Shown: piece after piece, positions 1 through 64,000 of the stretch
Layout of the letters: every line of letters begins with the position of its first letter
How positions within the stretch are numbered: position 1 is the stretch's first letter
Source of the DNA: a phage
NCBI GenBank assembly: GCA_033648345.1
Contig: GCA_033648345.1_4121.1
Length of the DNA stretch: 64,000 bases
Strand: one strand, 5' to 3'
Notes under the pieces: model-generated
What the model was told of the DNA's origin: nothing
The model's database searches: none
Seen by the model: only the letters and a program-made list of their open reading frames with translations
Position numbers and translations under genes: made by a program

Positions 1-405
1 TCCGTCTTTCATTAATATAAATGCTGTATAACCACATAACATTTTTTTAATTTGGGTAACATCTATACCAGTGAAATACACAGCCCAGTCAGTATATCCT
101 TGTTGGAAAGTATTAGAATTCGTGAATGCATATGTTGAACCTGAACCATATATTTTATCACCTTTAATAACAACGGAAAACGATCCTAACCATAAGTCAT
201 CAACTTCAGTTGTGATTTGTTGAACTGCTCCTAACGATACAAACTGTGTACTTAAACCCGCATTATAGTTTGAATCTTCACCGTGTGCATATACAGTGCC
301 ATCTTGCATTAGAAACATTTCAAGAGTGTAACTAACAACACTTTTCTTTATATTATTAACTTCGATTATATTCCCATAATCAAACATTCTAACAAAAGGT
401 AACAT
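1..405 (-). CDS. RCC1-repeat (beta-propeller-like) protein, paralog 1, C-terminus outside window
   Basis: Open frame to window edge; N-terminus MLPFVRMFDYGN shared with the two downstream paralogs; AAGGAGG SD 5 nt upstream. Confidence 0.6.
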   Translation of the reverse strand, partial: MLPFVRMFDYGNIIEVNNIKKSVVSYTLEMFLMQDGTVYAHGEDSNYNAGLSTQFVSLGAVQQITTEVDDLWLGSFSVVIKGDKIYGSGSTYAFTNSNTFQQGYTDWAVYFTGIDVTQIKKMLCGYTAFILMKDG

Positions 406-477
406 AATTCCCTCCTTTATTCATTATACTTTATTTAATACAAATAAGAATTCCTGTATCGAGTACTGGCATTCAAT

Positions 478-1626
478 TTATTGTAAAAAGGACATATCTA
501 CTTCTGTATAACTAAGAATGTTTTGACCAGCAATTCCACCCATTACTACTATTGCATACCCACAATAATATAATTTCCCAGTGTCCGTAAGTATAAGTGA
601 ACCAGAAGGTGTTCTTACCAAATTACACGAACTATTAAAAGAAGTATACGAAGGAGTATAGGAGTACTGATTAATATTATTACCAACACCTAATTGACCA
701 CCCCTATTCGAACCAGATGCATAAAGTACTTCATCTGCTTTGACAATATGTGATGCCATGTTAGCAACACATGCATATACACCATATACCCCTGTACTCA
801 ATAATGTAGGAGTCTTGTATTGAATATCAGTACTAGTAGATGTTCCACCTGTGCCAAATTCATTACCATATTGTGCTCCGTACTGCTTCCCACATGCGTA
901 CAAATTATTATCCGATTTGATAAAAAATGTACTCTGATAACTTACATCAAAATCTATAACATCCGAAGAAATCATCGTTACCCCAGTAATCGAAGTTTGA
1001 TTACCAGTACCCAACTGGTAGTAATAGTTAAAACCACAACCCCATAAAGTATTATCTTCTCGCAAATAAATGTTACCAACAGCCTTTTTAACAGATGTTA
1101 TAGTACTGACCTTCTTGAATGTATTAAATGAATCAATGTTAGTACCATCTCCAAAGGAGGATATGTTCGATGCGTTATTAGCACCACAACAATATAATGT
1201 CCCATCCTTCAGTACTAAATTTACCTTCATATCATTAAAACTGCTCATGTACTCAATATCAGATACACTAATACCACCTGATGTTATCCACGTAGTACAG
1301 TCCGTCCATAACGTCTTCCTATCAGTTACCCCAGTAAATGCCTTCGTGTTACCAGTGATAAACACTTTACCAGTACCCTTTTCTTCATACAATTGACAAT
1401 CACTACTGTTATCTTCCAATAAAACCCTCTGTACATTCTCTGCACAAAGAATAAATTTACTCGATGCTACACCTGTTCCAGTACCCCAATTCGTCGCAGA
1501 AGATGCATACAACTTATGTGTTAGTGTATCATGCAAATACATAGAACCACTAGAATATATTTTAAAACGCCCTTCTTTCTCAGGTATAATATTCCCATAA
1601 TCAAACATTCTAACAAAAGGTAACAT
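478..1626 (-). CDS. RCC1-repeat protein, paralog 2
   Basis: Track ORF 478..1644 trimmed to internal Met (MNKGGN is the SD AAGGAGG); repeated G-x-x-GQLG-x-G motifs typical of RCC1 blades. Confidence 0.65.
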   Translation of the reverse strand: MLPFVRMFDYGNIIPEKEGRFKIYSSGSMYLHDTLTHKLYASSATNWGTGTGVASSKFILCAENVQRVLLEDNSSDCQLYEEKGTGKVFITGNTKAFTGVTDRKTLWTDCTTWITSGGISVSDIEYMSSFNDMKVNLVLKDGTLYCCGANNASNISSFGDGTNIDSFNTFKKVSTITSVKKAVGNIYLREDNTLWGCGFNYYYQLGTGNQTSITGVTMISSDVIDFDVSYQSTFFIKSDNNLYACGKQYGAQYGNEFGTGGTSTSTDIQYKTPTLLSTGVYGVYACVANMASHIVKADEVLYASGSNRGGQLGVGNNINQYSYTPSYTSFNSSCNLVRTPSGSLILTDTGKLYYCGYAIVVMGGIAGQNILSYTEVDMSFLQ

Positions 1627-1654
1627 ATTCCCTCCCTTATTCATTATACTATAT

Positions 1655-1690
1655 TTAATACAAATAAGAAAGCCAGTACAGAGTACTGGC
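1655..1690 (-). terminator. Rho-independent terminator (minus strand)
   Basis: Perfect hairpin GCCAGTAC-nnn-GTACTGGC at 1672-1690 followed on the minus strand by UUUCUUAUUUG, just downstream of the 1698..2864 stop. Confidence 0.5.
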
Positions 1691-1697
1691 CTATCAA

Positions 1698-2864
1698 TTA
1701 CGAAAAACGTGGATCATCAAGAACAAACACTGTACTACTTGGACCACCTTGTGTGGTGACAGCACTAGTACTGTAAAGAAAGTTACCATCCGTCATATAA
1801 GTTCTACGATTCGTACAAATAACTCTTACTTTATTCATATCGATATCAGGATTAGGTAATGGACATGAAGTATACACTGATACATCAGTACTTGTTCCTA
1901 TCCCCAGCGTACCTTCATTTGTGGTTGAACCGCTATTCAACCCACTAGCATATATACCACTGCTTGTAATAACAAAAGTGGCGTAGAATGGAGAACCTTC
2001 ACCTATATTTAATTTAGTTCCAGGTGGTTGTCTTGCCGCAGCAACCGCACCATATGCTTTCCCACCAGATGTGGCAAGATTACCAAGAGCACCATACTGT
2101 TGTTGTCCACCATTATACACTGTGTTAGTGCCATCACTGTTAGTGTGGATACCAATAGAATTATAGTTACTGTTGCTATATACTAACGCGGTATTCGAAG
2201 TAACTGTATTTCGTGTATATACTTTATATTGTTGGGTAAAATTACCACTAGTGGACGTACCCTGTACAGTTCCAGTGTAGTATATATATCCGTCTGTACC
2301 AATGAATGAGTGCATAACACTACCTGCAAAAATTTTTTCGGGAGTAACACCTGACGGTATTGTTGATTGTACAAATCTACCCACTACATTTGTTGTTGTA
2401 TTATTTCCCAATTGACCGGAGTCACCATAACCACTTGACCATATGGTATTGTTCTCAAGAAGAACACTAATTGATAATCTTGATAAAGCTATTTCTTTAA
2501 CATCACTTTCTAATGTATCAAAAAATGAAGTACAATTTGTCCAAGTGTTCACTACGCTAGAACTAACACCAATTTGTTTATTATCACCAGAACTATAATA
2601 ATTCCCATCATATGTTTGTATAAGTATAACAGAACTACCAACCCATACTTTATCAACTGAACCAAACGTTCTTGTCCATGTGGTAACTATATCCCCGCTA
2701 TTATTACCCAATCCAAAGCAACCACTACTATCTACACCTCGTACATATAAATCTCCTGAAGTCATCAGAACTGCACAGAATGATTGTGCACCTTTAACAT
2801 CTTTAATTGGCTCTGGTTCAGGTGCAACATTCCCATAATCAAACATTCTAACAAAAGGTAACAT
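1698..2864 (-). CDS. RCC1-repeat protein, paralog 3
   Basis: Track ORF 1698..2882 trimmed to Met after SD; SGYGDSGQLGNN and GGQQQYGALGN RCC1-like blades. Confidence 0.65.
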   Translation of the reverse strand: MLPFVRMFDYGNVAPEPEPIKDVKGAQSFCAVLMTSGDLYVRGVDSSGCFGLGNNSGDIVTTWTRTFGSVDKVWVGSSVILIQTYDGNYYSSGDNKQIGVSSSVVNTWTNCTSFFDTLESDVKEIALSRLSISVLLENNTIWSSGYGDSGQLGNNTTTNVVGRFVQSTIPSGVTPEKIFAGSVMHSFIGTDGYIYYTGTVQGTSTSGNFTQQYKVYTRNTVTSNTALVYSNSNYNSIGIHTNSDGTNTVYNGGQQQYGALGNLATSGGKAYGAVAAARQPPGTKLNIGEGSPFYATFVITSSGIYASGLNSGSTTNEGTLGIGTSTDVSVYTSCPLPNPDIDMNKVRVICTNRRTYMTDGNFLYSTSAVTTQGGPSSTVFVLDDPRFS

Positions 2865-2912
2865 ATTTCCTCCTTTATTCATTATATCATATTTACCCCA
2901 TAAACAAAACCC

Positions 2913-2941
2913 TTGACAACCTTCCAGTACTGATGTACTAT
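2913..2941 (+). promoter_or_regulatory. sigma70-type promoter driving the FamA array
   Basis: TTGACA-17-TACTAT in the divergent intergenic region. Confidence 0.5.
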
Positions 2942-2966
2942 AGAAGGAATATAAGGAGAACTACAC

Positions 2967-3194
2967 ATGACAAATACTCTTAAGTACTACCTCAATACTC
3001 TAAATGAACTAGAGTACGCGAAGTTTCTCGCGGATAGTTCGTGGCTAATTGAGCTAAAAACACATAACAGTACTGGATGTAACCTTATGCTGAACAATGC
3101 ACTTGATACCCTTGTAGTGAGTATTTTACACAGCACCATCTGCGGGGATAGCAATAAACAATTATCAAAAATCTTAGTACTGGTAGCTCTATGA
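2967..3194 (+). CDS. FamA-like small protein (divergent first member)
   Basis: 75 aa ORF with SD AAGGAG; LKYYLNTL N-terminus. Confidence 0.5.
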   Translation: MTNTLKYYLNTLNELEYAKFLADSSWLIELKTHNSTGCNLMLNNALDTLVVSILHSTICGDSNKQLSKILVLVAL

Positions 3195-3403
3195 ACACTA
3201 TGAACATTGAACAGTACTACATTGATGCACTACCAACAAAAGGTCTACGAGAAAGCCTACTGTATACACAAAATAATTATATAAACCTCAAACATTGTCC
3301 TAAACTCTTGAACTCGTACAGGAATAATAAAATAAGAAATGCTGTACAAGGGGTAGAAAGTATGCAATACTATTACATCCTAACCCTTTTAATCGAGCAC
3401 TAA
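3191..3403 (+). CDS. FamA small paralog
   Basis: ATGA overlap with upstream gene; EQYYID N-term motif. Confidence 0.6.
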   Translation: MNTMNIEQYYIDALPTKGLRESLLYTQNNYINLKHCPKLLNSYRNNKIRNAVQGVESMQYYYILTLLIEH

Positions 3404-3404
3404 T

Positions 3405-3590
3405 ATGTATAAAGAATTCTACTGTAGTAAGCTGCACAAACAATACAGAGATTCATTTCCCAATGAACCTATGGATATGAATAGTCCCTTTTATAAATTT
3501 GACTTCAGACTGGAGACACGTTATGCAATAGAACATCAATTTCCTGAAACTAAGTACTTATCTATCATGAACCTCATCTTTAAGTTCTAA
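3405..3590 (+). CDS. FamA small paralog
   Basis: MYKEFY N-term, LIFKF C-term; TAATATG junction. Confidence 0.6.
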   Translation: MYKEFYCSKLHKQYRDSFPNEPMDMNSPFYKFDFRLETRYAIEHQFPETKYLSIMNLIFKF

Positions 3591-3601
3591 AAGAGTACTA
3601 T

Positions 3602-3814
3602 ATGAAAACTATGAACATACACCAGTACTACTTAGATATTCTCCCTAAAGATGTACAGTTCATCCTTAAACAAGAATACAGTACTTTAAAAAACCTTAAA
3701 AGAACCGCACCGAATGTATTAATCCTGCACCAAGAAAATGTAGTTGATAATATTCTACAAGGTGTACCAGGGACCGAGTACTTTAACATAATAAGGCTAA
3801 TTACATTACCATGA
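3602..3814 (+). CDS. FamA small paralog
   Basis: Near-duplicate architecture of 3191..3403 (MxTMNIxQYY...LQGV). Confidence 0.6.
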   Translation: MKTMNIHQYYLDILPKDVQFILKQEYSTLKNLKRTAPNVLILHQENVVDNILQGVPGTEYFNIIRLITLP

Positions 3815-3996
3815 ATCATATATTATACTATTACCAAAATCTATCCGACAGGGACAAGTACACCCACAACTCCAATGTATGGTACTACAAACGCGGTAGT
3901 ATAAGAGACAAACAACATTACTTCTGTATTGCTATAAAAGAAGCACTAACAACTAAGTACACGTACAGAGCAGTACTGAAACTTATTGATATGTAA
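3811..3996 (+). CDS. FamA small paralog
   Basis: ATGA overlap; C-term VLKLIDM. Confidence 0.55.
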   Translation: MNHILYYYQNLSDRDKYTHNSNVWYYKRGSIRDKQHYFCIAIKEALTTKYTYRAVLKLIDM

Positions 3997-4006
3997 AGAG
4001 AATACT

Positions 4007-4192
4007 ATGAATACATTTGAGTACTATACAAATAAACTATCTATGCCAGAAAGATCTCATCTCTATGTGTGGAGAAATGCGTATAAAAGCGGCAATAAAC
4101 TTATACAAAGAAATTCCCTTACAGTGTGTACAAATTTAATTAAAGCAGAGTACCGCACATATATTGAAGTACTCAAACTGATAGCAATATAA
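4007..4192 (+). CDS. FamA small paralog
   Basis: Start moved to MNTFEYY after upstream stop; C-term VLKLIAI. Confidence 0.55.
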   Translation: MNTFEYYTNKLSMPERSHLYVWRNAYKSGNKLIQRNSLTVCTNLIKAEYRTYIEVLKLIAI

Positions 4193-4200
4193 GGTACTCT

Positions 4201-4380
4201 ATGCAAGAATTCTATATCTATAACCTCCAGCACAAAGATAGATACAACTATAATAAATTCCAAAGGTACTACACAGTCGGAAACAAAAGAGATAAAAAAC
4301 GATACTTTCTATCATGTACAGTAGAAGCACAAAACGAAAAGTACAGGTACAGAGAAGTACTTAAACTAATCTCTATGTAA
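4201..4380 (+). CDS. FamA small paralog (59 aa, absent from ORF track)
   Basis: MQEFYIYNL...VLKLISM by manual translation. Confidence 0.5.
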   Translation: MQEFYIYNLQHKDRYNYNKFQRYYTVGNKRDKKRYFLSCTVEAQNEKYRYREVLKLISM

Positions 4381-4388
4381 GGAATAAT

Positions 4389-4568
4389 ATGCAAGAATAC
4401 TATATAGAACACATAAACATTAAAGACCGTTTCATGTACGACACCTTCGTGAAGTACTACAACCTGGCAACTAACAGTACTAAAAATATTAATCTCAATA
4501 GCTGCATTCATCACGCACTAACAAAAGATAATCCCTTCAGGGAAATCCTCGCACTCGCATCTGTATAA
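4389..4568 (+). CDS. FamA small paralog (59 aa, absent from ORF track)
   Basis: MQEYYIEHI... by manual translation. Confidence 0.5.
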   Translation: MQEYYIEHINIKDRFMYDTFVKYYNLATNSTKNINLNSCIHHALTKDNPFREILALASV

Positions 4569-4578
4569 AGGAAACCAA

Positions 4579-5238
4579 ATGAAACTTAATGCACACAGCA
4601 AACAATACCTTAAGCACTTTAAGTACCTCAACAGTATTCAAGCAGAATCTTTTACACCAGCATATACGTATCACCCAAATGTACTAAAGAAACGAAATAA
4701 AAAGAAAAAATCCAGAAATGTTCTCGTATCTAAGAACCTCAAATCGTACTTGAAGAAAAATAATATAGCTCTTGCTTTTATTAATATCTATCATACTGAT
4801 TTAAAAGTATTGAGTACTAATACCAGCACAAAAGCACTAAAGAATGCATCTATCTATATACACATGGATAATATCCCGTGCACTATAATTCTATCTTTCG
4901 GGAATGTATACTTCTTCGGGAATTGTAATAGCACCCATGATATCAGTACTGCACAATTCCAAATCGGAGATATGTACTGCATGGGTTCAGAAAAAATACA
5001 CGATAACATGCACTTCTTCCAAAAGCAACGTACTAACGAAACTGATACAGTACTGCAATTCCTCAAAGAACTACAAAACAAAGAATTAACACCAGAAGAA
5101 GAATTCATGTACAGTACTGTAATCGATAATCCAGAACTCTATAAAAACGCGTACAAACTAACAAAACATGTACAGGAACTTATCAGTACTGATAAGAAAT
5201 TTCATAACCTCATTACGTATATTACAAACTATGTATAA
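4579..5238 (+). CDS. 219-aa protein with FamC-like motif inside the FamA array
   Basis: Contains LTPEEEFMYSTVID, resembling the FamC EE-x-F-FQ-x-S-T-V motif. Confidence 0.55.
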   Translation: MKLNAHSKQYLKHFKYLNSIQAESFTPAYTYHPNVLKKRNKKKKSRNVLVSKNLKSYLKKNNIALAFINIYHTDLKVLSTNTSTKALKNASIYIHMDNIPCTIILSFGNVYFFGNCNSTHDISTAQFQIGDMYCMGSEKIHDNMHFFQKQRTNETDTVLQFLKELQNKELTPEEEFMYSTVIDNPELYKNAYKLTKHVQELISTDKKFHNLITYITNYV

Positions 5239-5413
5239 AGAATACTACAAAGATAAAATCCCAATGCATCTACAACACCATATACCAAACGTTGCATTGG
5301 GTATCAAAGATCACGCAAAGATAATGTTCCAACAATGTACTAAGTACACGCTCATATACGATGATAATCCATATATGCTGTACTACGTAGTAATGCTAAC
5401 ATTCAGGTACTAA
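5231..5413 (+). CDS. FamA small paralog
   Basis: Start moved to MYKEYY; C-term MLTFRY. Confidence 0.6.
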   Translation: MYKEYYKDKIPMHLQHHIPNVALGIKDHAKIMFQQCTKYTLIYDDNPYMLYYVVMLTFRY

Positions 5414-5415
5414 TA

Positions 5416-5613
5416 ATGAATATAAAAGAATACTACGTAAGTAAACTTGCAATTAATTACCAAATGCTTATTCCCCGCAATCCTGTAGATTTCAAAGATA
5501 AGAGCAAAACAATATACTACCGCCAGCATATAATGCATACAATAGAAGAAGATGATTATGATGATGATATGTATAACCTGTACAAAGTACTAACACTTAT
5601 ATTCAGGTACTAA
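5416..5613 (+). CDS. FamA small paralog
   Basis: MNIKEYY...LTLIFRY. Confidence 0.65.
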   Translation: MNIKEYYVSKLAINYQMLIPRNPVDFKDKSKTIYYRQHIMHTIEEDDYDDDMYNLYKVLTLIFRY

Positions 5614-5614
5614 T

Positions 5615-5800
5615 ATGTATAAAGAATACTACATAGAGAAACTCCCAATGTATCTCCAACACCTTGTACCAACAGAACCATTGGGTATAGAAAAAGACTA
5701 CGAAAAAGACTACTTCGTTAAGTGCACTAAATCCTCAATAGATATTGAGGACTATAATCGAGTACTGTATCACATCCTTTTACTAATATATAAGTACTAA
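5615..5800 (+). CDS. FamA small paralog
   Basis: MYKEYY...LLLIYKY. Confidence 0.65.
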   Translation: MYKEYYIEKLPMYLQHLVPTEPLGIEKDYEKDYFVKCTKSSIDIEDYNRVLYHILLLIYKY

Positions 5801-5801
5801 T

Positions 5802-5990
5802 ATGAATAACCACAAAGAATACTACACACAATTTCTCCCCAGCATTTTTGAACACTACGCCAGATATAAAGTCCCCCTGGATAACGATTTGGCAGTACTG
5901 GGATTCAATAACTGCATAGAACGAAGTATAGAAAATAGTAGTACTTATGACCAATTATATAACATCATACTACTCATATACAGGTACTAA
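5802..5990 (+). CDS. FamA small paralog
   Basis: MNNHKEYY...FNNCIERS...ILLIYRY. Confidence 0.65.
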   Translation: MNNHKEYYTQFLPSIFEHYARYKVPLDNDLAVLGFNNCIERSIENSSTYDQLYNIILLIYRY

Positions 5991-5991
5991 T

Positions 5992-6180
5992 ATGCATAAA
6001 GAATACTACACAAAATATTTCCCAATGTACCTCAGTACTAATCTATTAGATAAACCTCGCGGTATCAATGCTCAAAACGATAAAGTGTACTTTACTATGT
6101 GCACTAAAGCATGTATACTAGATTTTGATAGCTATCATCGAGTACTGTATCATACCCTGTACCTAGCTTTCGTGTACTAA
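5992..6180 (+). CDS. FamA small paralog
   Basis: Start moved to MHKEYY; C-term YLAFVY. Confidence 0.6.
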   Translation: MHKEYYTKYFPMYLSTNLLDKPRGINAQNDKVYFTMCTKACILDFDSYHRVLYHTLYLAFVY

Positions 6181-6190
6181 AGAGGCCAAT

Positions 6191-6397
6191 ATGAACGAAC
6201 AGAAAGAATTCTACACCAAATACCTCAGTGCATCAGAACAAATGTTTCTAAGGAGTGTATCACCTTTACGTTTAGATACACCACACGCCAGAGATTGTTT
6301 TAATAATTGTATACGTATTACTCTAGAAGCTTTAGAAAACAATAACAAAAATATTCAGTACTCAGGCGTAATGGGACTAATATTCTTCTATGAATAA
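6191..6397 (+). CDS. FamA small paralog
   Basis: MNEQKEFY...FNNCIRIT...LIFFYE. Confidence 0.65.
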   Translation: MNEQKEFYTKYLSASEQMFLRSVSPLRLDTPHARDCFNNCIRITLEALENNNKNIQYSGVMGLIFFYE

Positions 6398-6578
6398 CAA
6401 AGAATTCTACATAAACCATCTGGAACTAAACTCCCAAATGCTTATACCACTAAACCCAATAGATATCAAGGATAAGAAAAATACCAAACAATTCCACTAC
6501 CACACACTATGTGCTATCAACCCTGATTATAATACATATAAACTGTACTACATTCTCGCCCTAATATATAGGTACTGA
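6390..6578 (+). CDS. FamA small paralog
   Basis: MNNKEFY...LALIYRY. Confidence 0.65.
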   Translation: MNNKEFYINHLELNSQMLIPLNPIDIKDKKNTKQFHYHTLCAINPDYNTYKLYYILALIYRY

Positions 6579-6579
6579 T

Positions 6580-6765
6580 ATGCATAGAGAATACTATATA
6601 CAATTTGTTAAAGGGAACTACAAACACGCCGTCCCCGTAAACCCCTTAAATTCTAATGACCCAAGTACTATATTCTTGTTCCATGACGCAATACGTACAG
6701 TACTCAATACTAAAGATGAACAGGTGCAGTACGTATTCTTACTATTACTTATATACAGACACTAA
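6580..6765 (+). CDS. FamA small paralog
   Basis: MHREYY...LLLIYRH. Confidence 0.65.
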   Translation: MHREYYIQFVKGNYKHAVPVNPLNSNDPSTIFLFHDAIRTVLNTKDEQVQYVFLLLLIYRH

Positions 6766-6782
6766 AGCACTAAGGTACTAAC

Positions 6783-6986
6783 ATGTATAAAGACTTCTAC
6801 ATAAATCATCTTAGTCCCGCAAAACAATCATTCTATAAAGCAAAACCAATGAAAATGAAATTACAAAATAATTTCACAAAAATATGCTATAATAACTGTA
6901 TACGTAGTACTATACAAGCACTGCAAGAAAATGACAACAATAAACTATACTCCAACATAATGGCACTCCTATATATCTATGAATAA
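6783..6986 (+). CDS. FamA small paralog
   Basis: MYKDFY...YNNCIRST...LLYIYE. Confidence 0.65.
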   Translation: MYKDFYINHLSPAKQSFYKAKPMKMKLQNNFTKICYNNCIRSTIQALQENDNNKLYSNIMALLYIYE

Positions 6987-7188
6987 TGAACATAAAGAAT
7001 TCTACTCCAAACACCTCAGCCCCTCAGAACAAATGTTTCTAAGGACTACAGCACCTTTAAATACTGATACATATTTCGGCAGATTATGCTACAATAATTG
7101 TATTCAAATGACTTTAAACGCAAACGACAATAATAACAGTACTAACATGTACTCAGGCATCATAGGTATACTATTCCTATATGAATAA
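6979..7188 (+). CDS. FamA small paralog
   Basis: MNNEHKEFY...YNNCIQMT...LFLYE. Confidence 0.65.
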   Translation: MNNEHKEFYSKHLSPSEQMFLRTTAPLNTDTYFGRLCYNNCIQMTLNANDNNNSTNMYSGIIGILFLYE

Positions 7189-7369
7189 TTACAAAGACTT
7201 CTATTTGAATACACTACCTACTGTACTTTCTCTAAGTGCTCAATGTAAAATCCCGCTGGATAATCCTTACGCCAGATATAACTATTCCATAACTGTTAAT
7301 CGATGTATAGAGAATCATTGCAGTACTAACCAGTACTATAACATAATCCTACTTATATTCAGGTACTAA
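7181..7369 (+). CDS. FamA small paralog
   Basis: MNNYKDFY...ILLIFRY. Confidence 0.65.
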   Translation: MNNYKDFYLNTLPTVLSLSAQCKIPLDNPYARYNYSITVNRCIENHCSTNQYYNIILLIFRY

Positions 7370-7370
7370 T

Positions 7371-7550
7371 ATGAACGAACACAAAGACTTCTATATAAGA
7401 AAACTAACATTCGTCCCCGTAAAAATATATAAAGAATGCGACCCAAGATTATACCTATGGCACTTCAATGAGTGCATAAAAGATTCTATATACCCTAAGA
7501 ACTATAAAGAACAATTGTGCTCAGTACTAACACTAGTACTATCATATTAA
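7371..7550 (+). CDS. FamA small paralog (59 aa, absent from ORF track)
   Basis: MNEHKDFYIRKL... by manual translation. Confidence 0.5.
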   Translation: MNEHKDFYIRKLTFVPVKIYKECDPRLYLWHFNECIKDSIYPKNYKEQLCSVLTLVLSY

Positions 7551-7563
7551 TAGAGATAATACT

Positions 7564-7755
7564 ATGCATAAAGACTATAAAGAGTACTATATAAGTAAAC
7601 TCAAAGAGAATGAACAAGCATGGGTTAACAATTTAATCCCCCTGGCAATGACTCAATACGAATTTAATATGTGTACAAAGATTGTTTTAACTAGTAATGA
7701 TATCTCTAATACGTACTACTTCCTATTAAGAGTACTATATGGTACTTTGAAATAA
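7564..7755 (+). CDS. FamA small paralog
   Basis: MHKDYKEYYISKL... Confidence 0.6.
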   Translation: MHKDYKEYYISKLKENEQAWVNNLIPLAMTQYEFNMCTKIVLTSNDISNTYYFLLRVLYGTLK

Positions 7756-7766
7756 TAAGGTATACT

Positions 7767-7973
7767 ATGCAGAACATAAAAAACTATAAAGAGTACTATA
7801 TAAGTAAACTACCACCGACTGACCAAGCATGGATTAGATCTATAATAGTACTGGCATTTAATAGATATGCATTTAACAGATGTACCGAGATTGCTATAGA
7901 CCCTTATAATATTAAAGAGAATGTACAGCATAATCAGTACTACTATATGTTAATGCTTATATATAGGAAGTAA
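7767..7973 (+). CDS. FamA small paralog
   Basis: MQNIKNYKEYYISKL...LMLIYRK. Confidence 0.6.
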   Translation: MQNIKNYKEYYISKLPPTDQAWIRSIIVLAFNRYAFNRCTEIAIDPYNIKENVQHNQYYYMLMLIYRK

Positions 7974-8320
7974 TTCAACATATAGACAGGGGAAGCTCCG
8001 CAGGGAAAGCATTGGACAGGCTTTAACATATGTTATATATGTTAAAATTCAGCCTGCTCGACGTCTGAATTGTTAAAATTCAGCCTGGACAAATGCGATC
8101 ACTAGGATTCTCCCCAGGCTAAACCCCGTAATCATATGTAGTCATAAGTAATCATATATAAACATTTATGTAATCATTTATAATCATTGTAGTGATTAGT
8201 ATTGAGTACTAGAGTGTAATAGAGTGTAATAGAGTACAGGAATGTGCACGTTTAATCAAGAACGTAGCAGTACTGCCCCAAAAGTATTCAGTACTGAAGG
8301 TGTCGATATCCCACTAAGTA

Positions 8321-8346
8321 GGCAGAGGAAGTCTGCCGTACTTTTT
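8321..8346 (+). terminator. Terminator-like hairpin
   Basis: GGCAGA-GGAAG-TCTGCC followed by GTACTTTTT. Confidence 0.4.
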
Positions 8347-8681
8347 AGTTTCCAAGCTCCTTTTCCATTTTGCAAATTACATCAAATGTAATCAAAAGTA
8401 ATCACGCAATGATTAGTACTGAATTATTACTTTCACCTTAATTTCAATTACCCCTTTACCCTTCGGGGTAAAATTCCATTACCCCTTGAGGCTCCAGCAA
8501 AAAGTTGGTTAGTACTCCATCCTAAATCTCGATCCTAAAAATTTTGGAGTACCTATGAAATAAAAGTTGGATCTTCGAAAGTTGAAATTTACGTTGGGAC
8601 GTTTGTGATTTGTGGGATATAATGATGTTTGTAGTCGGGTAGTTCTCAAGAATATCAGTACTGAATGGTGAAAGAAAGTTA

Positions 8682-8709
8682 TTGACATTATGATTCAGTA
8701 CTGTATAAT
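8682..8709 (+). promoter_or_regulatory. Orphan sigma70-type promoter in non-coding region
   Basis: TTGACA-16-TATAAT followed by GTTTTACAT; no long ORF downstream. Confidence 0.45.
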
Positions 8710-9096
8710 GTTTTACATAGAGAGATGAGTTGCCGCAAACAATTCATTCACTCTACTTCCTGTCGTGAGACAGTACAGAAAGATAGTTCCTCCTATGGGT
8801 GGTACATCTTTTAGAACCTCTTTTTTCGTAATATGAACAGTACTGATATTAACAGAATGGTGTCAATACTGATTTTAATCTAAAGCATTATGCCACCAGC
8901 TTGTGCTGGTGGATTCCCTCTAACAGTATTCAGTACTACATGATAGTCTTCATCCTCCTAGGGTAACATAGTGAGGGCTATGATGGCAGTACTGAATACT
9001 CCTTTCACAAGATAGATCTATGGTATAGTACTGACGTATTTTGGGCGTAGTTACCCTGGATGGATTTTGGACGTAGATATGTCTAGCCCTCCAGAA

Positions 9097-9240
9097 GTCT
9101 GGAAGTAAATATGGCTATCCATCTAGACGGCTAAACGGCTAGATTTCTGGATGGCTGGGTGGCTGGGTGGCTGGGTGGCTAGACGTTTGGACGGCTAAAC
9201 GGCTAGATGGTTACACGTCTGGAAGTATAGACGGCTAAAT
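9097..9240. repeat. Iteron cluster with near-symmetric architecture
   Basis: (GGCTGGGT)x3.5 tandem at 9153-9180 flanked by two copies of TAGACGGCTAAACGGCTAGAT and outer GTCTGGAAGTA repeats. Confidence 0.65.
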
Positions 9241-9998
9241 CAAAATTTTATTTTGTTTTTTCCAATAGTTCCCCTACCGCGTGGGGATAGTTTCCCCGCA
9301 GTATCTGGAGTTAGATTTTTCTGAATCTGGAATCATTATCTTATAAACTGGGGGCAATGTCAACAGCCTGGACGGATATTTTTAAAAATTTTTTCAGTAC
9401 TGAATTTTGGGCGTAACTATGCACCCGGTGGGCTTGAGTCTTTCTCGACTTGATGGAACTATTATACAGTACTGGAAAAATAAAGCAATACCCTGGAAGC
9501 AAAAAAGTTTTAATTAATTTGCTTGCTATCCTGGGCCGGACTATGGTACTATATTTCAGTACTGAGAAAGTGCGTTTACCTGCTAGGGTGCGGGAGTGTA
9601 TCCTTTTTTTATATCTTGAATTTTGGGCGTAATTCCGCACCCTCTGGGGTTTCCGCTTTCTCGCGTCTATGTAGTAATTATACGCTTTTTCAGGATCAAG
9701 TCAATACCTAAAAACAAAATAATTGAAAATAATTTAACGCGTTTAAACGGCCAGTAAAGCCCTGGAATGATTGGAATGGTGCAAATGTATAGCTTAGGTG
9801 TATTAATGCGTTAGAATGCGTCTGAGGCCGTTTTATGGGGTATAGGGATGATTTGGTGGATTGATTCAGTACTGAATAATAGTACTACTATATAGAAAGA
9901 TAGTTCCCCTGGATGGTTGCAGTACTGAATGATAGTACTGAATAATAGTTCCCCTATATAGAAAGAAAACTATTTTAAAAAGTATTTGTAGAAAGTAC

Positions 9999-10026
9999 TT
10001 GCAAACTAAGTTTAACGGCGTATAAT
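9999..10026 (+). promoter_or_regulatory. Class-I early promoter
   Basis: AAAGTACTTGCAA-16-TATAAT-GTTTTACATC consensus. Confidence 0.6.
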
Positions 10027-10081
10027 GTTTTACATCGAGAGCGGGAACACTTCCCGCTACATATTACGAGAGATTAAAACG

Positions 10082-10444
10082 ATGGCGACTCAAATCACTA
10101 AAATTATTGCTAACCTGGTTAACTTCCGCGACGAGATGAAAGGTCTTCCGGCTGAAACGGTAAAAATTCACATCGCAGCTTATCGGGAACTTATTGCAAT
10201 GTTGCCGCTTAAGCGTGAACAATACGCCGCGACCGTGATGCTTGATGCGATGATCCATAAGATGATCGCCAGTGATTTGACGATGGCGTATCAGTATATG
10301 GGTGAATTGTTCGCGGTGTATAGTAAACCAGTACCAGGAATGGAAAGTACAGAAGTATTACACGGTTTAAATTTAAAACAAGATGCATGGGATAATATGC
10401 CTCGTTTCCTGGTATGGGCTGACAGTGGCAAGATTTACGAATAA
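10082..10444 (+). CDS. Hypothetical early protein (120 aa)
   Basis: Start moved from track ORF 10025 to Met after the 5'UTR hairpin GCGGGAACACTTCCCGC. Confidence 0.65.
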   Translation: MATQITKIIANLVNFRDEMKGLPAETVKIHIAAYRELIAMLPLKREQYAATVMLDAMIHKMIASDLTMAYQYMGELFAVYSKPVPGMESTEVLHGLNLKQDAWDNMPRFLVWADSGKIYE

Positions 10445-10458
10445 GTTTTAGAAAGTAC

Positions 10459-10486
10459 TTGCAAACTAAGTTTAAAAGCGTATAAT
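10459..10486 (+). promoter_or_regulatory. Class-I early promoter
   Basis: TTGCAA-16-TATAAT. Confidence 0.6.
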
Positions 10487-10536
10487 GTTTTACATCAGGT
10501 GGGGAATAGTTCCCCACTATATAAGAGGATTAAAAA

Positions 10537-10776
10537 ATGGCTAAATCAAAAATGTTCTTAGGTCACAAAAACAAAACTCATTGGAATGTAAGCCTTTGGA
10601 TTAATAACGATGAGTCATTGTACCGGTTGGCCCTGGACTTTATTGCCGCCAATACTAATCGCAATGATGCGGCCCGTCATATGATGTTATTTTTAGAACA
10701 GACTGGACAAGATAAAACACCGGACGGATTCAAATATAGCACTACTGCGATCCGTGCGGCGATGGTTGGAATGTAA
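10537..10776 (+). CDS. Hypothetical early protein; paralog of 12576..12815
   Basis: Shared GHKNKTxWNVSLWINN...TPDGFKYSTTAIRAAMVGM; SD AAGAGGA. Confidence 0.7.
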   Translation: MAKSKMFLGHKNKTHWNVSLWINNDESLYRLALDFIAANTNRNDAARHMMLFLEQTGQDKTPDGFKYSTTAIRAAMVGM

Positions 10777-10861
10777 TAGAATTTATTTAAAGTACTATCG
10801 CAAAAAATGATAGTACTTTATAATAGTGTTTTATTCATACACCAACGATAAGGGCAACAGC

Positions 10862-11128
10862 ATGAATATTAAGTATTTTGCGACGCGTGAACAAGCTCGG
10901 ATCGCCGCACGCCAGGACGGGGCAACGTTTAAAGATATGGGCGTACAATCGGAACGTGGTAAACGTTGGGCCATTATAAAGCGTAGTACCGCCAGATCAT
11001 TACAGTACTGGTTAGCGGCGTTAAAAAGTCCCGATAGTGTATCGCGTCGAGTGGTAGAAATAAAGCTCGACCGAAAGGGCAACCGCGTGACCGTGTACCG
11101 TACTAAAAAGATTGCAGTACTTGAATAA
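10862..11128 (+). CDS. Hypothetical early protein; paralog of 23885..24280
   Basis: Shared KYFATREQARIAARQDGATFKDMG and DRKGNRVTVY motifs; start moved to MNIKYF. Confidence 0.65.
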   Translation: MNIKYFATREQARIAARQDGATFKDMGVQSERGKRWAIIKRSTARSLQYWLAALKSPDSVSRRVVEIKLDRKGNRVTVYRTKKIAVLE

Positions 11129-11135
11129 AAAGTAC

Positions 11136-11163
11136 TTGCAAACTATGTTTAATGGCGTATAAT
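11136..11163 (+). promoter_or_regulatory. Class-I early promoter
   Basis: TTGCAA-16-TATAAT. Confidence 0.6.
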
Positions 11164-11215
11164 GTTTTACATCGAGAGCGGGAACACTTCCCGCCTATAA
11201 CCTGGAGTAATAAAA

Positions 11216-11446
11216 ATGACTAATATGTATATGACTGAAGTTAAAACCGTAAAAGATACTACCACGAATAAAACTACTTACTTACAGCGGATCTGCGGTG
11301 TATGGCAACGTATCAGCAAATCAAAGTACTTTAAATTAACATCATATGCAAACCGTTCGGATTCATTCAGTACTGAAATAAAAGGTAATAAAGTACACCA
11401 ATACGGCACTTATTATTATTATAGCCTGGACGCGATTGCAGTATAA
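11216..11446 (+). CDS. Hypothetical early protein (76 aa)
   Basis: ORF after promoter, hairpin and SD GGAGT. Confidence 0.6.
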   Translation: MTNMYMTEVKTVKDTTTNKTTYLQRICGVWQRISKSKYFKLTSYANRSDSFSTEIKGNKVHQYGTYYYYSLDAIAV

Positions 11447-11476
11447 GCAGTTTACAAATCTTTACAATTGCCGGTA

Positions 11477-11505
11477 TTGACTTATTTTGTCAGTACTGGC
11501 ATAAT
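11477..11505 (+). promoter_or_regulatory. Promoter of convergent pair (candidate small-RNA promoter)
   Basis: TTGACT-17-CATAAT; no ORF downstream, followed by the conserved CCCA-GGGTGC leader motif. Confidence 0.5.
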
Positions 11506-11620
11506 GTATTCATTGGCAGATAAGCCGTAGCCCATAGGGTGCGGGAGTGTATCTATAGAAAAAGTAGTTTATTACAGTTACAATTGTGCACCCGGTGGGT
11601 TAGCTGTTGTCATGGGGTAT

Positions 11621-11649
11621 ATTATGCCAGTACTTGATAATGCTGTCAA
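11621..11649 (-). promoter_or_regulatory. Convergent minus-strand promoter
   Basis: Reverse complement reads TTGACA-17-CATAAT and faces the promoter at 11477. Confidence 0.5.
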
Positions 11650-11695
11650 TACTTTTTTTTACTATTCAGTACTGAAAACTATTTTTAAAAAGTAC

Positions 11696-11723
11696 TTGCA
11701 AACTATGTTTAAAGGCGTATAAT
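11696..11723 (+). promoter_or_regulatory. Class-I early promoter (P1 of tandem pair)
   Basis: TTGCAA-16-TATAAT followed by structured leader ACATCAGGACGGGGAACG... Confidence 0.55.
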
Positions 11724-11813
11724 GTTTTACATCAGGACGGGGAACGAAATAAGTAACTCCCCGTTAAGTAGCCCAGGAGTAAGGCACACGAAAAACTCCC
11801 CTGATAAAATAGT

Positions 11814-11841
11814 TTGACAAATGTTTTTAAAAGCGTATAAT
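11814..11841 (+). promoter_or_regulatory. Promoter P2 of tandem pair
   Basis: TTGACA-16-TATAAT. Confidence 0.55.
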
Positions 11842-11873
11842 ACTTACATCAACTACTGAATGAGGGTTACAAA

Positions 11874-12485
11874 ATGAAAACTATCACTACTACTACTTTC
11901 GTTATGGATTTTTCTGAATTGAACGCAGAACAAAAAACGTCAGCTATCGAACTGGTTCGGGAACGTGAAAAAAACTCAAACGACAATTATTTTTCTGAAA
12001 GTGAAATTGAATACTATAAAGAAACAGTACTACCGGAATATGGCATTAATGACGCTGAAATACAATTCAGTGGTTTTTGGTCCCAGGGTGACGGTGCATC
12101 AATCAGTACTGACCACGTTGACGGTGTGAAGTTTTTACGCAAGGTAAGAGCATTAACTAAGTATCGCTCAATCCGTCACTTGCTGAATGAAGATGATTTG
12201 GCGATGAGTGTAAAGCGTTCTCATTCTTTGTACTTGCATGAGAATACTGTAAGCGGGTACATTGAATCGGCTTACACTGATTTAACCGCAAAACAAGAAA
12301 CGTTAGTTAATGAGCTTGAGGAACTACTCACTGAAACTATTCGTGAATTATCCCGCAAGTTGTACCGTGATTTAGAGAATGCATATGAGGATCAATTCAC
12401 TACTGAAAACATCGTATCACTGATTGAGGGTAACGAATATCAATTCAATGTTATTGATGGCGTAGTAGAATCAATCGAATATTAA
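11874..12485 (+). CDS. Hypothetical acidic early protein (203 aa)
   Basis: ORF with upstream tandem promoters; SD GAGGG. Confidence 0.7.
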   Translation: MKTITTTTFVMDFSELNAEQKTSAIELVREREKNSNDNYFSESEIEYYKETVLPEYGINDAEIQFSGFWSQGDGASISTDHVDGVKFLRKVRALTKYRSIRHLLNEDDLAMSVKRSHSLYLHENTVSGYIESAYTDLTAKQETLVNELEELLTETIRELSRKLYRDLENAYEDQFTTENIVSLIEGNEYQFNVIDGVVESIEY

Positions 12486-12497
12486 TTCAAAAAGTAC

Positions 12498-12525
12498 TTG
12501 CAAACTAAGTTTAAAAGCGTATAAT
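12498..12525 (+). promoter_or_regulatory. Class-I early promoter
   Basis: TTGCAA-16-TATAAT. Confidence 0.6.
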
Positions 12526-12575
12526 ACTTTATATCGAGGCGGGGAGTGGTTCCCCGCTCAAACGAGGATTTAAAA

Positions 12576-12815
12576 ATGGCTAGTACTAAAACTTATAACG
12601 GACACAAAAACAAAACTCAATGGAATGTAAGCCTTTGGATTAATAACGGTGAGTCATTGTATCGGCTTGCACAAAGTTGTATCGCACAAAGTAGAACTAA
12701 AGATATTGCAGCGGAATGCATGTACCGCAGATTAAAAGCCAACGGTACTACTACAACGCCGGACGGCTTTAAGTATAGCACTACTGCGATCCGTGCTGCA
12801 ATGGTTGGAATGTAA
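12576..12815 (+). CDS. Hypothetical early protein; paralog of 10537..10776
   Basis: Start moved to MASTKTYNGHK after hairpin GGCGGGGAGTGGTTCCCCGC. Confidence 0.7.
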   Translation: MASTKTYNGHKNKTQWNVSLWINNGESLYRLAQSCIAQSRTKDIAAECMYRRLKANGTTTTPDGFKYSTTAIRAAMVGM

Positions 12816-12873
12816 TATTCAGTACTGTAACAATGGCGGGGAATGGTTCCCGCCTTTATTGAGGGTTTATCTA

Positions 12874-13134
12874 ATGAGTAAAGTAATTAACTATACAGTA
12901 CTAAGCAAGTCATTGTCTATCAGTGAATGCACCGATGGTTTTTGGCTTTATGATGAAACGCGTGGAATGAATTTAGCTATGCGTGTAAAAACTGCTGAGG
13001 CGGCGTATCTTGAGGCACTGGAATACTACCAGGAACGTTTAACGGAAGTAGAAGAAGATTATAAAAGCCTCAAAGCGAAAGTAGATCATTTCGTCGGTCA
13101 ATTCATCGAGGAAGACGACGATAAACAATACTGA
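12874..13134 (+). CDS. Hypothetical early protein (86 aa)
   Basis: Start moved to MSKVINY after hairpin GGCGGGGAATGGTTCCCGCC and SD GAGGG. Confidence 0.6.
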   Translation: MSKVINYTVLSKSLSISECTDGFWLYDETRGMNLAMRVKTAEAAYLEALEYYQERLTEVEEDYKSLKAKVDHFVGQFIEEDDDKQY

Positions 13135-13222
13135 AAAAAAGTACTTGCAATTAGTTTTCAGTACTGTATAATAGTTTACATCAAGTGGAGAAATGGTTCT
13201 CCCTGGTAATGAGGAAAATAAA

Positions 13223-13444
13223 ATGGCTAATATCACTACTCTTTCCCAACTGGAAGCACTGGTTAAATCTATGCGGGAACATGCCGACAAAATCGGCGTA
13301 CAAGATCCAGCCGTTTGCTTCTGCGACGAATTGAATGATGATACCCTTGTAATAGCAGAAGTCCAGGACGTTTCTAACTATTCCTCGCGTTACACTGGCG
13401 GCGTAGCAAATAAAGGCGACTTCTGTTTATACCTTACAAAATAA
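13223..13444 (+). CDS. Hypothetical early protein (73 aa)
   Basis: Start moved to MANITT after hairpin and SD. Confidence 0.6.
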   Translation: MANITTLSQLEALVKSMREHADKIGVQDPAVCFCDELNDDTLVIAEVQDVSNYSSRYTGGVANKGDFCLYLTK

Positions 13445-13449
13445 CAACG

Positions 13450-13480
13450 CGGGGAGATAATAACTCCCCGTTACTTTTTC
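13450..13480 (+). terminator. Rho-independent terminator
   Basis: CGGGGAGATAATAACTCCCCG followed by TTACTTTTT. Confidence 0.6.
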
Positions 13481-13550
13481 AGTACTGAATCATTTAATAG
13501 ACGGATCTATGCACCCGGTGGGTTAGTGACTGTTTCGTCTTGATGTAGTA

Positions 13551-13579
13551 ATTATGCCAGTACTGGATGCAGTTGTCAA
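13551..13579 (-). promoter_or_regulatory. Minus-strand promoter with conserved leader (candidate small RNA)
   Basis: Reverse complement TTGACA-17-CATAAT followed by ACATCAAGACG...CCCACCGGGTGCAT; no ORF. Confidence 0.45.
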
Positions 13580-13612
13580 CAACTATTTTTCAAATACTTT
13601 TTATTAAAATAC

Positions 13613-13640
13613 TTGCAATTAGTTTTTAAACGCGTATAAT
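13613..13640 (+). promoter_or_regulatory. Class-I early promoter
   Basis: TTGCAA-16-TATAAT. Confidence 0.55.
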
Positions 13641-13687
13641 GTTTTGCATAGGGGGAGCGGTTCCCCTGGTAACTAAGGAATAATAAA

Positions 13688-13924
13688 ATGCTTGAACAAA
13701 TCAAATCAACGTCTGCGAATGTAACGGGAACGGTAGCACACTTTACTAGTGATGAATCGCGGGGCGTTCCCTATTGTGCTGTACATGTAAACACTGATGG
13801 CAACTACTGGTTTACGGTTTACGGATCATATTCATTTGGACGGCCTGGGCATCAAAAAATTCTGGATAAAGTACAACCAACGGGTAAAAATATCACTGCC
13901 GAAATGTTTTATAAAAAATCATAA
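13688..13924 (+). CDS. Hypothetical early protein (78 aa)
   Basis: Hairpin GGGGGAGCGGTTCCCC then SD AAGGAA. Confidence 0.65.
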   Translation: MLEQIKSTSANVTGTVAHFTSDESRGVPYCAVHVNTDGNYWFTVYGSYSFGRPGHQKILDKVQPTGKNITAEMFYKKS

Positions 13925-13929
13925 AGTAC

Positions 13930-13957
13930 TTGATAATAGTTTTTAGTACTGTATAAT
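13930..13957 (+). promoter_or_regulatory. Early promoter
   Basis: TTGATA-16-TATAAT. Confidence 0.5.
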
Positions 13958-14008
13958 ATTTTACATCGCAAGGGGGAGCGGTTCCCCCTAGTAACTAAGG
14001 ATAATCAA

Positions 14009-14308
14009 ATGAAAATTGCAATCATCGCCCTGGCTTTATCTGTTTCCTCTTTCGCTGTTAATGCGTCATTAGATGTAAGTAGTGAAAAATTCATTCAGTG
14101 CACTGTTGCAATGACCGATGAAAGAACTGGCGAGATTGTATTAAAGGATTTAGAGATCCAGCCGGAAGCATTTAAAAACGGCCCGTTCCATGAAGAAGAC
14201 GAAAACGGTAGCACAACAATTTATTATGATGCCAGTACTAAACGCGGTTCGGTCACTGTAATGGATACTGAGAAAGTAACTCATACTGGCGTTATTAATT
14301 GCCGTTGA
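14009..14308 (+). CDS. Small secreted/periplasmic protein
   Basis: N-terminal signal-peptide-like MKIAIIALALSVSSFAVNA. Confidence 0.65.
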   Translation: MKIAIIALALSVSSFAVNASLDVSSEKFIQCTVAMTDERTGEIVLKDLEIQPEAFKNGPFHEEDENGSTTIYYDASTKRGSVTVMDTEKVTHTGVINCR

Positions 14309-14329
14309 TAGATACTACGGGGTAACATC

Positions 14330-14560
14330 ATGACTAAGCGAATTGTTTTACTTAACGAAAGCAGTACTACACAACTACTTAACGCCGTGCATTATGATAT
14401 TGAAACGAGCGTTAATCTTATCAGTACTGTAGTACTGTTGGACACTGGAAAGGTCGCCAATGATAAAGCGATTGCAGGTATATTAACGGATCTTGAGCCT
14501 GGTAGCAGTGCACCAATAACGTTAAATGGTAAAGTGTTTAATATTTTACTCACTGATTAA
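14330..14560 (+). CDS. Hypothetical protein (76 aa)
   Basis: ORF closely following upstream gene. Confidence 0.55.
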   Translation: MTKRIVLLNESSTTQLLNAVHYDIETSVNLISTVVLLDTGKVANDKAIAGILTDLEPGSSAPITLNGKVFNILLTD

Positions 14561-14566
14561 GTACAT

Positions 14567-14594
14567 AGCCCACCTGGTGGGCTTTTTTGTTTTT
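14567..14594 (+). terminator. Rho-independent terminator
   Basis: AGCCCACC-TGGTGGGCT followed by TTTTTTGTTTTTG. Confidence 0.75.
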
Positions 14595-14642
14595 GTAGTA
14601 TCGTAGTACTGAGATACTTTGAAAATAGTTTTAAAAAAGTAG

Positions 14643-14670
14643 TTGACATTACCGCAGAAAAGCGTAGAAT
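14643..14670 (+). promoter_or_regulatory. Early promoter
   Basis: TTGACA-16-TAGAAT followed by conserved leader ACATCAAGACGGGGAGC. Confidence 0.5.
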
Positions 14671-14793
14671 GTATTACATCAAGACGGGGAGCACTAAGTA
14701 GACCGCCAGTAAGTCGAACGAAAAACTGGACACGTCGAGAAAACTTTGATACACTAATAAACGTAAACTAAACTTTAATTGAGGATTTATAAA

Positions 14794-15276
14794 ATGGCTA
14801 ATGTAAAATCATTCATCAAAGCACTGGTAGCAAATGAAACTAACGTCGCGGCAGAGATCCTGGCTGAACTGGATAACGATACCATGAAAGCGGTACGCAA
14901 TAATTTTAACATCGCGTACAGTACTGCGAAAGAACTACAAGCAAATAAAGCAGCAGAGATCGAGGCAGCAAAGGCGGCCCGTGAAGCAGAACTACAAGCA
15001 ACAATTGAAAGTATTCAGGCGGCAGTAGTTGGATTGGATCTGGAAGTAGTTACAGAGATGGCACAAAAAGCCCTGGCGAAAAAGTACGGGGAAGACAAGC
15101 CAGAAGTAAAAGCCAAAAAATGGATTCAAGAACGTGTAGCGGTAGTACTTGATAATGGGGAAGAATATCTGATTCCGGTGCGTGGTAACTGCATTGCTGT
15201 AGTACTGGATGCGATTAACTCCAGCGGTATGACTCGCGAGGAATGGATCGAAGCTCATCGCAAAGTGGAAGCATAA
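14794..15276 (+). CDS. Hypothetical protein with Ala/Glu-rich helical segment (160 aa)
   Basis: Start moved to MANVKSF after SD GAGGA. Confidence 0.65.
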   Translation: MANVKSFIKALVANETNVAAEILAELDNDTMKAVRNNFNIAYSTAKELQANKAAEIEAAKAAREAELQATIESIQAAVVGLDLEVVTEMAQKALAKKYGEDKPEVKAKKWIQERVAVVLDNGEEYLIPVRGNCIAVVLDAINSSGMTREEWIEAHRKVEA

Positions 15277-15297
15277 CAATTAAAGTACTGAATCACT

Positions 15298-15325
15298 AGC
15301 CCACTGTATAAGTGGGCTTTTTTGT
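15298..15325 (+). terminator. Rho-independent terminator
   Basis: AGCCCAC-TGTATAA-GTGGGCT followed by TTTTTTG. Confidence 0.75.
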
Positions 15326-15477
15326 GTTTATCGTTTACCAGGCCACCAGCACCGCCTAGAATCGATTCTAACGCATTAAACTGATTATCTGATGCATCGC
15401 CCTAGCTGGTGGAGTTAAGGCCGTTAGAATGCGATTTAGAGCGTTTAAAGTATTTTGCAAAAAGTAATAAAAAGTAC

Positions 15478-15505
15478 TTGCACGATTCAGAGATTAGCGT
15501 ATAAT
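15478..15505 (+). promoter_or_regulatory. Class-I early promoter
   Basis: TTGCAC-16-TATAAT. Confidence 0.5.
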
Positions 15506-15550
15506 GTTTTACATCAAGGCGAAACACCTTAACTAACTGAGGATATAAAG

Positions 15551-15703
15551 ATGAATACTTATGAACTGGATTGTTTCACTATGCAAGTAATGTTAGTATG
15601 CAGTAAAAAAGAATGGTCATCAAAGGAATTTAAAGCAGTTATTGCGTGTGCAAAACACGGCAAGACTATCAATGAAACGGCATCAATCATTGATAAACTT
15701 TAA
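15551..15703 (+). CDS. Small hypothetical protein (50 aa, absent from ORF track)
   Basis: Manual translation MNTYELDCFTMQ... with SD GAGGA. Confidence 0.45.
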   Translation: MNTYELDCFTMQVMLVCSKKEWSSKEFKAVIACAKHGKTINETASIIDKL

Positions 15704-15711
15704 AAAATAGT

Positions 15712-15740
15712 TTGACAATAGTTTTAAGTACTGACATAAT
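15712..15740 (+). promoter_or_regulatory. Class-II early promoter
   Basis: TTGACA-17-CATAAT with AGTACTG before the -10. Confidence 0.6.
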
Positions 15741-15773
15741 ACATACATCAACTACTGAATAGGAATCAAAACA

Positions 15774-16001
15774 ATGGCTATCGTAATCACTCGCGTATCT
15801 GGTACTACTGGCAATTCTTCTACTGTTGCTGTAATTACTAATAAGAAAGGTGCGGAATTACATTTTGCAATGAATACCTGGGCGGTGAATGAGTTCGGTC
15901 AGTGGGCTAGTGTAGAATACATTGAAACCTATCAAGTGCCAACCATTAGCTTAACGGATCTCGGCGTAGATCGTATCTTATGCCTGGATGAATTAAATTA
16001 A
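15774..16001 (+). CDS. Hypothetical early protein (75 aa)
   Basis: ORF after promoter; SD AGGAA. Confidence 0.65.
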   Translation: MAIVITRVSGTTGNSSTVAVITNKKGAELHFAMNTWAVNEFGQWASVEYIETYQVPTISLTDLGVDRILCLDELN

Positions 16002-16008
16002 AAAAGTA

Positions 16009-16037
16009 CTTGCAAAGTAAATCAAATAAAGTATAAT
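16009..16037 (+). promoter_or_regulatory. Class-I early promoter
   Basis: TTGCAA-17-TATAAT; hairpin GGGGAGAAATGGTTCTCCCC at 16050-16069. Confidence 0.6.
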
Positions 16038-16086
16038 ACATTACATCAAGGGGAGAAATGGTTCTCCCCACTACAAGGAAACTAAA

Positions 16087-16230
16087 ATGAAAACTTGTCA
16101 ATGTGGTCAGAAATCTATTACGGGTTTAAAGCGGGGCGTTGCTCTTTGCCAGTACCATTATAATTTACAAGTATGGGGTAAAGAATGGGCCGACCAGGTG
16201 GAAGCAGCAAAGAAAGCAAAAAGTAAGTAA
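16087..16230 (+). CDS. Small Cys-containing (zinc-ribbon-like) protein (47 aa, absent from ORF track)
   Basis: Manual translation MKTCQCGQKS...CQYH with SD AAGGAA. Confidence 0.5.
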   Translation: MKTCQCGQKSITGLKRGVALCQYHYNLQVWGKEWADQVEAAKKAKSK

Positions 16231-16311
16231 AAATATTATCACAGTACTATTGACATAGTTTGATAGTACTGGCATAATAGATTTTATCAAGACAACTAAG
16301 AGGAAACAATA
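16221..16311 (+). repeat. Duplicated ~91-bp promoter cassette (copy 1)
   Basis: Near-identical to 16515..16605; contains TTGACA-17-CATAAT and SD AAGAGGAAA. Confidence 0.8.
16250..16278 (+). promoter_or_regulatory. Class-II early promoter
   Basis: TTGACA-17-CATAAT. Confidence 0.6.
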
Positions 16312-16524
16312 ATGGCTATCATCACAAAAATCAAAGTAAACAAATCACTGGTTAAGCTGGAAGAAGTGAAAGAAGGTTATAAAGTATCGTGGTGCGGCAT
16401 GTATCGGATTTTTACAGATGTTGACGATGCAATCAATTACTACACTGACACGGTAAAAAACTTTGTTCGTGCTGATGTGGTTATGGCAGTGGCAACACAC
16501 AAAGCATCGAAAGAAAGTAAGTAA
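16312..16524 (+). CDS. Hypothetical early protein (70 aa)
   Basis: ORF downstream of duplicated promoter cassette. Confidence 0.65.
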   Translation: MAIITKIKVNKSLVKLEEVKEGYKVSWCGMYRIFTDVDDAINYYTDTVKNFVRADVVMAVATHKASKESK

Positions 16525-16605
16525 AAATATTATCACAGTACTATTGACATAGTTTGATAGTACTGGCATAATAGATTTTATCAAGACAACTAAGAGGAAA
16601 TTAAA
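16515..16605 (+). repeat. Duplicated ~91-bp promoter cassette (copy 2)
   Basis: Near-identical to 16221..16311. Confidence 0.8.
16544..16572 (+). promoter_or_regulatory. Class-II early promoter
   Basis: TTGACA-17-CATAAT. Confidence 0.6.
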
Positions 16606-16950
16606 ATGGCTAACATCAACACTATCGCAGCACAAAATATCAACCTGTCTTCTGTTGAAGTTGTACATATTGCCGCTCGGCGTTGGTTCCAGGCTTCATA
16701 TGGTAACACTTATTTCTCTTTAAGTGTAGACGTAGAAATTGATGGTAATTTTATTGAAGTAGTAAACGTGCCGTTCCAATATGGATACGGGGATCATTTT
16801 GACACTGTAGCAATGGAAGAATTTAGCAAGGTTATTAATATGGAAGGTAAAGAGTTTTTACGCGGTTCTTATCTTTCACGTTTTTGCCGTGATAATAATA
16901 TCACTGTTTACAGTTCGGTAACTGATGTTAAACGCAAAAAAGATCTTTAA
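16606..16950 (+). CDS. Hypothetical early protein; paralog of 23466..23789
   Basis: Shared GNTY...F.YGYG...DVKRKKD motifs. Confidence 0.7.
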   Translation: MANINTIAAQNINLSSVEVVHIAARRWFQASYGNTYFSLSVDVEIDGNFIEVVNVPFQYGYGDHFDTVAMEEFSKVINMEGKEFLRGSYLSRFCRDNNITVYSSVTDVKRKKDL

Positions 16951-17030
16951 TTAGCTTTACTTTATGCAGATACTTTGATATAGTGTCTGCATAGGGGAAA
17001 GAAATTAAATTAACTTAAGAGGATAGTATA

Positions 17031-17300
17031 ATGAAAAATATCAGTACTTTAATTGATGCAGGTACACATGTTCGGCGGTCTATGGTTGCAACCAGTACTA
17101 CAAAACAAGTAGCAAGCGGTTATCTTGTATTTGTGCACGATGGAAAACTCCTGGAACGTTCAATCAATTTTGATGTTAAAAACAATTGCCGTTTTATTAT
17201 TTTTAAGCGTGAACAATATAAAATTGATTTACCAGCGAAGCCCATTAGCGGGGCGTATAACGTCTATTCATTGTTTGAGCGTCAACCATACACCTATTAA
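17031..17300 (+). CDS. Hypothetical protein (89 aa)
   Basis: SD AAGAGGA; upstream inverted repeat TGCAGA...TCTGCA. Confidence 0.6.
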   Translation: MKNISTLIDAGTHVRRSMVATSTTKQVASGYLVFVHDGKLLERSINFDVKNNCRFIIFKREQYKIDLPAKPISGAYNVYSLFERQPYTY

Positions 17301-17351
17301 TCAAAACATCGTTAGCGGTCGATTTAGGCCGCTTATATTGGGGATTATACC

Positions 17352-17624
17352 ATGAACGTTAATCAAGTACTGAATGAGATCGAAAGCATCATTAAACCAA
17401 TGAAACGCATTGATGCTATGTTAACACCGGAAGAATGCCGCCTTTATGAGCGTTACAGCGTCGAACAAGTCCAGGCAATGGCTATGGCTACCCCAGCCGT
17501 TAAACAGCCTGAGAACGCGTTACAGGACGTTACAGGGGATTATATCATCAATCCAGTACTAGGGAAGATGGCGGCAATCACCGAAGATCAACAAGACTAC
17601 TTAAGCCAGTACTTAAAAGGTTAA
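17352..17624 (+). CDS. Hypothetical protein (90 aa)
   Basis: ORF with SD GGGGA. Confidence 0.6.
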   Translation: MNVNQVLNEIESIIKPMKRIDAMLTPEECRLYERYSVEQVQAMAMATPAVKQPENALQDVTGDYIINPVLGKMAAITEDQQDYLSQYLKG

Positions 17625-17629
17625 TTAAT

Positions 17630-17839
17630 ATGCTTACTGTACAGGATAAGATCGACATCTTAAAGGTTAATATGTATGTGATTGATGCCGTACCTGGTAA
17701 AGTATTTGCATACGATGACACTACTGTAAGCGATTTCTACTATAGCCAGGCCGTGGGGGATCTTTCTGTACAGTCGGTTATTGAAAACGTAGTTAATGCA
17801 GCGTATGAGCATTTACTTTCAAATAGTACTTGCAATTAG
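17630..17839 (+). CDS. Hypothetical protein (69 aa)
   Basis: ORF whose 3' end overlaps the next promoter. Confidence 0.55.
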   Translation: MLTVQDKIDILKVNMYVIDAVPGKVFAYDDTTVSDFYYSQAVGDLSVQSVIENVVNAAYEHLLSNSTCN

Positions 17840-17857
17840 TTTTTAAACGCGTATAAT
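17830..17857 (+). promoter_or_regulatory. Class-I early promoter
   Basis: TTGCAA-16-TATAAT; hairpin GGGGAGAAATGATTCTCCCC follows. Confidence 0.6.
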
Positions 17858-17908
17858 GTTTTACATGAAGGGGAGAAATGATTCTCCCCACTAATTAAGG
17901 AATATGAA

Positions 17909-18055
17909 ATGAAAGCATCAAAAAAGAGTAATACTAAGAAAGCACGTTCACCTTTCGCTGGGGTATTCCCTTTACGTTTCGTTGATGAAGTGGTTTCCTA
18001 CCCGCCGGGCCTTACTCCTGAGATGGTAGAAAGTTTGCGTAAATCTAAAAAATAG
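17909..18055 (+). CDS. Small basic protein (48 aa, absent from ORF track)
   Basis: Manual translation MKASKKSNTKKARSPFAG... with SD AAGGAA. Confidence 0.5.
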   Translation: MKASKKSNTKKARSPFAGVFPLRFVDEVVSYPPGLTPEMVESLRKSKK

Positions 18056-18058
18056 TAC

Positions 18059-18086
18059 TTGCAATTAGTTTTTAAACGCGTATAAT
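18059..18086 (+). promoter_or_regulatory. Class-I early promoter
   Basis: TTGCAA-16-TATAAT; hairpin at 18099-18118. Confidence 0.6.
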
Positions 18087-18136
18087 GTTTTACATAGAGG
18101 GGAGAAATGGTTCTCCCCAATAACAGGAGAATCAAA

Positions 18137-18289
18137 ATGAAACAATACAATGCTCGGTTTGATGTTACTATCGGCAACGGCAAAGGTCAATTTTCTTTCA
18201 GTACTCGCCGCAGTTATACAGAAAACTTCCTGCGTAATTGTGCACTGACCGCCGCACAAATTAAACATTACTTCCAGGCTAAAAAATGA
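18137..18289 (+). CDS. Small hypothetical protein (50 aa)
   Basis: Start moved to MKQYNARF after SD AGGAGAA. Confidence 0.6.
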   Translation: MKQYNARFDVTIGNGKGQFSFSTRRSYTENFLRNCALTAAQIKHYFQAKK

Positions 18290-18375
18290 AATCATTAGCT
18301 TATTACAGTTCAGCGGTGATCGGTGCATTGATCGCGGCATTGTTAGTAACCTATCTATTCTTTATGGTGATTTAA
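18286..18375 (+). CDS. Tiny hydrophobic membrane peptide (29 aa)
   Basis: ATGA-coupled ORF MKSLAYYSSAVIGALIAALLVTYLFFMVI; a single TM-length hydrophobic stretch. Confidence 0.45.
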   Translation: MKSLAYYSSAVIGALIAALLVTYLFFMVI

Positions 18376-18510
18376 ATGAATCCTAACGGTTTAATTTACA
18401 GTACTCCTAAAACGAAAGCAGATAAAGCGAAAGCACGTAAAGCGAAAGTAAAGGAGTACATTAAGCAAGGCATGACGCGAAAGGCGGCAGTACTGAAAGC
18501 TAAAAAATAA
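18376..18510 (+). CDS. Small Lys-rich basic protein (44 aa)
   Basis: Manual translation MNPNGLIYSTPKTKADKAKARKAKVKEY... Confidence 0.45.
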   Translation: MNPNGLIYSTPKTKADKAKARKAKVKEYIKQGMTRKAAVLKAKK

Positions 18511-18520
18511 ATGAAAAAAG

Positions 18521-18550
18521 TGGTTGACTTCGGTCAGCCATTTTGCTATT
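18521..18550 (+). terminator. Rho-independent terminator
   Basis: TGGTTGAC-TTCG-GTCAGCCA followed by TTTTGCTATTAT. Confidence 0.7.
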
Positions 18551-18645
18551 ATATATTCATTGAGAGATAGCTCACTAGCCCACCGGGTGCATAAGTGTAT
18601 CTATTATATAAGTATTGAGTACTGAAAACTATTTTTAAAAAGTAC

Positions 18646-18673
18646 TTGCAAACTATCTCAATAAGCGTATAAT
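18646..18673 (+). promoter_or_regulatory. Class-I early promoter
   Basis: TTGCAA-16-TATAAT. Confidence 0.6.
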
Positions 18674-18724
18674 GTTTTACATCGAAAGGGGAAACGGTTT
18701 CCCCTGGTAATAAGGAAACAAATC

Positions 18725-19066
18725 ATGACTATTGCAATTGCTCAATCTAACTTTGAAAATGAAATCATCGCCCAGGCACTGCGTTTAAATGATGGTCGGG
18801 CCGAAATTAATTACGGTTTCAATTCAGGCGGTTGTGAAAAATATCAGTACTTTGTAACTGCTGATGGCGGTGTCCTGGGCATCAATACCGTTATTGTAAA
18901 CATTCAGAAAATTAATTTCAATGATCCAGACGATAGCCAGTTTTACATTGTAGGCGTAGACGTGAACTATGAGGATGACTCACTAACTGATGATCACACT
19001 GGCGAGCGGTTAGAAAGTGCATACGGTGAAGATGATTATCAGTCCGGTCCAGAAGATTTCGAATAA
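18725..19066 (+). CDS. Hypothetical acidic protein (113 aa)
   Basis: ORF after promoter, hairpin GGGGAAACGGTTTCCCC and SD AAGGAA. Confidence 0.7.
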   Translation: MTIAIAQSNFENEIIAQALRLNDGRAEINYGFNSGGCEKYQYFVTADGGVLGINTVIVNIQKINFNDPDDSQFYIVGVDVNYEDDSLTDDHTGERLESAYGEDDYQSGPEDFE

Positions 19067-19079
19067 TATAAAAAATAGT

Positions 19080-19107
19080 TTGACAATAGATTATAGTACT
19101 GTATAAT
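19080..19107 (+). promoter_or_regulatory. Class-II early promoter
   Basis: TTGACA-16-TATAAT. Confidence 0.6.
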
Positions 19108-19157
19108 TAATTACATCAAGGGGAGAATAGTTCTCCCCAACTAAGAGGAAAAAGAAA

Positions 19158-19340
19158 ATGGCTGAATTAATCGCTCGGAATACAATTGCAGGCGTTGAAG
19201 ATGTAACATTATCATATGATTCAGATAAACAAGTTTACGTCGTTCGTTATGGTCTGATTGGTGTTAACGTTGATTATATTGATGAAGCCTTTGAAAAATA
19301 CTTTGAATTTATTAATATGGCTTATAATGATTATCGTTAA
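19158..19340 (+). CDS. Hypothetical early protein (60 aa)
   Basis: Promoter, hairpin GGGGAGAATAGTTCTCCCC, SD AAGAGGA. Confidence 0.65.
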   Translation: MAELIARNTIAGVEDVTLSYDSDKQVYVVRYGLIGVNVDYIDEAFEKYFEFINMAYNDYR

Positions 19341-19348
19341 AAAATAGT

Positions 19349-19376
19349 TTGACAATAGATTATAGTACTGTATAAT
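19349..19376 (+). promoter_or_regulatory. Class-II early promoter
   Basis: TTGACA-16-TATAAT. Confidence 0.6.
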
Positions 19377-19430
19377 AGTTTACATCAAGGGGAGAAAAAC
19401 TTCTCCCCACTAACAGAGAGAGAAAACAAA

Positions 19431-19643
19431 ATGGCTAATATCTGCACTGTACTGAAAAATGCAAAACAAGTTTTATTTTCTGATCACGATCATTTAAACA
19501 AGGATATTACGGGCGTTCGGAATATCAAAGATGTAAAAAGTGTTATGGGTATCTATTGCAATATGAAACGTGTCGGCACGTTCGGCGATAAAGTACTATA
19601 CCAGGCAGGGGATTATAACTTCACATTAACCATCATCAATTAA
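19431..19643 (+). CDS. Hypothetical early protein (70 aa)
   Basis: Promoter, hairpin GGGGAGAAAAACTTCTCCCC, SD. Confidence 0.65.
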   Translation: MANICTVLKNAKQVLFSDHDHLNKDITGVRNIKDVKSVMGIYCNMKRVGTFGDKVLYQAGDYNFTLTIIN

Positions 19644-19733
19644 AATATATTACCAGTACTATTGACAACGTTTGATAGTACTGTATAATAAGTTTTATAA
19701 ACAGTAGTTAACTTAACCTAAGAGAGAAACAAA

Positions 19734-19877
19734 ATGATCGCACTGGATTCATTCATCGACGCAGTACTGGCAAAAACTGGCGAGGATCTGACCGCAGAAC
19801 AATACGCGATGATCGAGCAATGTCAGCAAAACGGTAAATCGGTGAAAGATACTGTTAAGATTATCCGCAAGATGTAA
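19734..19877 (+). CDS. Small hypothetical protein (47 aa, absent from ORF track)
   Basis: Manual translation MIALDSFIDAVLAKTGEDL... after class-II promoter near 19663. Confidence 0.5.
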   Translation: MIALDSFIDAVLAKTGEDLTAEQYAMIEQCQQNGKSVKDTVKIIRKM

Positions 19878-19883
19878 TATTAT

Positions 19884-19912
19884 AGCCCACTGGTTAACGC
19901 TGGTGGGCTTTA
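19884..19912 (+). terminator. Terminator-like hairpin
   Basis: AGCCCAC-12 nt-GTGGGCT followed by TTTAATCATTT. Confidence 0.5.
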
Positions 19913-19976
19913 ATCATTTACCCTATACAATGCCAGTACTCAACCGTTTATCTCGTTAGAATGCGTTACAGGACGT

Positions 19977-20180
19977 TTGACAATGATTAGCATGAAATCA
20001 GTACAAAAACAAATAGAAACATTATCAAAAATTAAACGTAAACAATACTCCTTAGAATATACAATCAATGGTAACTATCATCTAATGAAAGAAAATAATT
20101 TTATAGTCATTGATGAATCATTGCAAATTATTAGTATAGTACTGAAAGCATTAATCAATGACAGAAAAAAATTAAAATAA
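19977..20180 (+). CDS. Hypothetical AT-rich ORF (67 aa)
   Basis: Track ORF; weak SD, so low confidence. Confidence 0.35.
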   Translation: MTMISMKSVQKQIETLSKIKRKQYSLEYTINGNYHLMKENNFIVIDESLQIISIVLKALINDRKKLK

Positions 20181-20183
20181 TTG

Positions 20184-20212
20184 TTGACATACAATGCCAG
20201 TACTGGCATAAT
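20184..20212 (+). promoter_or_regulatory. Promoter with conserved leader (candidate small RNA)
   Basis: TTGACA-17-CATAAT followed by ACATCAAGACGAGAACGTCACTAACCCATAGGGTGCACAAATGTAACTAT; no ORF for ~300 bp. Confidence 0.5.
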
Positions 20213-20274
20213 ACTTACATCAAGACGAGAACGTCACTAACCCATAGGGTGCACAAATGTAACTATATAATATC

Positions 20275-20347
20275 GATCAATAAATGATCAAAAAAGTACT
20301 GGATCAATTTAGCATAAGGAGTATAATTCTGATCAATTCTTGATCAA
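20275..20347. repeat. Cluster of five GATCAA sites including palindrome TTGATCAA
   Basis: GATCAA at 20275, 20286, 20302, 20331, 20342 upstream of the TraR-like gene. Confidence 0.7.
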
Positions 20348-20508
20348 AGGCAATATACGCAGTTGAATTTATATAGACAGTACAAAGGCGTTACTATCCG
20401 TGGTAATGCTGGTGGATATGTAGTATCATATGGTTTGAATAAGATTAGCACTAGTAGTATTATTGTAGCATTACAGTACTATAGTATTTTTATAATGAGG
20501 TTAAAATA

Positions 20509-20766
20509 ATGGCTGTTGGATTCGCGAAGGACGGGGCCGAGCAAGACGAGATTAACGCAGTGATTCAGGCCGCTGTAAACCACGCTAGAAAGCAAATTAA
20601 CGCACAAAGAGAATCACTGGTACATTGCCTCGACTGCGGCGATAAAATCCCTGAGAATCGACGCCAGGCCGTTATAGGGTGCATGTATTGTATTACTTGC
20701 CAGGAGGATCATGATAGTACTTTTAAAAGAGATCCGCGTAATTGTTGGCATAGATCTATGAGATAA
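20509..20766 (+). CDS. TraR/DksA-family C4 zinc-finger protein
   Basis: RKQINA...HCLDCGDKIPENRR...CMYCITCQ fits the TraR pattern C-x2-CG-x-IPE-x-RR ... C-x2-CQ. Confidence 0.8.
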   Translation: MAVGFAKDGAEQDEINAVIQAAVNHARKQINAQRESLVHCLDCGDKIPENRRQAVIGCMYCITCQEDHDSTFKRDPRNCWHRSMR

Positions 20767-20773
20767 AAAGTAA

Positions 20774-20801
20774 TTGACAGTACTGAAAGATAGTGTATAA
20801 T
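20774..20801 (+). promoter_or_regulatory. Early promoter with extended -10
   Basis: TTGACA-16-TGTATAAT. Confidence 0.6.
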
Positions 20802-20830
20802 GTTTTATATCTTAACTGAGGATTGAAATC

Positions 20831-21187
20831 ATGGGTATTCAACACATCACGCGTACTACTGACAATGGCGAGATCACTGGTTATCAGGTACAGGGCAAAG
20901 TAGCACAATTGCAGTACTGGTTTGTTAAACGTGGAATCATTGCACCGGATCTTGATTATGACCGTGTAGCGTTTATTGATTCTCTTTATGTTGATCCTGA
21001 TAGTCGGGGCAATGGTGAAGGTAACGAATTAATGAATGCCTTTATTGATGCCGCCGATGATTCAGATTGTATCATCTTAGAATGCGATACGGGAGAAGAT
21101 AACGCCTTTAATCTTAAAGAATGGTACGAAGGCTTCGGATTCGAGGTATTGATAGATAGTGAATATCCTATCATGATTTTATCATAG
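20831..21187 (+). CDS. Putative GNAT-like acetyltransferase (weak)
   Basis: VDPDSRGNGEGNELMNAF resembles the GNAT acetyl-CoA-binding motif; 118 aa. Confidence 0.45.
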   Translation: MGIQHITRTTDNGEITGYQVQGKVAQLQYWFVKRGIIAPDLDYDRVAFIDSLYVDPDSRGNGEGNELMNAFIDAADDSDCIILECDTGEDNAFNLKEWYEGFGFEVLIDSEYPIMILS

Positions 21188-21190
21188 TAC

Positions 21191-21219
21191 TTGCATTTAG
21201 TTTTCAGTACTGTTATAGT
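21191..21219 (+). promoter_or_regulatory. Early promoter
   Basis: TTGCAT-17-TATAGT; hairpin GGGGAAACATCTTCCCC follows. Confidence 0.5.
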
Positions 21220-21266
21220 ACTTGCATCAAGGGGAAACATCTTCCCCTACTAAGAGGAAATAAAAA

Positions 21267-21455
21267 ATGGAAAACTTATCAAGTATTTTAGTACAAGATG
21301 ATTTCGGTAATCCTGGAAGTGCTATCATTGTTCGGGGCAATAAAGCAACGTTTGTTATTGCTGGTGGACCCGTACAGCGTAGCATTAAAAATAATGCTGT
21401 TACCATTAATAATGTACGCTATCGCTTAGATAAAGAATTAATTCATAAACTGTAA
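21267..21455 (+). CDS. Hypothetical early protein (62 aa)
   Basis: ORF with SD AAGAGGAAA. Confidence 0.6.
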   Translation: MENLSSILVQDDFGNPGSAIIVRGNKATFVIAGGPVQRSIKNNAVTINNVRYRLDKELIHKL

Positions 21456-21482
21456 TATTAATTTAATAGAGGATAACAATAA

Positions 21483-21806
21483 ATGTACATTCATACTACT
21501 ATCACAAAGGAAGTCCGTTGCCAGTTCGAAAGTATTCCGGGCGTATGTTTCATCACTGGTACGTTTTCCCCTGGTGATCGTGATAATCCAGTACTGTTAC
21601 AATTACGCCATCCATCATGGGATAAAGCATTTGATCTACCGTTGAATGAATTCGCAACTACTGCTGAAAAGTACATTAAAAATATTCGCGAGAATGATCG
21701 ACTATTCATTAATGCTTTTAGTGATTCCGCGTTAAGCGAGATCCACGGCGTATTGGTTGCAATCATGGAATCAATGCAGAAAACTAAATTCAAACAAGGT
21801 GAATAA
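21483..21806 (+). CDS. Hypothetical protein (107 aa)
   Basis: ORF with SD AGAGGA. Confidence 0.6.
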   Translation: MYIHTTITKEVRCQFESIPGVCFITGTFSPGDRDNPVLLQLRHPSWDKAFDLPLNEFATTAEKYIKNIRENDRLFINAFSDSALSEIHGVLVAIMESMQKTKFKQGE

Positions 21807-21812
21807 AAACTA

Positions 21813-21840
21813 TTGACAATGCAATCCAGTACTGTATAAT
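21813..21840 (+). promoter_or_regulatory. Class-II early promoter
   Basis: TTGACA-16-TATAAT; hairpin GGGGAGAAATGATTCTCCCC follows. Confidence 0.6.
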
Positions 21841-21889
21841 AGTTTACATGAAGGGGAGAAATGATTCTCCCCACTAAGAGGAAAGAAAA

Positions 21890-22102
21890 ATGCAAGGTCA
21901 ACTAATCGTTCGTAAATGGTCTGATACTAACGAAAAACCGTGGGATGTACAATACATCGCCCCAAATGGTGAATCCAGATATCAACCAGGTGTAACGCAT
22001 AGTACTGAGCAATTCGCCGCCGCTCATCGCGAACGTCTGTTACAATCAATGCAGCAAGGTTCCGGTGAAAAATTCATTCAGGATCATTGGCTGAAAGATT
22101 AA
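21890..22102 (+). CDS. Hypothetical early protein (70 aa)
   Basis: ORF with SD AAGAGGAAA. Confidence 0.65.
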   Translation: MQGQLIVRKWSDTNEKPWDVQYIAPNGESRYQPGVTHSTEQFAAAHRERLLQSMQQGSGEKFIQDHWLKD

Positions 22103-22108
22103 AAAGTA

Positions 22109-22137
22109 CTTGCACTGTACTGAATAAAGTGTATAAT
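22109..22137 (+). promoter_or_regulatory. Class-I early promoter
   Basis: TTGCAC-17-TATAAT. Confidence 0.55.
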
Positions 22138-22188
22138 GTTTTATATCGGAAGGGGAATAGTTCCCCTCCGAACAAAGAGGAAAGTATA

Positions 22189-22362
22189 ATGGTCCAGGTA
22201 GAATTAACAGTACTGAAAGATCTGTTTTATCGGATTGGTACTACTGGCGAATATCCGAAGGGTGATAATGCAAAACTTTACGTATCACTCGACTTATGGC
22301 AACGCGAACAATTAGCAACGGCCTGGCGTAAAGGCAAAGCAGATCGAGAGGTGAAAGCATGA
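22189..22362 (+). CDS. Hypothetical early protein (57 aa)
   Basis: Start moved to MVQVEL after hairpin GGAAGGGGAATAGTTCCCCTCC and SD. Confidence 0.55.
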   Translation: MVQVELTVLKDLFYRIGTTGEYPKGDNAKLYVSLDLWQREQLATAWRKGKADREVKA

Positions 22363-22508
22363 AAGAATTCTTATTTGAAGTAGTGTTTCAAGGTGTCGGC
22401 AATAACCAACTGATTCGATCAAGTGGTTATAATGTTAACCAGGCATGGAATAACATTAAACAAATGTACCCGAACGCTATCACATATCGCAACCCGAAAG
22501 AAGTTTAA
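22359..22508 (+). CDS. Small hypothetical protein (49 aa, absent from ORF track)
   Basis: ATGA-coupled ORF MKEFLFEVVFQGVGNN... Confidence 0.45.
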   Translation: MKEFLFEVVFQGVGNNQLIRSSGYNVNQAWNNIKQMYPNAITYRNPKEV

Positions 22509-22518
22509 AAATAATTGA

Positions 22519-22555
22519 AAAAGGGATTGACTCCGGTCAGTCCCTTTGCTATTAT
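22519..22555 (+). terminator. Terminator hairpin with embedded promoter-like TTGACT
   Basis: AAGGGATTGAC-TCCG-GTCAGTCCCTT followed by TGCTATTATAT. Confidence 0.7.
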
Positions 22556-22655
22556 ATACGCATAGAAACAAATTAGCCCACCGGGTGCATAAATGTATCT
22601 ATTGTTTGCTGGTGGCTAGTACTATCAAGTACTGAAAACTATTTTTAAAAAGTAC

Positions 22656-22683
22656 TTGCAAAGTATCACGATAAGCGTATAAT
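22656..22683 (+). promoter_or_regulatory. Class-I promoter P1 with structured leader
   Basis: TTGCAA-16-TATAAT followed by ACATCAGGACGGGGAACGAAACAAGTAACCCCG... Confidence 0.55.
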
Positions 22684-22771
22684 GTTTTACATCAGGACGG
22701 GGAACGAAACAAGTAACCCCGTTAAGTAGTCCAGGAGTAAGACATACGAAAAACTCCCCTGATAAAATAGT

Positions 22772-22799
22772 TTGACAATAGAAAGTAAACGAGTATAAT
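22772..22799 (+). promoter_or_regulatory. Promoter P2
   Basis: TTGACA-16-TATAAT. Confidence 0.55.
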
Positions 22800-22832
22800 A
22801 CTTACATCAACCACTGATAAGGAAACATTAAA

Positions 22833-23108
22833 ATGCGGATTCTACTGACAGCTAACGAAATCGAACAAGTACTGACTACTAACCTGGAAGACTGGAAACG
22901 TGAAGCAGATATCCAGGCGGTTCAATGGCTTAACGATAAGTTAACGCCGGATGACTTAAGCAAGATTGTAGATCCTCAATTCTACGAAGATATTCACGAC
23001 ACCGCGTTAAGCGTCGAGGATGTACTTGATAAGCACTACATTGATACTGATTTACATGTTTACGGTCGTAAAAACTTTATCACTATTCACGACATTTACA
23101 ATACTTAA
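22833..23108 (+). CDS. Hypothetical acidic early protein (91 aa)
   Basis: ORF after tandem promoters; SD AAGGAAA. Confidence 0.7.
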   Translation: MRILLTANEIEQVLTTNLEDWKREADIQAVQWLNDKLTPDDLSKIVDPQFYEDIHDTALSVEDVLDKHYIDTDLHVYGRKNFITIHDIYNT

Positions 23109-23111
23109 GTA

Positions 23112-23139
23112 TTGACAAAGTATCTTAGTACTGTATAAT
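23112..23139 (+). promoter_or_regulatory. Class-II promoter (duplicated cassette, copy 1)
   Basis: TTGACA-16-TGTATAAT; whole ~90-bp cassette repeated at 23377..23468. Confidence 0.6.
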
Positions 23140-23196
23140 AGTTTACATCAAGTGAGGGGAAACGGTTCCCCTCCTAACAAAGAGAGAGAAATAAAA

Positions 23197-23379
23197 ATGG
23201 CTAAGTGCACTATCTGCAAGAAAGAAATAGTATTAGTTCCAAGTGCCCGTGAACGTGCCGCTCGGTTTGGTGGCAAAGCGTCAGACTATACAAAAATGTT
23301 TACTGCCCATACAGCTTGCCAGGTAGCAAAACGTTCACAAGAAAGCGTAGAATTAATGCGTAAACTTTCCAAAAAATAA
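23197..23379 (+). CDS. Small CxxC protein (60 aa)
   Basis: Start moved to MAKCTICKKE; second Cys pair near the C-terminus. Confidence 0.6.
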   Translation: MAKCTICKKEIVLVPSARERAARFGGKASDYTKMFTAHTACQVAKRSQESVELMRKLSKK

Positions 23380-23381
23380 GT

Positions 23382-23409
23382 ATTGACAAAGTATCTTAGT
23401 ACTGTATAA
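23382..23409 (+). promoter_or_regulatory. Class-II promoter (duplicated cassette, copy 2)
   Basis: Identical to the promoter at 23112. Confidence 0.6.
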
Positions 23410-23465
23410 TAGTTTACATCAAGTGAGGGGAAACGGTTCCCCTCCTAACAGAGAGAGAAATAAAA

Positions 23466-23789
23466 ATGGCTATGATCCTTACCCAGAAAGTGGAATTGAA
23501 AATTGTAACCTCCTTTGACATTAAAGTTAATCGGTGGACTGATTCACACGGCAATACTTACCACTCTTGCTACGTGTCTGCGTTAATTGGCGACCGCTGG
23601 GAAGACCTGGGACACGAAACCTTTACATACGGTTACGGTACGCAAGGCGAATACACTGGTTTGGAGATCATTAAAGAAACCGTTATAGGTTTCAACCCGA
23701 AAGAAAAAGTTATTCACCGCATCGAAAAAGAGATTAACAAAGAAATAACAGTTCGCTACTACGATGTAAAACGTAAGAAAGACATGTAA
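23466..23789 (+). CDS. Hypothetical early protein; paralog of 16606..16950
   Basis: Shared GNTY...YGYG...DVKRKKD motifs. Confidence 0.7.
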   Translation: MAMILTQKVELKIVTSFDIKVNRWTDSHGNTYHSCYVSALIGDRWEDLGHETFTYGYGTQGEYTGLEIIKETVIGFNPKEKVIHRIEKEINKEITVRYYDVKRKKDM

Positions 23790-23811
23790 TAGAATCCATT
23801 TAAAGTACTAT

Positions 23812-23840
23812 TTGACATTGCCCAGATAGTACTTTATAAT
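23812..23840 (+). promoter_or_regulatory. Class-II early promoter
   Basis: TTGACA-17-TATAAT. Confidence 0.6.
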
Positions 23841-23884
23841 AGACTCTAACTTGTAGTACTAACTCAACTAATAGGATGTATACC

Positions 23885-24280
23885 ATGATTACTAAATTCT
23901 ACGCTACCCGTGAAGCTGCCCGTATTGTTGCACGCGAGGAAGGAGCAGCATTTAAAGACATGGGAACGACAGCACCGAAAGGTCAACGCTGGGCCGTACA
24001 GTTCAAAGAAATCTCTGATATTGTGAATTCACCTGAGCCAGTACTGACAGCAGCAGAACTAAAACGAGCGGATATGCTGGCGGCAATACTTGACGCACAA
24101 GATGAGTTTATCGCTGATTCTGATATCAAAGTACAGGTAAACCACACCGCATGGACTCACGCGGATCACCTGGCAAACCTTAAGCGTCCAAGTGAACTGA
24201 TTCGCAACCAGAAAGAGATCCGACATGATCGTAAGGGTAATCGTGTAACAGTATACAGTAAACGCCGCCAGGTTATCTAA
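23885..24280 (+). CDS. Hypothetical protein; paralog of 10862..11128
   Basis: Start moved to MITKFYATREAARIVAREEG. Confidence 0.65.
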   Translation: MITKFYATREAARIVAREEGAAFKDMGTTAPKGQRWAVQFKEISDIVNSPEPVLTAAELKRADMLAAILDAQDEFIADSDIKVQVNHTAWTHADHLANLKRPSELIRNQKEIRHDRKGNRVTVYSKRRQVI

Positions 24281-24302
24281 TAACTTGCAGTACTAACAAC
24301 AC

Positions 24303-24328
24303 GGCGGGATCAGTTCCCGCCTTTTTTA
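24303..24328 (+). terminator. Rho-independent terminator
   Basis: GGCGGGATCAGTTCCCGCC followed by TTTTTT. Confidence 0.75.
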
Positions 24329-24341
24329 TAGGACAAACAAA

Positions 24342-24596
24342 ATGATTAAGGTTCAACTATATAAAGATAACATCTTACGGGTACACTATAAAGCACCGAA
24401 GAGAATCATCACAAAGGCCGTACAGCTTGCTAATGAGTTTATTAATGGTAACCTATTACCGAGGAAGTTAAGCAACGGGAAACTGCGTGTAATCGACGTG
24501 GACACTAACAACAGGATAGTAATCGAGAACACAGGAAAGATAAACCTTTATGAGCATCAACAATACAATAAGAAAATAAAACTAATATCACGTTGA
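24342..24596 (+). CDS. Hypothetical protein (84 aa)
   Basis: ORF with SD GGACAAACAAA. Confidence 0.55.
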   Translation: MIKVQLYKDNILRVHYKAPKRIITKAVQLANEFINGNLLPRKLSNGKLRVIDVDTNNRIVIENTGKINLYEHQQYNKKIKLISR

Positions 24597-24621
24597 CAGT
24601 ACTCAATTGTTTTAGTATTAT
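24593..24621 (+). promoter_or_regulatory. Promoter (duplicated cassette, copy 1)
   Basis: TTGACA-17-TATTAT; cassette repeated at 24869. Confidence 0.5.
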
Positions 24622-24649
24622 GTACACATACCAACACGGGAGAAACAAA

Positions 24650-24868
24650 ATGAAATTATCTAAAATCGAAAAGAAAACTATTGATGAAGCAGTTAAGCAC
24701 GGTTATACCTTTCGTAATGATTCACATTTTACCAATTATCAACAAGGGTATCGTACTATTAAAAAACTTATTGACAAAGGTTTATTAGTTGAAGTCAATA
24801 ACGGCAATGGCATTGAGTATCAACCAACACAGGACGCATTTTATTTTAAGAAATATAATATTATCTAA
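24650..24868 (+). CDS. Hypothetical protein (72 aa)
   Basis: Start moved to MKLSKIEKK after SD GGGAGAAA. Confidence 0.6.
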   Translation: MKLSKIEKKTIDEAVKHGYTFRNDSHFTNYQQGYRTIKKLIDKGLLVEVNNGNGIEYQPTQDAFYFKKYNII

Positions 24869-24898
24869 TTGACAGTACTCAAATGTTTTAGTACTATA
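24869..24898 (+). promoter_or_regulatory. Promoter (duplicated cassette, copy 2)
   Basis: TTGACA-18-TACTAT. Confidence 0.45.
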
Positions 24899-24926
24899 TG
24901 TACATACCAACACGGGGGAAAACAAA

Positions 24927-25169
24927 ATGATTACTTTAGAAAAACGTATCAAAGAAACTACATCGCTGGTGGAATTGTTAACAGTACTCAAATGTAAAAC
25001 AACACCATTCAGCACGCCGGACTTTATTAATATGGTTGATGTTAACGGTCGTTATCGCATTGCAGTAGAACATGGAACAGCGAAAGTATTCAGTACTAAA
25101 AACACTAAGGAAGTGATTCACGCGGTTAGTGTGAAAAAAGTGGTTGCCATTGATAGTAAAGTACTGTAA
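24927..25169 (+). CDS. Hypothetical protein (80 aa)
   Basis: ORF after duplicated promoter cassette. Confidence 0.6.
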   Translation: MITLEKRIKETTSLVELLTVLKCKTTPFSTPDFINMVDVNGRYRIAVEHGTAKVFSTKNTKEVIHAVSVKKVVAIDSKVL

Positions 25170-25200
25170 TATAGTTTCATTAACTCAAGGAGTAAATGCA

Positions 25201-25785
25201 ATGCGTAATTATACTAAATTCATCCGTACACTGTCAGAAATGGAAACCAACAAAGAGATCCTTTCAGCTTGTCGGTTAGCTGGCCTGGAGATCATCGGTG
25301 CTGGTTCTTCCCGTATAGTATTCGCTTTAAATGATCGGTTAGTGATTAAGGTCGCGAATTGTGATGCGGGTGTAGAACAAAATGAAACTGAATGTAAGGT
25401 ATGGAATTTTTTAGACTATGACCGCCCTCAGTTGAAACAGTACTTTGCAAAGGTGCATATGCATTTATGCGATCCTGATAATATGTTTATCGTTATGGAT
25501 CGGTTGAGTACTGCAAGCAAAGGCAGTGTGAAGCACGTTAACGCGTGCAATGAATTAAAGTACAATATTAAACGTAATGCAATCGAACGCCAGCACCGCT
25601 TTGCTGATGCACTACAACACGTTGATGATACATTATCAACACTAACGATAAGAGATATCAGAAAACAGAATATCGGCCAGGATCGTAATGGCCTTATTAA
25701 AGTACTTGATTACGGTTTAACCAGCAATATCTGGAATCAGTACTATAAAAAGCGTGATGTGGCAGCAAGTAAAGTAACACGATAA
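25201..25785 (+). CDS. Protein-kinase-like protein (Ser/Thr kinase fold motifs)
   Basis: Gly-rich loop IGAGSSRIV plus Lys VIKVA; catalytic-loop-like RDIRKQNIG; DYG in place of DFG. Start moved to MRNYTKF after SD AAGGAG. Confidence 0.5.
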   Translation: MRNYTKFIRTLSEMETNKEILSACRLAGLEIIGAGSSRIVFALNDRLVIKVANCDAGVEQNETECKVWNFLDYDRPQLKQYFAKVHMHLCDPDNMFIVMDRLSTASKGSVKHVNACNELKYNIKRNAIERQHRFADALQHVDDTLSTLTIRDIRKQNIGQDRNGLIKVLDYGLTSNIWNQYYKKRDVAASKVTR

Positions 25786-25796
25786 AAAAAGATTAA

Positions 25797-25833
25797 AAAA
25801 GGGATTGACTCCGGTCAGTCCCTTTGCTATTAT
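25797..25833 (+). terminator. Terminator hairpin with embedded promoter-like TTGACT
   Basis: Same element as 22519. Confidence 0.7.
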
Positions 25834-25925
25834 ATATTCATTGAGAGATAACTCACTGACCCATAGGGTGCGGAAGTGTATCTATTATATAAGCATTCAG
25901 TACTGAAAACTATTTTAAAAAAGTA

Positions 25926-25954
25926 CTTGCATTGTACTTAGAATCAAGTATAAT
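25926..25954 (+). promoter_or_regulatory. Class-I early promoter
   Basis: TTGCAT-17-TATAAT. Confidence 0.6.
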
Positions 25955-26008
25955 GTTTTATATCGAGAGGGGGAAATGGTTCTCCCTGGTACATTAAGGA
26001 ATAAAATC

Positions 26009-26416
26009 ATGACTACTACTAATCAAGCTCGGTCCATCGCCAACGATAAAAATCATGCTGCAATGGTCGCTGGTTACATTGAAGCTATGCAATTCAGTAC
26101 TGTACACAATGAGAACGGCGAATACCTGGAAGATTATGAATTATCAGAGCAAGCCCATCAAGCGGCAGTGATTGCATGTTCACGTTTCCTTGCTGTACAT
26201 GGTGAAGATATGGAAACAGTACAAAAACACCATAATCCTGATTATACTTATAGTCATGCAGGTCATGATCTCTTTCTTACTCGCGAAGGTCACGGCACTG
26301 GTTTTTGGGATCGTGATATCGGTCACTATGATGATATATTCACTAAGTACTGCGAAGAAATCAACGTTTGCGATCCCTATGTAGGCGATGATAATCTAAT
26401 CTATATGGGCGAATAA
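26009..26416 (+). CDS. Hypothetical His-rich protein (135 aa)
   Basis: Start moved to MTTTNQ after hairpin and SD AAGGAA. Confidence 0.65.
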   Translation: MTTTNQARSIANDKNHAAMVAGYIEAMQFSTVHNENGEYLEDYELSEQAHQAAVIACSRFLAVHGEDMETVQKHHNPDYTYSHAGHDLFLTREGHGTGFWDRDIGHYDDIFTKYCEEINVCDPYVGDDNLIYMGE

Positions 26417-26422
26417 AAGTAT

Positions 26423-26450
26423 TTGACAAAGTATATCAGTACTGTATAAT
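26423..26450 (+). promoter_or_regulatory. Class-II early promoter
   Basis: TTGACA-16-TATAAT. Confidence 0.6.
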
Positions 26451-26504
26451 AGTTTACATCAAGGGGAGAATAGTTCTCCCCCACCAATAAAAGGAAACAA
26501 AATT

Positions 26505-26777
26505 ATGTCCAGCTACTCCGCTACTATGATCATTAAAGATATGAACGGTAATCCTACTTCTGCTGGTGGATCATTTGGAAACATTAATTTAGATGGTCGG
26601 TTATCCATGCAATCAGCCATCGATGCAGCGAAAGAAGTTTTTAAGAATGAATGTACTGTAAGTAAGCTGGATTATATGGGATTCGCTATCGAAAAAACTA
26701 ATCGTTTTGTGAACTACAAAAATCCACTGATGATCGATACTAACCTGAAAGCAAACGAAGTGGGGTACTTATTATGA
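26505..26777 (+). CDS. Hypothetical protein (90 aa)
   Basis: ORF after hairpin GGGGAGAATAGTTCTCCCCC. Confidence 0.65.
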   Translation: MSSYSATMIIKDMNGNPTSAGGSFGNINLDGRLSMQSAIDAAKEVFKNECTVSKLDYMGFAIEKTNRFVNYKNPLMIDTNLKANEVGYLL

Positions 26778-26965
26778 CAGTTGAAGAAGTTAAAAAAGTA
26801 CTGGCAGTACTACGCTATCATAATCATTGCAAGGTGAAGAATGATCCTGATTATCTCGATTCATCCCTGGAAGAGGATACACTACAAGCAATAAGCCATA
26901 TGCAAAAAATGCTTAAGCGTATGACCGAAAAGAATAGGCCGGACTATATCGGAAATAAAATTTAA
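26774..26965 (+). CDS. Hypothetical protein (63 aa)
   Basis: ATGA-coupled ORF. Confidence 0.55.
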   Translation: MTVEEVKKVLAVLRYHNHCKVKNDPDYLDSSLEEDTLQAISHMQKMLKRMTEKNRPDYIGNKI

Positions 26966-26972
26966 AAAGTAC

Positions 26973-27000
26973 TTGCATTGTAGTTAGATTAACGTATAAT
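26973..27000 (+). promoter_or_regulatory. Class-I early promoter
   Basis: TTGCAT-16-TATAAT. Confidence 0.6.
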
Positions 27001-27052
27001 GTTTTATATCGAGAGGGGGAAATGGTTTCCCCTCAAGTCCAGGAGATACACC

Positions 27053-27316
27053 ATGAACACTATCGAAATCACTATCAATGCACACGTATACGACAACGTA
27101 GTACTGCAAACTACTATGACCGCTAATGATACCAGTACTTTGCGGAATACTGTTATTAGTGCCGTATGTGCTGCAATCGGTGATGTATCCCTGGAAAATG
27201 CAGAACATATCAACAACGGTTTCACTATGTGCAAGCGTGATAACGCAAAACATATCATCGTGGAAGGTTACGGCGGTGTAGAATTTAATGTTTATATGAA
27301 AAAAGTACTTGCATAA
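27053..27316 (+). CDS. Hypothetical protein (87 aa)
   Basis: Start moved to MNTIEIT after hairpin GAGGGGGAAATGGTTTCCCCTC and SD AGGAGA. Confidence 0.65.
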   Translation: MNTIEITINAHVYDNVVLQTTMTANDTSTLRNTVISAVCAAIGDVSLENAEHINNGFTMCKRDNAKHIIVEGYGGVEFNVYMKKVLA

Positions 27317-27335
27317 TAACTAAAACAAAGTATAA
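27308..27335 (+). promoter_or_regulatory. Class-I early promoter
   Basis: TTGCAT-16-TATAAT. Confidence 0.55.
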
Positions 27336-27383
27336 TGTTTTGCATAGGGGGAGATATCCTCCCCCACTAAAAGGAGTAATAAA

Positions 27384-27608
27384 ATGGCTAACTTTGATGA
27401 ACTGATGCGGGAAGTAGCTAACCTGGCAGAAGAGAAGAAATCATTCGATTCTATCTATAACACCGCTCACCGTGATTCAGTACTGGCATGTAACCAGGAT
27501 CAAAAAGATGAACTAATCGCCACCTATCATGAAGCATGGAAGTACTACCGACAATGGGAGAAAGAAGAAAGTGAGTCTACCATTGACGGCCTCAATAATC
27601 TAATCTAA
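27384..27608 (+). CDS. Hypothetical acidic protein (74 aa)
   Basis: ORF after hairpin GGGGGAGATATCCTCCCCC and SD AAGGAG. Confidence 0.65.
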   Translation: MANFDELMREVANLAEEKKSFDSIYNTAHRDSVLACNQDQKDELIATYHEAWKYYRQWEKEESESTIDGLNNLI

Positions 27609-27684
27609 AAGTTTTATTTCAGTACTATTGACATAGCTTGATAGTACTGATGTAATAACTTTACTAACTACAAGGGGAAACATA

Positions 27685-27942
27685 ATGGAACAGTTCACAC
27701 AATATCGGGTAAATCCACAAGCTATGGCCTACGTAGAAGACCATAAAACGTTACCAGTACTGCAACCAGTTAAAGGCCGTATCTATCGTGGCCTTGCCTG
27801 GGATACGGCCCAGGATGGATATAAAACCGTCGCCGTGGGGATGTATTGCGGGAATGGTGAATGGTTTGATCCTAGCAATCCGATTGCACTTGACAGTACT
27901 GAAAAAATGAAATGGGCCGACTACATCGAAGATATTTCATAA
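27685..27942 (+). CDS. Hypothetical protein (85 aa)
   Basis: ORF with upstream TTGACA promoter-like element. Confidence 0.6.
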   Translation: MEQFTQYRVNPQAMAYVEDHKTLPVLQPVKGRIYRGLAWDTAQDGYKTVAVGMYCGNGEWFDPSNPIALDSTEKMKWADYIEDIS

Positions 27943-27949
27943 AAACTAT

Positions 27950-27977
27950 TTGACAGTACTAACCAGTAATGTATAAT
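27950..27977 (+). promoter_or_regulatory. Class-II early promoter
   Basis: TTGACA-16-TATAAT. Confidence 0.6.
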
Positions 27978-28032
27978 GTTTTACATAGAGCGGGGGAATA
28001 GTTCTCCCGCCAATAGTTTGGAGTTAAACATT

Positions 28033-28233
28033 ATGTCTATCGCTATCGCCCTGGTTGAAGTACTGAAAGAAGCTAAAGCCAACCAGATCGACGTAAAGAT
28101 CCAGGAACTACAAAACGGCTTAATCGGCTGTACTTGTACCGCTGGTGGAGCGGCAGACTATCGAGAACACGAATCACTCGAATCACTGGTTCGGTATCTT
28201 ACCATGATCGTTGATGATTGGAGAATCATCTAA
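28033..28233 (+). CDS. Hypothetical protein (66 aa)
   Basis: Start moved to MSIAIALVEV after hairpin GCGGGGGAATAGTTCTCCCGC and SD GGAG. Confidence 0.6.
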   Translation: MSIAIALVEVLKEAKANQIDVKIQELQNGLIGCTCTAGGAADYREHESLESLVRYLTMIVDDWRII

Positions 28234-28247
28234 CAAAAAAAGAATAA

Positions 28248-28284
28248 AAAAGGGATTGACTCCGGTCAGTCCCTTTGCTATTAT
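28248..28284 (+). terminator. Terminator hairpin with embedded promoter-like TTGACT
   Basis: Same element as 22519. Confidence 0.7.
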
Positions 28285-28480
28285 ATACGCATAGACAAAA
28301 ACTAGCCCACAGGGTGCATAGGTGTATCTAAAATATATAGTTAATAACGGTGAGTAACTATCTGCTGGTGGAGTGAAAACTATTAATAAAAAAAACTATT
28401 GACAAAGTATATCAGTACTGCAATAATGTATCTCGTAGGGCGGCAATGGTGCGACGGCCCACAAAGTTAGGAGATTCAAA

Positions 28481-28813
28481 ATGAGTACTTCAATCGCTAT
28501 CGTTAAAGCTTTCATCCGTACCAATGTTTCATCTGTATTCATCGACGGTCTGGATCGGGAAGTAGAATACTCAATCATTATCGCACAGACTGCAAACGGT
28601 GCTCGGTATATCCTTAATAATAGTGAAGCAAATCACTACTACTTCACTAAAGCTACTGGCTTTAAACGCATCGATGCTGACGTAGTATACACTAAGATGA
28701 ATAAGCTGGTAGACAAGATTAACGCGAAAGGTACTATCGATTTACAGTACTGGACCGAAACCGATCCAGAATATGGATCTCACCGCTACCTGAATCCAGG
28801 TATTAAAATGTAA
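28481..28813 (+). CDS. Hypothetical protein (110 aa)
   Basis: ORF with SD AGGAGA. Confidence 0.65.
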   Translation: MSTSIAIVKAFIRTNVSSVFIDGLDREVEYSIIIAQTANGARYILNNSEANHYYFTKATGFKRIDADVVYTKMNKLVDKINAKGTIDLQYWTETDPEYGSHRYLNPGIKM

Positions 28814-28820
28814 AAAGTAC

Positions 28821-28848
28821 TTGCATAGTACTTAGATTCATGTATAAT
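28821..28848 (+). promoter_or_regulatory. Class-I early promoter
   Basis: TTGCAT-16-TATAAT. Confidence 0.6.
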
Positions 28849-28902
28849 GTTTTACATAGAGAGGGGGAAATGGTTCTCCCTCCTAAATTAAGGAGTTTTA
28901 TC

Positions 28903-29304
28903 ATGACCTTCTCAATCACTTCCTTCGCTGACGTTTTAGTACTGGCTCGGACTTTTGGTAAAGCTGGCCTTGAGCACGCTGTAAGTAATGGTCATATGCA
29001 CCCTGAATATTGCCGCATCATTGGAAGCTGTAAACGTTGGGCTGTGTCCCGTAACATTGAGATTGAAAACTTCAATGACGGTAACAACGAATATACAGTT
29101 GATGCAGTATTCGAAGTCGTTGATCTCGGCGGTATCTATAACACTAACCTGAATGATGTGCGTATCGTTCGCACGGGGTTCGGTGCTTATGATGTATCTA
29201 TCCGTGAAGCTATGGACAAGGGATACATTAGCAAGGACCAGTTAGCTTACATCATGCAGCAAACTAAGGAACGTAACGAAGCACGCACTATCTTAGGACT
29301 GTAA
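28903..29304 (+). CDS. Hypothetical protein (133 aa)
   Basis: Start moved to MTFSITSF after hairpin and SD AAGGAG. Confidence 0.65.
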   Translation: MTFSITSFADVLVLARTFGKAGLEHAVSNGHMHPEYCRIIGSCKRWAVSRNIEIENFNDGNNEYTVDAVFEVVDLGGIYNTNLNDVRIVRTGFGAYDVSIREAMDKGYISKDQLAYIMQQTKERNEARTILGL

Positions 29305-29372
29305 GCGTTACACATCACCAAACATCATAGGCCGCCTTGTAGCGGCCTTAACTATATCAGGAGGGCATACAT

Positions 29373-29582
29373 ATGTTCTATACAGTATACAGCGTTCTAG
29401 GTACTATTGCAGGCGTACATGATAACGTCAATGATGCTATGCGTACAGTACTGCAACAGGTTCCACTAAAGCCTAAGACCATTAAGCAGATGACAGCACG
29501 ACTAACCAGGGCGACGGCTGGCGTGGAAGTATGGCAGGACTATGGGGATACACAGATAATCGTAAGCGTAACGAAGGATTAA
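29373..29582 (+). CDS. Hypothetical protein (69 aa)
   Basis: ORF with SD AGGAGGG. Confidence 0.6.
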   Translation: MFYTVYSVLGTIAGVHDNVNDAMRTVLQQVPLKPKTIKQMTARLTRATAGVEVWQDYGDTQIIVSVTKD

Positions 29583-29865
29583 TGCGTAAAAGGATTTAGT
29601 ACTGAATCATAAAAAAGTCAAGGCATTTTTAAACTTCAGCGTTAAAAAAATGCATAGGTAATCCCTTGACTTTTATGAATAAAAAGGGATTGGACTATGG
29701 CAAAATGCGTAGGGGGCTTAACTGCGGGTAACCTTAGCGACTTCGAAAAAAGGAGTGATAGGGGCTTGACTTTTTATATAATTCTGATAATATATAGTCT
29801 ATATTATATTTCATTCATATTTTATATGTTAGTTACATTAACTCAACATTAGAGGTCACAGAACT

Positions 29866-30231
29866 ATGAATCCATCATCTAATAAATGTGGTACTTCCTT
29901 TAATGTAGAATGGTTATTTTTTAAACCCACATCTACTATAAAATCATTCATTGCTGATATCACTGAAGCACCTGACACCCTTGTATCAGTTGTTAACAAC
30001 AATAACGAAATGGTATTTTCTATTGATGAAAATCAATATGCAGATATCTATTCATTGAGTCGTATAAAAAACTTAGTTGTACTGTCCGAGAAAGCGTTCG
30101 CAAAAGAAGCGAAGAAATGGGATTTTAAACTTCCTATTGAATTGGTACGTGAAATACAAAAATTGGGATGTACTACTATTGAGAATTGTAAAGACTCACG
30201 TGCTACTGGGAATATTTCATTTGAAGTATAA
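29866..30231 (+). CDS. Hypothetical AT-rich protein (121 aa)
   Basis: Track ORF; SD AGAGG; first gene of the AT-rich right-hand zone. Confidence 0.55.
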   Translation: MNPSSNKCGTSFNVEWLFFKPTSTIKSFIADITEAPDTLVSVVNNNNEMVFSIDENQYADIYSLSRIKNLVVLSEKAFAKEAKKWDFKLPIELVREIQKLGCTTIENCKDSRATGNISFEV

Positions 30232-30317
30232 TGCATTTATATGAACAAAACATCTTGACATCATGCCTCACATGGGGTATGATGTTTTTTCACATATGAA
30301 CCTATGGATTTTATCCT

Positions 30318-30515
30318 ATGCGTATTTTAACTAAAGAACAGCACCACGAAAGACTTATCAATAACATGGCTATGATAATGTATAAGTCCCATGACCGTGG
30401 TATTGCATATAAGCGTGAATTGGTTATGGCACTATTCATTGGAACTAACTTTCAGGAAAGGTATGTCAAGGATTGGATTTGGTATTTAATTGAAGATATA
30501 ACGAGTAAACTATGA
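30318..30515 (+). CDS. FamB small paralog
   Basis: C-terminal IGTNFQERYVKDWIWYLIEDI. Confidence 0.65.
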   Translation: MRILTKEQHHERLINNMAMIMYKSHDRGIAYKRELVMALFIGTNFQERYVKDWIWYLIEDITSKL

Positions 30516-30712
30516 AAATGCGTATTTTAAATAAAGAAGAATATCAATCACTGTTACGTAAAAACTACGTAAAGATTTACAACACAGACACACACGTAGA
30601 ACGAATGGAGTTATACCTTTTGATTACATTGGGAACAAACTATCAGGGTAGATGGGTGTGGCAATATATGGATACATTGAAAAATAAAATATTGTCCACG
30701 AGGAAACAATGA
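30512..30712 (+). CDS. FamB small paralog
   Basis: LGTNYQGRWV; ATGA overlap. Confidence 0.65.
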   Translation: MKMRILNKEEYQSLLRKNYVKIYNTDTHVERMELYLLITLGTNYQGRWVWQYMDTLKNKILSTRKQ

Positions 30713-30918
30713 AAACTATAACACGAACCCAATCATTAGGTCTTATCTTGAAATACATGGACTTAATGTTGGATATCAGCAAAGACCTTCCTAAAACTGA
30801 AATCCAAGTTGCAAGAGCAGAGATCCGCATGTTAGCTGTACTGAACACAAACCATCAGGAAGAGTATGTTGACGATTGGATTCGATTTTTAATAGAAGAT
30901 ATTAAGAGTAAACTATGA
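30709..30918 (+). CDS. FamB small paralog
   Basis: LNTNHQEEYVDDWIRFLIEDI. Confidence 0.65.
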   Translation: MKTITRTQSLGLILKYMDLMLDISKDLPKTEIQVARAEIRMLAVLNTNHQEEYVDDWIRFLIEDIKSKL

Positions 30919-31130
30919 ATATCATTACAAACTCAAATCAATATACCGAACGCGTCGCTGCCAGACAACTTGAAATTCTCATAGTATATGAAGAGACTGA
31001 TGATTTGAACTTAGCATTAGTATTGGAAAATGATATACTATTGGGTGCATTCCTCGGCACAGATTATCAGGAGCACTTCTTGAATGAGTATATAATTGCA
31101 CTCCAGAAATACATTAAGAGCAAACTATGA
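30915..31130 (+). CDS. FamB small paralog
   Basis: LGTDYQEHFL. Confidence 0.65.
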   Translation: MNIITNSNQYTERVAARQLEILIVYEETDDLNLALVLENDILLGAFLGTDYQEHFLNEYIIALQKYIKSKL

Positions 31131-31345
31131 AACATTTAAGTAACTCCGAGAAGAATAAAATTATCATTGCTGCAATAAACAAATATTTTACACTTCCTCA
31201 CACAGAAGGTTTATGTGTAAGGGAACACAGGATAAACACCACCGATATACGCATGATGGCTGTACTGGGGACGAACTTTCAGGAAGAGTATGTTGTTGCA
31301 CACATAGTTGCCCTCACTGATCTAATAAGGGACAAATGCAAATGA
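31127..31345 (+). CDS. FamB small paralog
   Basis: LGTNFQEEYV. Confidence 0.65.
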   Translation: MKHLSNSEKNKIIIAAINKYFTLPHTEGLCVREHRINTTDIRMMAVLGTNFQEEYVVAHIVALTDLIRDKCK

Positions 31346-31560
31346 AAGACATAAACACTCAAGAATATCTTAAACGATTAGAACAAGGGAAGAACTTTAG
31401 ACTTCAAGTTTACGATGATGAATCACTAACATCCAATGAAAAGTATGTTATACTAACAGACTCAACATTAATACCATTTGTAGGAACAAACTATCAGGAG
31501 GTTATGGTAGACAACCACATCACGGCCTTAAAATGTCATGTCAGGGATTTAGGTAAATGA
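31336..31560 (+). CDS. FamB small paralog
   Basis: VGTNYQEVMV. Confidence 0.65.
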   Translation: MQMKDINTQEYLKRLEQGKNFRLQVYDDESLTSNEKYVILTDSTLIPFVGTNYQEVMVDNHITALKCHVRDLGK

Positions 31561-31814
31561 GACGCTTAACACAAGATGAATATGAAACTATAGTTCGTAA
31601 ACTAACCCCCGTCGCCAGTATAGTCTACGATGACCCCAGCCTTACATGGAACCAAATGCGAGCTAAAGTTAATGAGCTATGGTTGCTGTACTTTATGGGG
31701 ACTCAATATCAAGATAAGTTTTGCACAGAATATGTCGAACAATTAATGAATGTTATACAGGATAAACTAGATGATTATTGGCTCACAAAACATGAAGACT
31801 TTATCAGGAGTTGA
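31557..31814 (+). CDS. FamB small paralog
   Basis: MGTQYQDKFC. Confidence 0.65.
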   Translation: MRRLTQDEYETIVRKLTPVASIVYDDPSLTWNQMRAKVNELWLLYFMGTQYQDKFCTEYVEQLMNVIQDKLDDYWLTKHEDFIRS

Positions 31815-32043
31815 GTATCAAACTGCCCTATTCTCTTTAATCCATACCCTTAGAAAAAACAATGCCTTACATGGTGCACCTGAAGTGGATGTTATCAACG
31901 GTGAACTTTATCTTATGAAATTCATTGGAACAAACTATCAAGATCTGTTCATTCAACGATACTTGGCAGCATTAAGAAACCAAATCCAATATAAAACCCA
32001 GAGAGCCAAAAAAGAATGGAATAAACAATGCGACAAAGAATGA
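31792..32043 (+). CDS. FamB small paralog
   Basis: IGTNYQDLFI; start uncertain (track 31771). Confidence 0.55.
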   Translation: MKTLSGVEYQTALFSLIHTLRKNNALHGAPEVDVINGELYLMKFIGTNYQDLFIQRYLAALRNQIQYKTQRAKKEWNKQCDKE

Positions 32044-32279
32044 ACCACAAAATGTATTGTAAACTATTGCAGACACTGGCACAGAAACACTATGACACGG
32101 TATCTGAAATATTACCCTATGATATCATGCGTTTACTTCACTGTGAGGCCGAGATGCTTGTACTGATGACAGGCACTGATAAAAAAGCAATTGCCAAATC
32201 AATAGATATGTTCATCGAAGCACAATGTCAACACATTAGAACCGAGATATGGAGACGAGAGAATGATAACACTAAATGA
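32028..32279 (+). CDS. FamB-like small paralog (divergent)
   Basis: TGTDKKAIAKSIDMFIE variant of the motif. Confidence 0.5.
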   Translation: MRQRMNHKMYCKLLQTLAQKHYDTVSEILPYDIMRLLHCEAEMLVLMTGTDKKAIAKSIDMFIEAQCQHIRTEIWRRENDNTK

Positions 32280-32478
32280 GTTTCAGTATCATTGGAGGTT
32301 ACAAGCTATAAGAAGGAAAGTTGTTAGTATTTCTTTAGACAAGTCTATTGCACAAGAGGACAAATGTGTTATAATAGCTGAAATGAAGTTGGGTGTATTC
32401 GTAGGAACAAACTATCAAAACATCTACACTGACGTATTGTTAAGTGCCTTACGTAACAAGGTGATATCAAAAGAATGA
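32263..32478 (+). CDS. FamB small paralog
   Basis: VGTNYQNIYT. Confidence 0.65.
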   Translation: MITLNEFQYHWRLQAIRRKVVSISLDKSIAQEDKCVIIAEMKLGVFVGTNYQNIYTDVLLSALRNKVISKE

Positions 32479-32693
32479 GAAAATTAATAGGTTACGAATA
32501 TGTTAAGCTTCTGAAAACATGTGCCAACAGAAGAGTAAAGATTCAATCTGATAAGAGCATCCCTGCCAACCTAAAACATGCAATGGTAGCTGAACTCTAT
32601 GCAGGGGCACTCATAGGAACAAACTATCAACAAATGTATATAGACATGTGGGTTGATGCATTAGTCAAGGTGATCCAAAGTAAATGCAAATGA
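32475..32693 (+). CDS. FamB small paralog
   Basis: IGTNYQQMYI. Confidence 0.65.
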   Translation: MRKLIGYEYVKLLKTCANRRVKIQSDKSIPANLKHAMVAELYAGALIGTNYQQMYIDMWVDALVKVIQSKCK

Positions 32694-32932
32694 TTAATTT
32701 AAGTAAATCTGAATATAAAGAACGCCAAGCAAAAATCTTACCTAAACTTAATGAAATCCATTTCGGTGAAGTAAACAAACACGAAAATAAGATGATTATG
32801 AAGCGTGAGACAAAGCTATGTGCATTCTTAGGAACTAACTATCAGGAGTATTATGTAGAGGAATATATAATTACACTTAAGAAATACATTGGGAGTAAAC
32901 TAAGTAAATGTACGAGAAATGCAAATGATTAA
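32684..32932 (+). CDS. FamB small paralog
   Basis: LGTNYQEYYV; MQMINLSK N-terminus. Confidence 0.65.
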   Translation: MQMINLSKSEYKERQAKILPKLNEIHFGEVNKHENKMIMKRETKLCAFLGTNYQEYYVEEYIITLKKYIGSKLSKCTRNAND

Positions 32933-33137
32933 TTTAAGTAAAGATGAATATTATGATCGTCTTGCAAAAACTTATCCAGCACGTAACGCCGTTTATAATA
33001 GTAACATTATTGAACGCTCAAAGAAGTTGATTGTAGTAAATGAGATTAAGATGCTTTCAGTCTTAGGAACAAACTATCAAGAGAATGCTGTACTGTTGTT
33101 AATTGATGCCCTCAAGAGAGAGATACAAAGTAAATGA
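32919..33137 (+). CDS. FamB small paralog
   Basis: LGTNYQENAV; MQMINLSK N-terminus. Confidence 0.65.
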   Translation: MQMINLSKDEYYDRLAKTYPARNAVYNSNIIERSKKLIVVNEIKMLSVLGTNYQENAVLLLIDALKREIQSK

Positions 33138-33358
33138 TTAATTTATCTTTCCATGAATATCAAAAACGTTTAAATGCATCCAGAGATATAAGGATTCAAA
33201 TATTCAATAACAAAAGATTGAAGCCTGATATCAGAAAAATCAAAATTATAGAAGCAGAGTTATGCAACTTTCTAGGGACCAACTATCAGGCAGGTAAGGT
33301 AAAAAACTATCTTAGAGAACTAATGAATAGTATTGAAAATAAATGCGAGGGTAATTAA
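33134..33358 (+). CDS. FamB small paralog
   Basis: LGTNYQAGKV. Confidence 0.65.
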   Translation: MINLSFHEYQKRLNASRDIRIQIFNNKRLKPDIRKIKIIEAELCNFLGTNYQAGKVKNYLRELMNSIENKCEGN

Positions 33359-33359
33359 C

Positions 33360-33623
33360 ATGAAAATGATTAATTTAAGTAAAGATGAATATACCGAGCG
33401 TATGACAAAAATTACGCACAAACGTAATACAATCTATCACAACCCAGAAATTCAACACAGTAAGAAGATGATTATGATGCGTGAGTTAAAGATGGGTGTA
33501 TTCTTAGGAACAAACTATCAAGATACAGAAGTAAATCGCTTAATCGCGGAGTTACTACTGGAAATCAAAGGTAAGCTGTACTTTTATCAAATGACCCGTC
33601 CACTAAGGTGTACTGATCGATGA
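33360..33623 (+). CDS. FamB small paralog
   Basis: LGTNYQDTEV; start moved to MKMINLSK. Confidence 0.6.
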   Translation: MKMINLSKDEYTERMTKITHKRNTIYHNPEIQHSKKMIMMRELKMGVFLGTNYQDTEVNRLIAELLLEIKGKLYFYQMTRPLRCTDR

Positions 33624-33862
33624 ATATTGTGAATAACATCAGAATAGCAGAAAGATTTGATAGAATTGGGGAAGCTCTGAGAAGATACGATAAAGAATAT
33701 GGTCATTTAAGCTTTTCTATAGAAAAGAGATATGAACTTGAAGCAGAGTTTAAAATGCAGTTCCTCTTAGGTACACAGTATCAAAACCAATATGTAGAAA
33801 AATGGATTTCACTTTTAATCCAGACAATTTACGTAAGGAACATTAAATGCAAAATGAAATGA
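33620..33862 (+). CDS. FamB small paralog
   Basis: LGTQYQNQYV. Confidence 0.65.
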   Translation: MNIVNNIRIAERFDRIGEALRRYDKEYGHLSFSIEKRYELEAEFKMQFLLGTQYQNQYVEKWISLLIQTIYVRNIKCKMK

Positions 33863-34107
33863 TATACTTAACACATGATGAGTTAACAGAAAGACTAGAT
33901 AAATCCAAAAAACTTACAAATAAACTTCCTCACAACACAAACCAAACCCCAGCGGAAAGGAGTGCAGAAGTTTTATTCCAAACATTACCATACCTTCTTG
34001 GAACTGATAGGCAAGAGTATCACATTGAACGTATAATTAAATATCTCAAAATTACTATTAAGGAAAAAGTAAATGCAAATGCAAATGAAATACTTAACAG
34101 ACGATGA
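33847..34107 (+). CDS. FamB small paralog
   Basis: LGTDRQEYHI. Confidence 0.65.
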   Translation: MQNEMIYLTHDELTERLDKSKKLTNKLPHNTNQTPAERSAEVLFQTLPYLLGTDRQEYHIERIIKYLKITIKEKVNANANEILNRR

Positions 34108-34330
34108 GTTAAAAGAACGATTAATTAAATCCAGAAAACTTACAAATCAACTTCCAATCGACACAAACAAGTCACATGCCGAAAGGAGTGCAGAAGTTTT
34201 ATACATTCAACTCCTGTACTTTCTTGGAACTGACAGACAAGAGTATTACATTGAAAGTATGCTTCGATATCTTAAATTCTCTATAAAGGAAAAGATACAT
34301 GCTCAAGAATTTAAAAATCCTAACAGTTAA
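34073..34330 (+). CDS. FamB small paralog
   Basis: LGTDRQEYYI; near-duplicate of 33847..34107. Confidence 0.65.
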   Translation: MQMQMKYLTDDELKERLIKSRKLTNQLPIDTNKSHAERSAEVLYIQLLYFLGTDRQEYYIESMLRYLKFSIKEKIHAQEFKNPNS

Positions 34331-34556
34331 TGAATATCATAAGATTGTAATGAAAACTAATAGTGCAATTTCTAAAAAATCAAACCCAAAGTACATACTG
34401 GAACACACATTCGAAGAACGCCAATTAGCTCTAGTTGAAGCAAAACTTCTTGCACTCCTAGGAACAAACTATCAGGAAGAATACATTAGAAAACTAATAT
34501 ACCTTTTAACTAAACACATCAGGAAAAGAAAAAAGCATGAAGCACTTGACAGATGA
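34299..34556 (+). CDS. FamB small paralog
   Basis: LGTNYQEEYI. Confidence 0.65.
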   Translation: MLKNLKILTVNEYHKIVMKTNSAISKKSNPKYILEHTFEERQLALVEAKLLALLGTNYQEEYIRKLIYLLTKHIRKRKKHEALDR

Positions 34557-34767
34557 TGAACATGGGCTTATAGTAATGGATGTAATCAACATCGAATACA
34601 AAAAGTTGATACGCTACCGTTGTTATGAAGATAAGCAACTCGTTCTAGCAGAACAGAAGTTGTTTCGACTCTTAAACACAAACTTCCAAGCACAATACGA
34701 AGAATCGTATTTGTACCTACTGTCGAGGAAAGCAAAAAGAGATTATGAAAATTTTAAGCCACAGTGA
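34537..34767 (+). CDS. FamB small paralog
   Basis: LNTNFQAQYE. Confidence 0.6.
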   Translation: MKHLTDDEHGLIVMDVINIEYKKLIRYRCYEDKQLVLAEQKLFRLLNTNFQAQYEESYLYLLSRKAKRDYENFKPQ

Positions 34768-34960
34768 ACAAACAGAATTGTTAATCTTTAATACAAGTAA
34801 ATTCTTAAACATAACATTGTCTGATATAGATGATGATGAAAAAGAGTTACTTAGAGCAGATTTAAGAGTTCTTTTATATATTGGAACTAACTTCCAAGAG
34901 CAATTCGTTGAGGACTACATCGATGAACTTAAAGAATCTGTACTGAGAACATGCAAATGA
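34745..34960 (+). CDS. FamB small paralog
   Basis: IGTNFQEQFV. Confidence 0.65.
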   Translation: MKILSHSEQTELLIFNTSKFLNITLSDIDDDEKELLRADLRVLLYIGTNFQEQFVEDYIDELKESVLRTCK

Positions 34961-35184
34961 AAATCCTTTCACCAAGTGAATACCACGAACTATTAAGTAG
35001 TTTAATTCTAAAATTGTATATAGCAAAGACCACAGATTTACCTGATGAAGAAAAAAATATTCTAATGAGTGAAATCTATGTTAATTCTACCCTAGGGACT
35101 AACTATCAAGAATGTAATATTAATGATTACATCAAAGAACTAAAAAGGTTTATCCAATGCAAATGCGAATCATTACCGAAGTAG
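34951..35184 (+). CDS. FamB small paralog
   Basis: LGTNYQECNI. Confidence 0.65.
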   Translation: MQMKILSPSEYHELLSSLILKLYIAKTTDLPDEEKNILMSEIYVNSTLGTNYQECNINDYIKELKRFIQCKCESLPK

Positions 35185-35408
35185 AATACCTAACAATCAT
35201 AAATGGACTGTTTTCGAAGTTATTTGCCATTAACACATCAAAACTTCCAGATACTGATAAAATTATTAAGTTAAATGAAATCTACGTTCAAGCTACTCTA
35301 GGAACAAACTATCAAGAAGCCAATGTGTATAATTACATTAATACACTCAAAAGGGTAATAAAATTAAAATGCACAGACAGCACAAACAGCCAATACACAA
35401 ACCCCTAG
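35157..35408 (+). CDS. FamB small paralog
   Basis: LGTNYQEANV. Confidence 0.65.
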   Translation: MQMRIITEVEYLTIINGLFSKLFAINTSKLPDTDKIIKLNEIYVQATLGTNYQEANVYNYINTLKRVIKLKCTDSTNSQYTNP

Positions 35409-35608
35409 GAACAGCAGAATACATTGAACTAATGGCTGCAAACTTCTCATCCTTTAAGAAACTGATGCAAGAATCAAATAATGATTTAGAATATCATATC
35501 AAAAGTTCAGATTTAAGAATGCTTCTCACCCTAGACACAGATTCCCAAGAGCGATTTGTCAATGAGCATATTAGAGCACTTTTAAATGGCATCAGGGATA
35601 AACTATGA
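35369..35608 (+). CDS. FamB small paralog
   Basis: LDTDSQERFV. Confidence 0.6.
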   Translation: MHRQHKQPIHKPLGTAEYIELMAANFSSFKKLMQESNNDLEYHIKSSDLRMLLTLDTDSQERFVNEHIRALLNGIRDKL

Positions 35609-35820
35609 AGGAAATATCAAATCAAGAGTACTTGGCACTATTCAGGAAGAATAATCACAAATATATGGCACTTGATTCAAGAACTGATATAAGTGAACTT
35701 GAAAAAAATCTTTTGCGTTCAGAGATGATAGTACTGACACTCTTAGGAACACAGCATCAAGAGAGAACTGTTAATTCACACATAGAGATTCTTATGCAGA
35801 TAGTACAGGAAAAGATATGA
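35605..35820 (+). CDS. FamB small paralog
   Basis: LGTQHQERTV. Confidence 0.65.
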   Translation: MKEISNQEYLALFRKNNHKYMALDSRTDISELEKNLLRSEMIVLTLLGTQHQERTVNSHIEILMQIVQEKI

Positions 35821-36038
35821 GAATCATAACACAACAAGATATGCTTAAGTTCGCAAGGGTTCATGCATCTGAATTTGATGCTATATTATCAAAAAGTTAC
35901 AACAACCCTTATACACAAGATGTACATTACAGTGAATTATGGATGTATATACTTTTAGGTACAGATCATCAAGAGCAAGCAGTACAGAAGTATTTGACAG
36001 CTTTACGTGATGCTACAGCTAATGGAGTACGTGTTTAA
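35817..36038 (+). CDS. FamB small paralog
   Basis: LGTDHQEQAV. Confidence 0.65.
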   Translation: MRIITQQDMLKFARVHASEFDAILSKSYNNPYTQDVHYSELWMYILLGTDHQEQAVQKYLTALRDATANGVRV

Positions 36039-36039
36039 T

Positions 36040-36282
36040 ATGAAAGTACTGACAGAACTAGAAATGTATCATAGATTTAATAAGTACTATCATTTACTTA
36101 AGCCTATACAGAGGATTAAATGTCCATTTGAAGAGAAACAGGTTTTAATCTATGAGCACAAGTTCTTTGTATCATTAGGTACAGATCAACAAGAGTACTA
36201 TTTGACGTTGTACTTGATTACATTAATAGATTTCATTCACTATAAAACCACACAATCTAATAAAGAGAAATATGAAAACTAA
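36040..36282 (+). CDS. FamB small paralog
   Basis: LGTDQQEYYL; start moved to MKVLTELEMY. Confidence 0.6.
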   Translation: MKVLTELEMYHRFNKYYHLLKPIQRIKCPFEEKQVLIYEHKFFVSLGTDQQEYYLTLYLITLIDFIHYKTTQSNKEKYEN

Positions 36283-36616
36283 TATACAACTCAAGGTATA
36301 TAAATCCTATGAACATATATATATCAAAAGTAGTCTATGTAGAGATGTAATGGACTACAAGGGTAAGCCATTCACAATTACGTATGATTCTTATATTAAT
36401 GATTTATATATATCATTTGTTAATTACGAAAATAAAATATACAAGCACGTTGATATTAAAGATTTAAGTACTTTATCACCAGAGGAATACTTTCAAGAAT
36501 CATTAGTATGGGATTTAGAATTTCCTATGCCATTAGTACATAAAATGATAGTACTAATGAAAGAAGCTAAACAGGAGCCTAATGGTGATTATGAAGAACA
36601 CATTATTGAGTACTGA
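36272..36616 (+). CDS. FamC paralog (short form) at the FamB/FamC border
   Basis: SPEEYFQESLVWD motif. Confidence 0.65.
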   Translation: MKTNIQLKVYKSYEHIYIKSSLCRDVMDYKGKPFTITYDSYINDLYISFVNYENKIYKHVDIKDLSTLSPEEYFQESLVWDLEFPMPLVHKMIVLMKEAKQEPNGDYEEHIIEY

Positions 36617-36619
36617 ACA

Positions 36620-36835
36620 ATGAAAAGATTATCATACAAAGATTACACCAATCTTATCAGGACTTTACAACCAGAAATTAGAAGAATTAATTCTCTTCCT
36701 ATATCTAATGAAGAATGTTCAGTACTGAAAGATGAGTTAATCTTAAAACACACAGTAGGAACAAACTATCAAGCTGATAGTGTTCGATATTTAATTTGGG
36801 GGTTGATGTGTCAAATAAAGTCCAGACAAGCTTGA
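36620..36835 (+). CDS. FamB small paralog
   Basis: VGTNYQADSV. Confidence 0.65.
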   Translation: MKRLSYKDYTNLIRTLQPEIRRINSLPISNEECSVLKDELILKHTVGTNYQADSVRYLIWGLMCQIKSRQA

Positions 36836-36860
36836 CAGTACTCTTCATTACTGCTATAGT
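36832..36860 (+). promoter_or_regulatory. sigma70-type promoter
   Basis: TTGACA-17-TATAGT. Confidence 0.5.
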
Positions 36861-36890
36861 ACACTAACGTTAATCATTAGGGTAAAAATT

Positions 36891-37136
36891 ATGTTAAATT
36901 TTTTAAATTTCCTTATCGTCTTGTGTATTGTTCTTGGGATTGCACCATTTGTATTGTATTTCATGGATTCAGATGAAATGCAGAAGATGAATTGCACAAA
37001 GACAGGACAGAGTAGAGTAGAGACGATTCTTATGCCTGTTACCGTTATTGTTAATAATATGCCCATTACAAACATGGTCCCTACCCTAACGACAACGTAC
37101 CAGTACTCTTGTACAGACGGAGAGAGGTGGAGATAA
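36891..37136 (+). CDS. Small membrane protein (N-terminal TM helix)
   Basis: MLNFLNFLIVLCIVLGIAPFVLYF hydrophobic N-terminus. Confidence 0.55.
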   Translation: MLNFLNFLIVLCIVLGIAPFVLYFMDSDEMQKMNCTKTGQSRVETILMPVTVIVNNMPITNMVPTLTTTYQYSCTDGERWR

Positions 37137-37459
37137 TGCGTAAGTTCAATTGTATTGTACGTAAGAATTCATGTTACATTGTAGTAGCTGATTTTAATAC
37201 AGGTTCTGGGTTGAAGATATTTGAGTACAGAAAATGCAATAATTCTTTTCATTGGAAATTGGGTGCAAGAAAAGCAAAAACAATTTCAGTACCGAATTTA
37301 TGTTCTATCTCTGAAGAAGAAGAGTTTCAGTACTTGTTAGTACATGATGATTCTTTAGGATTTACATTCGAAGATATGAAGGAAGTACAAAAGCAGATGA
37401 TTGCACATTGTCATCTTCCAAAGAATTTTGTTCAACGCGTATGTGAATTCTACATATAA
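37136..37459 (+). CDS. FamC paralog (short form)
   Basis: SEEEEFQYLLVHDD; start moved to MRKFNC. Confidence 0.6.
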   Translation: MRKFNCIVRKNSCYIVVADFNTGSGLKIFEYRKCNNSFHWKLGARKAKTISVPNLCSISEEEEFQYLLVHDDSLGFTFEDMKEVQKQMIAHCHLPKNFVQRVCEFYI

Positions 37460-37468
37460 GAGAAGAAT

Positions 37469-37780
37469 ATGAAATTTAATATAGCAAAAACATCGAGTAT
37501 ATGTATTTTTGGTTATGCAGAAGAGTTAGGTGATATTGACATTCTTTTGTACAAAAAGGATGGTGTTATGCATTTCAAGTACCAGGATGAAGAGGCAGAC
37601 AATTATCTTTTACCTAATTTAGTACACATGCAGGAAGAGGAATTATTCCAGTACAGCCTTGTGTACGACATTGATATTTGCACGATGCCAGTATTAATTA
37701 GTATTCAAAAAGTGATGCTCGATATGTATGATAAGCTAATACAAGGTATGTCAGGGAGGATCATTGAAATTGATATATAA
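37469..37780 (+). CDS. FamC paralog (short form)
   Basis: QEEELFQYSLVYD. Confidence 0.65.
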   Translation: MKFNIAKTSSICIFGYAEELGDIDILLYKKDGVMHFKYQDEEADNYLLPNLVHMQEEELFQYSLVYDIDICTMPVLISIQKVMLDMYDKLIQGMSGRIIEIDI

Positions 37781-37808
37781 GAATTTACCTAAAGGAGATG
37801 CAATATAA

Positions 37809-38060
37809 ATGTACAAAAAAATAAACCGTTATTTGTATGCATCAAAGTACAGGGATTTTTGTTTACAAGGGGGAGATGACGATTTTGCTCTGAGGTTATC
37901 GGAATTTAATATGTTATTTTATCTTGGTACATCAGTACAAGAAGAAATGGTACAGAAATTTCTCAATCACCTTGGACGAAAAATTAATATACAAATTTTG
38001 ATGCTTAAGTTACAGAATGAGATAAATGAATATGAATCCAGAAATAGTTCAGGATCTTAA
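37809..38060 (+). CDS. FamB-like gene embedded in the FamC array
   Basis: YLGTSVQEEMVQKFLNHL. Confidence 0.55.
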   Translation: MYKKINRYLYASKYRDFCLQGGDDDFALRLSEFNMLFYLGTSVQEEMVQKFLNHLGRKINIQILMLKLQNEINEYESRNSSGS

Positions 38061-38436
38061 AAAAGTAATATTTCTTTTGAATACAAGAAGCTCTTTATAT
38101 AAGGAGTTCAAGGATATTAAAACATCGTGTAATATAGATTTTTTTGAAACCATACATGCGGAGTTTCGTGATTTAATTGCAGATGCATTGTTTGAATTTT
38201 CCGAGAAATATCAAGGTACAGTCTTCGGTGTTAAGAATGTTCTTCGTCCAAGTACAGGTACAAGGAAGATTGAGTTATCACATTTTACAATTGGTAACAA
38301 CGATTTATTCAGTTATAACCCCAGTACATCTTTATATTTTATTCCTGTTTCAGACAAAAATCATCCTATTCATTACGGATGGATTATATCTTATACAATA
38401 AATGGGACGGAGTATCCTATTAAATGGCACGATTAG
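38026..38436 (+). CDS. Hypothetical protein (136 aa), no family motif
   Basis: Track ORF. Confidence 0.5.
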   Translation: MNMNPEIVQDLKKVIFLLNTRSSLYKEFKDIKTSCNIDFFETIHAEFRDLIADALFEFSEKYQGTVFGVKNVLRPSTGTRKIELSHFTIGNNDLFSYNPSTSLYFIPVSDKNHPIHYGWIISYTINGTEYPIKWHD

Positions 38437-38453
38437 GGTGTGAAGATTATAAT

Positions 38454-38576
38454 ATGAATATATTATTAAGAAATATTAATGCAGATTATTGTGTATGGGT
38501 TAAGAATAGAGATATGATGTATTATGATTTTTATTTAGATTGTGCCATTAAGCGTTTTTTAAGAGAAGAACATTAA
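38454..38576 (+). CDS. Small hypothetical ORF (40 aa)
   Basis: Manual translation; overlaps the next start; low confidence. Confidence 0.3.
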   Translation: MNILLRNINADYCVWVKNRDMMYYDFYLDCAIKRFLREEH

Positions 38577-38758
38577 TGAAAACCGTTAATACAAAAGCAA
38601 TAAATGATTTAAATGATTCTTTATTAGTAAGTATCAAGATGTATTACAATATACATTTAAAGGGTGGTATAGATAATTACAATTATTATCTTTCATTAGT
38701 TACAATAGAACATTTAAATTATATAGATCAGTTATTACATCCAAATCCACCAAATTAA
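38576..38758 (+). CDS. Small hypothetical protein (60 aa)
   Basis: Track ORF. Confidence 0.45.
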   Translation: MKTVNTKAINDLNDSLLVSIKMYYNIHLKGGIDNYNYYLSLVTIEHLNYIDQLLHPNPPN

Positions 38759-38769
38759 GGAATACCAAT

Positions 38770-39330
38770 ATGAATGATATTGAGTTATTGGTACATAAGA
38801 TTTGCACAATATCGTTTGTGCTGAACAATTCGAATACAGTACAGAGTTCCCTTTTAAGAATTAATAAAGTTGGGAGTAGTTTATATTTGGAAGTAAAAGC
38901 TGGTTTTGCAGGACAGTACAATGATAAAATCAAAGAAGAAGTTAAGGGAAGTGAAGATGCTTACATTGAGGTTTGTGCAACAGTTGGTTCAAATCCAATT
39001 TCAGTATCACCGTTAATGCGAAATGAAAATTCAGAATTTGATTCCAGTTTTGAAGGTTATTTGTGGTACAATTATGGTGATGATTATTTTATATATCAAA
39101 ATTCCAAAACGGATTATAGTGAAGAAGGTATAAAATTCATTGATCCTTACAATGAAGCAGAAGTATTTCAGACATCCCTAATATACAATACAAATCAAAT
39201 GAAGTATCTTATGTTGTTTAGTACAATGCATTTGAATCCATTGAAAGATAATTTAAAATTTTTCATTCGTTTAGAATTAGTTGATATTGCTTATGATCTT
39301 TTAATGCAAGGATATAGTTATGAAGTATAA
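38770..39330 (+). CDS. FamC paralog (long form)
   Basis: NEAEVFQTSLIYN. Confidence 0.65.
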   Translation: MNDIELLVHKICTISFVLNNSNTVQSSLLRINKVGSSLYLEVKAGFAGQYNDKIKEEVKGSEDAYIEVCATVGSNPISVSPLMRNENSEFDSSFEGYLWYNYGDDYFIYQNSKTDYSEEGIKFIDPYNEAEVFQTSLIYNTNQMKYLMLFSTMHLNPLKDNLKFFIRLELVDIAYDLLMQGYSYEV

Positions 39331-39631
39331 AATGCTGTATACATTAACATTAATATATGTAGAATTAGAATCCGATTCAGATGCATGGAATTTGGTTAAA
39401 GAGGTCGATACCAATCAATGGTACATGGCAAATTTAGACGAACATGTTGTTACGGATTATTTTATAGATTTTAATACATTATCTGAAGAAGAATTTTTCC
39501 AAATGCAATTGGTGGTTGACATGTACGGACATGACATGGTAACATTAAGAAATATACAGAAAGTAGTTAATGAATTCCAAAGCAAGAAAGATTATGAGGT
39601 AGGAGCGTATTATGACATCGACGTACAGTGA
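39320..39631 (+). CDS. FamC paralog (short form)
   Basis: LSEEEFFQMQLVVD. Confidence 0.65.
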   Translation: MKYKMLYTLTLIYVELESDSDAWNLVKEVDTNQWYMANLDEHVVTDYFIDFNTLSEEEFFQMQLVVDMYGHDMVTLRNIQKVVNEFQSKKDYEVGAYYDIDVQ

Positions 39632-39978
39632 AAGCAATGAGTACAATAGTTATGATATATAAAATGCTTTATACAGTATCGGGGATATATGTAGAATTAG
39701 AACCCGATTATCCAGATGGATGGAATTTTATTAAACGCTCCGAAAGAAATACATGGCACATGGCACATTTGGATAATGACGTAATATTAGACAATTTTGT
39801 GGATTTTAATACATTATCAGAAGAAGAATTCTTCCAAATGCAATGTGTGCTTGACACAAAAGGATTTGATGTGCTATTATTAAAGAATATACAAAAAGCT
39901 GTTAACGAATTAATATCCAATGACGAGTTAGGCAAAGTGAGGCTGTTCCATGATCTCGAAGTACCGTACCAGCAATGA
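39628..39978 (+). CDS. FamC paralog (short form)
   Basis: LSEEEFFQMQCVLD; near-duplicate of 39320..39631. Confidence 0.65.
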   Translation: MKAMSTIVMIYKMLYTVSGIYVELEPDYPDGWNFIKRSERNTWHMAHLDNDVILDNFVDFNTLSEEEFFQMQCVLDTKGFDVLLLKNIQKAVNELISNDELGKVRLFHDLEVPYQQ

Positions 39979-40519
39979 AATTCAGTACACCTACGCTAAT
40001 GCCATTCTTATGGGACAAAAGTTAGCTTGTATTGTTGCAGCCTTATATAATGTACAGAAAGCAGCACATAATAAAAAACCATATACAAGAATCATTAACG
40101 CATTCATGGGGTTTAAACCATCTGATTTTGATTCACATATTGCGTGCACAAGTTATTTTGACAAACGATTCAATACACCTGATACCCCAAATGCCCGTAG
40201 TGTTATTAGTCTTTTACAGTTTAATCCAACACCAGTTATATCAAAGAATGATTTGGATTACACATGGTACAATTCAAATCAAGATTCATTTTATTCTAAT
40301 GATCAATCGATTGAATATAATAAAATTAAATCAGAGGAAGCATTTTTTCAGGAATCATTATTTACACATGAACGTTCTTTGTTTTATAGTGTTATGTTGA
40401 GTACAGTATACAATAGTCCATTACACAAGAATAACAAAATTAATTTCAGTTTTTGTGCTTATGCGATTGATGGTGTTTATGAGTGCTTAATGGAGGTATT
40501 GAGTTATGAAGCTGAATAA
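39950..40519 (+). CDS. FamC paralog (long form)
   Basis: SEEAFFQESLFTHE. Confidence 0.6.
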   Translation: MISKYRTSNEIQYTYANAILMGQKLACIVAALYNVQKAAHNKKPYTRIINAFMGFKPSDFDSHIACTSYFDKRFNTPDTPNARSVISLLQFNPTPVISKNDLDYTWYNSNQDSFYSNDQSIEYNKIKSEEAFFQESLFTHERSLFYSVMLSTVYNSPLHKNNKINFSFCAYAIDGVYECLMEVLSYEAE

Positions 40520-40847
40520 TACATTTGATATTAAGAAGTTAAGAGAATGGTTTTATAGTATTGAAATTGAAGCCATTCCTTATCATACATATGAACAAAG
40601 TGATTTACAAAGTATTGATATCAGAGAGTTGTACAAATATTATCAGAGTGCATTAGAGATGCATAAGTTATTTTTGAGTACAAATTTCATTCTAAATTAC
40701 AATTTTGAGGAATTTAATAATTATAATTTAGTACAGAAATATGTAGTAGCAAAGTACATGTACAATCAAGGTATCAAAGGTTGCCTCGAATTCAATACCG
40801 TTCTTATTTTAGTTGAGGTAATTTTATGCACCGCATGTCTGATTTAG
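40506..40847 (+). CDS. Hypothetical protein (degenerate FamC-like)
   Basis: Track ORF; motif not evident. Confidence 0.45.
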   Translation: MKLNNTFDIKKLREWFYSIEIEAIPYHTYEQSDLQSIDIRELYKYYQSALEMHKLFLSTNFILNYNFEEFNNYNLVQKYVVAKYMYNQGIKGCLEFNTVLILVEVILCTACLI

Positions 40848-41323
40848 AGTTCAGTTTAGATGCAGCCTTTAAATTTGTTCACAAAATAGAAACAATATAT
40901 CGTACATTATGTGCAATAACATCAGTATCAAAAGAGTTTGATGTTGGTGAAAGGTATCAGGTGTGGAATAATTCATTTTATAATAAAGAACATTCTGCGA
41001 CGGCATTTTATATTTTAGCATTTAATCCCAGCAATTGTTACCCTGAGAAGCATGAACGTTATCCAAATGACGACATGTGGTTTGAGTACAAAGAAGATGC
41101 TGATATGTCGTCAATTGTAGTTCCTGATGATTTTAATGCACAAGATTTAACAGAAGAGTGGTGGTTCCAGCAGAATTTAGTACATGATGATATTGATTTA
41201 TTTTTCTATATTGCATTTAAAATGCTTTATCACAACAATATAGTTAAAGAAAGTTTATCGTTTTCATGTCTATATATTGATGATTTGTACAATGAAATTC
41301 AAATAAACATGCCTGTATCGTAA
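40826..41323 (+). CDS. FamC paralog (long form)
   Basis: TEEWWFQQNLVHDD. Confidence 0.65.
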   Translation: MHRMSDLEFSLDAAFKFVHKIETIYRTLCAITSVSKEFDVGERYQVWNNSFYNKEHSATAFYILAFNPSNCYPEKHERYPNDDMWFEYKEDADMSSIVVPDDFNAQDLTEEWWFQQNLVHDDIDLFFYIAFKMLYHNNIVKESLSFSCLYIDDLYNEIQINMPVS

Positions 41324-41341
41324 GATATGGGCTTTTTTTGT

Positions 41342-41370
41342 TTGACACGAGTACAAATGCATGGTACAAT
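41342..41370 (+). promoter_or_regulatory. sigma70-type promoter inside the FamC array
   Basis: TTGACA-17-TACAAT. Confidence 0.5.
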
Positions 41371-41396
41371 GTGTAATCATTTTTAAGGAGATACCT

Positions 41397-41972
41397 ATGG
41401 AAAATTTTAAAATACCAGATGATTTCAATTCAGTACAAGAGATTGTACACAAGGTTCATTATATTTTTAATGAATTAATTATTGCCAATTCATCCGGTAT
41501 GCAAATTGAGTTAAAGGATATTGATAGAGAAGAAGTTTTTTTGGGTTCCCCAAATTCAATCATTCCTTTTTATGGACAAGATCGTTTATGGTTCATGAGA
41601 GATACCCCAATTGACAAATACAAAATACAAACAAAATCAGAGTTTTATTCTATTTTTGAATATCTTAATATTACATTACAAACACAAGATATAAATGCAA
41701 TGAGTGCCATGAGTGCAGAGGATTATTTTCAGTACAGTACAGTGTATAGTCCAGAAGAAATCTTTGTTGTTATGCTCGTTGCAAAATTGAGTACAGTTGA
41801 TTTTGGGACGTACCCAAATAAATCATTCAAGATTATTATTCCTGCATTCGTCGATCTTTATGATTTCATTGTGCACAAGAAAGAAAGTACAGTGTACGAT
41901 ATGTATCGTTCAAATATCAGTTTATTTGCATCAAGTGCAGTAAATGCAGTGATTACAGGGGAATTAAAATGA
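41397..41972 (+). CDS. FamC paralog (long form)
   Basis: SAEDYFQYSTVYSPEE; start moved to MENFKIPDDF after SD AAGGAG. Confidence 0.65.
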   Translation: MENFKIPDDFNSVQEIVHKVHYIFNELIIANSSGMQIELKDIDREEVFLGSPNSIIPFYGQDRLWFMRDTPIDKYKIQTKSEFYSIFEYLNITLQTQDINAMSAMSAEDYFQYSTVYSPEEIFVVMLVAKLSTVDFGTYPNKSFKIIIPAFVDLYDFIVHKKESTVYDMYRSNISLFASSAVNAVITGELK

Positions 41973-42577
41973 ACATAGACCAATTAATGAAGTACAGTAC
42001 AAATACAATTCCAGTGCTAAGTAAAGCATTAGATGCATTCAATGCTAAGTACCCTGAAGGTTCAGAGTTAAATATTCCTTTTACCACAGAAGGAATTGTT
42101 GATACGTACATTGTAAACATCAGTAGTACAGGTATTGTTTTGAAGCAAAAGTACGGCGAAAGTGAATATTATGGATTGAAGCTGGATAATATTTCAGGAG
42201 AGAAGACACCTTATGAGTTTTGGGTTCCGAATAACATTGAGTCATGGAAAACAAATATTAATAAGAGAGACGAAAGAAATTTACCTCTTGTACAAAATAA
42301 TGAAAAAAGAATTGACGTATTTTATTATTACAGTACAGCCCAGTTTCCAGAAGAGATTTATTTAAATTCAGAGGTGCATGAAGATATTGAATCATTTTTC
42401 TTTCAGTTATCATTGGTACAGGATATCATGCCTGTGCAAATGTTCAGGGATGAAATAAATTTAGCGAAAGAGATTTCGGATATGTTACCTGAATTTAGTG
42501 TTCTTTATGGTAGTAGAGCTTTACCTGAAAATGTATACAAAGAATTTATTTCCATTGTTAAAGGGTTGAATATATAA
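41969..42577 (+). CDS. FamC paralog (long form)
   Basis: ESFFFQLSLVQD. Confidence 0.65.
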   Translation: MNIDQLMKYSTNTIPVLSKALDAFNAKYPEGSELNIPFTTEGIVDTYIVNISSTGIVLKQKYGESEYYGLKLDNISGEKTPYEFWVPNNIESWKTNINKRDERNLPLVQNNEKRIDVFYYYSTAQFPEEIYLNSEVHEDIESFFFQLSLVQDIMPVQMFRDEINLAKEISDMLPEFSVLYGSRALPENVYKEFISIVKGLNI

Positions 42578-42578
42578 T

Positions 42579-42773
42579 ATGACCGCCTATGATATCAAAC
42601 AAAGGCATACGAAGTTTGATTTGTTCACATACCAATTCCACAATGATATAGTGAATTTTAACATCAATGCGTCATTGCATCCTACATCACAAGATGATTT
42701 TGACAACAGAGTGCTTAACATCGTGGTGCTTTTGTGTTATAATCATTTCAGTGAATATTTTAACACAAGATAA
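42579..42773 (+). CDS. Small hypothetical protein (64 aa)
   Basis: Track ORF. Confidence 0.45.
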   Translation: MTAYDIKQRHTKFDLFTYQFHNDIVNFNINASLHPTSQDDFDNRVLNIVVLLCYNHFSEYFNTR

Positions 42774-42786
42774 GGTTGAGGCACAC

Positions 42787-43305
42787 ATGTATCAGGCCAA
42801 GTACAATACATCATATGCATTTGCACACAACATTTTGAAGATCATCAAAGCGTTAGAGGGTGGATTGCTTAGTCATAAGTACACCAAAGTAGGTGACAAT
42901 TGGTTCAGAAATGATGATGAGTTCAGAAGTCATAAGATTGTTTACAGCAATAATTACAGTGCCAATTACCTTCAGGATGTTGCTATGTGCTTCGAATACG
43001 TGTTACAGTTCAGGGGTTCCATCAGTCCAGAGCTAAGAGAACACATGTACATTCGATACCTACCAATGCTTAAGGATGAGAAAACAATATTCAATTCAGT
43101 ACACCACAGAGTACGAGAGAGAACATTCAGGGATATTTTAGAAGATGAAGCTGCATATTTCCAGCAATCATTGATTGATGCTCCTGATGTGTTACAGATG
43201 CAGAATTTGTATAATGTATTAGATGCGAACATCGATACGGATATCTTTTTTTCCTTAAGTGATTATGAAACATTTTTGGAAGATTTAAAGGAAATAGGAT
43301 TATGA
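42787..43305 (+). CDS. FamC paralog (long form)
   Basis: DEAAYFQQSLIDAPD; start moved to MYQAKYNT. Confidence 0.6.
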   Translation: MYQAKYNTSYAFAHNILKIIKALEGGLLSHKYTKVGDNWFRNDDEFRSHKIVYSNNYSANYLQDVAMCFEYVLQFRGSISPELREHMYIRYLPMLKDEKTIFNSVHHRVRERTFRDILEDEAAYFQQSLIDAPDVLQMQNLYNVLDANIDTDIFFSLSDYETFLEDLKEIGL

Positions 43306-43646
43306 GTAGATTTTCAGTTTATATAGTAAACGTCAGTAAAGATGGTAGTTTAATTGAATTTGATGTAGTTGATGACAATGATAATTCATATTGTATTAAG
43401 GTACAGGACAATGATGTACAGTTCAGTACAAGGACAAATTTTGAAAATCCAGTCCAAGTTCCGAATTTCATAGAAGATGAAGCTGCACGATTCCAATACG
43501 AAACGGCCTTTGATAATTTAGCGATGCATATTATTATGCAACAGAGTTTAGTTCAATTGCTTCAGGTATTCAGACAAAATATATATGTACACGAAGTGTC
43601 GATTAATGGCATTCAAAGTTCCGTTTTGTTCAGTACAAATATGTAA
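43302..43646 (+). CDS. FamC paralog (short form)
   Basis: DEAARFQYETAFD. Confidence 0.6.
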   Translation: MSRFSVYIVNVSKDGSLIEFDVVDDNDNSYCIKVQDNDVQFSTRTNFENPVQVPNFIEDEAARFQYETAFDNLAMHIIMQQSLVQLLQVFRQNIYVHEVSINGIQSSVLFSTNM

Positions 43647-43656
43647 GGAAAGTACA

Positions 43657-44211
43657 ATGAGTTCAATGAGTTTATTAGATACATTAGAAAAAGACAGAAG
43701 TGCCATTAAGAGATTAAAAAATCTTGTCCAGAGCATTGCGAACAACGCTGAGAAGTTCAGTGACAATCTTAGTATAGGTGATATAACCAGTACAGGAATA
43801 AAATCCCTGAAGTCAGATTTATTAATTCATAAGGAAGATAAATTATTATTTGTATTGAGTTCAGATTTAATGGTTGCAAGTAATGGTTTCAATTCGATAT
43901 CAACACAAGATGGTAGCACAGGATTATATCTATCACAGGGTGTCCAGACGAACGAACAAAAGTGTTTTAGTTCAGGAGTACAGAATCCCTTTAAGTTCAG
44001 TACAGAACAAGCTACAGAGCTTTTAGATGCTTCAGAAGAGATGTTATTTCAGTACAAAACGGTTCATACAGATTTTGAATTACGATGCATGTACGCTGTT
44101 AAGCATTATGTTCAGGAGTTCGAGAATTTAAGTTATCTTTTAGTTCGAACGAATACAAAGAACATTGGTGCATTAGAAGATTACATTTCAAAAGTTGTTA
44201 AAGGGTGCTAA
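43657..44211 (+). CDS. FamC paralog (long form)
   Basis: SEEMLFQYKTVHTD; start moved to MSSMSLL. Confidence 0.6.
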   Translation: MSSMSLLDTLEKDRSAIKRLKNLVQSIANNAEKFSDNLSIGDITSTGIKSLKSDLLIHKEDKLLFVLSSDLMVASNGFNSISTQDGSTGLYLSQGVQTNEQKCFSSGVQNPFKFSTEQATELLDASEEMLFQYKTVHTDFELRCMYAVKHYVQEFENLSYLLVRTNTKNIGALEDYISKVVKGC

Positions 44212-44220
44212 AGGGTGCTG

Positions 44221-44382
44221 ATGAAAGAGTTATTTGAAGAACAGTTCGATACATATGTGGATAATATTCTTTATTCCAGTCGTGCTAGTCAACGAGGAAA
44301 TCGTGCTTACAACATAGATTACCTATTAACGGTGCTGAGTTCACAGTACACCTACGCTGTGCAGAGGACATATTATGGATAA
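44221..44382 (+). CDS. Small hypothetical protein (53 aa)
   Basis: Manual translation MKELFEEQFD... Confidence 0.4.
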   Translation: MKELFEEQFDTYVDNILYSSRASQRGNRAYNIDYLLTVLSSQYTYAVQRTYYG

Positions 44383-44578
44383 TTTTAGAGATGTTGCTAA
44401 GGAGAAGTTCAAGTGCAGTTTAGATTACGGTTTAAATGATTTTCTTACATGCACAATGTACAGGAATGATGATTATGAGCAATCCGTAATTTCGTTGCAC
44501 AGATATTTCGAAATAATTTACGCAAGATATCTTAGAAGGTTAGATGGGATAGGGGATTGGAATTATGATTACGTTTGA
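44375..44578 (+). CDS. Small hypothetical protein (67 aa)
   Basis: Track ORF. Confidence 0.5.
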   Translation: MDNFRDVAKEKFKCSLDYGLNDFLTCTMYRNDDYEQSVISLHRYFEIIYARYLRRLDGIGDWNYDYV

Positions 44579-44789
44579 AGAGCCGGAAGTAGTATATTGC
44601 TATAGTGTGAAAGGTTTTGAATACATGATGGATTCGATTTTGAAGGATACATATTTGGTTCAGATTGCAGTTACAGATAATACAGATAATGCATTACAGC
44701 GAGTATTGAATATATACGAGAGGACGAGTCGAAGGCTTTGTGCATTGAAAAGGATTGAAGAAATCAAGCTTTCTAGGCTGAATAAATAG
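44565..44789 (+). CDS. Small hypothetical protein (74 aa)
   Basis: Track ORF. Confidence 0.5.
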   Translation: MITFEEPEVVYCYSVKGFEYMMDSILKDTYLVQIAVTDNTDNALQRVLNIYERTSRRLCALKRIEEIKLSRLNK

Positions 44790-44986
44790 AGACGTTTCGT
44801 TTTCACAGGCCGCAGGGGGGGGTCAAAAAAAATTTTCGCTGAAAAACATGTTAAGGTATATGTTTAATATAAAGTTTTAAAATGTGTTCACAGAGTACAG
44901 TTCATGTTTCCTGAAACAAAAAATACCCCGCCGCGAACGTTCTCCTTATATTGGAGTTTACCTTATTAATTACAGTTGAGATTAAG

Positions 44987-45364
44987 ATGGAAATAAAATA
45001 TAATGATTTTTGTGCAAGGACATGGATGTACACTGGTGAGTTAGTTACGCACTCTAACTTATACAAGGGTGATTTAAACTACGCAAGGGACAAGATTTTA
45101 AAGTACTGGAATTCTGACTTTTATTTGATGGATTTTAGTACTGGGTTTAGGGGTAAAGCAACCGAGATGTTGGACTATACAGTACTTGATGATGCGGCAC
45201 TGTTTCAGGAGGCATTAGTATTTGATAAGAAGTACATCTGTACATTAGAAGAGATGATTGAAATCCAGCGTAGAATTAAATGTATTCACAGAGAATGTAT
45301 AGACATCTGGTGCAGTACTGGTGAGGCTGATTTCTGGAAATTTTTTAATCTAGGGGAAGAGTGA
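44987..45364 (+). CDS. FamC paralog (short form)
   Basis: DAALFQEALVFDKKYICTLEE; start moved to MEIKYNDF. Confidence 0.6.
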   Translation: MEIKYNDFCARTWMYTGELVTHSNLYKGDLNYARDKILKYWNSDFYLMDFSTGFRGKATEMLDYTVLDDAALFQEALVFDKKYICTLEEMIEIQRRIKCIHRECIDIWCSTGEADFWKFFNLGEE

Positions 45365-45720
45365 TGGAATTTGATTTTGTAATATCAGTACATTCTTTTA
45401 AGAACAGTTTTCAGTACTTTTGTAATTTAAACAAAGGTGATTTAATGCACAGTGCAAATGAGTATATTCATTACACTCAGGGTAAATTTACATTCATTGA
45501 TTACAGTTCATTACAGTATCCGCATCAGGATATGCCGGATTATACAGTACTTGATGAGGCTGAACTATTTCAGGAGTCATTAGTATTTGATAAGAAGTAC
45601 TTGTGTACATTTGAAGAAGTAATTGCAATACAAAATGAAATGAAAGAGTATGACTCTTTGAATAAAGGCAATGTCAGTATTAATCAAGAATACAAATTCA
45701 ATATAGGAATTCCAGAATGA
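45361..45720 (+). CDS. FamC paralog (short form)
   Basis: EAELFQESLVFDKKYLCTFEE. Confidence 0.7.
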   Translation: MMEFDFVISVHSFKNSFQYFCNLNKGDLMHSANEYIHYTQGKFTFIDYSSLQYPHQDMPDYTVLDEAELFQESLVFDKKYLCTFEEVIAIQNEMKEYDSLNKGNVSINQEYKFNIGIPE

Positions 45721-46061
45721 CATTTGATTTTTCTATGTTTATACCTAAGATTAGTACTTCACTGGAAGTGTATTGCAATCTTAACAAAGGTGATTATGAA
45801 CACAAAATGGATCAGTACATTAAATTTAATGGTTCTTACTTTAGCTTCATTGATTATCAGGCCAAAGGAACAGTTGTAGAAAATATGAAAGACTATGCAA
45901 CTGTACATGGTGAGGCTGAAATATTTCAAGAGTCATTAATATTTGACAAGAAGTACTTGTGTACACTAGAGGAAGTTATTGAACTCCAACAGAAGATGAA
46001 AGAATATAGAAGAATCTGCATAGAGACTGATTCCAAAGATAGGTATTGTTTTAAGCTATGA
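45717..46061 (+). CDS. FamC paralog (short form)
   Basis: EAEIFQESLIFDKKYLCTLEE. Confidence 0.7.
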   Translation: MTFDFSMFIPKISTSLEVYCNLNKGDYEHKMDQYIKFNGSYFSFIDYQAKGTVVENMKDYATVHGEAEIFQESLIFDKKYLCTLEEVIELQQKMKEYRRICIETDSKDRYCFKL

Positions 46062-46243
46062 ATAAAAAAGAACAAATGGAATCATTCATGAATACAATAC
46101 TTCGACGATTCGTAATTGATATTAGACATAACAACAGCATTAGGAATGATATGTACTTCGGTACATATGATATTAGTGAATTGTATATAGCTAATATTCA
46201 CATGGTTTACCGAGATTATATCAAGACACAACACAGGAGTTGA
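46058..46243 (+). CDS. Small hypothetical protein (61 aa)
   Basis: Track ORF. Confidence 0.45.
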   Translation: MNKKEQMESFMNTILRRFVIDIRHNNSIRNDMYFGTYDISELYIANIHMVYRDYIKTQHRS

Positions 46244-46244
46244 T

Positions 46245-46715
46245 ATGAGTTTTGCAAGAGCATTAGAAATTGCTAAGTTAATTGATTTATGTAAAAAGGA
46301 AATAGTACTCAATCGTCTCAATGGGTATCTATTCAAGGAAGGTAAAGCTTATTGTCGAATGATATACGATGACAGTAGTGAGTACATTCACATGTACGAA
46401 GAAAACTTAGATTCTTCTGAAACAACACTCACTGGGTGTGATGTTAATCTGGAAGATAATTACATGTACTTCTGTCGTGATGCTGATATTTTAATACAAT
46501 ATACTGACATTATAACTGGTACAGCAGAAAAACATCTTCCGTATTCAGTACTGGATAATGACTGGGGAAGTGAAGAGTTCTACTTCCAGCAGAATACTAT
46601 CTACGAGGAAGATGTGCTTGACAAGCTTGTCATTCTGTGGTACTTTAATAATACCGATTGTCCTAGCTTCTATCTGGACTTGGATCTACTACGAGTTATT
46701 AAAGAGGATATATGA
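46245..46715 (+). CDS. FamC paralog (long form)
   Basis: SEEFYFQQNTIYEEDVLDKLVILWYF. Confidence 0.7.
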   Translation: MSFARALEIAKLIDLCKKEIVLNRLNGYLFKEGKAYCRMIYDDSSEYIHMYEENLDSSETTLTGCDVNLEDNYMYFCRDADILIQYTDIITGTAEKHLPYSVLDNDWGSEEFYFQQNTIYEEDVLDKLVILWYFNNTDCPSFYLDLDLLRVIKEDI

Positions 46716-47152
46716 GTTTAGCAAGTGCACTTAAACTGGCACACAAAATACATCACTTCCACGATAACATAAAAAGTGGTTTCTATGGTGATAAAGTAAG
46801 TGCATTTGGTAATGAGTATTATCTATCAGGTATAAAGACATACTCTGATGATATTTTACTTATGGGCCATGATAAAGACAATACTATACAGTACTCTTCA
46901 TGTAGTCAATATACTAGTTTTTTTGTATATATTCCAGGTACTAAGATTACTTTTGACACATCAAATACACCTGTTGACTTCGGGGTACTTGATGGGCCGT
47001 GGGGTACTGAAGAGTATTACTTCCAACAGAGTCTTATTTTTAACCAAGAAATGCTTGATTCCTTGGTTGTTTTGTGGTACTTTAAGGAATTGAATTTTGA
47101 ACCCTTCTTCCTTGACTGGGGAGCATGTGAATATTTAAGTACAGGGGATTAG
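46712..47152 (+). CDS. FamC paralog (long form)
   Basis: TEEYYFQQSLIFNQEMLDSLVVLWYF. Confidence 0.7.
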   Translation: MSLASALKLAHKIHHFHDNIKSGFYGDKVSAFGNEYYLSGIKTYSDDILLMGHDKDNTIQYSSCSQYTSFFVYIPGTKITFDTSNTPVDFGVLDGPWGTEEYYFQQSLIFNQEMLDSLVVLWYFKELNFEPFFLDWGACEYLSTGD

Positions 47153-47154
47153 TA

Positions 47155-47643
47155 ATGTCATTACAAAGTGCATTGAAAGAAGCAAAGAAGATTCATGAGT
47201 ACATGATTATGGTACAAGAAGGTTCAGTTCCTGGGGTGTATAAAACATCTGATACTGAATTTTTTGTAAAAGACCGCGACGATTATGATGAGTCAGAGAT
47301 ACATGCAGAAACGTTAGTACTACACACTGATACGGGTGATACTGATGACTGTGAATATCATATGTACAATCAATACATTAGTTATTGTAGAGATGAAGAT
47401 ATTATAATTTACAGCCCTGATTACGATGATTATGACACAATTATTCCGTATTCAGTACTGGATGGTCCGTGGGACAGTGAGGAATATTACTTCCAGAACA
47501 GTACTGTGTACAATGAAGAAGAATTAGATGTTATTGTAATTATGTGGTACTTTAAAAGTATTGGTTCTGGTAGTTTCTATTTCGATTATGAATACGTAGA
47601 GAATACTGTAGGGGAAGATAATGTCATTACGAAGTGCTCTTGA
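47155..47643 (+). CDS. FamC paralog (long form)
   Basis: SEEYYFQNSTVYNEEELDVIVIMWYF. Confidence 0.7.
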   Translation: MSLQSALKEAKKIHEYMIMVQEGSVPGVYKTSDTEFFVKDRDDYDESEIHAETLVLHTDTGDTDDCEYHMYNQYISYCRDEDIIIYSPDYDDYDTIIPYSVLDGPWDSEEYYFQNSTVYNEEELDVIVIMWYFKSIGSGSFYFDYEYVENTVGEDNVITKCS

Positions 47644-48064
47644 TAAAGCAAAAGAACTACAGGCATATATTGAAGATATTAAGGCTGGGAAGTTCGAAGA
47701 AGTATACAAAGCCGAGAATGGTAACTACTACAAGGATTGTGATTTTGCTACAACTACAGTTATTCTTGGGTTGAATTCCAAAAGTCCCGCAGATTTTTCA
47801 CAATACAATCCAGATGCAGAATTTATCAGTTATGCTTATGGTGGTGAAATCCGTTTTTATAATCGCAGCAGACCTTTAAAATTGAACTTTGAAGTACTGA
47901 AAGGTCCGTGGGATAGTGAAGAGTATTACTTCCAGAATAGTACTTTGTATGATGATGAAGTACTAGATACTTTAGTTATTATGTGGTACTTTAAAAGTAT
48001 TGATAGTACAAGATTTTATTTGGATTATGAATATGTACGTGAAGCATATAAGGGCAAACGATGA
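47621..48064 (+). CDS. FamC paralog (long form)
   Basis: SEEYYFQNSTLYDDEVLDTLVIMWYF. Confidence 0.7.
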   Translation: MSLRSALDKAKELQAYIEDIKAGKFEEVYKAENGNYYKDCDFATTTVILGLNSKSPADFSQYNPDAEFISYAYGGEIRFYNRSRPLKLNFEVLKGPWDSEEYYFQNSTLYDDEVLDTLVIMWYFKSIDSTRFYLDYEYVREAYKGKR

Positions 48065-48375
48065 AATTCTTATACAGTATTCAGTACATTCCAGGTACAA
48101 TTAGTTTAATGTATTTCTTCGATCATGATAATTTCCAGCAACTTGCCGTTAGAAGATGTAATGAATCTTTAATGATTGAATATCTTCACGATTGTGATTA
48201 TATTCCCGACTTTCTTGAATGCGATTACAGTGATGATCATGAAACATTTCTTTTTCAGGAATCACTTATATGGGATAAGAGAATTAATTTTCATGCCTTA
48301 ATTGAGATACAAAAACAAGTGAAGTACTACTGGGATTACTTAATTACCCAAAAATATATAGAGATTGAAATATAA
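48061..48375 (+). CDS. FamC paralog (short form)
   Basis: HETFLFQESLIWDKR. Confidence 0.65.
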   Translation: MKFLYSIQYIPGTISLMYFFDHDNFQQLAVRRCNESLMIEYLHDCDYIPDFLECDYSDDHETFLFQESLIWDKRINFHALIEIQKQVKYYWDYLITQKYIEIEI

Positions 48376-48818
48376 TGTACGAAAGTGATCTTAAGCACGC
48401 TGAGGAATTAGTTAATATAGTAAAGTTCTTTCAAAATAATGTAAAGTACTTAGACGACAAAGGGGCATATATTAGTACTATAAGTGTTGGTACAGATATT
48501 CTAGGATTAGGTAATGAATATAAGTACGAGTCCCATGATTATGATTTGGAATTCAAGTACTTCGAATGGAATTCTGGGACTTTCTATTCAATCGATGAAA
48601 GTGGGGGATACATTGAATTCACAGAAGAAGAAGTACTATTCTTAAATTCAGAATATGCTTACTTCCAGTACAGTACTATATACCCAAGTAGTGCATTAAG
48701 AGCTTTAGTAGTTTTTAATGCATTTCTGAAAGAGAACTTTAATAATTCTATATTCATTGATTTAAATTATGTATATGAACTAAATCAGGTGATATATATG
48801 GAGTCCAGAAAAAAATGA
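48375..48818 (+). CDS. FamC paralog (long form)
   Basis: SEYAYFQYSTIY. Confidence 0.65.
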   Translation: MYESDLKHAEELVNIVKFFQNNVKYLDDKGAYISTISVGTDILGLGNEYKYESHDYDLEFKYFEWNSGTFYSIDESGGYIEFTEEEVLFLNSEYAYFQYSTIYPSSALRALVVFNAFLKENFNNSIFIDLNYVYELNQVIYMESRKK

Positions 48819-49270
48819 GTTACGAAAGTGCAATCAAGAAAGCAAATGATATTCTAAAAGTTGTTAAGTTCTTCAAAGAAAATCCTGAATACGTAGATGA
48901 TGAACGAAGAGAAGTTTCTAATGGCACGAAGATTACAATTGATTCTTTATTTGACACTAGCAACAACAACTGTAGTACTATTGAATTAGCATACGATTAT
49001 ATTTCATTGAACAGAAAATATGATGAAGTTACGATAGAGCGTCATGAGAATGAAGAATCTTTTAAAATTTCTGATATTTTATCTCTGAGTACAGAAGAAG
49101 GGTACTTTCAGGGAAGTACTGTTTATAATGAAGGAACACTTGACAATCTATGTACATTTAGTGTACTATATCAGAAGTCAGTACTGGATATATTTTATCT
49201 AGACACTGAAAAACTTGATAGGTTAGTTGATTTCGTTACTATAGAAGAGGCATCCTTTGAGAAAAATTAA
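48815..49270 (+). CDS. FamC paralog (long form)
   Basis: TEEGYFQGSTVY. Confidence 0.65.
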   Translation: MSYESAIKKANDILKVVKFFKENPEYVDDERREVSNGTKITIDSLFDTSNNNCSTIELAYDYISLNRKYDEVTIERHENEESFKISDILSLSTEEGYFQGSTVYNEGTLDNLCTFSVLYQKSVLDIFYLDTEKLDRLVDFVTIEEASFEKN

Positions 49271-49793
49271 TATTAATGATTATGATGCATTACAAGATTT
49301 ATCAAAAAAGATTCGCACTATCGTACCAGTACTGAAAAAATGCAGTACTGGATTAATCGATCCTAGTACTGTTGTTAATGAGAAGTACAATTTTCATTAT
49401 GTATTACAGGGTACTGGGGCATTCCAGAAGTGTGAGGTGCGTGAGAAACACGTAATTGATACATCATTGTTTTCTATTGGTGCACCTATGTCGAATAATA
49501 CTATTTTCCTGGATGACGCAGGAAATATTCAACAATTAACATTTAAGAAAAGGAAAAAGAACAATAACATTGGTGTGTACGCGATGAAGTGGGGTCAACC
49601 TGATTTGAAGCGTGAAATTCACATCCCTAAGTACAATTACAATTCATTTGAAGAACAGTGCTTTCAACTATCTTGTACTGATCCTGACTATGCTATTATT
49701 CAGTTCTATATGGAATTGCAGATTGCATTTAACAGTAATTTGTATATTAACTTATTGGCGATGAACATCGATGAAGTATTCAAAAACATTTAA
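49257..49793 (+). CDS. FamC paralog (long form)
   Basis: FEEQCFQLSCTD. Confidence 0.6.
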   Translation: MRKININDYDALQDLSKKIRTIVPVLKKCSTGLIDPSTVVNEKYNFHYVLQGTGAFQKCEVREKHVIDTSLFSIGAPMSNNTIFLDDAGNIQQLTFKKRKKNNNIGVYAMKWGQPDLKREIHIPKYNYNSFEEQCFQLSCTDPDYAIIQFYMELQIAFNSNLYINLLAMNIDEVFKNI

Positions 49794-49989
49794 TCGAATT
49801 GAATACATGAGAACTGTGAGTGCAGTGTGGGACATATGGTTCACTACTAAACCAAAAATGGATTACCATGACTTTAAGCTATTGTTCTTCGTTGGTTCTA
49901 ATAAACAGGACGTTGCAATGAAGGGTTATATTGAGCACTTACAGGAACTAATACAGAAGAGGATTTATGAAAATAATAGACCAAAGTGA
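49771..49989 (+). CDS. FamB-like gene embedded in the FamC array
   Basis: FFVGSNKQDVAMKGYIEHLQELI; start uncertain. Confidence 0.5.
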   Translation: MKYSKTFNRIEYMRTVSAVWDIWFTTKPKMDYHDFKLLFFVGSNKQDVAMKGYIEHLQELIQKRIYENNRPK

Positions 49990-50161
49990 CATTGATAAAC
50001 TCTTCGGTATATACTCTAAAAGAATGATGCAAATATCAGACTCATTTAGTACTGAATTCAAAGAATTAAAAGTACTGATGTATTTGGGCACACAGTATCA
50101 GGAACAAGTTGTTAAAGAATATATTGATTCTTTACAGAAGGATATCCGTTATGTACAATGA
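49967..50161 (+). CDS. FamB-like gene embedded in the FamC array
   Basis: YLGTQYQEQVVKEYIDSL. Confidence 0.6.
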   Translation: MKIIDQSDIDKLFGIYSKRMMQISDSFSTEFKELKVLMYLGTQYQEQVVKEYIDSLQKDIRYVQ

Positions 50162-50705
50162 ACTTGACTTGACATTTGAGCGTGTAAAAATCTTCATTGA
50201 AACTTATCTTATGCATGAAACTATACTGAAAACAAAAGGAATATGGTTCACTGATAAATTTCTTACTCTAGCTATGAGAGGTGGAATGAAACATCTGTAC
50301 TGCACAGATAATGCAAGAATTTCAGTACTGAATTATGATGAAAGTGTAGCATCCAGTACCAGTTTAATTTCTACATACAATGATAATGTTATTAGTATTA
50401 TGTGCAATATGAATGTCCCATCTATTTCTGTATATAAAAACTGTGATAGTTCATTGGGGTACAAGATTGAGCAGTACTTATATCCTAACACAGAAGAAAA
50501 CATCTTTCAAAATAGTCTTATGTGGGATGATACATCTACTAAGTGCATATATCTTTATAATAAATTAAAAGAGTACATTGTTGATAGTTCAATTAGTACT
50601 GCTGTATTCAGTGTTACTGTTTTTAATGATAATCGTGAAGATATGAGTTATTACAGAGACATTGTAAGAATACATGCAATGTATAAGGATCTACTATGTT
50701 ATTAA
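50151..50705 (+). CDS. FamC paralog (long form)
   Basis: TEENIFQNSLMWDD; start moved to MYNELDL. Confidence 0.6.
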   Translation: MYNELDLTFERVKIFIETYLMHETILKTKGIWFTDKFLTLAMRGGMKHLYCTDNARISVLNYDESVASSTSLISTYNDNVISIMCNMNVPSISVYKNCDSSLGYKIEQYLYPNTEENIFQNSLMWDDTSTKCIYLYNKLKEYIVDSSISTAVFSVTVFNDNREDMSYYRDIVRIHAMYKDLLCY

Positions 50706-51298
50706 ATGCAAATAAATGTTGTAGTACTGAGGTTCATTTGTATTTTAAGAAATTAGTAAATGATATTATCTATATGCAAGAAATCATTTATCACAAAAGA
50801 ATGGACTTAGAAAAAGCATTAGTTCAGTTCTCTTTTAATCTCGATGGTGATATATCGTTAGATGGTGATGGATTGCGTATAGCATTTGACGGTAATACAA
50901 ATAGGGTTTTCTTTTGGATAGATAATAAATTATGTTCATCAATATGTCGTACTTTTTATAACCCTATTTCGGACTTATATCAATTGGTGTATTCTAAAGG
51001 TGCAGTTGAAGCATCATACGGTGATAGCTTTGCACTAGGAAAGAGTATCCCATATATGCAATCATTTGATATTGAATTAGTCAGTACTGATGAAGATGCA
51101 ATGTTCACAAATGATATAACAATGCAGCGTGAATCTGCAATGAGATATATTACAAATTCTATGCATACATTCTTCGAAAGAACAGAATTTGATAATGTGT
51201 ATATAGCAAATGTAAATATTTTTACTGACCTTTGTCAGTTCTTGAGAAGTATTTTTGATTTCGATGAAAGCTATTGTAAGCTTTATACTGAGGTTTAA
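50696..51298 (+). CDS. FamC-like protein (degenerate motif)
   Basis: 200 aa; TDEDAMFTNDITMQ in motif position. Confidence 0.5.
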   Translation: MLLNANKCCSTEVHLYFKKLVNDIIYMQEIIYHKRMDLEKALVQFSFNLDGDISLDGDGLRIAFDGNTNRVFFWIDNKLCSSICRTFYNPISDLYQLVYSKGAVEASYGDSFALGKSIPYMQSFDIELVSTDEDAMFTNDITMQRESAMRYITNSMHTFFERTEFDNVYIANVNIFTDLCQFLRSIFDFDESYCKLYTEV

Positions 51299-51303
51299 AT
51301 GCC

Positions 51304-51663
51304 ATGAATACCATTAGTATTACGTACTACACAACGAAAAAATACGTTTGTTGTTTACTTTCGTTAAAGACAAATGATGATATGTTTGAAATGGCGGCAT
51401 ATACATTAGAATTGTCAGAAGATGGATTTCAATGTCATGAAGCGTACTCAAATACACGTGAAGATACAATTGATACTACGCTAATGCAAGAAGATGAGTT
51501 ATTTCAAGAAAGTTTAGTATGGGATAAAAAATACTATTGTGATTTTGATTTTCTTTGTTTAATCCAGAAAGAAATGAAAAGGATCTTCGACAATTATCCG
51601 GTGAAGAGATTGAGTACTAAGCCGGAGCAGTACAGGAGAATTTTATTCCGTTATGAAGACTGA
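51304..51663 (+). CDS. FamC paralog (short form)
   Basis: QEDELFQESLVWDKKYYCDF. Confidence 0.7.
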   Translation: MNTISITYYTTKKYVCCLLSLKTNDDMFEMAAYTLELSEDGFQCHEAYSNTREDTIDTTLMQEDELFQESLVWDKKYYCDFDFLCLIQKEMKRIFDNYPVKRLSTKPEQYRRILFRYED

Positions 51664-51991
51664 ATTAGTAAAAATAATGTACGCAACTCACACTAAGTTA
51701 TTATTGGTTAAAATGGATTATAACAGAAAACATAATGAATTCTGTACATTAATCCGAAATGAGGAATCATTTACATTGCGTACCAATGATAAGCCAATGC
51801 TAACTATAAATGATTTTTCATGTTTAGATACAGGTGAATTGTTCCAGGAGTCATTAGTACTGGATAGTAGTATACATTTGGAAATTGAAGTACTACAACA
51901 GTACCAGATACTTTTGAATCGTATTATGGAAAATTATCCATGTGAAGTTGGTGGACCAATGCAATTCAAATCAAAGATGTATGAATTATGA
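51653..51991 (+). CDS. FamC paralog (short form)
   Basis: DTGELFQESLVLDSS. Confidence 0.65.
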   Translation: MKTELVKIMYATHTKLLLVKMDYNRKHNEFCTLIRNEESFTLRTNDKPMLTINDFSCLDTGELFQESLVLDSSIHLEIEVLQQYQILLNRIMENYPCEVGGPMQFKSKMYEL

Positions 51992-51998
51992 GGTTAGT

Positions 51999-52532
51999 AT
52001 GTTAGATAAAATAAAGAACAAGGGTACACAATACAATCATCTTAAGTTGGATACGTTCGAGGCAGCAATCAGTACTGCACAAGATATAATTGATATTATC
52101 AAGTACATTAAAGAAAATAAGTTAAAATGTGTGAAAACGCCAGAACGTACAATGTACAAAGATGACGACCTTCACGTATCAGTTGTTAAGCCAAAAGATA
52201 AGGATGGTAATAGAGATTTCTATAATAACAGTGGACAGTATGAATGTGAATATGATCCCGAATTTAGAGGTGGATTCATGTGCTTCAGTAAAACAGATAC
52301 TTCACATGTTGAGATACGTACATTAAAAGGTCTAGGTAGATTTGAGTTCATGGATATAGAACTAAATGAAGAAAACTACTTCCAACAATCATTACTTAAT
52401 ACTGAATACAATTTAGGTGTACTATTCATGTACAAGTACTTATATGAGCACTTAAATGAAGACTTCTATCTGGACTTAGAAGATTACCATTTAGTATGGA
52501 AAGAAATGGTAGAACTTCGTGAGAACTCTTGA
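51999..52532 (+). CDS. FamC paralog (long form)
   Basis: NEENYFQQSLLNTE; start moved to MLDKIKNK. Confidence 0.6.
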   Translation: MLDKIKNKGTQYNHLKLDTFEAAISTAQDIIDIIKYIKENKLKCVKTPERTMYKDDDLHVSVVKPKDKDGNRDFYNNSGQYECEYDPEFRGGFMCFSKTDTSHVEIRTLKGLGRFEFMDIELNEENYFQQSLLNTEYNLGVLFMYKYLYEHLNEDFYLDLEDYHLVWKEMVELRENS

Positions 52533-52591
52533 CACCCTCCAAATCTTTGTGATATAATCTCTTTATATTAATTGTAAAGGGTTATATCACA

Positions 52592-53071
52592 ATGTCCAAA
52601 GACCTATCATTTAGCAATGCACAAAAAATCGCACAAAATATCATTAAACTTCATAAGTTCCTTTTAACAGTTAAAGAGAATATAATTCTCCCACGATGCA
52701 CACTTTATGCGTACAAAAATTATTTGTCAATGAATAGCAATTTGTTGCATACTACAGATGAGAATTTCTGTGGTATTCGTGTACTTGACGATGCACCATC
52801 AGGGGATTTTATCTCATATTGTTTCCATACATCTGATAGTTTTAAGTACTATCATCCTAGATCTGATGATGATGATGAATATGACACATTTAATGTTAGA
52901 TCAGAAGAAGAATTCTTCCAGTACAGTACTTTGTACAATGAGAGAATCGTGTTTAGTTCTACAATTTTTACAGTACTTAAAGATGAACTCAATGACGCAA
53001 ATGATAGATTCTATATGGATTTAAACTTCGTAGATGAAATCATTGAGTACATGGAGAAAAATGGTCTATGA
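52592..53071 (+). CDS. FamC paralog (long form)
   Basis: SEEEFFQYSTLYNE; SD AAAGGG. Confidence 0.65.
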   Translation: MSKDLSFSNAQKIAQNIIKLHKFLLTVKENIILPRCTLYAYKNYLSMNSNLLHTTDENFCGIRVLDDAPSGDFISYCFHTSDSFKYYHPRSDDDDEYDTFNVRSEEEFFQYSTLYNERIVFSSTIFTVLKDELNDANDRFYMDLNFVDEIIEYMEKNGL

Positions 53072-53550
53072 TTACAACAGAATATGATTACGATGGTGTT
53101 TTAGAATTTGCATCTAACATTCATCGCATTGCAAAGGAGTTCAGAAGTCCCCAACCTTTCGGTGGAATGCCTTTTGGTGGAATGTTCCAATATGACCAAT
53201 TCAGTTCAACCAAAGGAAGACTTGCCTTTAAAAATAATAGGGACAATCAAGTATATGCTGAGTACTTTGACGATAATGACTTTCATTACAGAGGTGAATA
53301 TATTTCATATTGCCAAGGGTCCGATTTGAAGATTAACATTGATACATTTAGAGATTCAGTGTTTATCCCTTATAGTGAGTTAGTTTTCATGACAGAAGAA
53401 ATGTACTTCCAAGAGTCTTGTATTCATGATGCAAAAGTACTTAATGCTATATTACTTTATGGTGCACTACTTCATCATTACAAATACAAACAACGATTCT
53501 TTTTAGATTTAGATGTATACCATAAATGCGTGGATTATTTGAATGCATAA
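53068..53550 (+). CDS. FamC paralog (long form)
   Basis: TEEMYFQESCIHD. Confidence 0.65.
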   Translation: MITTEYDYDGVLEFASNIHRIAKEFRSPQPFGGMPFGGMFQYDQFSSTKGRLAFKNNRDNQVYAEYFDDNDFHYRGEYISYCQGSDLKINIDTFRDSVFIPYSELVFMTEEMYFQESCIHDAKVLNAILLYGALLHHYKYKQRFFLDLDVYHKCVDYLNA

Positions 53551-53905
53551 TACAACAACAATTCAGTACATGACGGATGGCAATGATTGCTTTGCTTCAA
53601 GATATGAATTCATCAAGAACCATTTCGTAACCTATATCCCTGAATATAATCAGTTTTATCTACAGATTTACCAAAATGATTCATATATGAATGAGATATA
53701 TTCTGAAATAAAAATCCCTGATTATAGTACTTTATCAGAAGAGGAATTGTTTCAGGAGAGCACTGTCAATACTGAAGATGTGTACGAACTAATGGAATAC
53801 CAGAAGGTACTTAAATATTTCCATGAAGTTCAGGATATACAAATGGATAGTGTTAAAACGTGGAATTATAACACATACGAGGTAAATTATGTTCGAAATG
53901 ATTAA
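53543..53905 (+). CDS. FamC paralog (short form)
   Basis: SEEELFQESTVNTED. Confidence 0.65.
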   Translation: MHNTTTIQYMTDGNDCFASRYEFIKNHFVTYIPEYNQFYLQIYQNDSYMNEIYSEIKIPDYSTLSEEELFQESTVNTEDVYELMEYQKVLKYFHEVQDIQMDSVKTWNYNTYEVNYVRND

Positions 53906-54302
53906 AATTATGCAACGATGCATTGTTGACCAACATGGAATATATGGATATAGTTTAAGTGCAGCTATTGACAAAAACAAAACAACCTATGTAAGCTATA
54001 ATGCAGTACTTGGATTTGATATATTCATTAATGCCAACAATAAAATCAAACAAGCCAAAGATGTATCTATAATGACCCCTGATGAGCTATTTCAGTACAG
54101 CTTAGTTCTGCCGGGCTGTATTGATTTACAACGCCTAGGAGCTATACAGAAGGTTTTACGCGAACATAAAGTACAACCAAATAAAATTACACACATTCCA
54201 GAAACATTCTACAAACCCATAGAAGTAGAAACACCTGATTATATGTTAAGTGATGATGAGTTCTACAAGAAACACTTCCCTGGTAAAGTTTGGAGAGACT
54301 AA
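53889..54302 (+). CDS. FamC paralog
   Basis: TPDELFQYSLVLPG. Confidence 0.65.
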   Translation: MFEMIKIMQRCIVDQHGIYGYSLSAAIDKNKTTYVSYNAVLGFDIFINANNKIKQAKDVSIMTPDELFQYSLVLPGCIDLQRLGAIQKVLREHKVQPNKITHIPETFYKPIEVETPDYMLSDDEFYKKHFPGKVWRD

Positions 54303-54784
54303 TGAACCGAAAGTACAGAGAAACTATGAAGTTCGCTAAGGAGTGTTTAGAGACAGTTGATTTCATTTTCGATAACAAAGACTCACTGGGTCATCACTTC
54401 GTAATTACAAAGAAAGAAGATAAGAGATACAAGTGTCAAAGATTAGGATACAGTATTGAGTTCTCCTTAATGATTGATGGAATGATAAACTCCTTATATG
54501 AATGTGGTAAGACTGATTACCTTTCATTTAGATCATGGAGTGAAGGTATCATGTTCTTGAGAACAAATGGAGTTTTATATCCGTTTCTTGATGATTTATC
54601 AGAAGAAAGTTACTTTCAAAATAGTTTAATTTACACAGAAAAAGAACTCAAGATGCTATTCATTATGTCGTACTTTAAAAAGTACTGCAATTTTAAATCA
54701 TTATCTTTTGAGATCTCTGCAATGAAAGTATTCATTAAAAATGTAAAAGAATTAAAGAGGATTTACGATGTACATAGAAAATGA
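54290..54784 (+). CDS. FamC paralog (long form)
   Basis: SEESYFQNSLIYTEKELKMLFIMSYF. Confidence 0.65.
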   Translation: MERLMNRKYRETMKFAKECLETVDFIFDNKDSLGHHFVITKKEDKRYKCQRLGYSIEFSLMIDGMINSLYECGKTDYLSFRSWSEGIMFLRTNGVLYPFLDDLSEESYFQNSLIYTEKELKMLFIMSYFKKYCNFKSLSFEISAMKVFIKNVKELKRIYDVHRK

Positions 54785-55310
54785 TAATGTAAAATGCATT
54801 GCCGACATTTGTATAAAATTAATGAAAATTTTCATTAACCCAAAATACAAGACTCGTTCTTTACGTCATAATATTGATGATCATTGTGTAATTACTATTC
54901 TAGGTAGTATGCTTGATGTAAAGTACGATGGTAAATTGTTATTCGGTATACGAGAAGAGAAGATAGATGATGTCTTCTTTTCTCCTAAAGATAAGTTTGA
55001 ACCTTCTGATTATAAAGTAATTATTCGTGATGATAGTATCTACATTAGTAGTGACTATTCAAATTACGTCGAACAGATATACACTGAAAATGTTGACTAC
55101 AACCATGAACTACTAGATTTACCAACATCAGACATAGATATGGAGAGAATCAAATTTTCATTATCAAATAATGAGTACTTAGGTATACAAACATATTATG
55201 CACTTCAGGGAAAGATTCCACCTGCGATGTATATAAGAATTGAGATTGGTAATGTATTCAGTGATACGGTTATATCAATTGCTGATAAAATATTGAAGGT
55301 ACAATTATGA
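54768..55310 (+). CDS. FamC-like protein (degenerate motif)
   Basis: 180 aa track ORF in array context. Confidence 0.5.
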   Translation: MYIENDNVKCIADICIKLMKIFINPKYKTRSLRHNIDDHCVITILGSMLDVKYDGKLLFGIREEKIDDVFFSPKDKFEPSDYKVIIRDDSIYISSDYSNYVEQIYTENVDYNHELLDLPTSDIDMERIKFSLSNNEYLGIQTYYALQGKIPPAMYIRIEIGNVFSDTVISIADKILKVQL

Positions 55311-55864
55311 ATTTTACTAATTATAATTTACATAGACTTGAATTACGTCATTGTATTGCATTTGCAAAAACATTAATGTGCATCATTGATACACTATCAT
55401 CTAAAACTTTTCGAAAGGATAATGATTTATGCCTTAAAAAAGGTAAAGTACAAAAATACGATTATACAGATGAAACGTATTTTGATATCTTTTTGGGAAC
55501 AAATGATAGTACAAGAGTAGGATGTTTGGGAACAGTTGGGACACATTGCTTTACATGGAATCCAAATTCAAGTACAGTACGAATTGACACCAACGATACA
55601 TGTTATGCTGACCTTAGTACTGAATCTGATTTAGAATCAGTTATGTTCCAACACATGTTAATCCATAAACCAAATGAAATTCTTTATCTTGTTGCTTTTA
55701 GTTATCTCTTACAAAATTATAAATCAGGTTTTACTATTGAAACTGATATCGATGAGATTATGGATGAGATTCCTAGTTTAAAAGATATTCTTGAAGAAAA
55801 AGATTTCTATCAGGACTTTAGAGATTTATACAACATGCACAGGGAGTTATCTGATAATGAATAA
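55307..55864 (+). CDS. FamC paralog (long form)
   Basis: TESDLESVMFQHMLIHK. Confidence 0.6.
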   Translation: MNFTNYNLHRLELRHCIAFAKTLMCIIDTLSSKTFRKDNDLCLKKGKVQKYDYTDETYFDIFLGTNDSTRVGCLGTVGTHCFTWNPNSSTVRIDTNDTCYADLSTESDLESVMFQHMLIHKPNEILYLVAFSYLLQNYKSGFTIETDIDEIMDEIPSLKDILEEKDFYQDFRDLYNMHRELSDNE

Positions 55865-56375
55865 AGATGATATTCTAATCAGACTAATCAACAGTCTGTT
55901 AAAATTCGTGAATAGTGATAGTGATACACACAATGTAGGTGACATTGAATTCAAATCATTTGGAATGTACGGTGAGGACAAAACATATTATGCATCAATG
56001 AAATTCCAAGATTATTATGAAATGTTAATTGCGTTAACATACGAAGATGTGGACCCAAGATGGAGTTCCAGTATTTCTCTGTCGAGAATGGTAATTCGTA
56101 GTAAACATCGTTACATTTCGTCAAAGAATACTCCTAATTTGTTTGATATTGTTTTGAATGAAAATACCAACCCCCCATCTAAACATGATATCGTACCTTT
56201 AACTGATGAAGTACAGTTTCAATTGAGTACCATTTGTGATGAAGATGTGATATCATGTATGAAAATTTACGAGAAGATTGGTAGTGATATCCCTAAGAAC
56301 TATTACATAACAATAGATGGAACGTACCTCCGAGATGAGGCTCTAGCGTACATTGACAGCGTTTTACCAAAATAA
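55857..56375 (+). CDS. FamC paralog (long form)
   Basis: TDEVQFQLSTICDED; start moved to MNKDDIL. Confidence 0.6.
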   Translation: MNKDDILIRLINSLLKFVNSDSDTHNVGDIEFKSFGMYGEDKTYYASMKFQDYYEMLIALTYEDVDPRWSSSISLSRMVIRSKHRYISSKNTPNLFDIVLNENTNPPSKHDIVPLTDEVQFQLSTICDEDVISCMKIYEKIGSDIPKNYYITIDGTYLRDEALAYIDSVLPK

Positions 56376-56400
56376 AGACCCTTATGGGTCTTTTTGTGTT
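56375..56400 (+). terminator. Rho-independent terminator
   Basis: AAGACCC-TTAT-GGGTCTT followed by TTTTGTGTTT. Confidence 0.7.
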
Positions 56401-56406
56401 TAGTGC

Positions 56407-56435
56407 TTTACATGAGCATTCAGGTGTGTTATAAT
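56407..56435 (+). promoter_or_regulatory. sigma70-type promoter with extended -10
   Basis: TTTACA-17-TGTTATAAT. Confidence 0.55.
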
Positions 56436-56462
56436 CGCTTTTAACAGAGTACAGGAGAAGAT

Positions 56463-57026
56463 ATGAGTACTGAATTAATTAAAGAAATCACATTGTTGGT
56501 AAAGCATTGTTTTAAGTTCATTGATGATAATGGTTCACGCCAGTACATTAAAGTTAATGAGAAATATAACATTAACGTCCTAAAGAATGAAACCGTTAAC
56601 AGTTATGCAAACATTGAGTTAGATGTTGAGGACAAATACACAGCATTACACATCATTTCGTCCGGCGATAGAAAACAAGATTATCGTTCTACATTTTATG
56701 ATGATAGTGTTACTGTTGGTTATAAATTTCATAAAAATAAAATTGCCTATAAGAATACATACACACATGAAGTAATTGAAGAGTACAATTATAAAATTAA
56801 AAAAGACGAGTACGATGTACTTTTATTCAATGCGAACCTCATACACAACGCTGGTACTGTTCGCAATCTTATGTTAGCATATGAAATTCCAAAGATTATA
56901 GAAAGAAATGAATTGATAATCTTTAAAACTATATTAAAATTCAGTACAGAAGAATTAGAAGATCTAGTACTGGCTCTTAAGACGTTCATCAATGAACATG
57001 TACCTGTTAAATTAGAGGACTTATAA
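56463..57026 (+). CDS. FamC-like protein (degenerate motif)
   Basis: 187 aa ORF after promoter and SD AGGAGAAG. Confidence 0.55.
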   Translation: MSTELIKEITLLVKHCFKFIDDNGSRQYIKVNEKYNINVLKNETVNSYANIELDVEDKYTALHIISSGDRKQDYRSTFYDDSVTVGYKFHKNKIAYKNTYTHEVIEEYNYKIKKDEYDVLLFNANLIHNAGTVRNLMLAYEIPKIIERNELIIFKTILKFSTEELEDLVLALKTFINEHVPVKLEDL

Positions 57027-57610
57027 TGCAAGCTGAACACATTCAAATTATGAAATTGATGCATGACATTGCAGAACTATCTGAAAAGCACAACATTACT
57101 GAACATGAGCCTATTGGAAATTATCGTCTTAAAGTTGAATGCAAATCACCATATCGTTTTGGTTCAGTAGTACTGGAGTCTTATAAAGTTTACGATTATG
57201 GAACGACGAAAAAAGGTTCATGGGATACTATGGCAATGTATATCCGAACATCAAGGCATAGTGAGCAAATCGGTTCCATTACTCCAAACATGATATTTGT
57301 CAATGCTTTACACGAAGATATTAATCGAATTGTTGAATCTAATTTTGATGACGTAGAGAATGATACATATTTGGAAATTCCACCAGAACTAGATCAATGT
57401 GAAGACATTCGCGAAGGATACATTTTTCAGAGATCAGTACTTGACAACTTCAAGGAATTTGAGTACATGATGCTTTGCTATGAAACTGCAAAAGCTATTG
57501 ACACTGGTGAATTGGTAATGTATAGTAAGTTCATTAACTGTGAATCCGATACATTAAAAGAGCTACACACGGCAATCAAAAACATCAAGGATACATATGA
57601 ACGCTTATAG
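57026..57610 (+). CDS. FamC paralog (long form)
   Basis: REGYIFQRSVLDNF. Confidence 0.65.
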   Translation: MQAEHIQIMKLMHDIAELSEKHNITEHEPIGNYRLKVECKSPYRFGSVVLESYKVYDYGTTKKGSWDTMAMYIRTSRHSEQIGSITPNMIFVNALHEDINRIVESNFDDVENDTYLEIPPELDQCEDIREGYIFQRSVLDNFKEFEYMMLCYETAKAIDTGELVMYSKFINCESDTLKELHTAIKNIKDTYERL

Positions 57611-58175
57611 TTATATGACAGCCCGACACCAACAGCTATATGATATCAGTACAAAAATGTTATCAATTGTTAGTAGTGCAAAAGAAATTGAAAAACAATA
57701 CCTCATCCGTGATGTAGCAATTTCATCTAAATGTTGGTCCAATGAATATTACGATCACGGTATTCTTACTATTTCTGGGGCTAGAAATATTTGTATTGTA
57801 AAAAATAAAAATAAAAGTAATGAAGAGTGTGAGATTAGAACCGATATACAAATTAAGGATGATGGAAGTTTTTCACACCACCCATTCCATATTAGTACTA
57901 TTGGTGTTTTATATAATATTAAAGTACTATTCGGTGATGAAGAGTATGTGTTAAAAGCTATCAATCCAGATTCAAGTACAGTTGAAGAAGAACTGTTCCA
58001 GATGAGCACTGTTATACCTGAAGAGGTTCTTAGTACTGTTATTTTTTGTAGTTTAATTTATCACACATACAAAAAGTACCAGTTCGATTTCCACATTTTA
58101 GGAACGTACATCTTCAATACTTTGAATGTTGATCGTTTAAAAGCATTAAATGCAGCAATGGATAAGGTGCTATAA
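57597..58175 (+). CDS. FamC paralog (long form)
   Basis: VEEELFQMSTVIPEE. Confidence 0.65.
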   Translation: MNAYSYMTARHQQLYDISTKMLSIVSSAKEIEKQYLIRDVAISSKCWSNEYYDHGILTISGARNICIVKNKNKSNEECEIRTDIQIKDDGSFSHHPFHISTIGVLYNIKVLFGDEEYVLKAINPDSSTVEEELFQMSTVIPEEVLSTVIFCSLIYHTYKKYQFDFHILGTYIFNTLNVDRLKALNAAMDKVL

Positions 58176-58603
58176 TGACAAGAGATGAATGCTTATACAT
58201 ATGGGATATAATTGAAACTACACTTTCAAATCCAGAAAATTATAAAACAAAAAAAAGACAACGACACAAAATATGGATAGATTTGTTCGTTGAGGGCATA
58301 CACGCAGTGACTATTTGGGATTCACCGAGGGCATCATCATCTACTCTGTTGGACAATGAATGCATTGATTGCATTAATTCCACTTTTCATCTCCACGGTA
58401 CTACATATTTCGGCACATTTCTGGATATTGAAAGTAAAGATGATATTGATTCACTTGCTTTACAATACGGAGTACTGTATGATACTAAATTAATTTACGA
58501 TTTAGTACTAGCTTCTTATGTGTATAAATTAATGATGAAATATAATCATATTTCAGTTTCAGTTTATACTAAGGATATTCTTTCATTAAGAGACAAAACA
58601 TGA
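58175..58603 (+). CDS. FamC-like protein (degenerate motif)
   Basis: SLALQYGVLYD in motif position. Confidence 0.5.
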   Translation: MTRDECLYIWDIIETTLSNPENYKTKKRQRHKIWIDLFVEGIHAVTIWDSPRASSSTLLDNECIDCINSTFHLHGTTYFGTFLDIESKDDIDSLALQYGVLYDTKLIYDLVLASYVYKLMMKYNHISVSVYTKDILSLRDKT

Positions 58604-59106
58604 GTTTATTAAATGCACGAGAATTAGTTGAGATGTATGAGATCTTATCTTCATATAAAAATTCTCCAAAAGATGTAATTCTCAACAAAAAGTTCCATGT
58701 CAATGTTGATCATATGAAAAATATAGATATGATTTCTTTAGTGGAAAGTCGTAAATCGGGTCTTGAGCGTGATATCATGCGTTTGATTTATATTACCAAA
58801 CCATCATATACTAATGATAGTTCAATTAGTAATGAGACGTTTTTGTACACTCCTTATACTGATTGTACTTTAGTTTCAATGTCTAATCAGAAACAAGATA
58901 CTATCCAATTCATCAATACCAGTACTGATAACATTGAAGAAAATGAATTCCAAAACAATACATTAAGTTCATGTAGTAGTGTTATAACCTTTATGTCATA
59001 TCTGTGGTCAATCAAATCAAATGCAATTGTATATAGTTCTAATTACACACAAGATAGTATTGTTGAATCATTTAAAGTTCTAAAGGAATACTATGAAAAT
59101 AACTAA
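58600..59106 (+). CDS. FamC paralog (long form)
   Basis: IEENEFQNNTLSS. Confidence 0.6.
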   Translation: MSLLNARELVEMYEILSSYKNSPKDVILNKKFHVNVDHMKNIDMISLVESRKSGLERDIMRLIYITKPSYTNDSSISNETFLYTPYTDCTLVSMSNQKQDTIQFINTSTDNIEENEFQNNTLSSCSSVITFMSYLWSIKSNAIVYSSNYTQDSIVESFKVLKEYYENN

Positions 59107-59674
59107 TGATTTTATTAGAAGCTTAGTGCACCCTATGCTTGGTGTTATGAAAAAACTACAGACTCTACCTGAAGACAACGATTACAAGTTTAATCGTTTT
59201 GATTCGGATGTGTTTTGTATTGAAATGGAAATTAATAACAATCGTTATTTTCATTTAAAATTCAAAGAATCGTCGAGTTCGCACTACAACTTTGACATGA
59301 ATTTTAAAATAAGCAATGATATTGAAGAAAACGCAATATCAAATCATATTAGCAGAAATGGTTTCATGCATAGAACTAATATGTTCAATAATAAAAACAG
59401 TATTATATCTAAATGGAATCATCAATTCACTAAAATTTGTGATATTGATTGCAGTACATTTGGTGAAGAACAATACTTTCAGTTAAGTACAATACATGAA
59501 CTTCCACCATATGATTGTGTAAAAACATGGTTTGATATTCATAATATAATTGATGATGCAATCGTACTTCCATTTGGGTTGTCAATATCATATACTGCAC
59601 CTAAAACGTTTGTTTTTACTGAAGATATGATTATGAAAAAGATATGGGCGATGATCCCACTTATGCTTGATTAA
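59093..59674 (+). CDS. FamC paralog (long form)
   Basis: GEEQYFQLSTIHEL. Confidence 0.65.
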   Translation: MKITNDFIRSLVHPMLGVMKKLQTLPEDNDYKFNRFDSDVFCIEMEINNNRYFHLKFKESSSSHYNFDMNFKISNDIEENAISNHISRNGFMHRTNMFNNKNSIISKWNHQFTKICDIDCSTFGEEQYFQLSTIHELPPYDCVKTWFDIHNIIDDAIVLPFGLSISYTAPKTFVFTEDMIMKKIWAMIPLMLD

Positions 59675-59685
59675 CGGAGAACTAC

Positions 59686-60237
59686 ATGAATCAAAGTCAT
59701 GATCTTTTTAAATTATGTGCATCCAAAGATGTGGAAGGATGGGCAGATAAAATCAATACAATTATTAACCGTTATCTTGGCTTCTGTGCACGATCACGAA
59801 GTGAAGGTTCAATGCGTTTCCAAATAACCATGACAATCGATGGTGTTACGATTTATGTCAACGAAGAACGTCTTGGTATTAATCTCTATGATAGTTGTGT
59901 CTTTGCTATTCACCAGAAAATGGGGGCAGGTTGGGGTTGTAATAATATGAACACCAATGCATTTTTCTGGGTAGGTCATAGCAACACAGTACTTGATCCT
60001 TCAAAGAAATCAAACCTTTTAGATGATAATTTGGTATATGATTTAGCTTACTCTGAAGAACAACATTTCCAGTTAAGTACATTGCATAATTTAGTCAAAT
60101 ATGAAGATTGTATCAAAGCATTAGAATTATGCCATTCACTTGAACTTAAAGAAAAATTGATACAAATTTACCCATTGTTCTTCCATGAAGAAGTACAATG
60201 CACACTAGATCATATTTTATATGGGTACGACAAATGA
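59686..60237 (+). CDS. FamC paralog (long form)
   Basis: SEEQHFQLSTLHNL. Confidence 0.65.
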   Translation: MNQSHDLFKLCASKDVEGWADKINTIINRYLGFCARSRSEGSMRFQITMTIDGVTIYVNEERLGINLYDSCVFAIHQKMGAGWGCNNMNTNAFFWVGHSNTVLDPSKKSNLLDDNLVYDLAYSEEQHFQLSTLHNLVKYEDCIKALELCHSLELKEKLIQIYPLFFHEEVQCTLDHILYGYDK

Positions 60238-60836
60238 GAAAAAGTTATCAAGAAGCTATTGACCTAATTCGAGAAGTTATTAAGGCGGCTCCAGGTGCGA
60301 TAGCATTCAAGAAGTCCCTATATAAAAAGTATGGTCCCATGTCAAGTATGTGCTGTCAAAAGAAACGTAGTAAATTTACTACGCAGTACTGGCATGATTC
60401 TATTATCCTGAGTAATGAACATCAGCGTATTTTAACAATCGAATCAGTAGATAATCAATATGGTGAAGGAATGATTTGTGTTCCTGACTATGATGAAATT
60501 AATTTCAATTGTGGAGATTATGAGACAACATTATTATTACACGAGGGTTACCCTGAAGGTGATGTAATGGCAGAGTATAATCCAAAAACCAAAATACTGA
60601 AACGTGGTATGCAGTTCAAAATCAATAACAAAGATGATGTGGAAGCAGCACTAATGCAACTTAGTACTAGTGAACCTATCACTATTGATGTAGAAGAGTT
60701 ATGGGGCATCATTTCAGTACTTAATGAGTGTTATAAAATTAAATCATTACATAAGTACTCTATCATTTTACATACTAATTGTGCAATGATAAAATGCAAG
60801 AACATACAAGAGATGGTGGTTCCAGATGAACTTTAA
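60234..60836 (+). CDS. FamC paralog (long form, divergent motif)
   Basis: VEAALMQLSTSEP; start moved to MRKSYQ. Confidence 0.55.
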   Translation: MRKSYQEAIDLIREVIKAAPGAIAFKKSLYKKYGPMSSMCCQKKRSKFTTQYWHDSIILSNEHQRILTIESVDNQYGEGMICVPDYDEINFNCGDYETTLLLHEGYPEGDVMAEYNPKTKILKRGMQFKINNKDDVEAALMQLSTSEPITIDVEELWGIISVLNECYKIKSLHKYSIILHTNCAMIKCKNIQEMVVPDEL

Positions 60837-61410
60837 AGAAATAGAAAGTAAAATTAAGTACTTCAAAGATATTAAAAAACTTTGGGAAAAGTATAAAATT
60901 GATTATCAGTTCCAAGATGATGATACTGTTCAAAGCATTGATATTAATATTCGTGTGAAGTTTAAGAATGGCAATTATGGCGAAGTTAAATTGAATGCTA
61001 TTGGTGTATTCCTTAAGGATTATGATGGTTCTTCACTCGCTCAATTCGATTTCACACCTGATCCTGATGATATGTTATTGAGTGAAGTCAATGCATATGA
61101 CCTTGAGATGTTTAATGGTAAACCTTTACTATTCCGCTTATCAGATGAATGGGATGAGGTTTACTACACATACAAAGATGGTGTGATTCGAGACGTAAAT
61201 GATGAAGTAGTAAATGATATGGAAGAACGTCTATTTCAAGAATCATGTGTGTCATCGGAGTCATATACATATCAATATCTACTTGACATGTTCGATTTGT
61301 ATAGTAAAATAGATTCAGAAATGAGTACATTGGGTATTCATTATCTTACAATCAACGACTTTGCACAACTTGAAACAGCGGTTAAAGCACTGGTCAAAGT
61401 ACTGAAATAG
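60826..61410 (+). CDS. FamC paralog (long form)
   Basis: MEERLFQESCVSSE. Confidence 0.65.
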   Translation: MNFKEIESKIKYFKDIKKLWEKYKIDYQFQDDDTVQSIDINIRVKFKNGNYGEVKLNAIGVFLKDYDGSSLAQFDFTPDPDDMLLSEVNAYDLEMFNGKPLLFRLSDEWDEVYYTYKDGVIRDVNDEVVNDMEERLFQESCVSSESYTYQYLLDMFDLYSKIDSEMSTLGIHYLTINDFAQLETAVKALVKVLK

Positions 61411-61419
61411 GAATGAATA

Positions 61420-61833
61420 ATGAAACTGTATCATGCGAGTACTGTAAAAATTGATAACTTTTATATCCCGTATGGTGGCCTTCATATGGGAGGTAAACAC
61501 AGTGCTTTAGAAGCTGCATTACGCAAACTGAGAAGCCCACTAAACGTCGTTGACGCTGATACAGTATACTTGCATACCTTAGAAGTTGATGTTGATAACG
61601 TGCTTCTATGGACGGATATGGGCAGTGATGATGAATGGCGTGGAGTGATTGAGTACTGCGAAATTAACGGCTATGATGCAGTTCAGTACCAAAACGATTA
61701 CGAACCAGATACAGTTCCTAGCTATATGATTTGGGATACGTCTAAGGTTCGCATTATTGAAGTTGATGCGATGCATATGGATGAAGCTGAAATGATCATC
61801 GAAGATTTCCTTGATGAATATGAAGGTGTATAA
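61420..61833 (+). CDS. Hypothetical protein (137 aa), no family motif
   Basis: Track ORF; locally higher GC than neighbours. Confidence 0.55.
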   Translation: MKLYHASTVKIDNFYIPYGGLHMGGKHSALEAALRKLRSPLNVVDADTVYLHTLEVDVDNVLLWTDMGSDDEWRGVIEYCEINGYDAVQYQNDYEPDTVPSYMIWDTSKVRIIEVDAMHMDEAEMIIEDFLDEYEGV

Positions 61834-62351
61834 TGATTGAACCTATGACAGTACTAGCACGTACTAAATTATTATTGAAGATTGGTGAGATATTCACTGA
61901 TATTTTGTACAGTGGGATTGATATACATGAATTAGGCATTAAGCAACCGTGGGAAATAACCAAGTTCTCTGCGTTCTATCGTTTATCATATAAAGGGGAA
62001 ACGGTTCTGGACTGGAACCCCAAAGCCAAATTCATGGAATATGCGGCGTTATATGGAAGCAATGGTGGTATAACAAATAATTTTAAAGAAATTAAAGTCC
62101 TAATTGGGTCAAAGGAATTTAATGATCTACTATATCCAGAATTTAAGTTAACAGAAGAATTAATATTTCAGTACTCTTTGATTTTAAAAGATCTTAATGA
62201 TTTAGAGTACTACAAAGAGTTAGTAGATATTTTTATTAATACTCGACTTTCAAAAGATATTGTGATATTCTGGTATGTTGAGTATGTTACAGAGGAATTG
62301 CTTGAAGAATTTCTTCTAAATATGACAGCAATCAAGGAGAAGTTATGTTAG
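61833..62351 (+). CDS. FamC paralog (long form)
   Basis: TEELIFQYSLILKD. Confidence 0.65.
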   Translation: MIEPMTVLARTKLLLKIGEIFTDILYSGIDIHELGIKQPWEITKFSAFYRLSYKGETVLDWNPKAKFMEYAALYGSNGGITNNFKEIKVLIGSKEFNDLLYPEFKLTEELIFQYSLILKDLNDLEYYKELVDIFINTRLSKDIVIFWYVEYVTEELLEEFLLNMTAIKEKLC

Positions 62352-62818
62352 ACATTTTAGGAAACATCGATACAGCAAATTATTTTATTCAAGATGCACT
62401 GTTCAATACAGTACAGAAAGGGTTGGATGTACGATGTAATATCCATCAGGGAGATGGGTATTTTGTTGATATCACAGAAACACGCAAGAACGTGTTCAAT
62501 TTAAACATTACCACATTAGCACGTCAGAACATTGCACGCATTCTGGTTAATAAAGATGAAATAGTTCTTCGTTATAATTCCAAATTCTTATTCACATACA
62601 AGAAGAAGACTGACATGTTCAGTACTAATTTGTTTGATGAACCCTTCAATCTGGAAGACTTAGAAGCAACTTTCTTTACACAGAACACTATGCTGAAATT
62701 CAATGATGTTGAATTTTCATCAGAAGTAATGTCTGAAACACTACAAATGGTTAAGGTAGTATTCTATGCTTTTCAACAGTTTAACGAAGAACGAAACAAG
62801 GTTAACAACAACAGATGA
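62345..62818 (+). CDS. FamC paralog (divergent motif)
   Basis: LEATFFTQNTMLKF. Confidence 0.55.
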   Translation: MLDILGNIDTANYFIQDALFNTVQKGLDVRCNIHQGDGYFVDITETRKNVFNLNITTLARQNIARILVNKDEIVLRYNSKFLFTYKKKTDMFSTNLFDEPFNLEDLEATFFTQNTMLKFNDVEFSSEVMSETLQMVKVVFYAFQQFNEERNKVNNNR

Positions 62819-63179
62819 ACTAATCGCGGCGATGGGAGCCAATGAGAAATACTTCAATGGGATTCATTTTTTTAAAACAGATCTTAGTGAAAGTAAAGTA
62901 CTATATGTGTATGGTTCCCAGTACTGCATTGTCACAAAGCACCCAGATTCGATTTCACTAAAATTTAACACTTATTCAAAAAACTTCTTGACGATTAATA
63001 AAAGCAATGTTACTATGTCTGGTATAGGGAATCAGGTTGTTGAGATTCCTTTGGACTCAATTGATTCTATTGAGTTCTTTCAATACGAGTGCTTAGGTGT
63101 TGATTTTGGTACTGTCAGTACTGAATCTATGCGAACATTAATTAATTTACTTAAAGGTAAAGTTCATGCTTTTAACTAA
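62766..63179 (+). CDS. FamC paralog
   Basis: DSIEFFQYECLGVD; start uncertain (52-nt overlap with upstream gene). Confidence 0.5.
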   Translation: MLFNSLTKNETRLTTTDELIAAMGANEKYFNGIHFFKTDLSESKVLYVYGSQYCIVTKHPDSISLKFNTYSKNFLTINKSNVTMSGIGNQVVEIPLDSIDSIEFFQYECLGVDFGTVSTESMRTLINLLKGKVHAFN

Positions 63180-63666
63180 TTCGATGAAGAATTCATTTAA
63201 AATTATCAAAGAAATACTAAATGGGTCTAAAACTTCTAGTGGGTCTTCCTTTACTAGTGACCAGATCCAACACAGTACAAAGGATTGTACTGTAATCTTT
63301 GGGTTACATAGTCTGCGTTTGACAATAGTAAATAATATTGATAACACAGCAATTGTAATCACCCCATGTCATATTCAGAATGAAACAGGTGCATACTTAC
63401 ACCACATGGGGACTGTATTCTACATCTTCAATACTGAAGAAAACATTGTTAAAGAATACAACACACTCAATGTTGATGCAGGTGAGTTATTCCAATTGAG
63501 TACTGTCAATGATTGTAACTTCAGTGACAATGCAGAAGTACTTCCATTGTTTCTAAGTCTTCTCAATAACATGGAAAAACTAACCATTGCATACAACAAA
63601 AGTGACGTACCGCAAGCAGTATTGAATATCACCGAAGCAATGGAGAAATACAAAGCTGTGACCTAA
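63166..63666 (+). CDS. FamC paralog
   Basis: DAGELFQLSTVNDCN. Confidence 0.65.
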   Translation: MLLTNSMKNSFKIIKEILNGSKTSSGSSFTSDQIQHSTKDCTVIFGLHSLRLTIVNNIDNTAIVITPCHIQNETGAYLHHMGTVFYIFNTEENIVKEYNTLNVDAGELFQLSTVNDCNFSDNAEVLPLFLSLLNNMEKLTIAYNKSDVPQAVLNITEAMEKYKAVT

Positions 63667-63708
63667 TATATGTGCACATGGAGTGCCTTTGAAGATCAAG
63701 GATAGATC

Positions 63709-64000
63709 ATGGAGATTAAAACTGTTGAGAATGGAAAGATAGATGACATTTTAGAGTTGGACGCATTCAAAGTTCATGATATAATGTTCAATGTAAAGGA
63801 CATAATTCAGTGCTTGTTTTTATGCAGTAAAACTATGCACGACTTCTTTCACAATCCAAATACTAATGTTTTCATACTAACAATCAGTACTAGCAATTCG
63901 TTTATCATGGGTATGCCTATGAGTACAAATGACGAGTACATTGATTGTGTTATTCGTAACAATGATAATATTACCCCACAATCTGAAGTACGTAAGAAAA
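63709..64000 (+). CDS. Hypothetical protein, 3' end outside window
   Basis: Open frame from ATG 63709 to window edge by manual translation. Confidence 0.45.
   Translation, partial: MEIKTVENGKIDDILELDAFKVHDIMFNVKDIIQCLFLCSKTMHDFFHNPNTNVFILTISTSNSFIMGMPMSTNDEYIDCVIRNNDNITPQSEVRKK

What the first reader, a model, noticed from the sequence alone, without database searches (positions are those of the whole stretch)
2967..7973. Tandem array of ~22 tiny paralogs (~60 aa) with KEYY N-terminus and LLIYRY-type C-terminus (FamA)
A third, unrelated multigene family. Members start M-x-[KH]-[ED]-[YF]-Y, many carry a central C-x-[NT]-x-C-I or CTK motif, and end in an aromatic-aliphatic tail (ILLIYRY, LLLIYKY, LIFFYE). 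Three members below the 60-aa track cutoff were recovered by manual translation (4201, 4389, 7371). The array is driven by a TTGACA-17-TACTAT promoter at 2913.
Basis: seen in the sequence. Interest (0 to 1): 0.8.

Follow-up and report, generated by a model that had tools for sequence, protein, structure and literature searches.

The report
Tandem small-protein gene family, jumbo phage
A jumbo E. coli phage carries a single operon of 21 related genes for tiny (~60 amino acid) helical proteins next to its terminal repeat; the genes are real and selected as proteins and are swapped like cassettes between related phages, but what they do, probably manipulating the host early in infection, is still only inferred.

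Summary
Window 2967-7973 is a gap-free, same-strand run of 22 small ORFs (59-75 aa).

- **Family size:** 15 ORFs form an unmistakable family (PHROG 11711, unknown function). Six more join through iterative HMM and profile-profile comparison. The first ORF (2967) cannot be shown to belong.
- **Coding status:** these are genes, not frame-independent DNA repeats. Pooled dN/dS is 0.18-0.42, and 49% of single-codon differences are synonymous in the called frame against 8-37% in the other five.
- **Structure:** AlphaFold gives a confident four-helix mini-domain (pLDDT 92) with no structural relatives. The LLIYRY tail is a core helix, not a membrane anchor.
- **Distribution:** the window comes from an Asteriusvirus jumbo coliphage, and the family is confined to that genus. 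About 50 orthogroups occur across 10 genomes, 13-21 per genome, and synteny breakpoints sit at gene boundaries.
- **Expression signals:** the array ends 344 bp before the 21-kb terminal repeat and shares that repeat's promoter type (TTGACA-N9-AGTACTG-TATAAT).

Best reading: a lineage-specific expansion of early, translationally coupled host-interference proteins. The function is inferred, not shown. I class it as a new member of a known kind, of moderate interest.

The parts
2913..2941 (+). Sigma-70-type promoter, TTGACA-17-TACTAT, with AGTACTG in the spacer. It has the same architecture as 17 promoters in the adjacent terminal repeat.
   Evidence: Conserved in 8 related genomes, including the divergent JNE01, where the -10 reads TACAAT. 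Function is inferred, not shown.
2953..2958 (+). Canonical Shine-Dalgarno sequence AAGGAG, 8 nt before the first ATG of the operon.
   Evidence: Read directly from the sequence.
2967..3194 (+). First ORF of the operon (75 aa). It carries KYY and a hydrophobic tail, but family membership is not demonstrable.
   Evidence: No significant paralog hits. hhalign below 8% probability. Marginal 5-6 bit HMM hit. Orthologs present in 7 related genomes.
3191..3403 (+). Subfamily C member (70 aa).
3405..3590 (+). Core family member (61 aa).
   Evidence: phrog_11711 at E 2e-15. Core HMM.
3602..3814 (+). Subfamily C member (70 aa).
3811..3996 (+). Subfamily B member (61 aa).
4007..4192 (+). Subfamily B member (61 aa). 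The ATG at 4007 is preferred to the TTG at 3986.
4201..4380 (+). Subfamily B member (59 aa).
4389..4568 (+). Subfamily B member (59 aa).
4579..5238 (+). Unrelated 219-aa ORF embedded in the operon. It is found only in this genus and its function is unknown.
   Evidence: phrog_29152 at E 8.5e-112. Only 63-98% identical orthologs found. Not matched by the family HMM. AlphaFold model unusable, pLDDT 37.
5231..5413 (+). Core member (60 aa). Its start overlaps the ORF219 stop by 8 nt.
5416..5613 (+). Core member (65 aa).
5615..5800 (+). Core member (61 aa). This is the protein that was modelled.
   Evidence: phrog_11711 at E 8e-28. AlphaFold pLDDT 92.4, pTM 0.75.
5802..5990 (+). Core member (62 aa).
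5992..6180 (+). Core member (62 aa). The ATG at 5992 is preferred to the one at 5947.
6191..6397 (+). Core member (68 aa), of the ...FFYE-ending subtype with CxNNC.
6390..6578 (+). Core member (62 aa).
6580..6765 (+). Core member (61 aa).
6783..6986 (+). Core member (67 aa).
6979..7188 (+). Core member (69 aa).
7181..7369 (+). Core member (62 aa).
7371..7550 (+). Core member (59 aa).
7564..7755 (+). Core member (63 aa).
7767..7973 (+). Core member (68 aa), the last gene of the array.
7974..8316 (.). Non-coding spacer between the array and the terminal repeat, containing short odd repeats.
8317..8346 (+). Start of the direct terminal repeat, which is the physical left end of the packaged genome. 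A conserved hairpin, GGCAGAGGAAGTCTGCC, is followed by a T-run and could also end array transcripts.
   Evidence: Base 1 of vB_Ec-M-J and of fEgEco12 aligns to window 8317. The hairpin is identical in all loci checked. It was called terminator-like.

Best explanation
The array is a lineage-specific expansion of one small-protein gene, carried as a single operon at the right end of the unique region of an Asteriusvirus jumbo coliphage. It lies immediately upstream of the ~21-kb direct terminal repeat.

**Shown**
- 21 of the 22 small ORFs are homologous and fall into three subfamilies.
- They evolve under purifying selection in the called frame.
- The core members fold, with high predicted confidence, into a soluble ~60-residue four-helix mini-domain. 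Its conserved residues (K3, E4, Y/F5, invariant Y6, L10, P22, F34, C37, I/L42 and the Y-x-x-[IV]-L-x-L-I-[YF]-x-Y tail) are mostly hydrophobic or aromatic. The intervening positions are highly variable.
- The genes abut or overlap, with gaps of -11 to +17 nt. Junctions such as AGG-TAC-TAA-T-ATG make the last codons of one gene double as a weak ribosome-binding site for the next.
- Related phages carry different subsets of about 50 orthogroups, and synteny breakpoints sit at gene boundaries.

**Inferred**
- The operon is transcribed early by host sigma-70 RNA polymerase from the promoter at 2913. That promoter belongs to the class that fills the terminal repeat.
- The operon is translated by coupling along one polycistronic mRNA.
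- The proteins are a library of binding modules: a conserved scaffold with variable surfaces. Each interferes with a host factor or defence variant.
- Recombination at the conserved gene ends adds, removes and swaps cassettes as hosts change.
For: - **Source genome:** Asteriusvirus.
- **Homology:**
- **Coding:**
  - Pooled dN/dS is 0.18-0.42 against 7 genomes, with a third-position excess.
  - The synonymous fraction is 0.49 in the called frame against 0.08-0.37 in the other five.
- **Fold:**
  - pLDDT 92.4, pTM 0.75, helices at 3-8, 12-15, 28-43 and 47-60.
  - An independent BFVD model of a 31%-identical member superposes at TM 0.82.
  - Conservation follows helix periodicity.
- **No TM segment:**
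- **Junctions and AGG bias:**
- **Promoter:**
  - The promoter class TTGACA-N9-AGTACTG-(T/GC)ATAAT has 17 + strand copies at 8.6-28.4 kb, plus the site at 2913.
  - The 2913 site is conserved in 8 genomes.
- **Position:** the terminus maps to 8317. DTR size is from PMC13070987 and PMC11895373.
- **Timing:**
  - In the Rak2-like phage CBB, RpoD-like promoters in front of short ORFs next to the terminal repeat were read as the early, host-takeover region (PMC5259590).
  - The late-promoter-like heptamer ATAAATA is almost absent from the window.
- **Not virion proteins:** the phAPEC6 virion mass spectrometry table lists the neighbouring RCC1-like proteins (gp549, gp551) and even a 4.7-kDa protein, but no member of this family.
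- **Cassette turnover:**
  - 13-21 members per genome and 50 orthogroups.
  - 19 of 24 breakpoints lie within 35 nt of a gene start, against 33% expected (p = 4e-6).
- **Restricted range:**
  - 36 phage records, all Asteriusvirus-type.
  - Only 29 cluster representatives among 1.84 billion proteins.
Against: - No transcript, ribosome-profiling or peptide data exist for any member. I found no Asteriusvirus transcriptome.
- No sequence or structural similarity to any protein of known function. The host-interference role therefore rests on position, promoter type, size and evolutionary pattern alone.
- dN/dS of 0.2-0.4 indicates purifying rather than diversifying selection between orthologs. The arms-race signature is in gene content, not in substitution rates.
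- The promoter's -10 hexamer (TACTAT) is weaker than in the terminal-repeat copies.
- The whole intergenic region is conserved, so conservation of the hexamers is not independent proof.
- The array lies outside the terminal repeat, unlike the SPO1 and T5 paradigms.
Confidence: 0.45

Rival explanations
1. The proteins are small tail-anchored or membrane-active peptides. The aromatic-aliphatic C-terminus would insert into the inner membrane, for example for superinfection exclusion, holin-like timing or membrane depolarisation.
For: - The C-terminal 8-12 residues are strongly hydrophobic (LLLIYKY, ILLIYRY) in 16 of 22 members.
- Many small phage proteins are membrane proteins (general knowledge).
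Against: - The maximum 19-residue Kyte-Doolittle mean is 0.95, and about 1.6 is expected for a TM helix.
- The longest run free of charged or strongly polar residues is 12.
- In the confident model the tail is the end of helix 4, packed against helix 3, and its conserved residues follow a buried-face periodicity.
- There is no signal-peptide-like N-terminus. The N-terminus is the polar KEYY motif.
Confidence: 0.08
2. The proteins are small DNA-binding, nucleoid-organising or transcription-factor proteins. This would resemble the ~35-copy zinc-ribbon expansion in Bacillus phage G. They might recognise the AGTACT palindrome that saturates this genome.
For: - AGTACT occurs 286 times in the window against about 21 expected. 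It lies in promoter spacers and throughout the array, in all three frames.
- Sites inside array genes are retained between orthologs more often than random hexamers (86% vs 65%, p = 0.002). Something must read this motif.
- Lineage-specific expansions of small putative DNA binders are known in jumbo phages (PMC7824862).
- Several members are basic, with pI 9.3-9.7.
Against: - No helix-turn-helix, zinc-ribbon or other DNA-binding signature in Pfam or NCBIfam.
- pI ranges from 5.5 to 9.7 and six of the 21 members carry a net negative charge.
- Most members have one Cys, so there is no metal site.
- A single invariant motif would not need 21 diverged readers.
Confidence: 0.08
3. The array is largely genomic ballast. 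On this view the copies are duplicated, mildly constrained and individually dispensable. They would persist because tandem repeats expand easily, or because the DNA itself (AGTACT sites, packaging length, translational-coupling spacers) is what matters.
For: - Copy number varies from 13 to 21 with whole-gene gains and losses.
- Truncated or frameshifted copies occur in CMSTMSU and SD-1_S14.
- dN/dS of 0.2-0.4 is relaxed compared with core genes.
- DNA-level constraints overlap the coding sequence.
Against: - Every one of the 36 genomes keeps a large array.
- Paralogs have diverged to 20-48% identity yet keep intact ORFs, length, core residues and a confidently predicted fold.
- Synonymous changes are strongly favoured in the called frame only.
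- Array genes prefer TAC and TTC codons (0.62-0.66, against 0.41-0.47 in the other + strand genes of the window), which is compatible with efficient expression.
Confidence: 0.15
4. The proteins are packaged virion or ejected internal proteins that enter the cell with the DNA.
For: - The divergently transcribed neighbours are RCC1-like proteins, found in virions of phAPEC6 and annotated as structural in vB_Ec-M-J.
Against: - No family member appears in the part of the phAPEC6 virion table recovered from the paper text, although a 4.66-kDa protein was detected.
- The operon has an early-type sigma-70 promoter, and the window contains no TATAAATA or ATAAATA late-type motif near it.
Confidence: 0.04

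Closest known systems
PHROG phrog_11711 (unknown function), annotated as 'hypothetical protein' in 121Q (gp249-265), PBECO4, slurp01, G17, phAPEC6 (gp542c) and others
   Same: The 15 core members are this family: the six core members tested match at E 5e-10 to 8e-28. Orthologs are 83-97% identical in the public Asteriusvirus genomes.
   Different: - The PHROG covers only the core. Subfamilies B and C and ORF 2967 match no PHROG.
- Many copies are not annotated at all. BF17 and vB_Ec-M-J annotate only 11-12 features across the array, although each has 21 family members.
- No paper I could search describes the array.
Host-takeover / pre-early gene blocks at phage genome ends (Bacillus phage SPO1 genes 37-60; coliphage T5 pre-early region). 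Cited from general knowledge.
   Same: - Clusters of small proteins of unknown fold.
- Strong host-sigma-type promoters.
- Position at the genome terminus.
- The Rak2-like phage CBB has an analogous region of short ORFs with RpoD-like promoters running into its terminal repeat (PMC5259590).
   Different: - Those blocks lie inside the terminal redundancy and consist mostly of unrelated genes.
- This block lies 344 bp outside the repeat.
- It is one paralogous family under a single promoter.
- No shut-off function has been tested.
Terminal multigene families of large eukaryotic DNA viruses (ASFV MGF110/360, poxvirus 'genomic accordions'). Cited from general knowledge.
   Same: - Tandem paralogs near a genome end.
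- Copy number and membership vary between isolates.
- Members diverge while keeping a scaffold.
- In those viruses the families act in host range and immune evasion.
   Different: - No homology.
- Bacterial virus with polycistronic, translationally coupled expression.
- Members are only about 60 aa.
- No link to host range has been demonstrated.
Lineage-specific expansion of a small zinc-ribbon protein (~35 copies) in Bacillus jumbo phage G (PMC7824862)
   Same: A very large expansion of a tiny protein within a single jumbo-phage lineage, with unknown role.
   Different: - The fold here is all-helical with usually one Cys, so there is no metal-binding site.
- The copies are strictly tandem in one operon.

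Membership tests
PHROG phrog_11711 | Significant full-length match to the 62-position profile | tested here: met
   Six core members match at E 5e-10 to 8e-28 over profile positions 1-62. The other nine core members match a window-built HMM of the same family at E 6e-16 to 9e-27.
PHROG phrog_11711 | The same match for ORFs 2967, 3191, 3602, 3811, 4007, 4201 and 4389 | tested here: not met
   No PHROG hit at E <= 0.01-0.1. All except 2967 are related only at superfamily level, by iterative HMM and hhalign.
Small membrane / tail-anchored proteins | A hydrophobic segment long enough to span the bilayer (about 18-20 residues, Kyte-Doolittle 19-window mean >= 1.6) | tested here: not met
   Maximum window mean 0.95. 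Longest uncharged run 12 residues.
Zinc-ribbon / zinc-finger mini-proteins | Two CxxC/CxxH pairs (3-4 metal ligands) | tested here: not met
   Members have 0-3 Cys, usually 1. Only one column (C37) is conserved, in 77 of 122 sequences.
Terminal-repeat host-takeover module (SPO1/T5 type) | Located within the terminal redundancy | tested here: not met
   The terminal repeat starts at window 8317 and the array ends at 7973.
Terminal-repeat host-takeover module (SPO1/T5 type) | Host-sigma consensus early promoters in front of small genes | tested here: met
   TTGACA-17-TACTAT at 2913 is of the same class as 17 terminal-repeat promoters and is conserved. This is consensus evidence only.
Terminal-repeat host-takeover module (SPO1/T5 type) | Early expression and host shut-off activity | not testable with these tools
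   No transcriptome or functional study found.
Viral terminal multigene family ('accordion' type) | Tandem paralogs near a genome end, with copy-number and content variation between isolates | tested here: met
   13-21 members per genome and 50 orthogroups over 10 genomes. Breakpoints fall at gene boundaries. The array is adjacent to the terminal repeat.
Viral terminal multigene family ('accordion' type) | A role in host range or immune evasion | not testable with these tools
   Requires deletion and host-panel experiments.
Any curated protein family (Pfam-A, NCBIfam, PADLOC) or solved structure | A significant sequence or fold match | tested here: not met
   - Pfam: none at E <= 1.
- NCBIfam: none.
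- PADLOC: none.
- PDB sequence profile: best E 0.73.
- Foldseek against PDB: none below E 3.8.
- BFVD: only family members.

The most novel reading that the evidence does not exclude
The array would be a phage counterpart of the terminal multigene families of large eukaryotic DNA viruses. On this reading it is a cassette library of early effectors built on a previously unseen four-helix scaffold. Each paralog would neutralise a different host factor or defence variant. The conserved gene ends would serve three purposes at once: protein core, ribosome-binding and coupling signal, and recombination substrate that lets phages gain, lose and swap cassettes in frame.
Probability: 0.3. Interest if true: 0.7.

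Novelty: new member of a known kind. Interest (0 to 1): 0.5.

Why it matters
**If the proteins are early host-interference modules**
- The array would be a ready-made panel of about 50 natural variants of one tiny scaffold. These could be screened for inhibitors of E. coli and Salmonella functions or defence systems.
- It would also show that phages use copy-number and cassette turnover of a multigene family at a genome end, a strategy documented mainly in poxviruses and ASFV.

**Practical points that hold regardless**
- About half of these genes are missing from several public Asteriusvirus annotations.
- These phages are being developed for therapy, so a 5-kb block of unknown early proteins is worth characterising.

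**If the family proves dispensable**
- It remains a clean example of overlapping protein-level and DNA-level constraints (ribosome-binding site and AGTACT motif) in very short genes.

Tried and rejected
- **Frame-independent DNA repeat or spurious ORFs.** Rejected by dN/dS and by the six-frame synonymous-fraction control. Also rejected because the KEYY motif is mostly not encoded by the AGTACT palindrome.
- **Membrane anchor.** Rejected by hydropathy and by the model.
- **Remote homology.** Nothing was found beyond the family itself and one repeat-protein false positive, P0039. Searches run:
  - Exhaustive HMMER profile search of 1.84 billion representatives.
  - Word-indexed search.
  - PDB sequence profile.
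  - Pfam, PHROGs, NCBIfam and PADLOC.
- **ORF219 as a functional clue.**
  - Only orthologs from this genus were found.
  - The AlphaFold model had pLDDT 37 and was unusable.
  - A suspected FamA-like C-terminus was not supported.
- **ORF 2967 as a 22nd member.** Not supported by hhalign. Only a marginal HMM hit.
- **RNA genes in the region.** No Rfam match at E <= 0.1.
- **Internal promoters.**
  - Sigma-70-like matches inside the array number 21, fewer than the 33 seen in shuffles.
  - None is of the AGTACTG class.
- **Literature.**
  - Asteriusvirus, Rak2-like and jumbo-phage papers mention RCC1-like paralogs and terminal repeats.
  - None mentions this family, the AGTACT motif or any transcriptome.

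Full report
**Where the window comes from.** The array and its surroundings match Escherichia and Salmonella jumbo phages of the genus Asteriusvirus (the 121Q, PBECO4, slurp01, BF17 and fEgEco12 group). Identity is 85-97%, and BF17 is the closest at 97%. These phages have genomes of 350-385 kb with direct terminal repeats of about 21 kb (PMC13070987; PMC11895373).

**Checking the observation.** Between 2967 and 7973 the + strand carries 22 small ORFs of 59-75 aa, placed end to end. Gaps between neighbours run from -11 to +17 nt.
- Three ORFs listed with long N-terminal extensions most likely start at internal ATGs (4007, 5231, 5992). These starts abut the previous stop and coincide with the start of the family profile.
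It is unrelated to the family.

**Is it one family?**
- All-against-all phmmer links 15 ORFs (3405, and the 14 from 5231 to 7767) at E 1e-5 to 1e-27.
- The six core members scanned against PHROGs all match phrog_11711, a family of unknown function.
- An HMM of the 15, run over all six reading frames of the 64-kb window, finds exactly those 15 in the called frame and nothing else at E < 0.01.
- The other small ORFs form two groups: 3191 and 3602 (subfamily C), and 3811, 4007, 4201 and 4389 (subfamily B).
- I pooled arrays from eight related genomes. An iterative HMM search then converged on 195 sequences. None was a reversed-sequence decoy and none lay outside an array. It included both small groups.
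- Independent profile-profile comparison agrees:
  - Subfamily B vs core: 94.8% probability (E 5e-8) over 55 columns.
  - Subfamily C vs core: 91.9% probability (E 7e-7) over 60 columns.
- ORF 2967 stays outside. hhalign gives under 8%, and a one-sequence HMM test gives only 5-6 bits.
- The count is therefore 21 related genes in three subfamilies, plus two non-members.

- I compared window genes with same-length orthologs in seven genomes. Pooled dN/dS is 0.18-0.42, with an excess of third-position changes.
- Among single-difference codons in 53 ortholog pairs, 49% are synonymous in the called frame. The other five frames give 8-37%.
- The N-terminal K-E-[YF]-Y motif is encoded mostly as AAA GAA T[AT]C TA[CT], not by a fixed DNA word.
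- So the ORFs are selected as proteins.

There is a real DNA-level overlay at the 3' ends.
- Eight junctions contain GGTACTAA: seven read AGG TAC TAA and one GTG TAC TAA. In five of them AGG TAC TAA is followed directly by T ATG, a 1-nt gap.
- The penultimate Arg is AGG in 6 of 7 cases, against 8 of 48 Arg codons elsewhere in the array (Fisher p = 6e-4).
- Where a gene ends differently, a GTACT-containing, Shine-Dalgarno-like element sits in the short spacer instead.
- Only the first gene has a canonical AAGGAG.
- I read this as translational coupling along one mRNA. That is an inference.

**What the proteins look like.**
- AlphaFold2, using only the 15 window paralogs as its alignment, gives a confident model of ORF 5615. 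Mean pLDDT is 92.4 and pTM is 0.75. There are two short N-terminal helices (residues 3-8 and 12-15), a loop, and a hairpin of two long helices (28-43 and 47-60).
- An independent public model of a 31%-identical member superposes at TM 0.82.
- In a 123-sequence alignment the conserved columns are K3, E4, Y/F5, an invariant Y6, L10, Q15, P22, F34, C37, T/I38, I/L42 and the C-terminal Y-x-x-[IVL]-L-x-L-I-[YF]-x-Y. They follow helix periodicity.
- The positions between them, the loop and the inter-helix turn are close to maximally variable.
- The proteins are rich in Tyr (11%) and poor in Gly (1.4%). This, together with C-ending Tyr and Phe codons, explains the locally reversed GC skew.
- pI ranges from 5.5 to 9.7.
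- No member has a hydrophobic stretch long enough for a membrane span. The maximum 19-residue Kyte-Doolittle mean is 0.95, and the longest uncharged run is 12 residues. The LLIYRY tail is therefore the buried end of helix 4, not a membrane anchor.

**No known relatives.**

| Search | Result |
|---|---|
| Pfam | no hit for any family member at E <= 1 |
| NCBIfam | none |
| PADLOC | none |
| PDB sequence profile | best E 0.73 |
| Foldseek vs PDB | none below E 3.8 |
| BFVD | only family members |
| Exhaustive HMMER, 1.84 billion representatives | 29 hits; 26 of 59-69 aa, a 41-aa fragment and a 531-aa repeat-protein false positive |

- The most divergent hits belong to the JNE01/Turkey5 lineage of the same genus.
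- tblastn with a member of each subfamily finds the same 36 phage records, all from Escherichia or Salmonella.

**Genomic setting and expression signals.**
- Upstream, on the opposite strand, lie RCC1-like paralogs. These are virion proteins in phAPEC6.
- Base 1 of two genomes with determined termini aligns to window 8317. The array is therefore the last gene block of the unique region, and it ends 344 bp before the right terminal repeat.
- The hairpin first flagged as terminator-like (8321-8337) is the very beginning of the packaged genome. It is identical in every locus examined.
- The site at 2913 is one of a distinctive promoter class, TTGACA-N9-AGTACTG-(T/GC)ATAAT. This class has 17 further + strand copies between 8.6 and 28.4 kb, inside the terminal repeat.
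- The 2913 site is conserved in eight genomes, including the divergent JNE01.
- There is no promoter of this class inside the array. Generic sigma-70-like matches there are fewer than in shuffled sequence.
- In the related phage CBB, RpoD-like promoters in front of short ORFs beside the terminal repeat were interpreted as the early, host-takeover region. A motif ATAAATA was proposed there for late genes (PMC5259590).
- In this window ATAAATA occurs once and TATAAATA never. About 7-10 copies of TATAAATA per strand are expected from base composition.
- All of this fits early transcription by host RNA polymerase. No transcript data exist.

**Evolutionary behaviour.**
- Clustering family members from ten genomes at 65% identity or more gives 50 orthogroups.
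- Each genome carries 13-21 of them, in a mostly conserved order. Whole-gene insertions, deletions and replacements are common. JNE01 shares no orthogroup with the rest.
- Boundaries of high-identity blocks between the window and five other genomes lie within 35 nt of a gene start in 19 of 24 distinct cases, against 33% expected (p = 4e-6).
- Adjacent blocks often overlap by about 30-55 nt of conserved C-terminal coding sequence. That is what recombination between neighbouring paralogs would leave behind.
- Individual orthologs are under purifying selection. The variability lies in which cassettes are present.

**Interpretation.**
- *Well supported:* this is a genus-restricted, tandemly expanded family of real genes. 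They encode small, soluble, helical proteins in one tightly packed operon beside the terminal repeat.
- *Inferred:* early expression from the 2913 promoter, coupled translation, and function.
- *Most likely function:* the combination of features points to a library of early host-interference proteins. Those features are a stable scaffold, variable surfaces, cassette turnover, an early-type promoter and absence from the recovered part of the phAPEC6 virion proteome table. The proteins may work in takeover or as anti-defence factors. I give this about 45%.
- *Rivals:*
  - membrane peptides, 8%
  - DNA-binding proteins, perhaps reading AGTACT, 8%
  - largely dispensable duplicates, 15%
  - packaged internal proteins, 4%
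  - The remainder is 'something else'.

**Comparison with known systems.**
- The core is PHROG 11711 and is annotated as 'hypothetical protein' in public genomes. Several genomes annotate only about half the copies.
- In behaviour it resembles the SPO1 and T5 terminal early modules and the terminal multigene families of ASFV and poxviruses. Another parallel is the small-protein expansion in Bacillus phage G (PMC7824862).
- It fails the location criterion of the first comparison, because it lies outside the repeat. It shares no homology with any of them.
- I class it as a new member of a known kind: an uncharacterised lineage-specific expansion of small early phage proteins.

**Verdict.** I rate interest at 0.5. 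The finding is real, clean, undescribed in the literature I could search, and has a confident orphan fold. Its function is unknown, and its genre, small early phage ORFs, is familiar.

Noticed in passing
whole window; absent from ~29.6-35.6 kb and ~37.3-45.1 kb: The palindrome AGTACT is the most over-represented hexamer class. It occurs 286 times against about 21 expected, and CAGTACTG occurs 64 times against 0.6 expected. Spacing is roughly random, with a median of 129 bp. It falls in all three codon frames inside array genes. Sites are retained between orthologs more often than random hexamers (86% vs 65%, p = 0.002). It vanishes in two multi-kb zones, the first starting at the right edge of the terminal repeat. 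I found no mention of it in the literature.
   Followed up: partly
window 8682-28440 (+ strand), plus 11649 and 13579 (- strand): A distinctive strong promoter class, TTGACA-N9-AGTACTG-(T/GC)ATAAT, has 17 + strand copies inside the presumed terminal repeat. Several lie in duplicated segments with identical 40-mers (16250/16544, 23112/23383; near-identical at 19080/19349). This implies further tandem gene duplications there.
   Followed up: partly
window 8317-8346: The physical genome end of vB_Ec-M-J and fEgEco12 maps to window 8317. The assembly behind this window therefore has the ~21-kb terminal repeat collapsed or circularised. The first bases form a perfectly conserved hairpin (GGCAGAGGAAGTCTGCC), possibly a terminase or end-recognition element.
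   Followed up: partly
whole window, both strands: TATAAATA occurs 0 times and ATAAATA once in 64 kb of 34% GC DNA, where about 7-10 copies of TATAAATA per strand are expected from composition. ATAAAT occurs 34 times. This suggests avoidance of a T4-like or CBB-like late-promoter motif in this early region.
   Followed up: partly
whole window: Several palindromic hexamers are completely absent although 3-6 copies are expected: AGGCCT, CAGCTG, CCATGG and CGATCG. This is consistent with avoidance of restriction sites.
   Followed up: no
window 1698-2882 (- strand) and upstream: A divergently transcribed RCC1-like beta-propeller paralog belongs to another multigene family of 11 or more copies in this genus. 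Two members were detected in phAPEC6 virions.
   Followed up: no
window 4579-5238: A 219-aa ORF found only in this genus (phrog_29152) is conserved inside the array in nearly all genomes but truncated in the Salmonella phages. AlphaFold could not model it (pLDDT 37).
   Followed up: partly
window 7974-8316: The non-coding stretch between the array and the genome terminus holds short direct repeats (agagtgtaat x2, and gtaatcat-like words) and several AGTACT sites. Its role is unknown.
   Followed up: no
L002 (BF17), L009 (vB_Ec-M-J), L008 (CMSTMSU): Public annotations miss roughly half of the array genes. BF17 and vB_Ec-M-J annotate 11-12 features across the array although each has 21 family members. 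CMSTMSU and SD-1_S14 contain truncated or frameshifted copies.
   Followed up: partly

What the first reader, a model, noticed from the sequence alone, without database searches (positions are those of the whole stretch)
4579..5238. A FamC-like gene sits inside the FamA array, and FamB-like genes sit inside the FamC array
The 219-aa gene at 4579..5238 carries LTPEEEFMYSTVID, resembling the FamC core, in the middle of the FamA array. Conversely, FamB-type LGT-x-x-QE genes occur at 37809..38060, 49771..49989 and 49967..50161 inside the FamC array, and a FamC gene (36272..36616) precedes the last FamB gene. This points to recombination or shuffling between arrays, or an ancestral mixed operon that expanded unevenly.
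Basis: partly seen in the sequence, partly recalled or inferred. Interest (0 to 1): 0.6.

Follow-up and report, generated by a model that had tools for sequence, protein, structure and literature searches.

The report
Mixed paralog gene arrays, jumbo phage
In a giant E. coli phage, three big families of small duplicated genes sit in long rows, and the few members found in the "wrong" row are real but old residents left by uneven local gene duplication, not signs of recent shuffling.

Summary
The window comes from an Asteriusvirus jumbo coliphage (PBECO4/121Q group). It holds three tandem families on the + strand, placed around the collapsed ~21 kb terminal repeat: FamA (~21 genes), FamB (~31) and FamC (~50).

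The FamB-type genes at 36620, 37809, 49771 and 49967, and the FamC gene at 36272, are clear family members by leave-out HMMs and PHROG 4148.

The 219-aa gene at 4579-5238 is a weaker case. Alone it scores only marginally against FamC. Three things support it as a divergent FamC-superfamily member (about 0.75-0.8):
- The motif is its most conserved block.
- Its 35-38 %-identical positional orthologue in phages JNE01 and Turkey5 has the canonical SEDEMFQWSTII.
- Profile-profile comparison (85-89 %, P 2.5e-6 to 6e-6) is as strong as between the two genuine FamC subgroups.

- The out-of-place genes sit at orthologous positions in 121Q and JNE01.
- They are only 25-37 % identical to any paralogue.
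- No nucleotide repeats link the arrays.
- In Klebsiella phage RaK2, a different genus, FamB-like and FamC-like genes are interleaved in many small blocks.

Single genes are still being gained and lost. Function is unknown. This is ordinary multigene-family dynamics and of modest interest.

The parts
4579..5238 (+). 219-aa gene (PHROG 29152; orthologue of 121Q gp256). Probable divergent FamC-superfamily member, embedded in the FamA-type operon.
   Evidence: ORF; PHROG. Found in 36 phage records, always one copy. Same position in 121Q and JNE01. hhalign against FamC gives 85-89 %.
5086..5127 (+). Codons for LTPEEEFMYSTVID (aa 170-183), the FamC-type core with Q replaced by M.
   Evidence: Most conserved block in 17 orthologues. 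The JNE01 orthologue has SEDEMFQWSTII at this place. hhalign aligns exactly here.
2967..4568 (+). Upstream FamA-type block. One FamA gene (3405-3590), two 'x' genes (3191, 3602), four 'a' genes (3811-4568) and a weak x-like ORF at 2967.
   Evidence: BLAST clusters; HMMs. FamA against the a and x sub-families gives hhalign P ~7e-4 over nearly the full length.
5231..7973 (+). Main FamA block: 14 genes of ~60 aa ending ...LIYRY. The first start codon overlaps the stop of the 219-aa gene by 8 nt.
   Evidence: Candidate promoter at 2913-2941 and terminator-like site at 8321-8337. Internal promoter-like sites do not exceed chance.
8250..29733 (+). Equivalent of the ~21.5 kb direct terminal repeat, collapsed to one copy. 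An early-gene region with 30 promoter-plus-hairpin cassettes. It separates FamA from FamB/FamC.
   Evidence: Mapping to vB_Ec-M-J and fEgEco12 (PMC13070987). Cassettes. The left boundary is approximate.
29866..30231 (+). Degenerate FamC-like gene (121 aa, no FQ) in a 564-nt insertion at the boundary between terminal repeat and unique region, just upstream of the FamB block.
   Evidence: BLASTP to 36272-36616 at E = 2e-4. hhalign against short FamC gives P = 2.5e-4, the top non-FamC ORF. Best 121Q hit is a short FamC gene, E = 5e-5. Present only in PBECO4 and BF17. Insertion mapped.
30318..36282 (+). Main FamB block: 27 genes of ~65-95 aa with LGTNYQE.
36272..36616 (+). Short-type FamC gene lying between FamB genes.
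   Evidence: FamC HMM 2.8e-14 and 9e-16. 83 % orthologue at the same place in 121Q.
36620..36835 (+). FamB gene after the first FamC gene. A variable member.
   Evidence: Leave-out HMM 1.5e-16. No positional orthologue in 121Q. Present in 11 phage records at 74-99 % identity.
37109..37780 (+). Two short-type FamC genes (37109-37459, 37469-37780).
   Evidence: Only the second has a 121Q orthologue, at 84 %.
37809..38060 (+). FamB-type gene (LGTSVQEE) beyond the first FamC genes.
   Evidence: Leave-out HMM 3.2e-9. PHROG 4148 at 1.2e-4. 74 % orthologue in 121Q. Reciprocal best hit to a RaK2 FamB-like gene.
38770..63666 (+). Main FamC array: ~45 genes of 100-212 aa with core [LM][ST]EExxFQxS[TL][VI]. 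It runs to the window end.
   Evidence: AF2 model of 47155-47643 has pLDDT 85.5.
49771..50161 (+). Pair of overlapping FamB-type genes (49771-49989, 49967-50161) inside the FamC array.
   Evidence: Leave-out HMM 6.1e-8 and 8.4e-15. PHROG 4148. 94 % and 81 % orthologues at the same place in 121Q.

Best explanation
The window is the accessory-gene region of an Asteriusvirus jumbo coliphage. It contains three multigene families of small non-virion proteins in tightly packed, same-strand operons on either side of the long terminal repeat. FamA lies at the right end of the unique region. FamB and FamC lie directly after the left repeat.

The families grow and shrink by local tandem duplication and loss (shown). 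FamB and FamC were already interleaved in the common ancestor of Asteriusvirus and the RaK2 group (shown by comparison). In the Asteriusvirus line one FamB block amplified to 27 copies and the FamC genes amplified further downstream. This left single FamC and FamB genes stranded at conserved positions on the 'wrong' side (inferred from synteny).

The 219-aa gene is an old, divergent member of the FamC superfamily. At the least, it carries the FamC signature helix. It became fixed between two FamA sub-blocks before the genus diversified, and in most lineages the otherwise invariant Q changed to M.

Function is not shown. The most likely role, by inference only, is early or middle host-takeover or anti-defence. 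In that reading the conserved EExxFQxS helix plus the following hydrophobic helix form the common scaffold, and the variable N-terminal beta-rich part gives specificity.
For: Identity of the phage.

Family membership of the out-of-place FamB and FamC genes.

219-aa gene:
- Motif conservation.
- Canonical FQ in the JNE01 and Turkey5 orthologues.
- hhalign 85 %, P = 6.3e-6 against the 45-sequence FamC core. 88.7 %, P = 2.5e-6 against 59 short FamC sequences.
- This equals the score between the two true FamC subgroups (85.2 %, 6.1e-6). Controls give P >= 0.4.
- Its six best BLASTP hits among 107 RaK2 ORFs are all FamC-type genes at the motif. The best is E = 0.002 over 40 aa and reaches into the C-terminal helices.

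Age and synteny:
- Orthologue table against 121Q.
- Layouts x A x a a a a [219] A14, x A A a a a [223] A9 and x x a A a [224] A10.
- RaK2 order BBCcc...C..BB.C...CC.cCcCCcc.BB...B...ccBBBB....BBB..CCBCCCCCC....
- The RaK2 early region upstream is collinear with window 15.8-29.3 kb.

Tandem mechanism:
- The best paralogue lies within two genes for 37 % of FamB, 55 % of FamC and 57 % of FamA genes. Random expectation is 7-18 %, with 0 of 2000 permutations as high.
- Adjacent nucleotide-level repeats occur only within families.

Non-virion status: the phAPEC6 virion proteome table lists nothing between gp347 and gp549, while a FamC orthologue is gp442c.

Early-region context:
- 30 promoter cassettes are confined to the terminal repeat.
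- The CBB paper assigns the repeat-adjacent region to early host takeover (PMC5259590).
Against: - The 219-aa protein itself is not found by the full-length FamC HMM.
- It belongs to its own PHROG.
- It lacks the invariant Q.
- Only ~18-20 columns align with confidence.
- Its AF2 model is unusable (pLDDT 39.6), so a shared fold is not shown.
- The FamB neighbour-joining tree is unresolved, so an 'old lineage' status for the out-of-place FamB genes rests on synteny alone.
- RaK2 and Asteriusvirus orders are not collinear gene for gene. Independent interleaving in the two genera cannot be strictly excluded.
- Nothing here addresses expression timing or function in this phage.
Confidence: 0.7

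Rival explanations
1. Recent recombination or transposition moved single genes between arrays. Examples would be a FamC gene copied into the FamA array, or FamB genes copied into the FamC array.
For: Single-gene presence/absence differences do exist:
- 36620 and 37109 lack positional orthologues in 121Q, and 121Q has an extra FamB gene.
- 36620 is in only 11 records.
- The FamC-like 29866 gene sits in an insertion found only in PBECO4 and BF17.
Against:
- They share at most 37 % identity with any paralogue.
- No nucleotide repeats link the arrays.
- 36620 itself is 74-99 % identical among its carriers and only 29 % identical to its nearest paralogue. That fits old origin plus loss or exchange, not a fresh copy.
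Confidence: 0.1
2. The 219-aa protein is not homologous to FamC. It shares the EEExF-x-YSTV stretch by chance, or by convergence on the same short functional motif such as a common docking peptide.
For: - The single-sequence scores are marginal: E = 0.086 and 31 of 5000 shuffles; P = 0.008 among 131 tests.
- The alignable region is ~20 residues.
- It has a separate PHROG.
- There is no usable structure.
Against: - The motif is the most conserved part of the family.
- A 35 % orthologue has the exact FamC consensus including FQ.
- The profile-profile score equals that between genuine FamC subgroups, and controls are flat.
- The architecture matches: a variable N-terminal part, the motif in the last third, then a ~35-aa helical tail.
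- In the confident FamC model the motif is an integral helix of the fold, not a disordered linear motif.
- The BLASTP alignment to RaK2 R_25058 extends 25 residues past the motif.
Confidence: 0.2
3. FamB and FamC are two halves of one functional system, for example a small helical partner plus an effector. Selection keeps them interleaved, so the 'out-of-place' genes are cognate partners rather than relics.
For: - The two families co-occur and are interleaved in two genera.
- The stranded FamB genes are retained at 74-94 % identity between this phage and 121Q.
- Genes are packed with overlapping stops and starts.
Against: - Copy numbers are not paired. There are 27 FamB genes in a row with no FamC, and long FamC runs with no FamB.
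- There is no detectable sequence relation or fusion between the families (hhalign P = 0.38-0.65).
- Interleaving is equally expected from neutral birth-and-death in a shared accessory region.
Confidence: 0.15

Closest known systems
Tandem paralogue arrays of Rak2-like jumbo phages. [quoted passage not shown] 2017); ~10 % paralogues in RaK2 (PMC3622015); 22 paralogous ORFs in CBB (PMC5259590).
   Same: Same phage group. Same mechanism proposed in the literature, genome growth by tandem duplication. Same class of small hypothetical proteins. The window's genes are orthologues of annotated hypothetical proteins in 121Q, PBECO4 and phAPEC6.
   Different: Those papers mention paralogy only in general terms. 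None of the papers read or searched here describes the three families, the EExxFQxS and LGTNYQE signatures, the FamB/FamC interleaving shared with RaK2, or the FamC-like gene inside the FamA array.
Birth-and-death multigene families in the terminal variable regions of large DNA viruses, for example the African swine fever virus MGF110/360/505 families and poxvirus terminal host-range families (from my own knowledge, not tested here).
   Same: Several unrelated families of small proteins lie next to the genome termini or terminal repeats. They are interleaved. Copy number varies between close strains. Nearest paralogues tend to be neighbours.
   Different: Those are eukaryotic viruses with known immune-evasion roles. 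Here the host is a bacterium and no function is known. There is no sequence or fold relation.
PHROG families 4148 (FamB); 9317, 12674, 15629 and 13866 (FamC subgroups); 11711 (FamA); 29152 (the 219-aa gene). All are of unknown function.
   Same: Window proteins match these profiles end to end.
   Different: PHROGs splits FamC into several unlinked families and keeps the 219-aa gene apart. The analysis here links them through the shared core.
Pre-early and early gene regions in long direct terminal repeats, for example phage T5 (own knowledge) and the predicted early region of CBB (PMC5259590).
   Same: A ~21 kb terminal repeat full of small genes, each behind a strong sigma-70-type promoter. 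The arrays are immediately adjacent and on the same strand.
   Different: The FamA, FamB and FamC arrays themselves lack these promoter cassettes. Their timing is unknown.

Membership tests
FamC (EExxFQxS family) - tested for the 219-aa gene 4579-5238 | Acidic pair, then aromatic F four residues on, then S-[TL]-[VI] (core [LM][ST]EExxF.xS[TL][VI]). | tested here: met
   L-T-P-E-E-E-F-M-Y-S-T-V-I-D aligns column for column with the FamC core. The block is invariant in 17 orthologues.
FamC (EExxFQxS family) - tested for the 219-aa gene 4579-5238 | Invariant Q after the F. Q is invariant in 45 of 45 window members and present in nearly all of the 77 library hits. | tested here: not met
   The window gene and its 64-98 % orthologues have M (FMYST). 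The 35-38 % positional orthologues in JNE01 and Turkey5 do have FQ (FQWST).
FamC (EExxFQxS family) - tested for the 219-aa gene 4579-5238 | Significant match to a family profile. | tested here: inconclusive
   Against membership:
- Full HMM: no hit.
- Core HMM: 6.3 bits, E = 0.086.
- No FamC PHROG hit.

For membership:
- Family-level hhalign gives 85-89 %, P = 2.5e-6 to 6.3e-6. This equals the FamC-short against FamC-long score, with flat controls.
- The JNE01 orthologue hits the HMMs at E ~1e-3.
FamC (EExxFQxS family) - tested for the 219-aa gene 4579-5238 | Architecture: variable N-terminal part, the motif in the last third, then a 35-60 aa mostly helical tail. | tested here: met
   The motif is at aa 170-183 of 219 and is followed by 36 residues. 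The sequence shows this directly.
FamC (EExxFQxS family) - tested for the 219-aa gene 4579-5238 | Shared alpha/beta fold: N-terminal helix, beta-sheet, motif helix, long hydrophobic helix. | not testable with these tools
   The FamC model is confident (pLDDT 85.5, pTM 0.82). The 219-aa model is not (pLDDT 39.6), and both prediction jobs are used. The order of secondary-structure elements is similar but unreliable.
FamB (LGTNYQE family, PHROG 4148) - tested for 36620, 37809, 49771, 49967 | Match to a profile built without them, and to PHROG 4148. | tested here: met
   Leave-out HMM E = 1.5e-16, 3.2e-9, 6.1e-8 and 8.4e-15. PHROG 4148 E = 1.2e-4, 6.2e-4 and 1.6e-16 for 37809, 49771 and 49967. 36620 was not submitted to PHROGs.
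FamB (LGTNYQE family, PHROG 4148) - tested for 36620, 37809, 49771, 49967 | G-T-x-x-Q core about 20 residues from the C-terminus, in a 60-95 aa protein. | tested here: met
   VGTNYQA, LGTSVQE and LGTQYQE. 49771 has the variant VGSNKQD. Full-length alignment.
FamC - tested for 36272-36616 | Profile match and core motif. | tested here: met
   HMM 2.8e-14 and 9e-16. LSPEEYFQESLVWD. PHROG 13866 at 1.4e-7, shared with short FamC genes.
One superfamily uniting FamB and FamC (considered) | Detectable profile-profile similarity between the two families. | tested here: not met
   hhalign P = 0.38, 0.42 and 0.65.

The most novel reading that the evidence does not exclude
FamB and FamC form a co-evolving two-part arsenal kept interleaved across Rak2-like genera. 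Diversified FamC proteins, including the 219-aa outlier, would share one docking helix (EExxFQxS) for a common host or phage partner. The small helical FamB proteins would act as their modulators. On this view the 'misplaced' genes mark functional pairings rather than evolutionary debris.
Probability: 0.12. Interest if true: 0.6.

Novelty: new member of a known kind. Interest (0 to 1): 0.3.

Why it matters
More than 100 of the ~180 genes in this window belong to three families of unknown function. Families like these make up a sizeable part of the 350-380 kb genomes of this phage group.

The analysis shows three things:
- The families are old.
- FamB and FamC travel together across genera.
- Fragmented database families, including the 219-aa gene, share one core.

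This reduces the number of unknowns and points to a single conserved helix as the place to start experiments. The specific finding, a few genes in the 'wrong' array, is what birth-and-death evolution of tandem families normally produces. It needs no special mechanism.

Tried and rejected
- **AF2 of the 219-aa protein.** Run with its 17 orthologues, it gave pLDDT 39.6 and no fold comparison was possible.
- **Sequence profiles against PDB, Pfam and NCBIfam.** Nothing above threshold.
- **FamB and FamC as one superfamily.** Tested because of the YQE/FQE look-alike. Rejected at P = 0.38-0.65.
- **A 'FamA-like' hit inside the FamC array (40506-40847).** Spurious: 5.4 bits, hhalign P = 0.04.
- **P0046 in the library search.** A repetitive 997-aa artefact, not a relative.
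- **tblastn with family consensus sequences.** Too weak to map the families outside the genus, apart from one RaK2 lead.
- **Neighbour-joining tree of FamB with RaK2 members.** Only adjacent duplicate pairs get at least 50 % bootstrap, so no phylogenetic placement of the out-of-place genes is claimed.
- **Third homologue search, seeded with the JNE01 orthologue.** It found one near-identical protein and no new diversity.
- **tRNA and Rfam scans of the window.** Empty.
- **First batch of hhalign controls.** Timed out and was re-run in parallel.

Full report
**What the window is**

Megablast places the window in the Asteriusvirus jumbo coliphages (PBECO4, 121Q, G17, BF17, WPEC3, fEgEco12 and relatives). 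Identity is 83-97 % over long stretches.

These phages have ~21 kb direct terminal repeats (PMC13070987; annotated in vB_Ec-M-J). Mapping to vB_Ec-M-J and fEgEco12 shows the following:
- Window ~8.25-29.73 kb is one collapsed copy of that repeat.
- The FamA array (to 7973) is the right end of the unique region.
- The FamB array (from 30318) starts about 100 nt after the repeat in relatives.

The repeat holds 30 + strand copies of a conserved sigma-70-type promoter plus hairpin cassette. None lies inside the three arrays.

**The families**

All-against-all BLASTP and iterated HMMs on + strand ORFs give these families:
- **FamA.** 15 genes of ~60 aa, plus two small sub-families (a: four genes at 3811-4568; x: 3191 and 3602). 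The sub-families are distant FamA relatives, hhalign P ~7e-4 over almost the full length.
- **FamB.** 30 genes in one BLAST cluster plus a degenerate one at 32028. The core is LGTNYQE.
- **FamC.** About 46 genes of 100-212 aa carrying [LM][ST]EExxFQxS[TL][VI], plus a few degenerate ones.

FamC splits into short (~105-135 aa) and long (~145-210 aa) subgroups. Profile comparison links these only through the core (85.2 %, P = 6.1e-6).

**Checking the FamB and FamC placements**

A FamB HMM built only from the contiguous block finds 36620, 37809, 49771 and 49967 at E = 1.5e-16 to 6.1e-8. PHROG 4148, the family of canonical FamB genes, also hits the three inside the FamC region. All align end to end. 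The gene at 36272-36616 is a clear short FamC gene. These parts of the observation are confirmed.

**Checking the 219-aa gene**

The peptide LTPEEEFMYSTVID is there (aa 170-183).

Taken alone the evidence is thin:
- No hit to the full FamC HMM.
- 6.3 bits and E = 0.086 against a 40-column core HMM, level with an unrelated ORF.
- 31 of 5000 shuffles do as well.
- P = 0.008 in a 131-ORF hhalign screen.
- It forms its own PHROG, 29152.

Three further results change the picture.

*Conservation.* In 17 orthologues (63-98 % identity) the block E-L-x-x-E-x-x-F-M-Y-S-T-V-I-x-N-P is the most conserved stretch of the protein.

*Divergent orthologues.* tblastn found 35 %-identical copies in phages JNE01 and Turkey5. 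They sit at the same position in the array. Their motif reads YSEDEMFQWSTII, the exact FamC consensus including the Q. That protein hits the FamC HMMs at E = 1e-3 and 5.6e-4 for 177 ORFs, with 2 of 5000 shuffles as good.

*Profile-profile comparison.* The family, with these two added, was compared against FamC:

| Comparison | Probability | P |
|---|---|---|
| vs short FamC | 78 % | 1.7e-5 |
| vs 45-sequence C-terminal core | 85 % | 6.3e-6 |
| vs 59 short FamC sequences from three sources | 88.7 % | 2.5e-6 |
| FamC short vs FamC long (reference) | 85.2 % | 6.1e-6 |
| Controls vs FamA and FamB | - | 0.4-0.9 |

In addition, the six best BLASTP hits of the 219-aa protein among 107 RaK2 ORFs are all FamC-type genes, aligned at the motif. 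The best (E = 0.002) runs 25 residues past the motif.

I therefore read the gene as a divergent FamC-superfamily member with a Q-to-M change, at about 0.75-0.8. A shared fold could not be tested because its AF2 model has pLDDT 39.6.

**How old is the mixing?**

Comparison with 121Q (~83 % nucleotide identity in this region) gives these results:
- Almost every FamB and FamC gene has a positional orthologue at 55-96 % identity. Its nearest paralogue in the same genome is only 25-50 % identical.
- This includes 36272 (83 %), 37809 (74 %), 49771 (94 %) and 49967 (81 %).
- The FamA-side layouts are x A x a a a a [219] A14 (window), x A A a a a [223] A9 (121Q) and x x a A a [224] A10 (JNE01). The large gene keeps its slot while copy numbers change on both sides.
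- No nucleotide repeats connect different arrays. Repeats of 100-230 nt occur only between neighbouring genes of one family.
- The best paralogue lies within two genes for 37 % of FamB, 55 % of FamC and 57 % of FamA genes. Random expectation is 7-18 %, with 0 of 2000 permutations as high.

**Outgroup**

A weak tblastn lead pointed to RaK2 (genus Alcyoneusvirus). I scanned 40 kb of it with the window's HMMs.

RaK2 has both FamB-like genes (LGTDYQN, LGTNFQE) and FamC-like genes (TEEGYFQYSTI and similar). They are interleaved in many small blocks: BBCcc...C..BB.C...CC.cCcCCcc.BB...B...ccBBBB....BBB..CCBCCCCCCcCccccCc.Ccc. These blocks lie downstream of an early region that is collinear with window 15.8-29.3 kb.

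Foldseek against BFVD with a confident model of a FamC protein (pLDDT 85.5, pTM 0.82) likewise finds uncharacterised proteins of 121Q, RaK2, GAP32, Serratia phage BF and Yersinia phage fHe-Yen9-03.

So the FamB/FamC mixture predates the genus. In Asteriusvirus one FamB block expanded to 27 genes.

**Ongoing flux**

- 36620 and 37109 have no positional orthologue in 121Q. 121Q has an extra FamB gene. 39320/39628, 33847/34073 and 32684/32919/33360 are younger tandem copies.
- 36620 occurs in 11 of ~36 genomes at 74-99 % identity.
It occurs only in PBECO4 and BF17.
- With it, the FamB block is bracketed by FamC-like genes whose closest window relatives are each other.

**Function**

- A profile of the FamC core finds only 77 proteins at E <= 1e-3 among 1.84 billion representatives. 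All but one artefact are 49-192 aa proteins, and those inspected show the same core motif.
- In the model the motif forms a short confident helix (residues 109-117) before a long hydrophobic helix. This argues for a structural core element rather than an exposed linear motif or cleavage site.
- In phAPEC6 no protein between gp347 and gp549 was found in virions, and a FamC orthologue is gp442c.
- The CBB paper assigns the repeat-adjacent region of Rak2-like phages to early host takeover.

An early or middle accessory role, host takeover or anti-defence, is my best guess. It is inference only.

**Literature**

[quoted passage not shown] I found no description of these three families, their signatures or their interleaving.

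**Verdict**

The 219-aa gene is the weakest but still supported part. The 'ancestral mixed operon that expanded unevenly' reading is supported. Recent inter-array shuffling is not, apart from sporadic single-gene gain and loss. This is a normal birth-and-death pattern in a little-studied set of phage families. Interest is modest (0.3). Novelty: new member of a known kind.

Noticed in passing
window 8703-28857 (+): 30 copies of a conserved cassette: AAAAAGTACTTGCAA, a 17-nt spacer, GTATAATGTTTTACAT, then a GGGGAGAA....TTCTCCCC hairpin, a ribosome-binding site and ATG. All are on the + strand and confined to the collapsed terminal repeat. The pattern search gives 34 matches against 3.3 expected.
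   Followed up: partly
window 22507-22601, 25785-25879, 28236-28330: Three copies of a 95-nt element with the palindrome GGGATTGACTCCGGTCAGTCCC followed by TATTATA. It may be a regulated promoter or operator. Not examined further (family D20).
   Followed up: no
window 29751-30314: A 564-nt insertion relative to vB_Ec-M-J, starting 17 nt beyond the annotated end of the terminal repeat. It carries a degenerate FamC-like gene (29866-30231) found only in PBECO4 and BF17 at 98 % identity.
   Followed up: yes
window 478-1644 and 1698-2882 (-): Two RCC1-like paralogues divergent from the FamA operon. 121Q annotates four such genes as 'regulator of chromosome condensation'. The phAPEC6 homologues gp549 and gp551 were detected in virions.
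   Followed up: partly
window 16228-16295 and 16522-16589: A 68-nt promoter-like repeat, 100 % identical in two copies 294 nt apart. Two more diverged copies lie at 19640 and 27606 (family D15).
   Followed up: no
window 39320-39631 / 39628-39978; 33847-34107 / 34073-34330; 32684 / 32919 / 33360: Young tandem duplicates (50-65 % protein identity, 66-78 % nucleotide identity), each group matching a single gene in 121Q. These are direct examples of the amplification process.
   Followed up: yes
FamC core, e.g. window 48815-49270 (EEGYFQGS) and 47155-47643 (EEYYFQNS): The core E-E-x-Y-F-Q-x-S resembles the TEV protease site ENLYFQ/S (own knowledge). AF2 places it in a confident helix and nothing suggests cleavage.
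   Followed up: no
L005 (RaK2, NC_019526 232722-272898): RaK2 has its own large interleaved FamB-like/FamC-like region (at least ~20 FamB-like and ~40 FamC-like ORFs) after an early region collinear with the window's terminal repeat genes. As far as I could find, this has not been described.
   Followed up: partly
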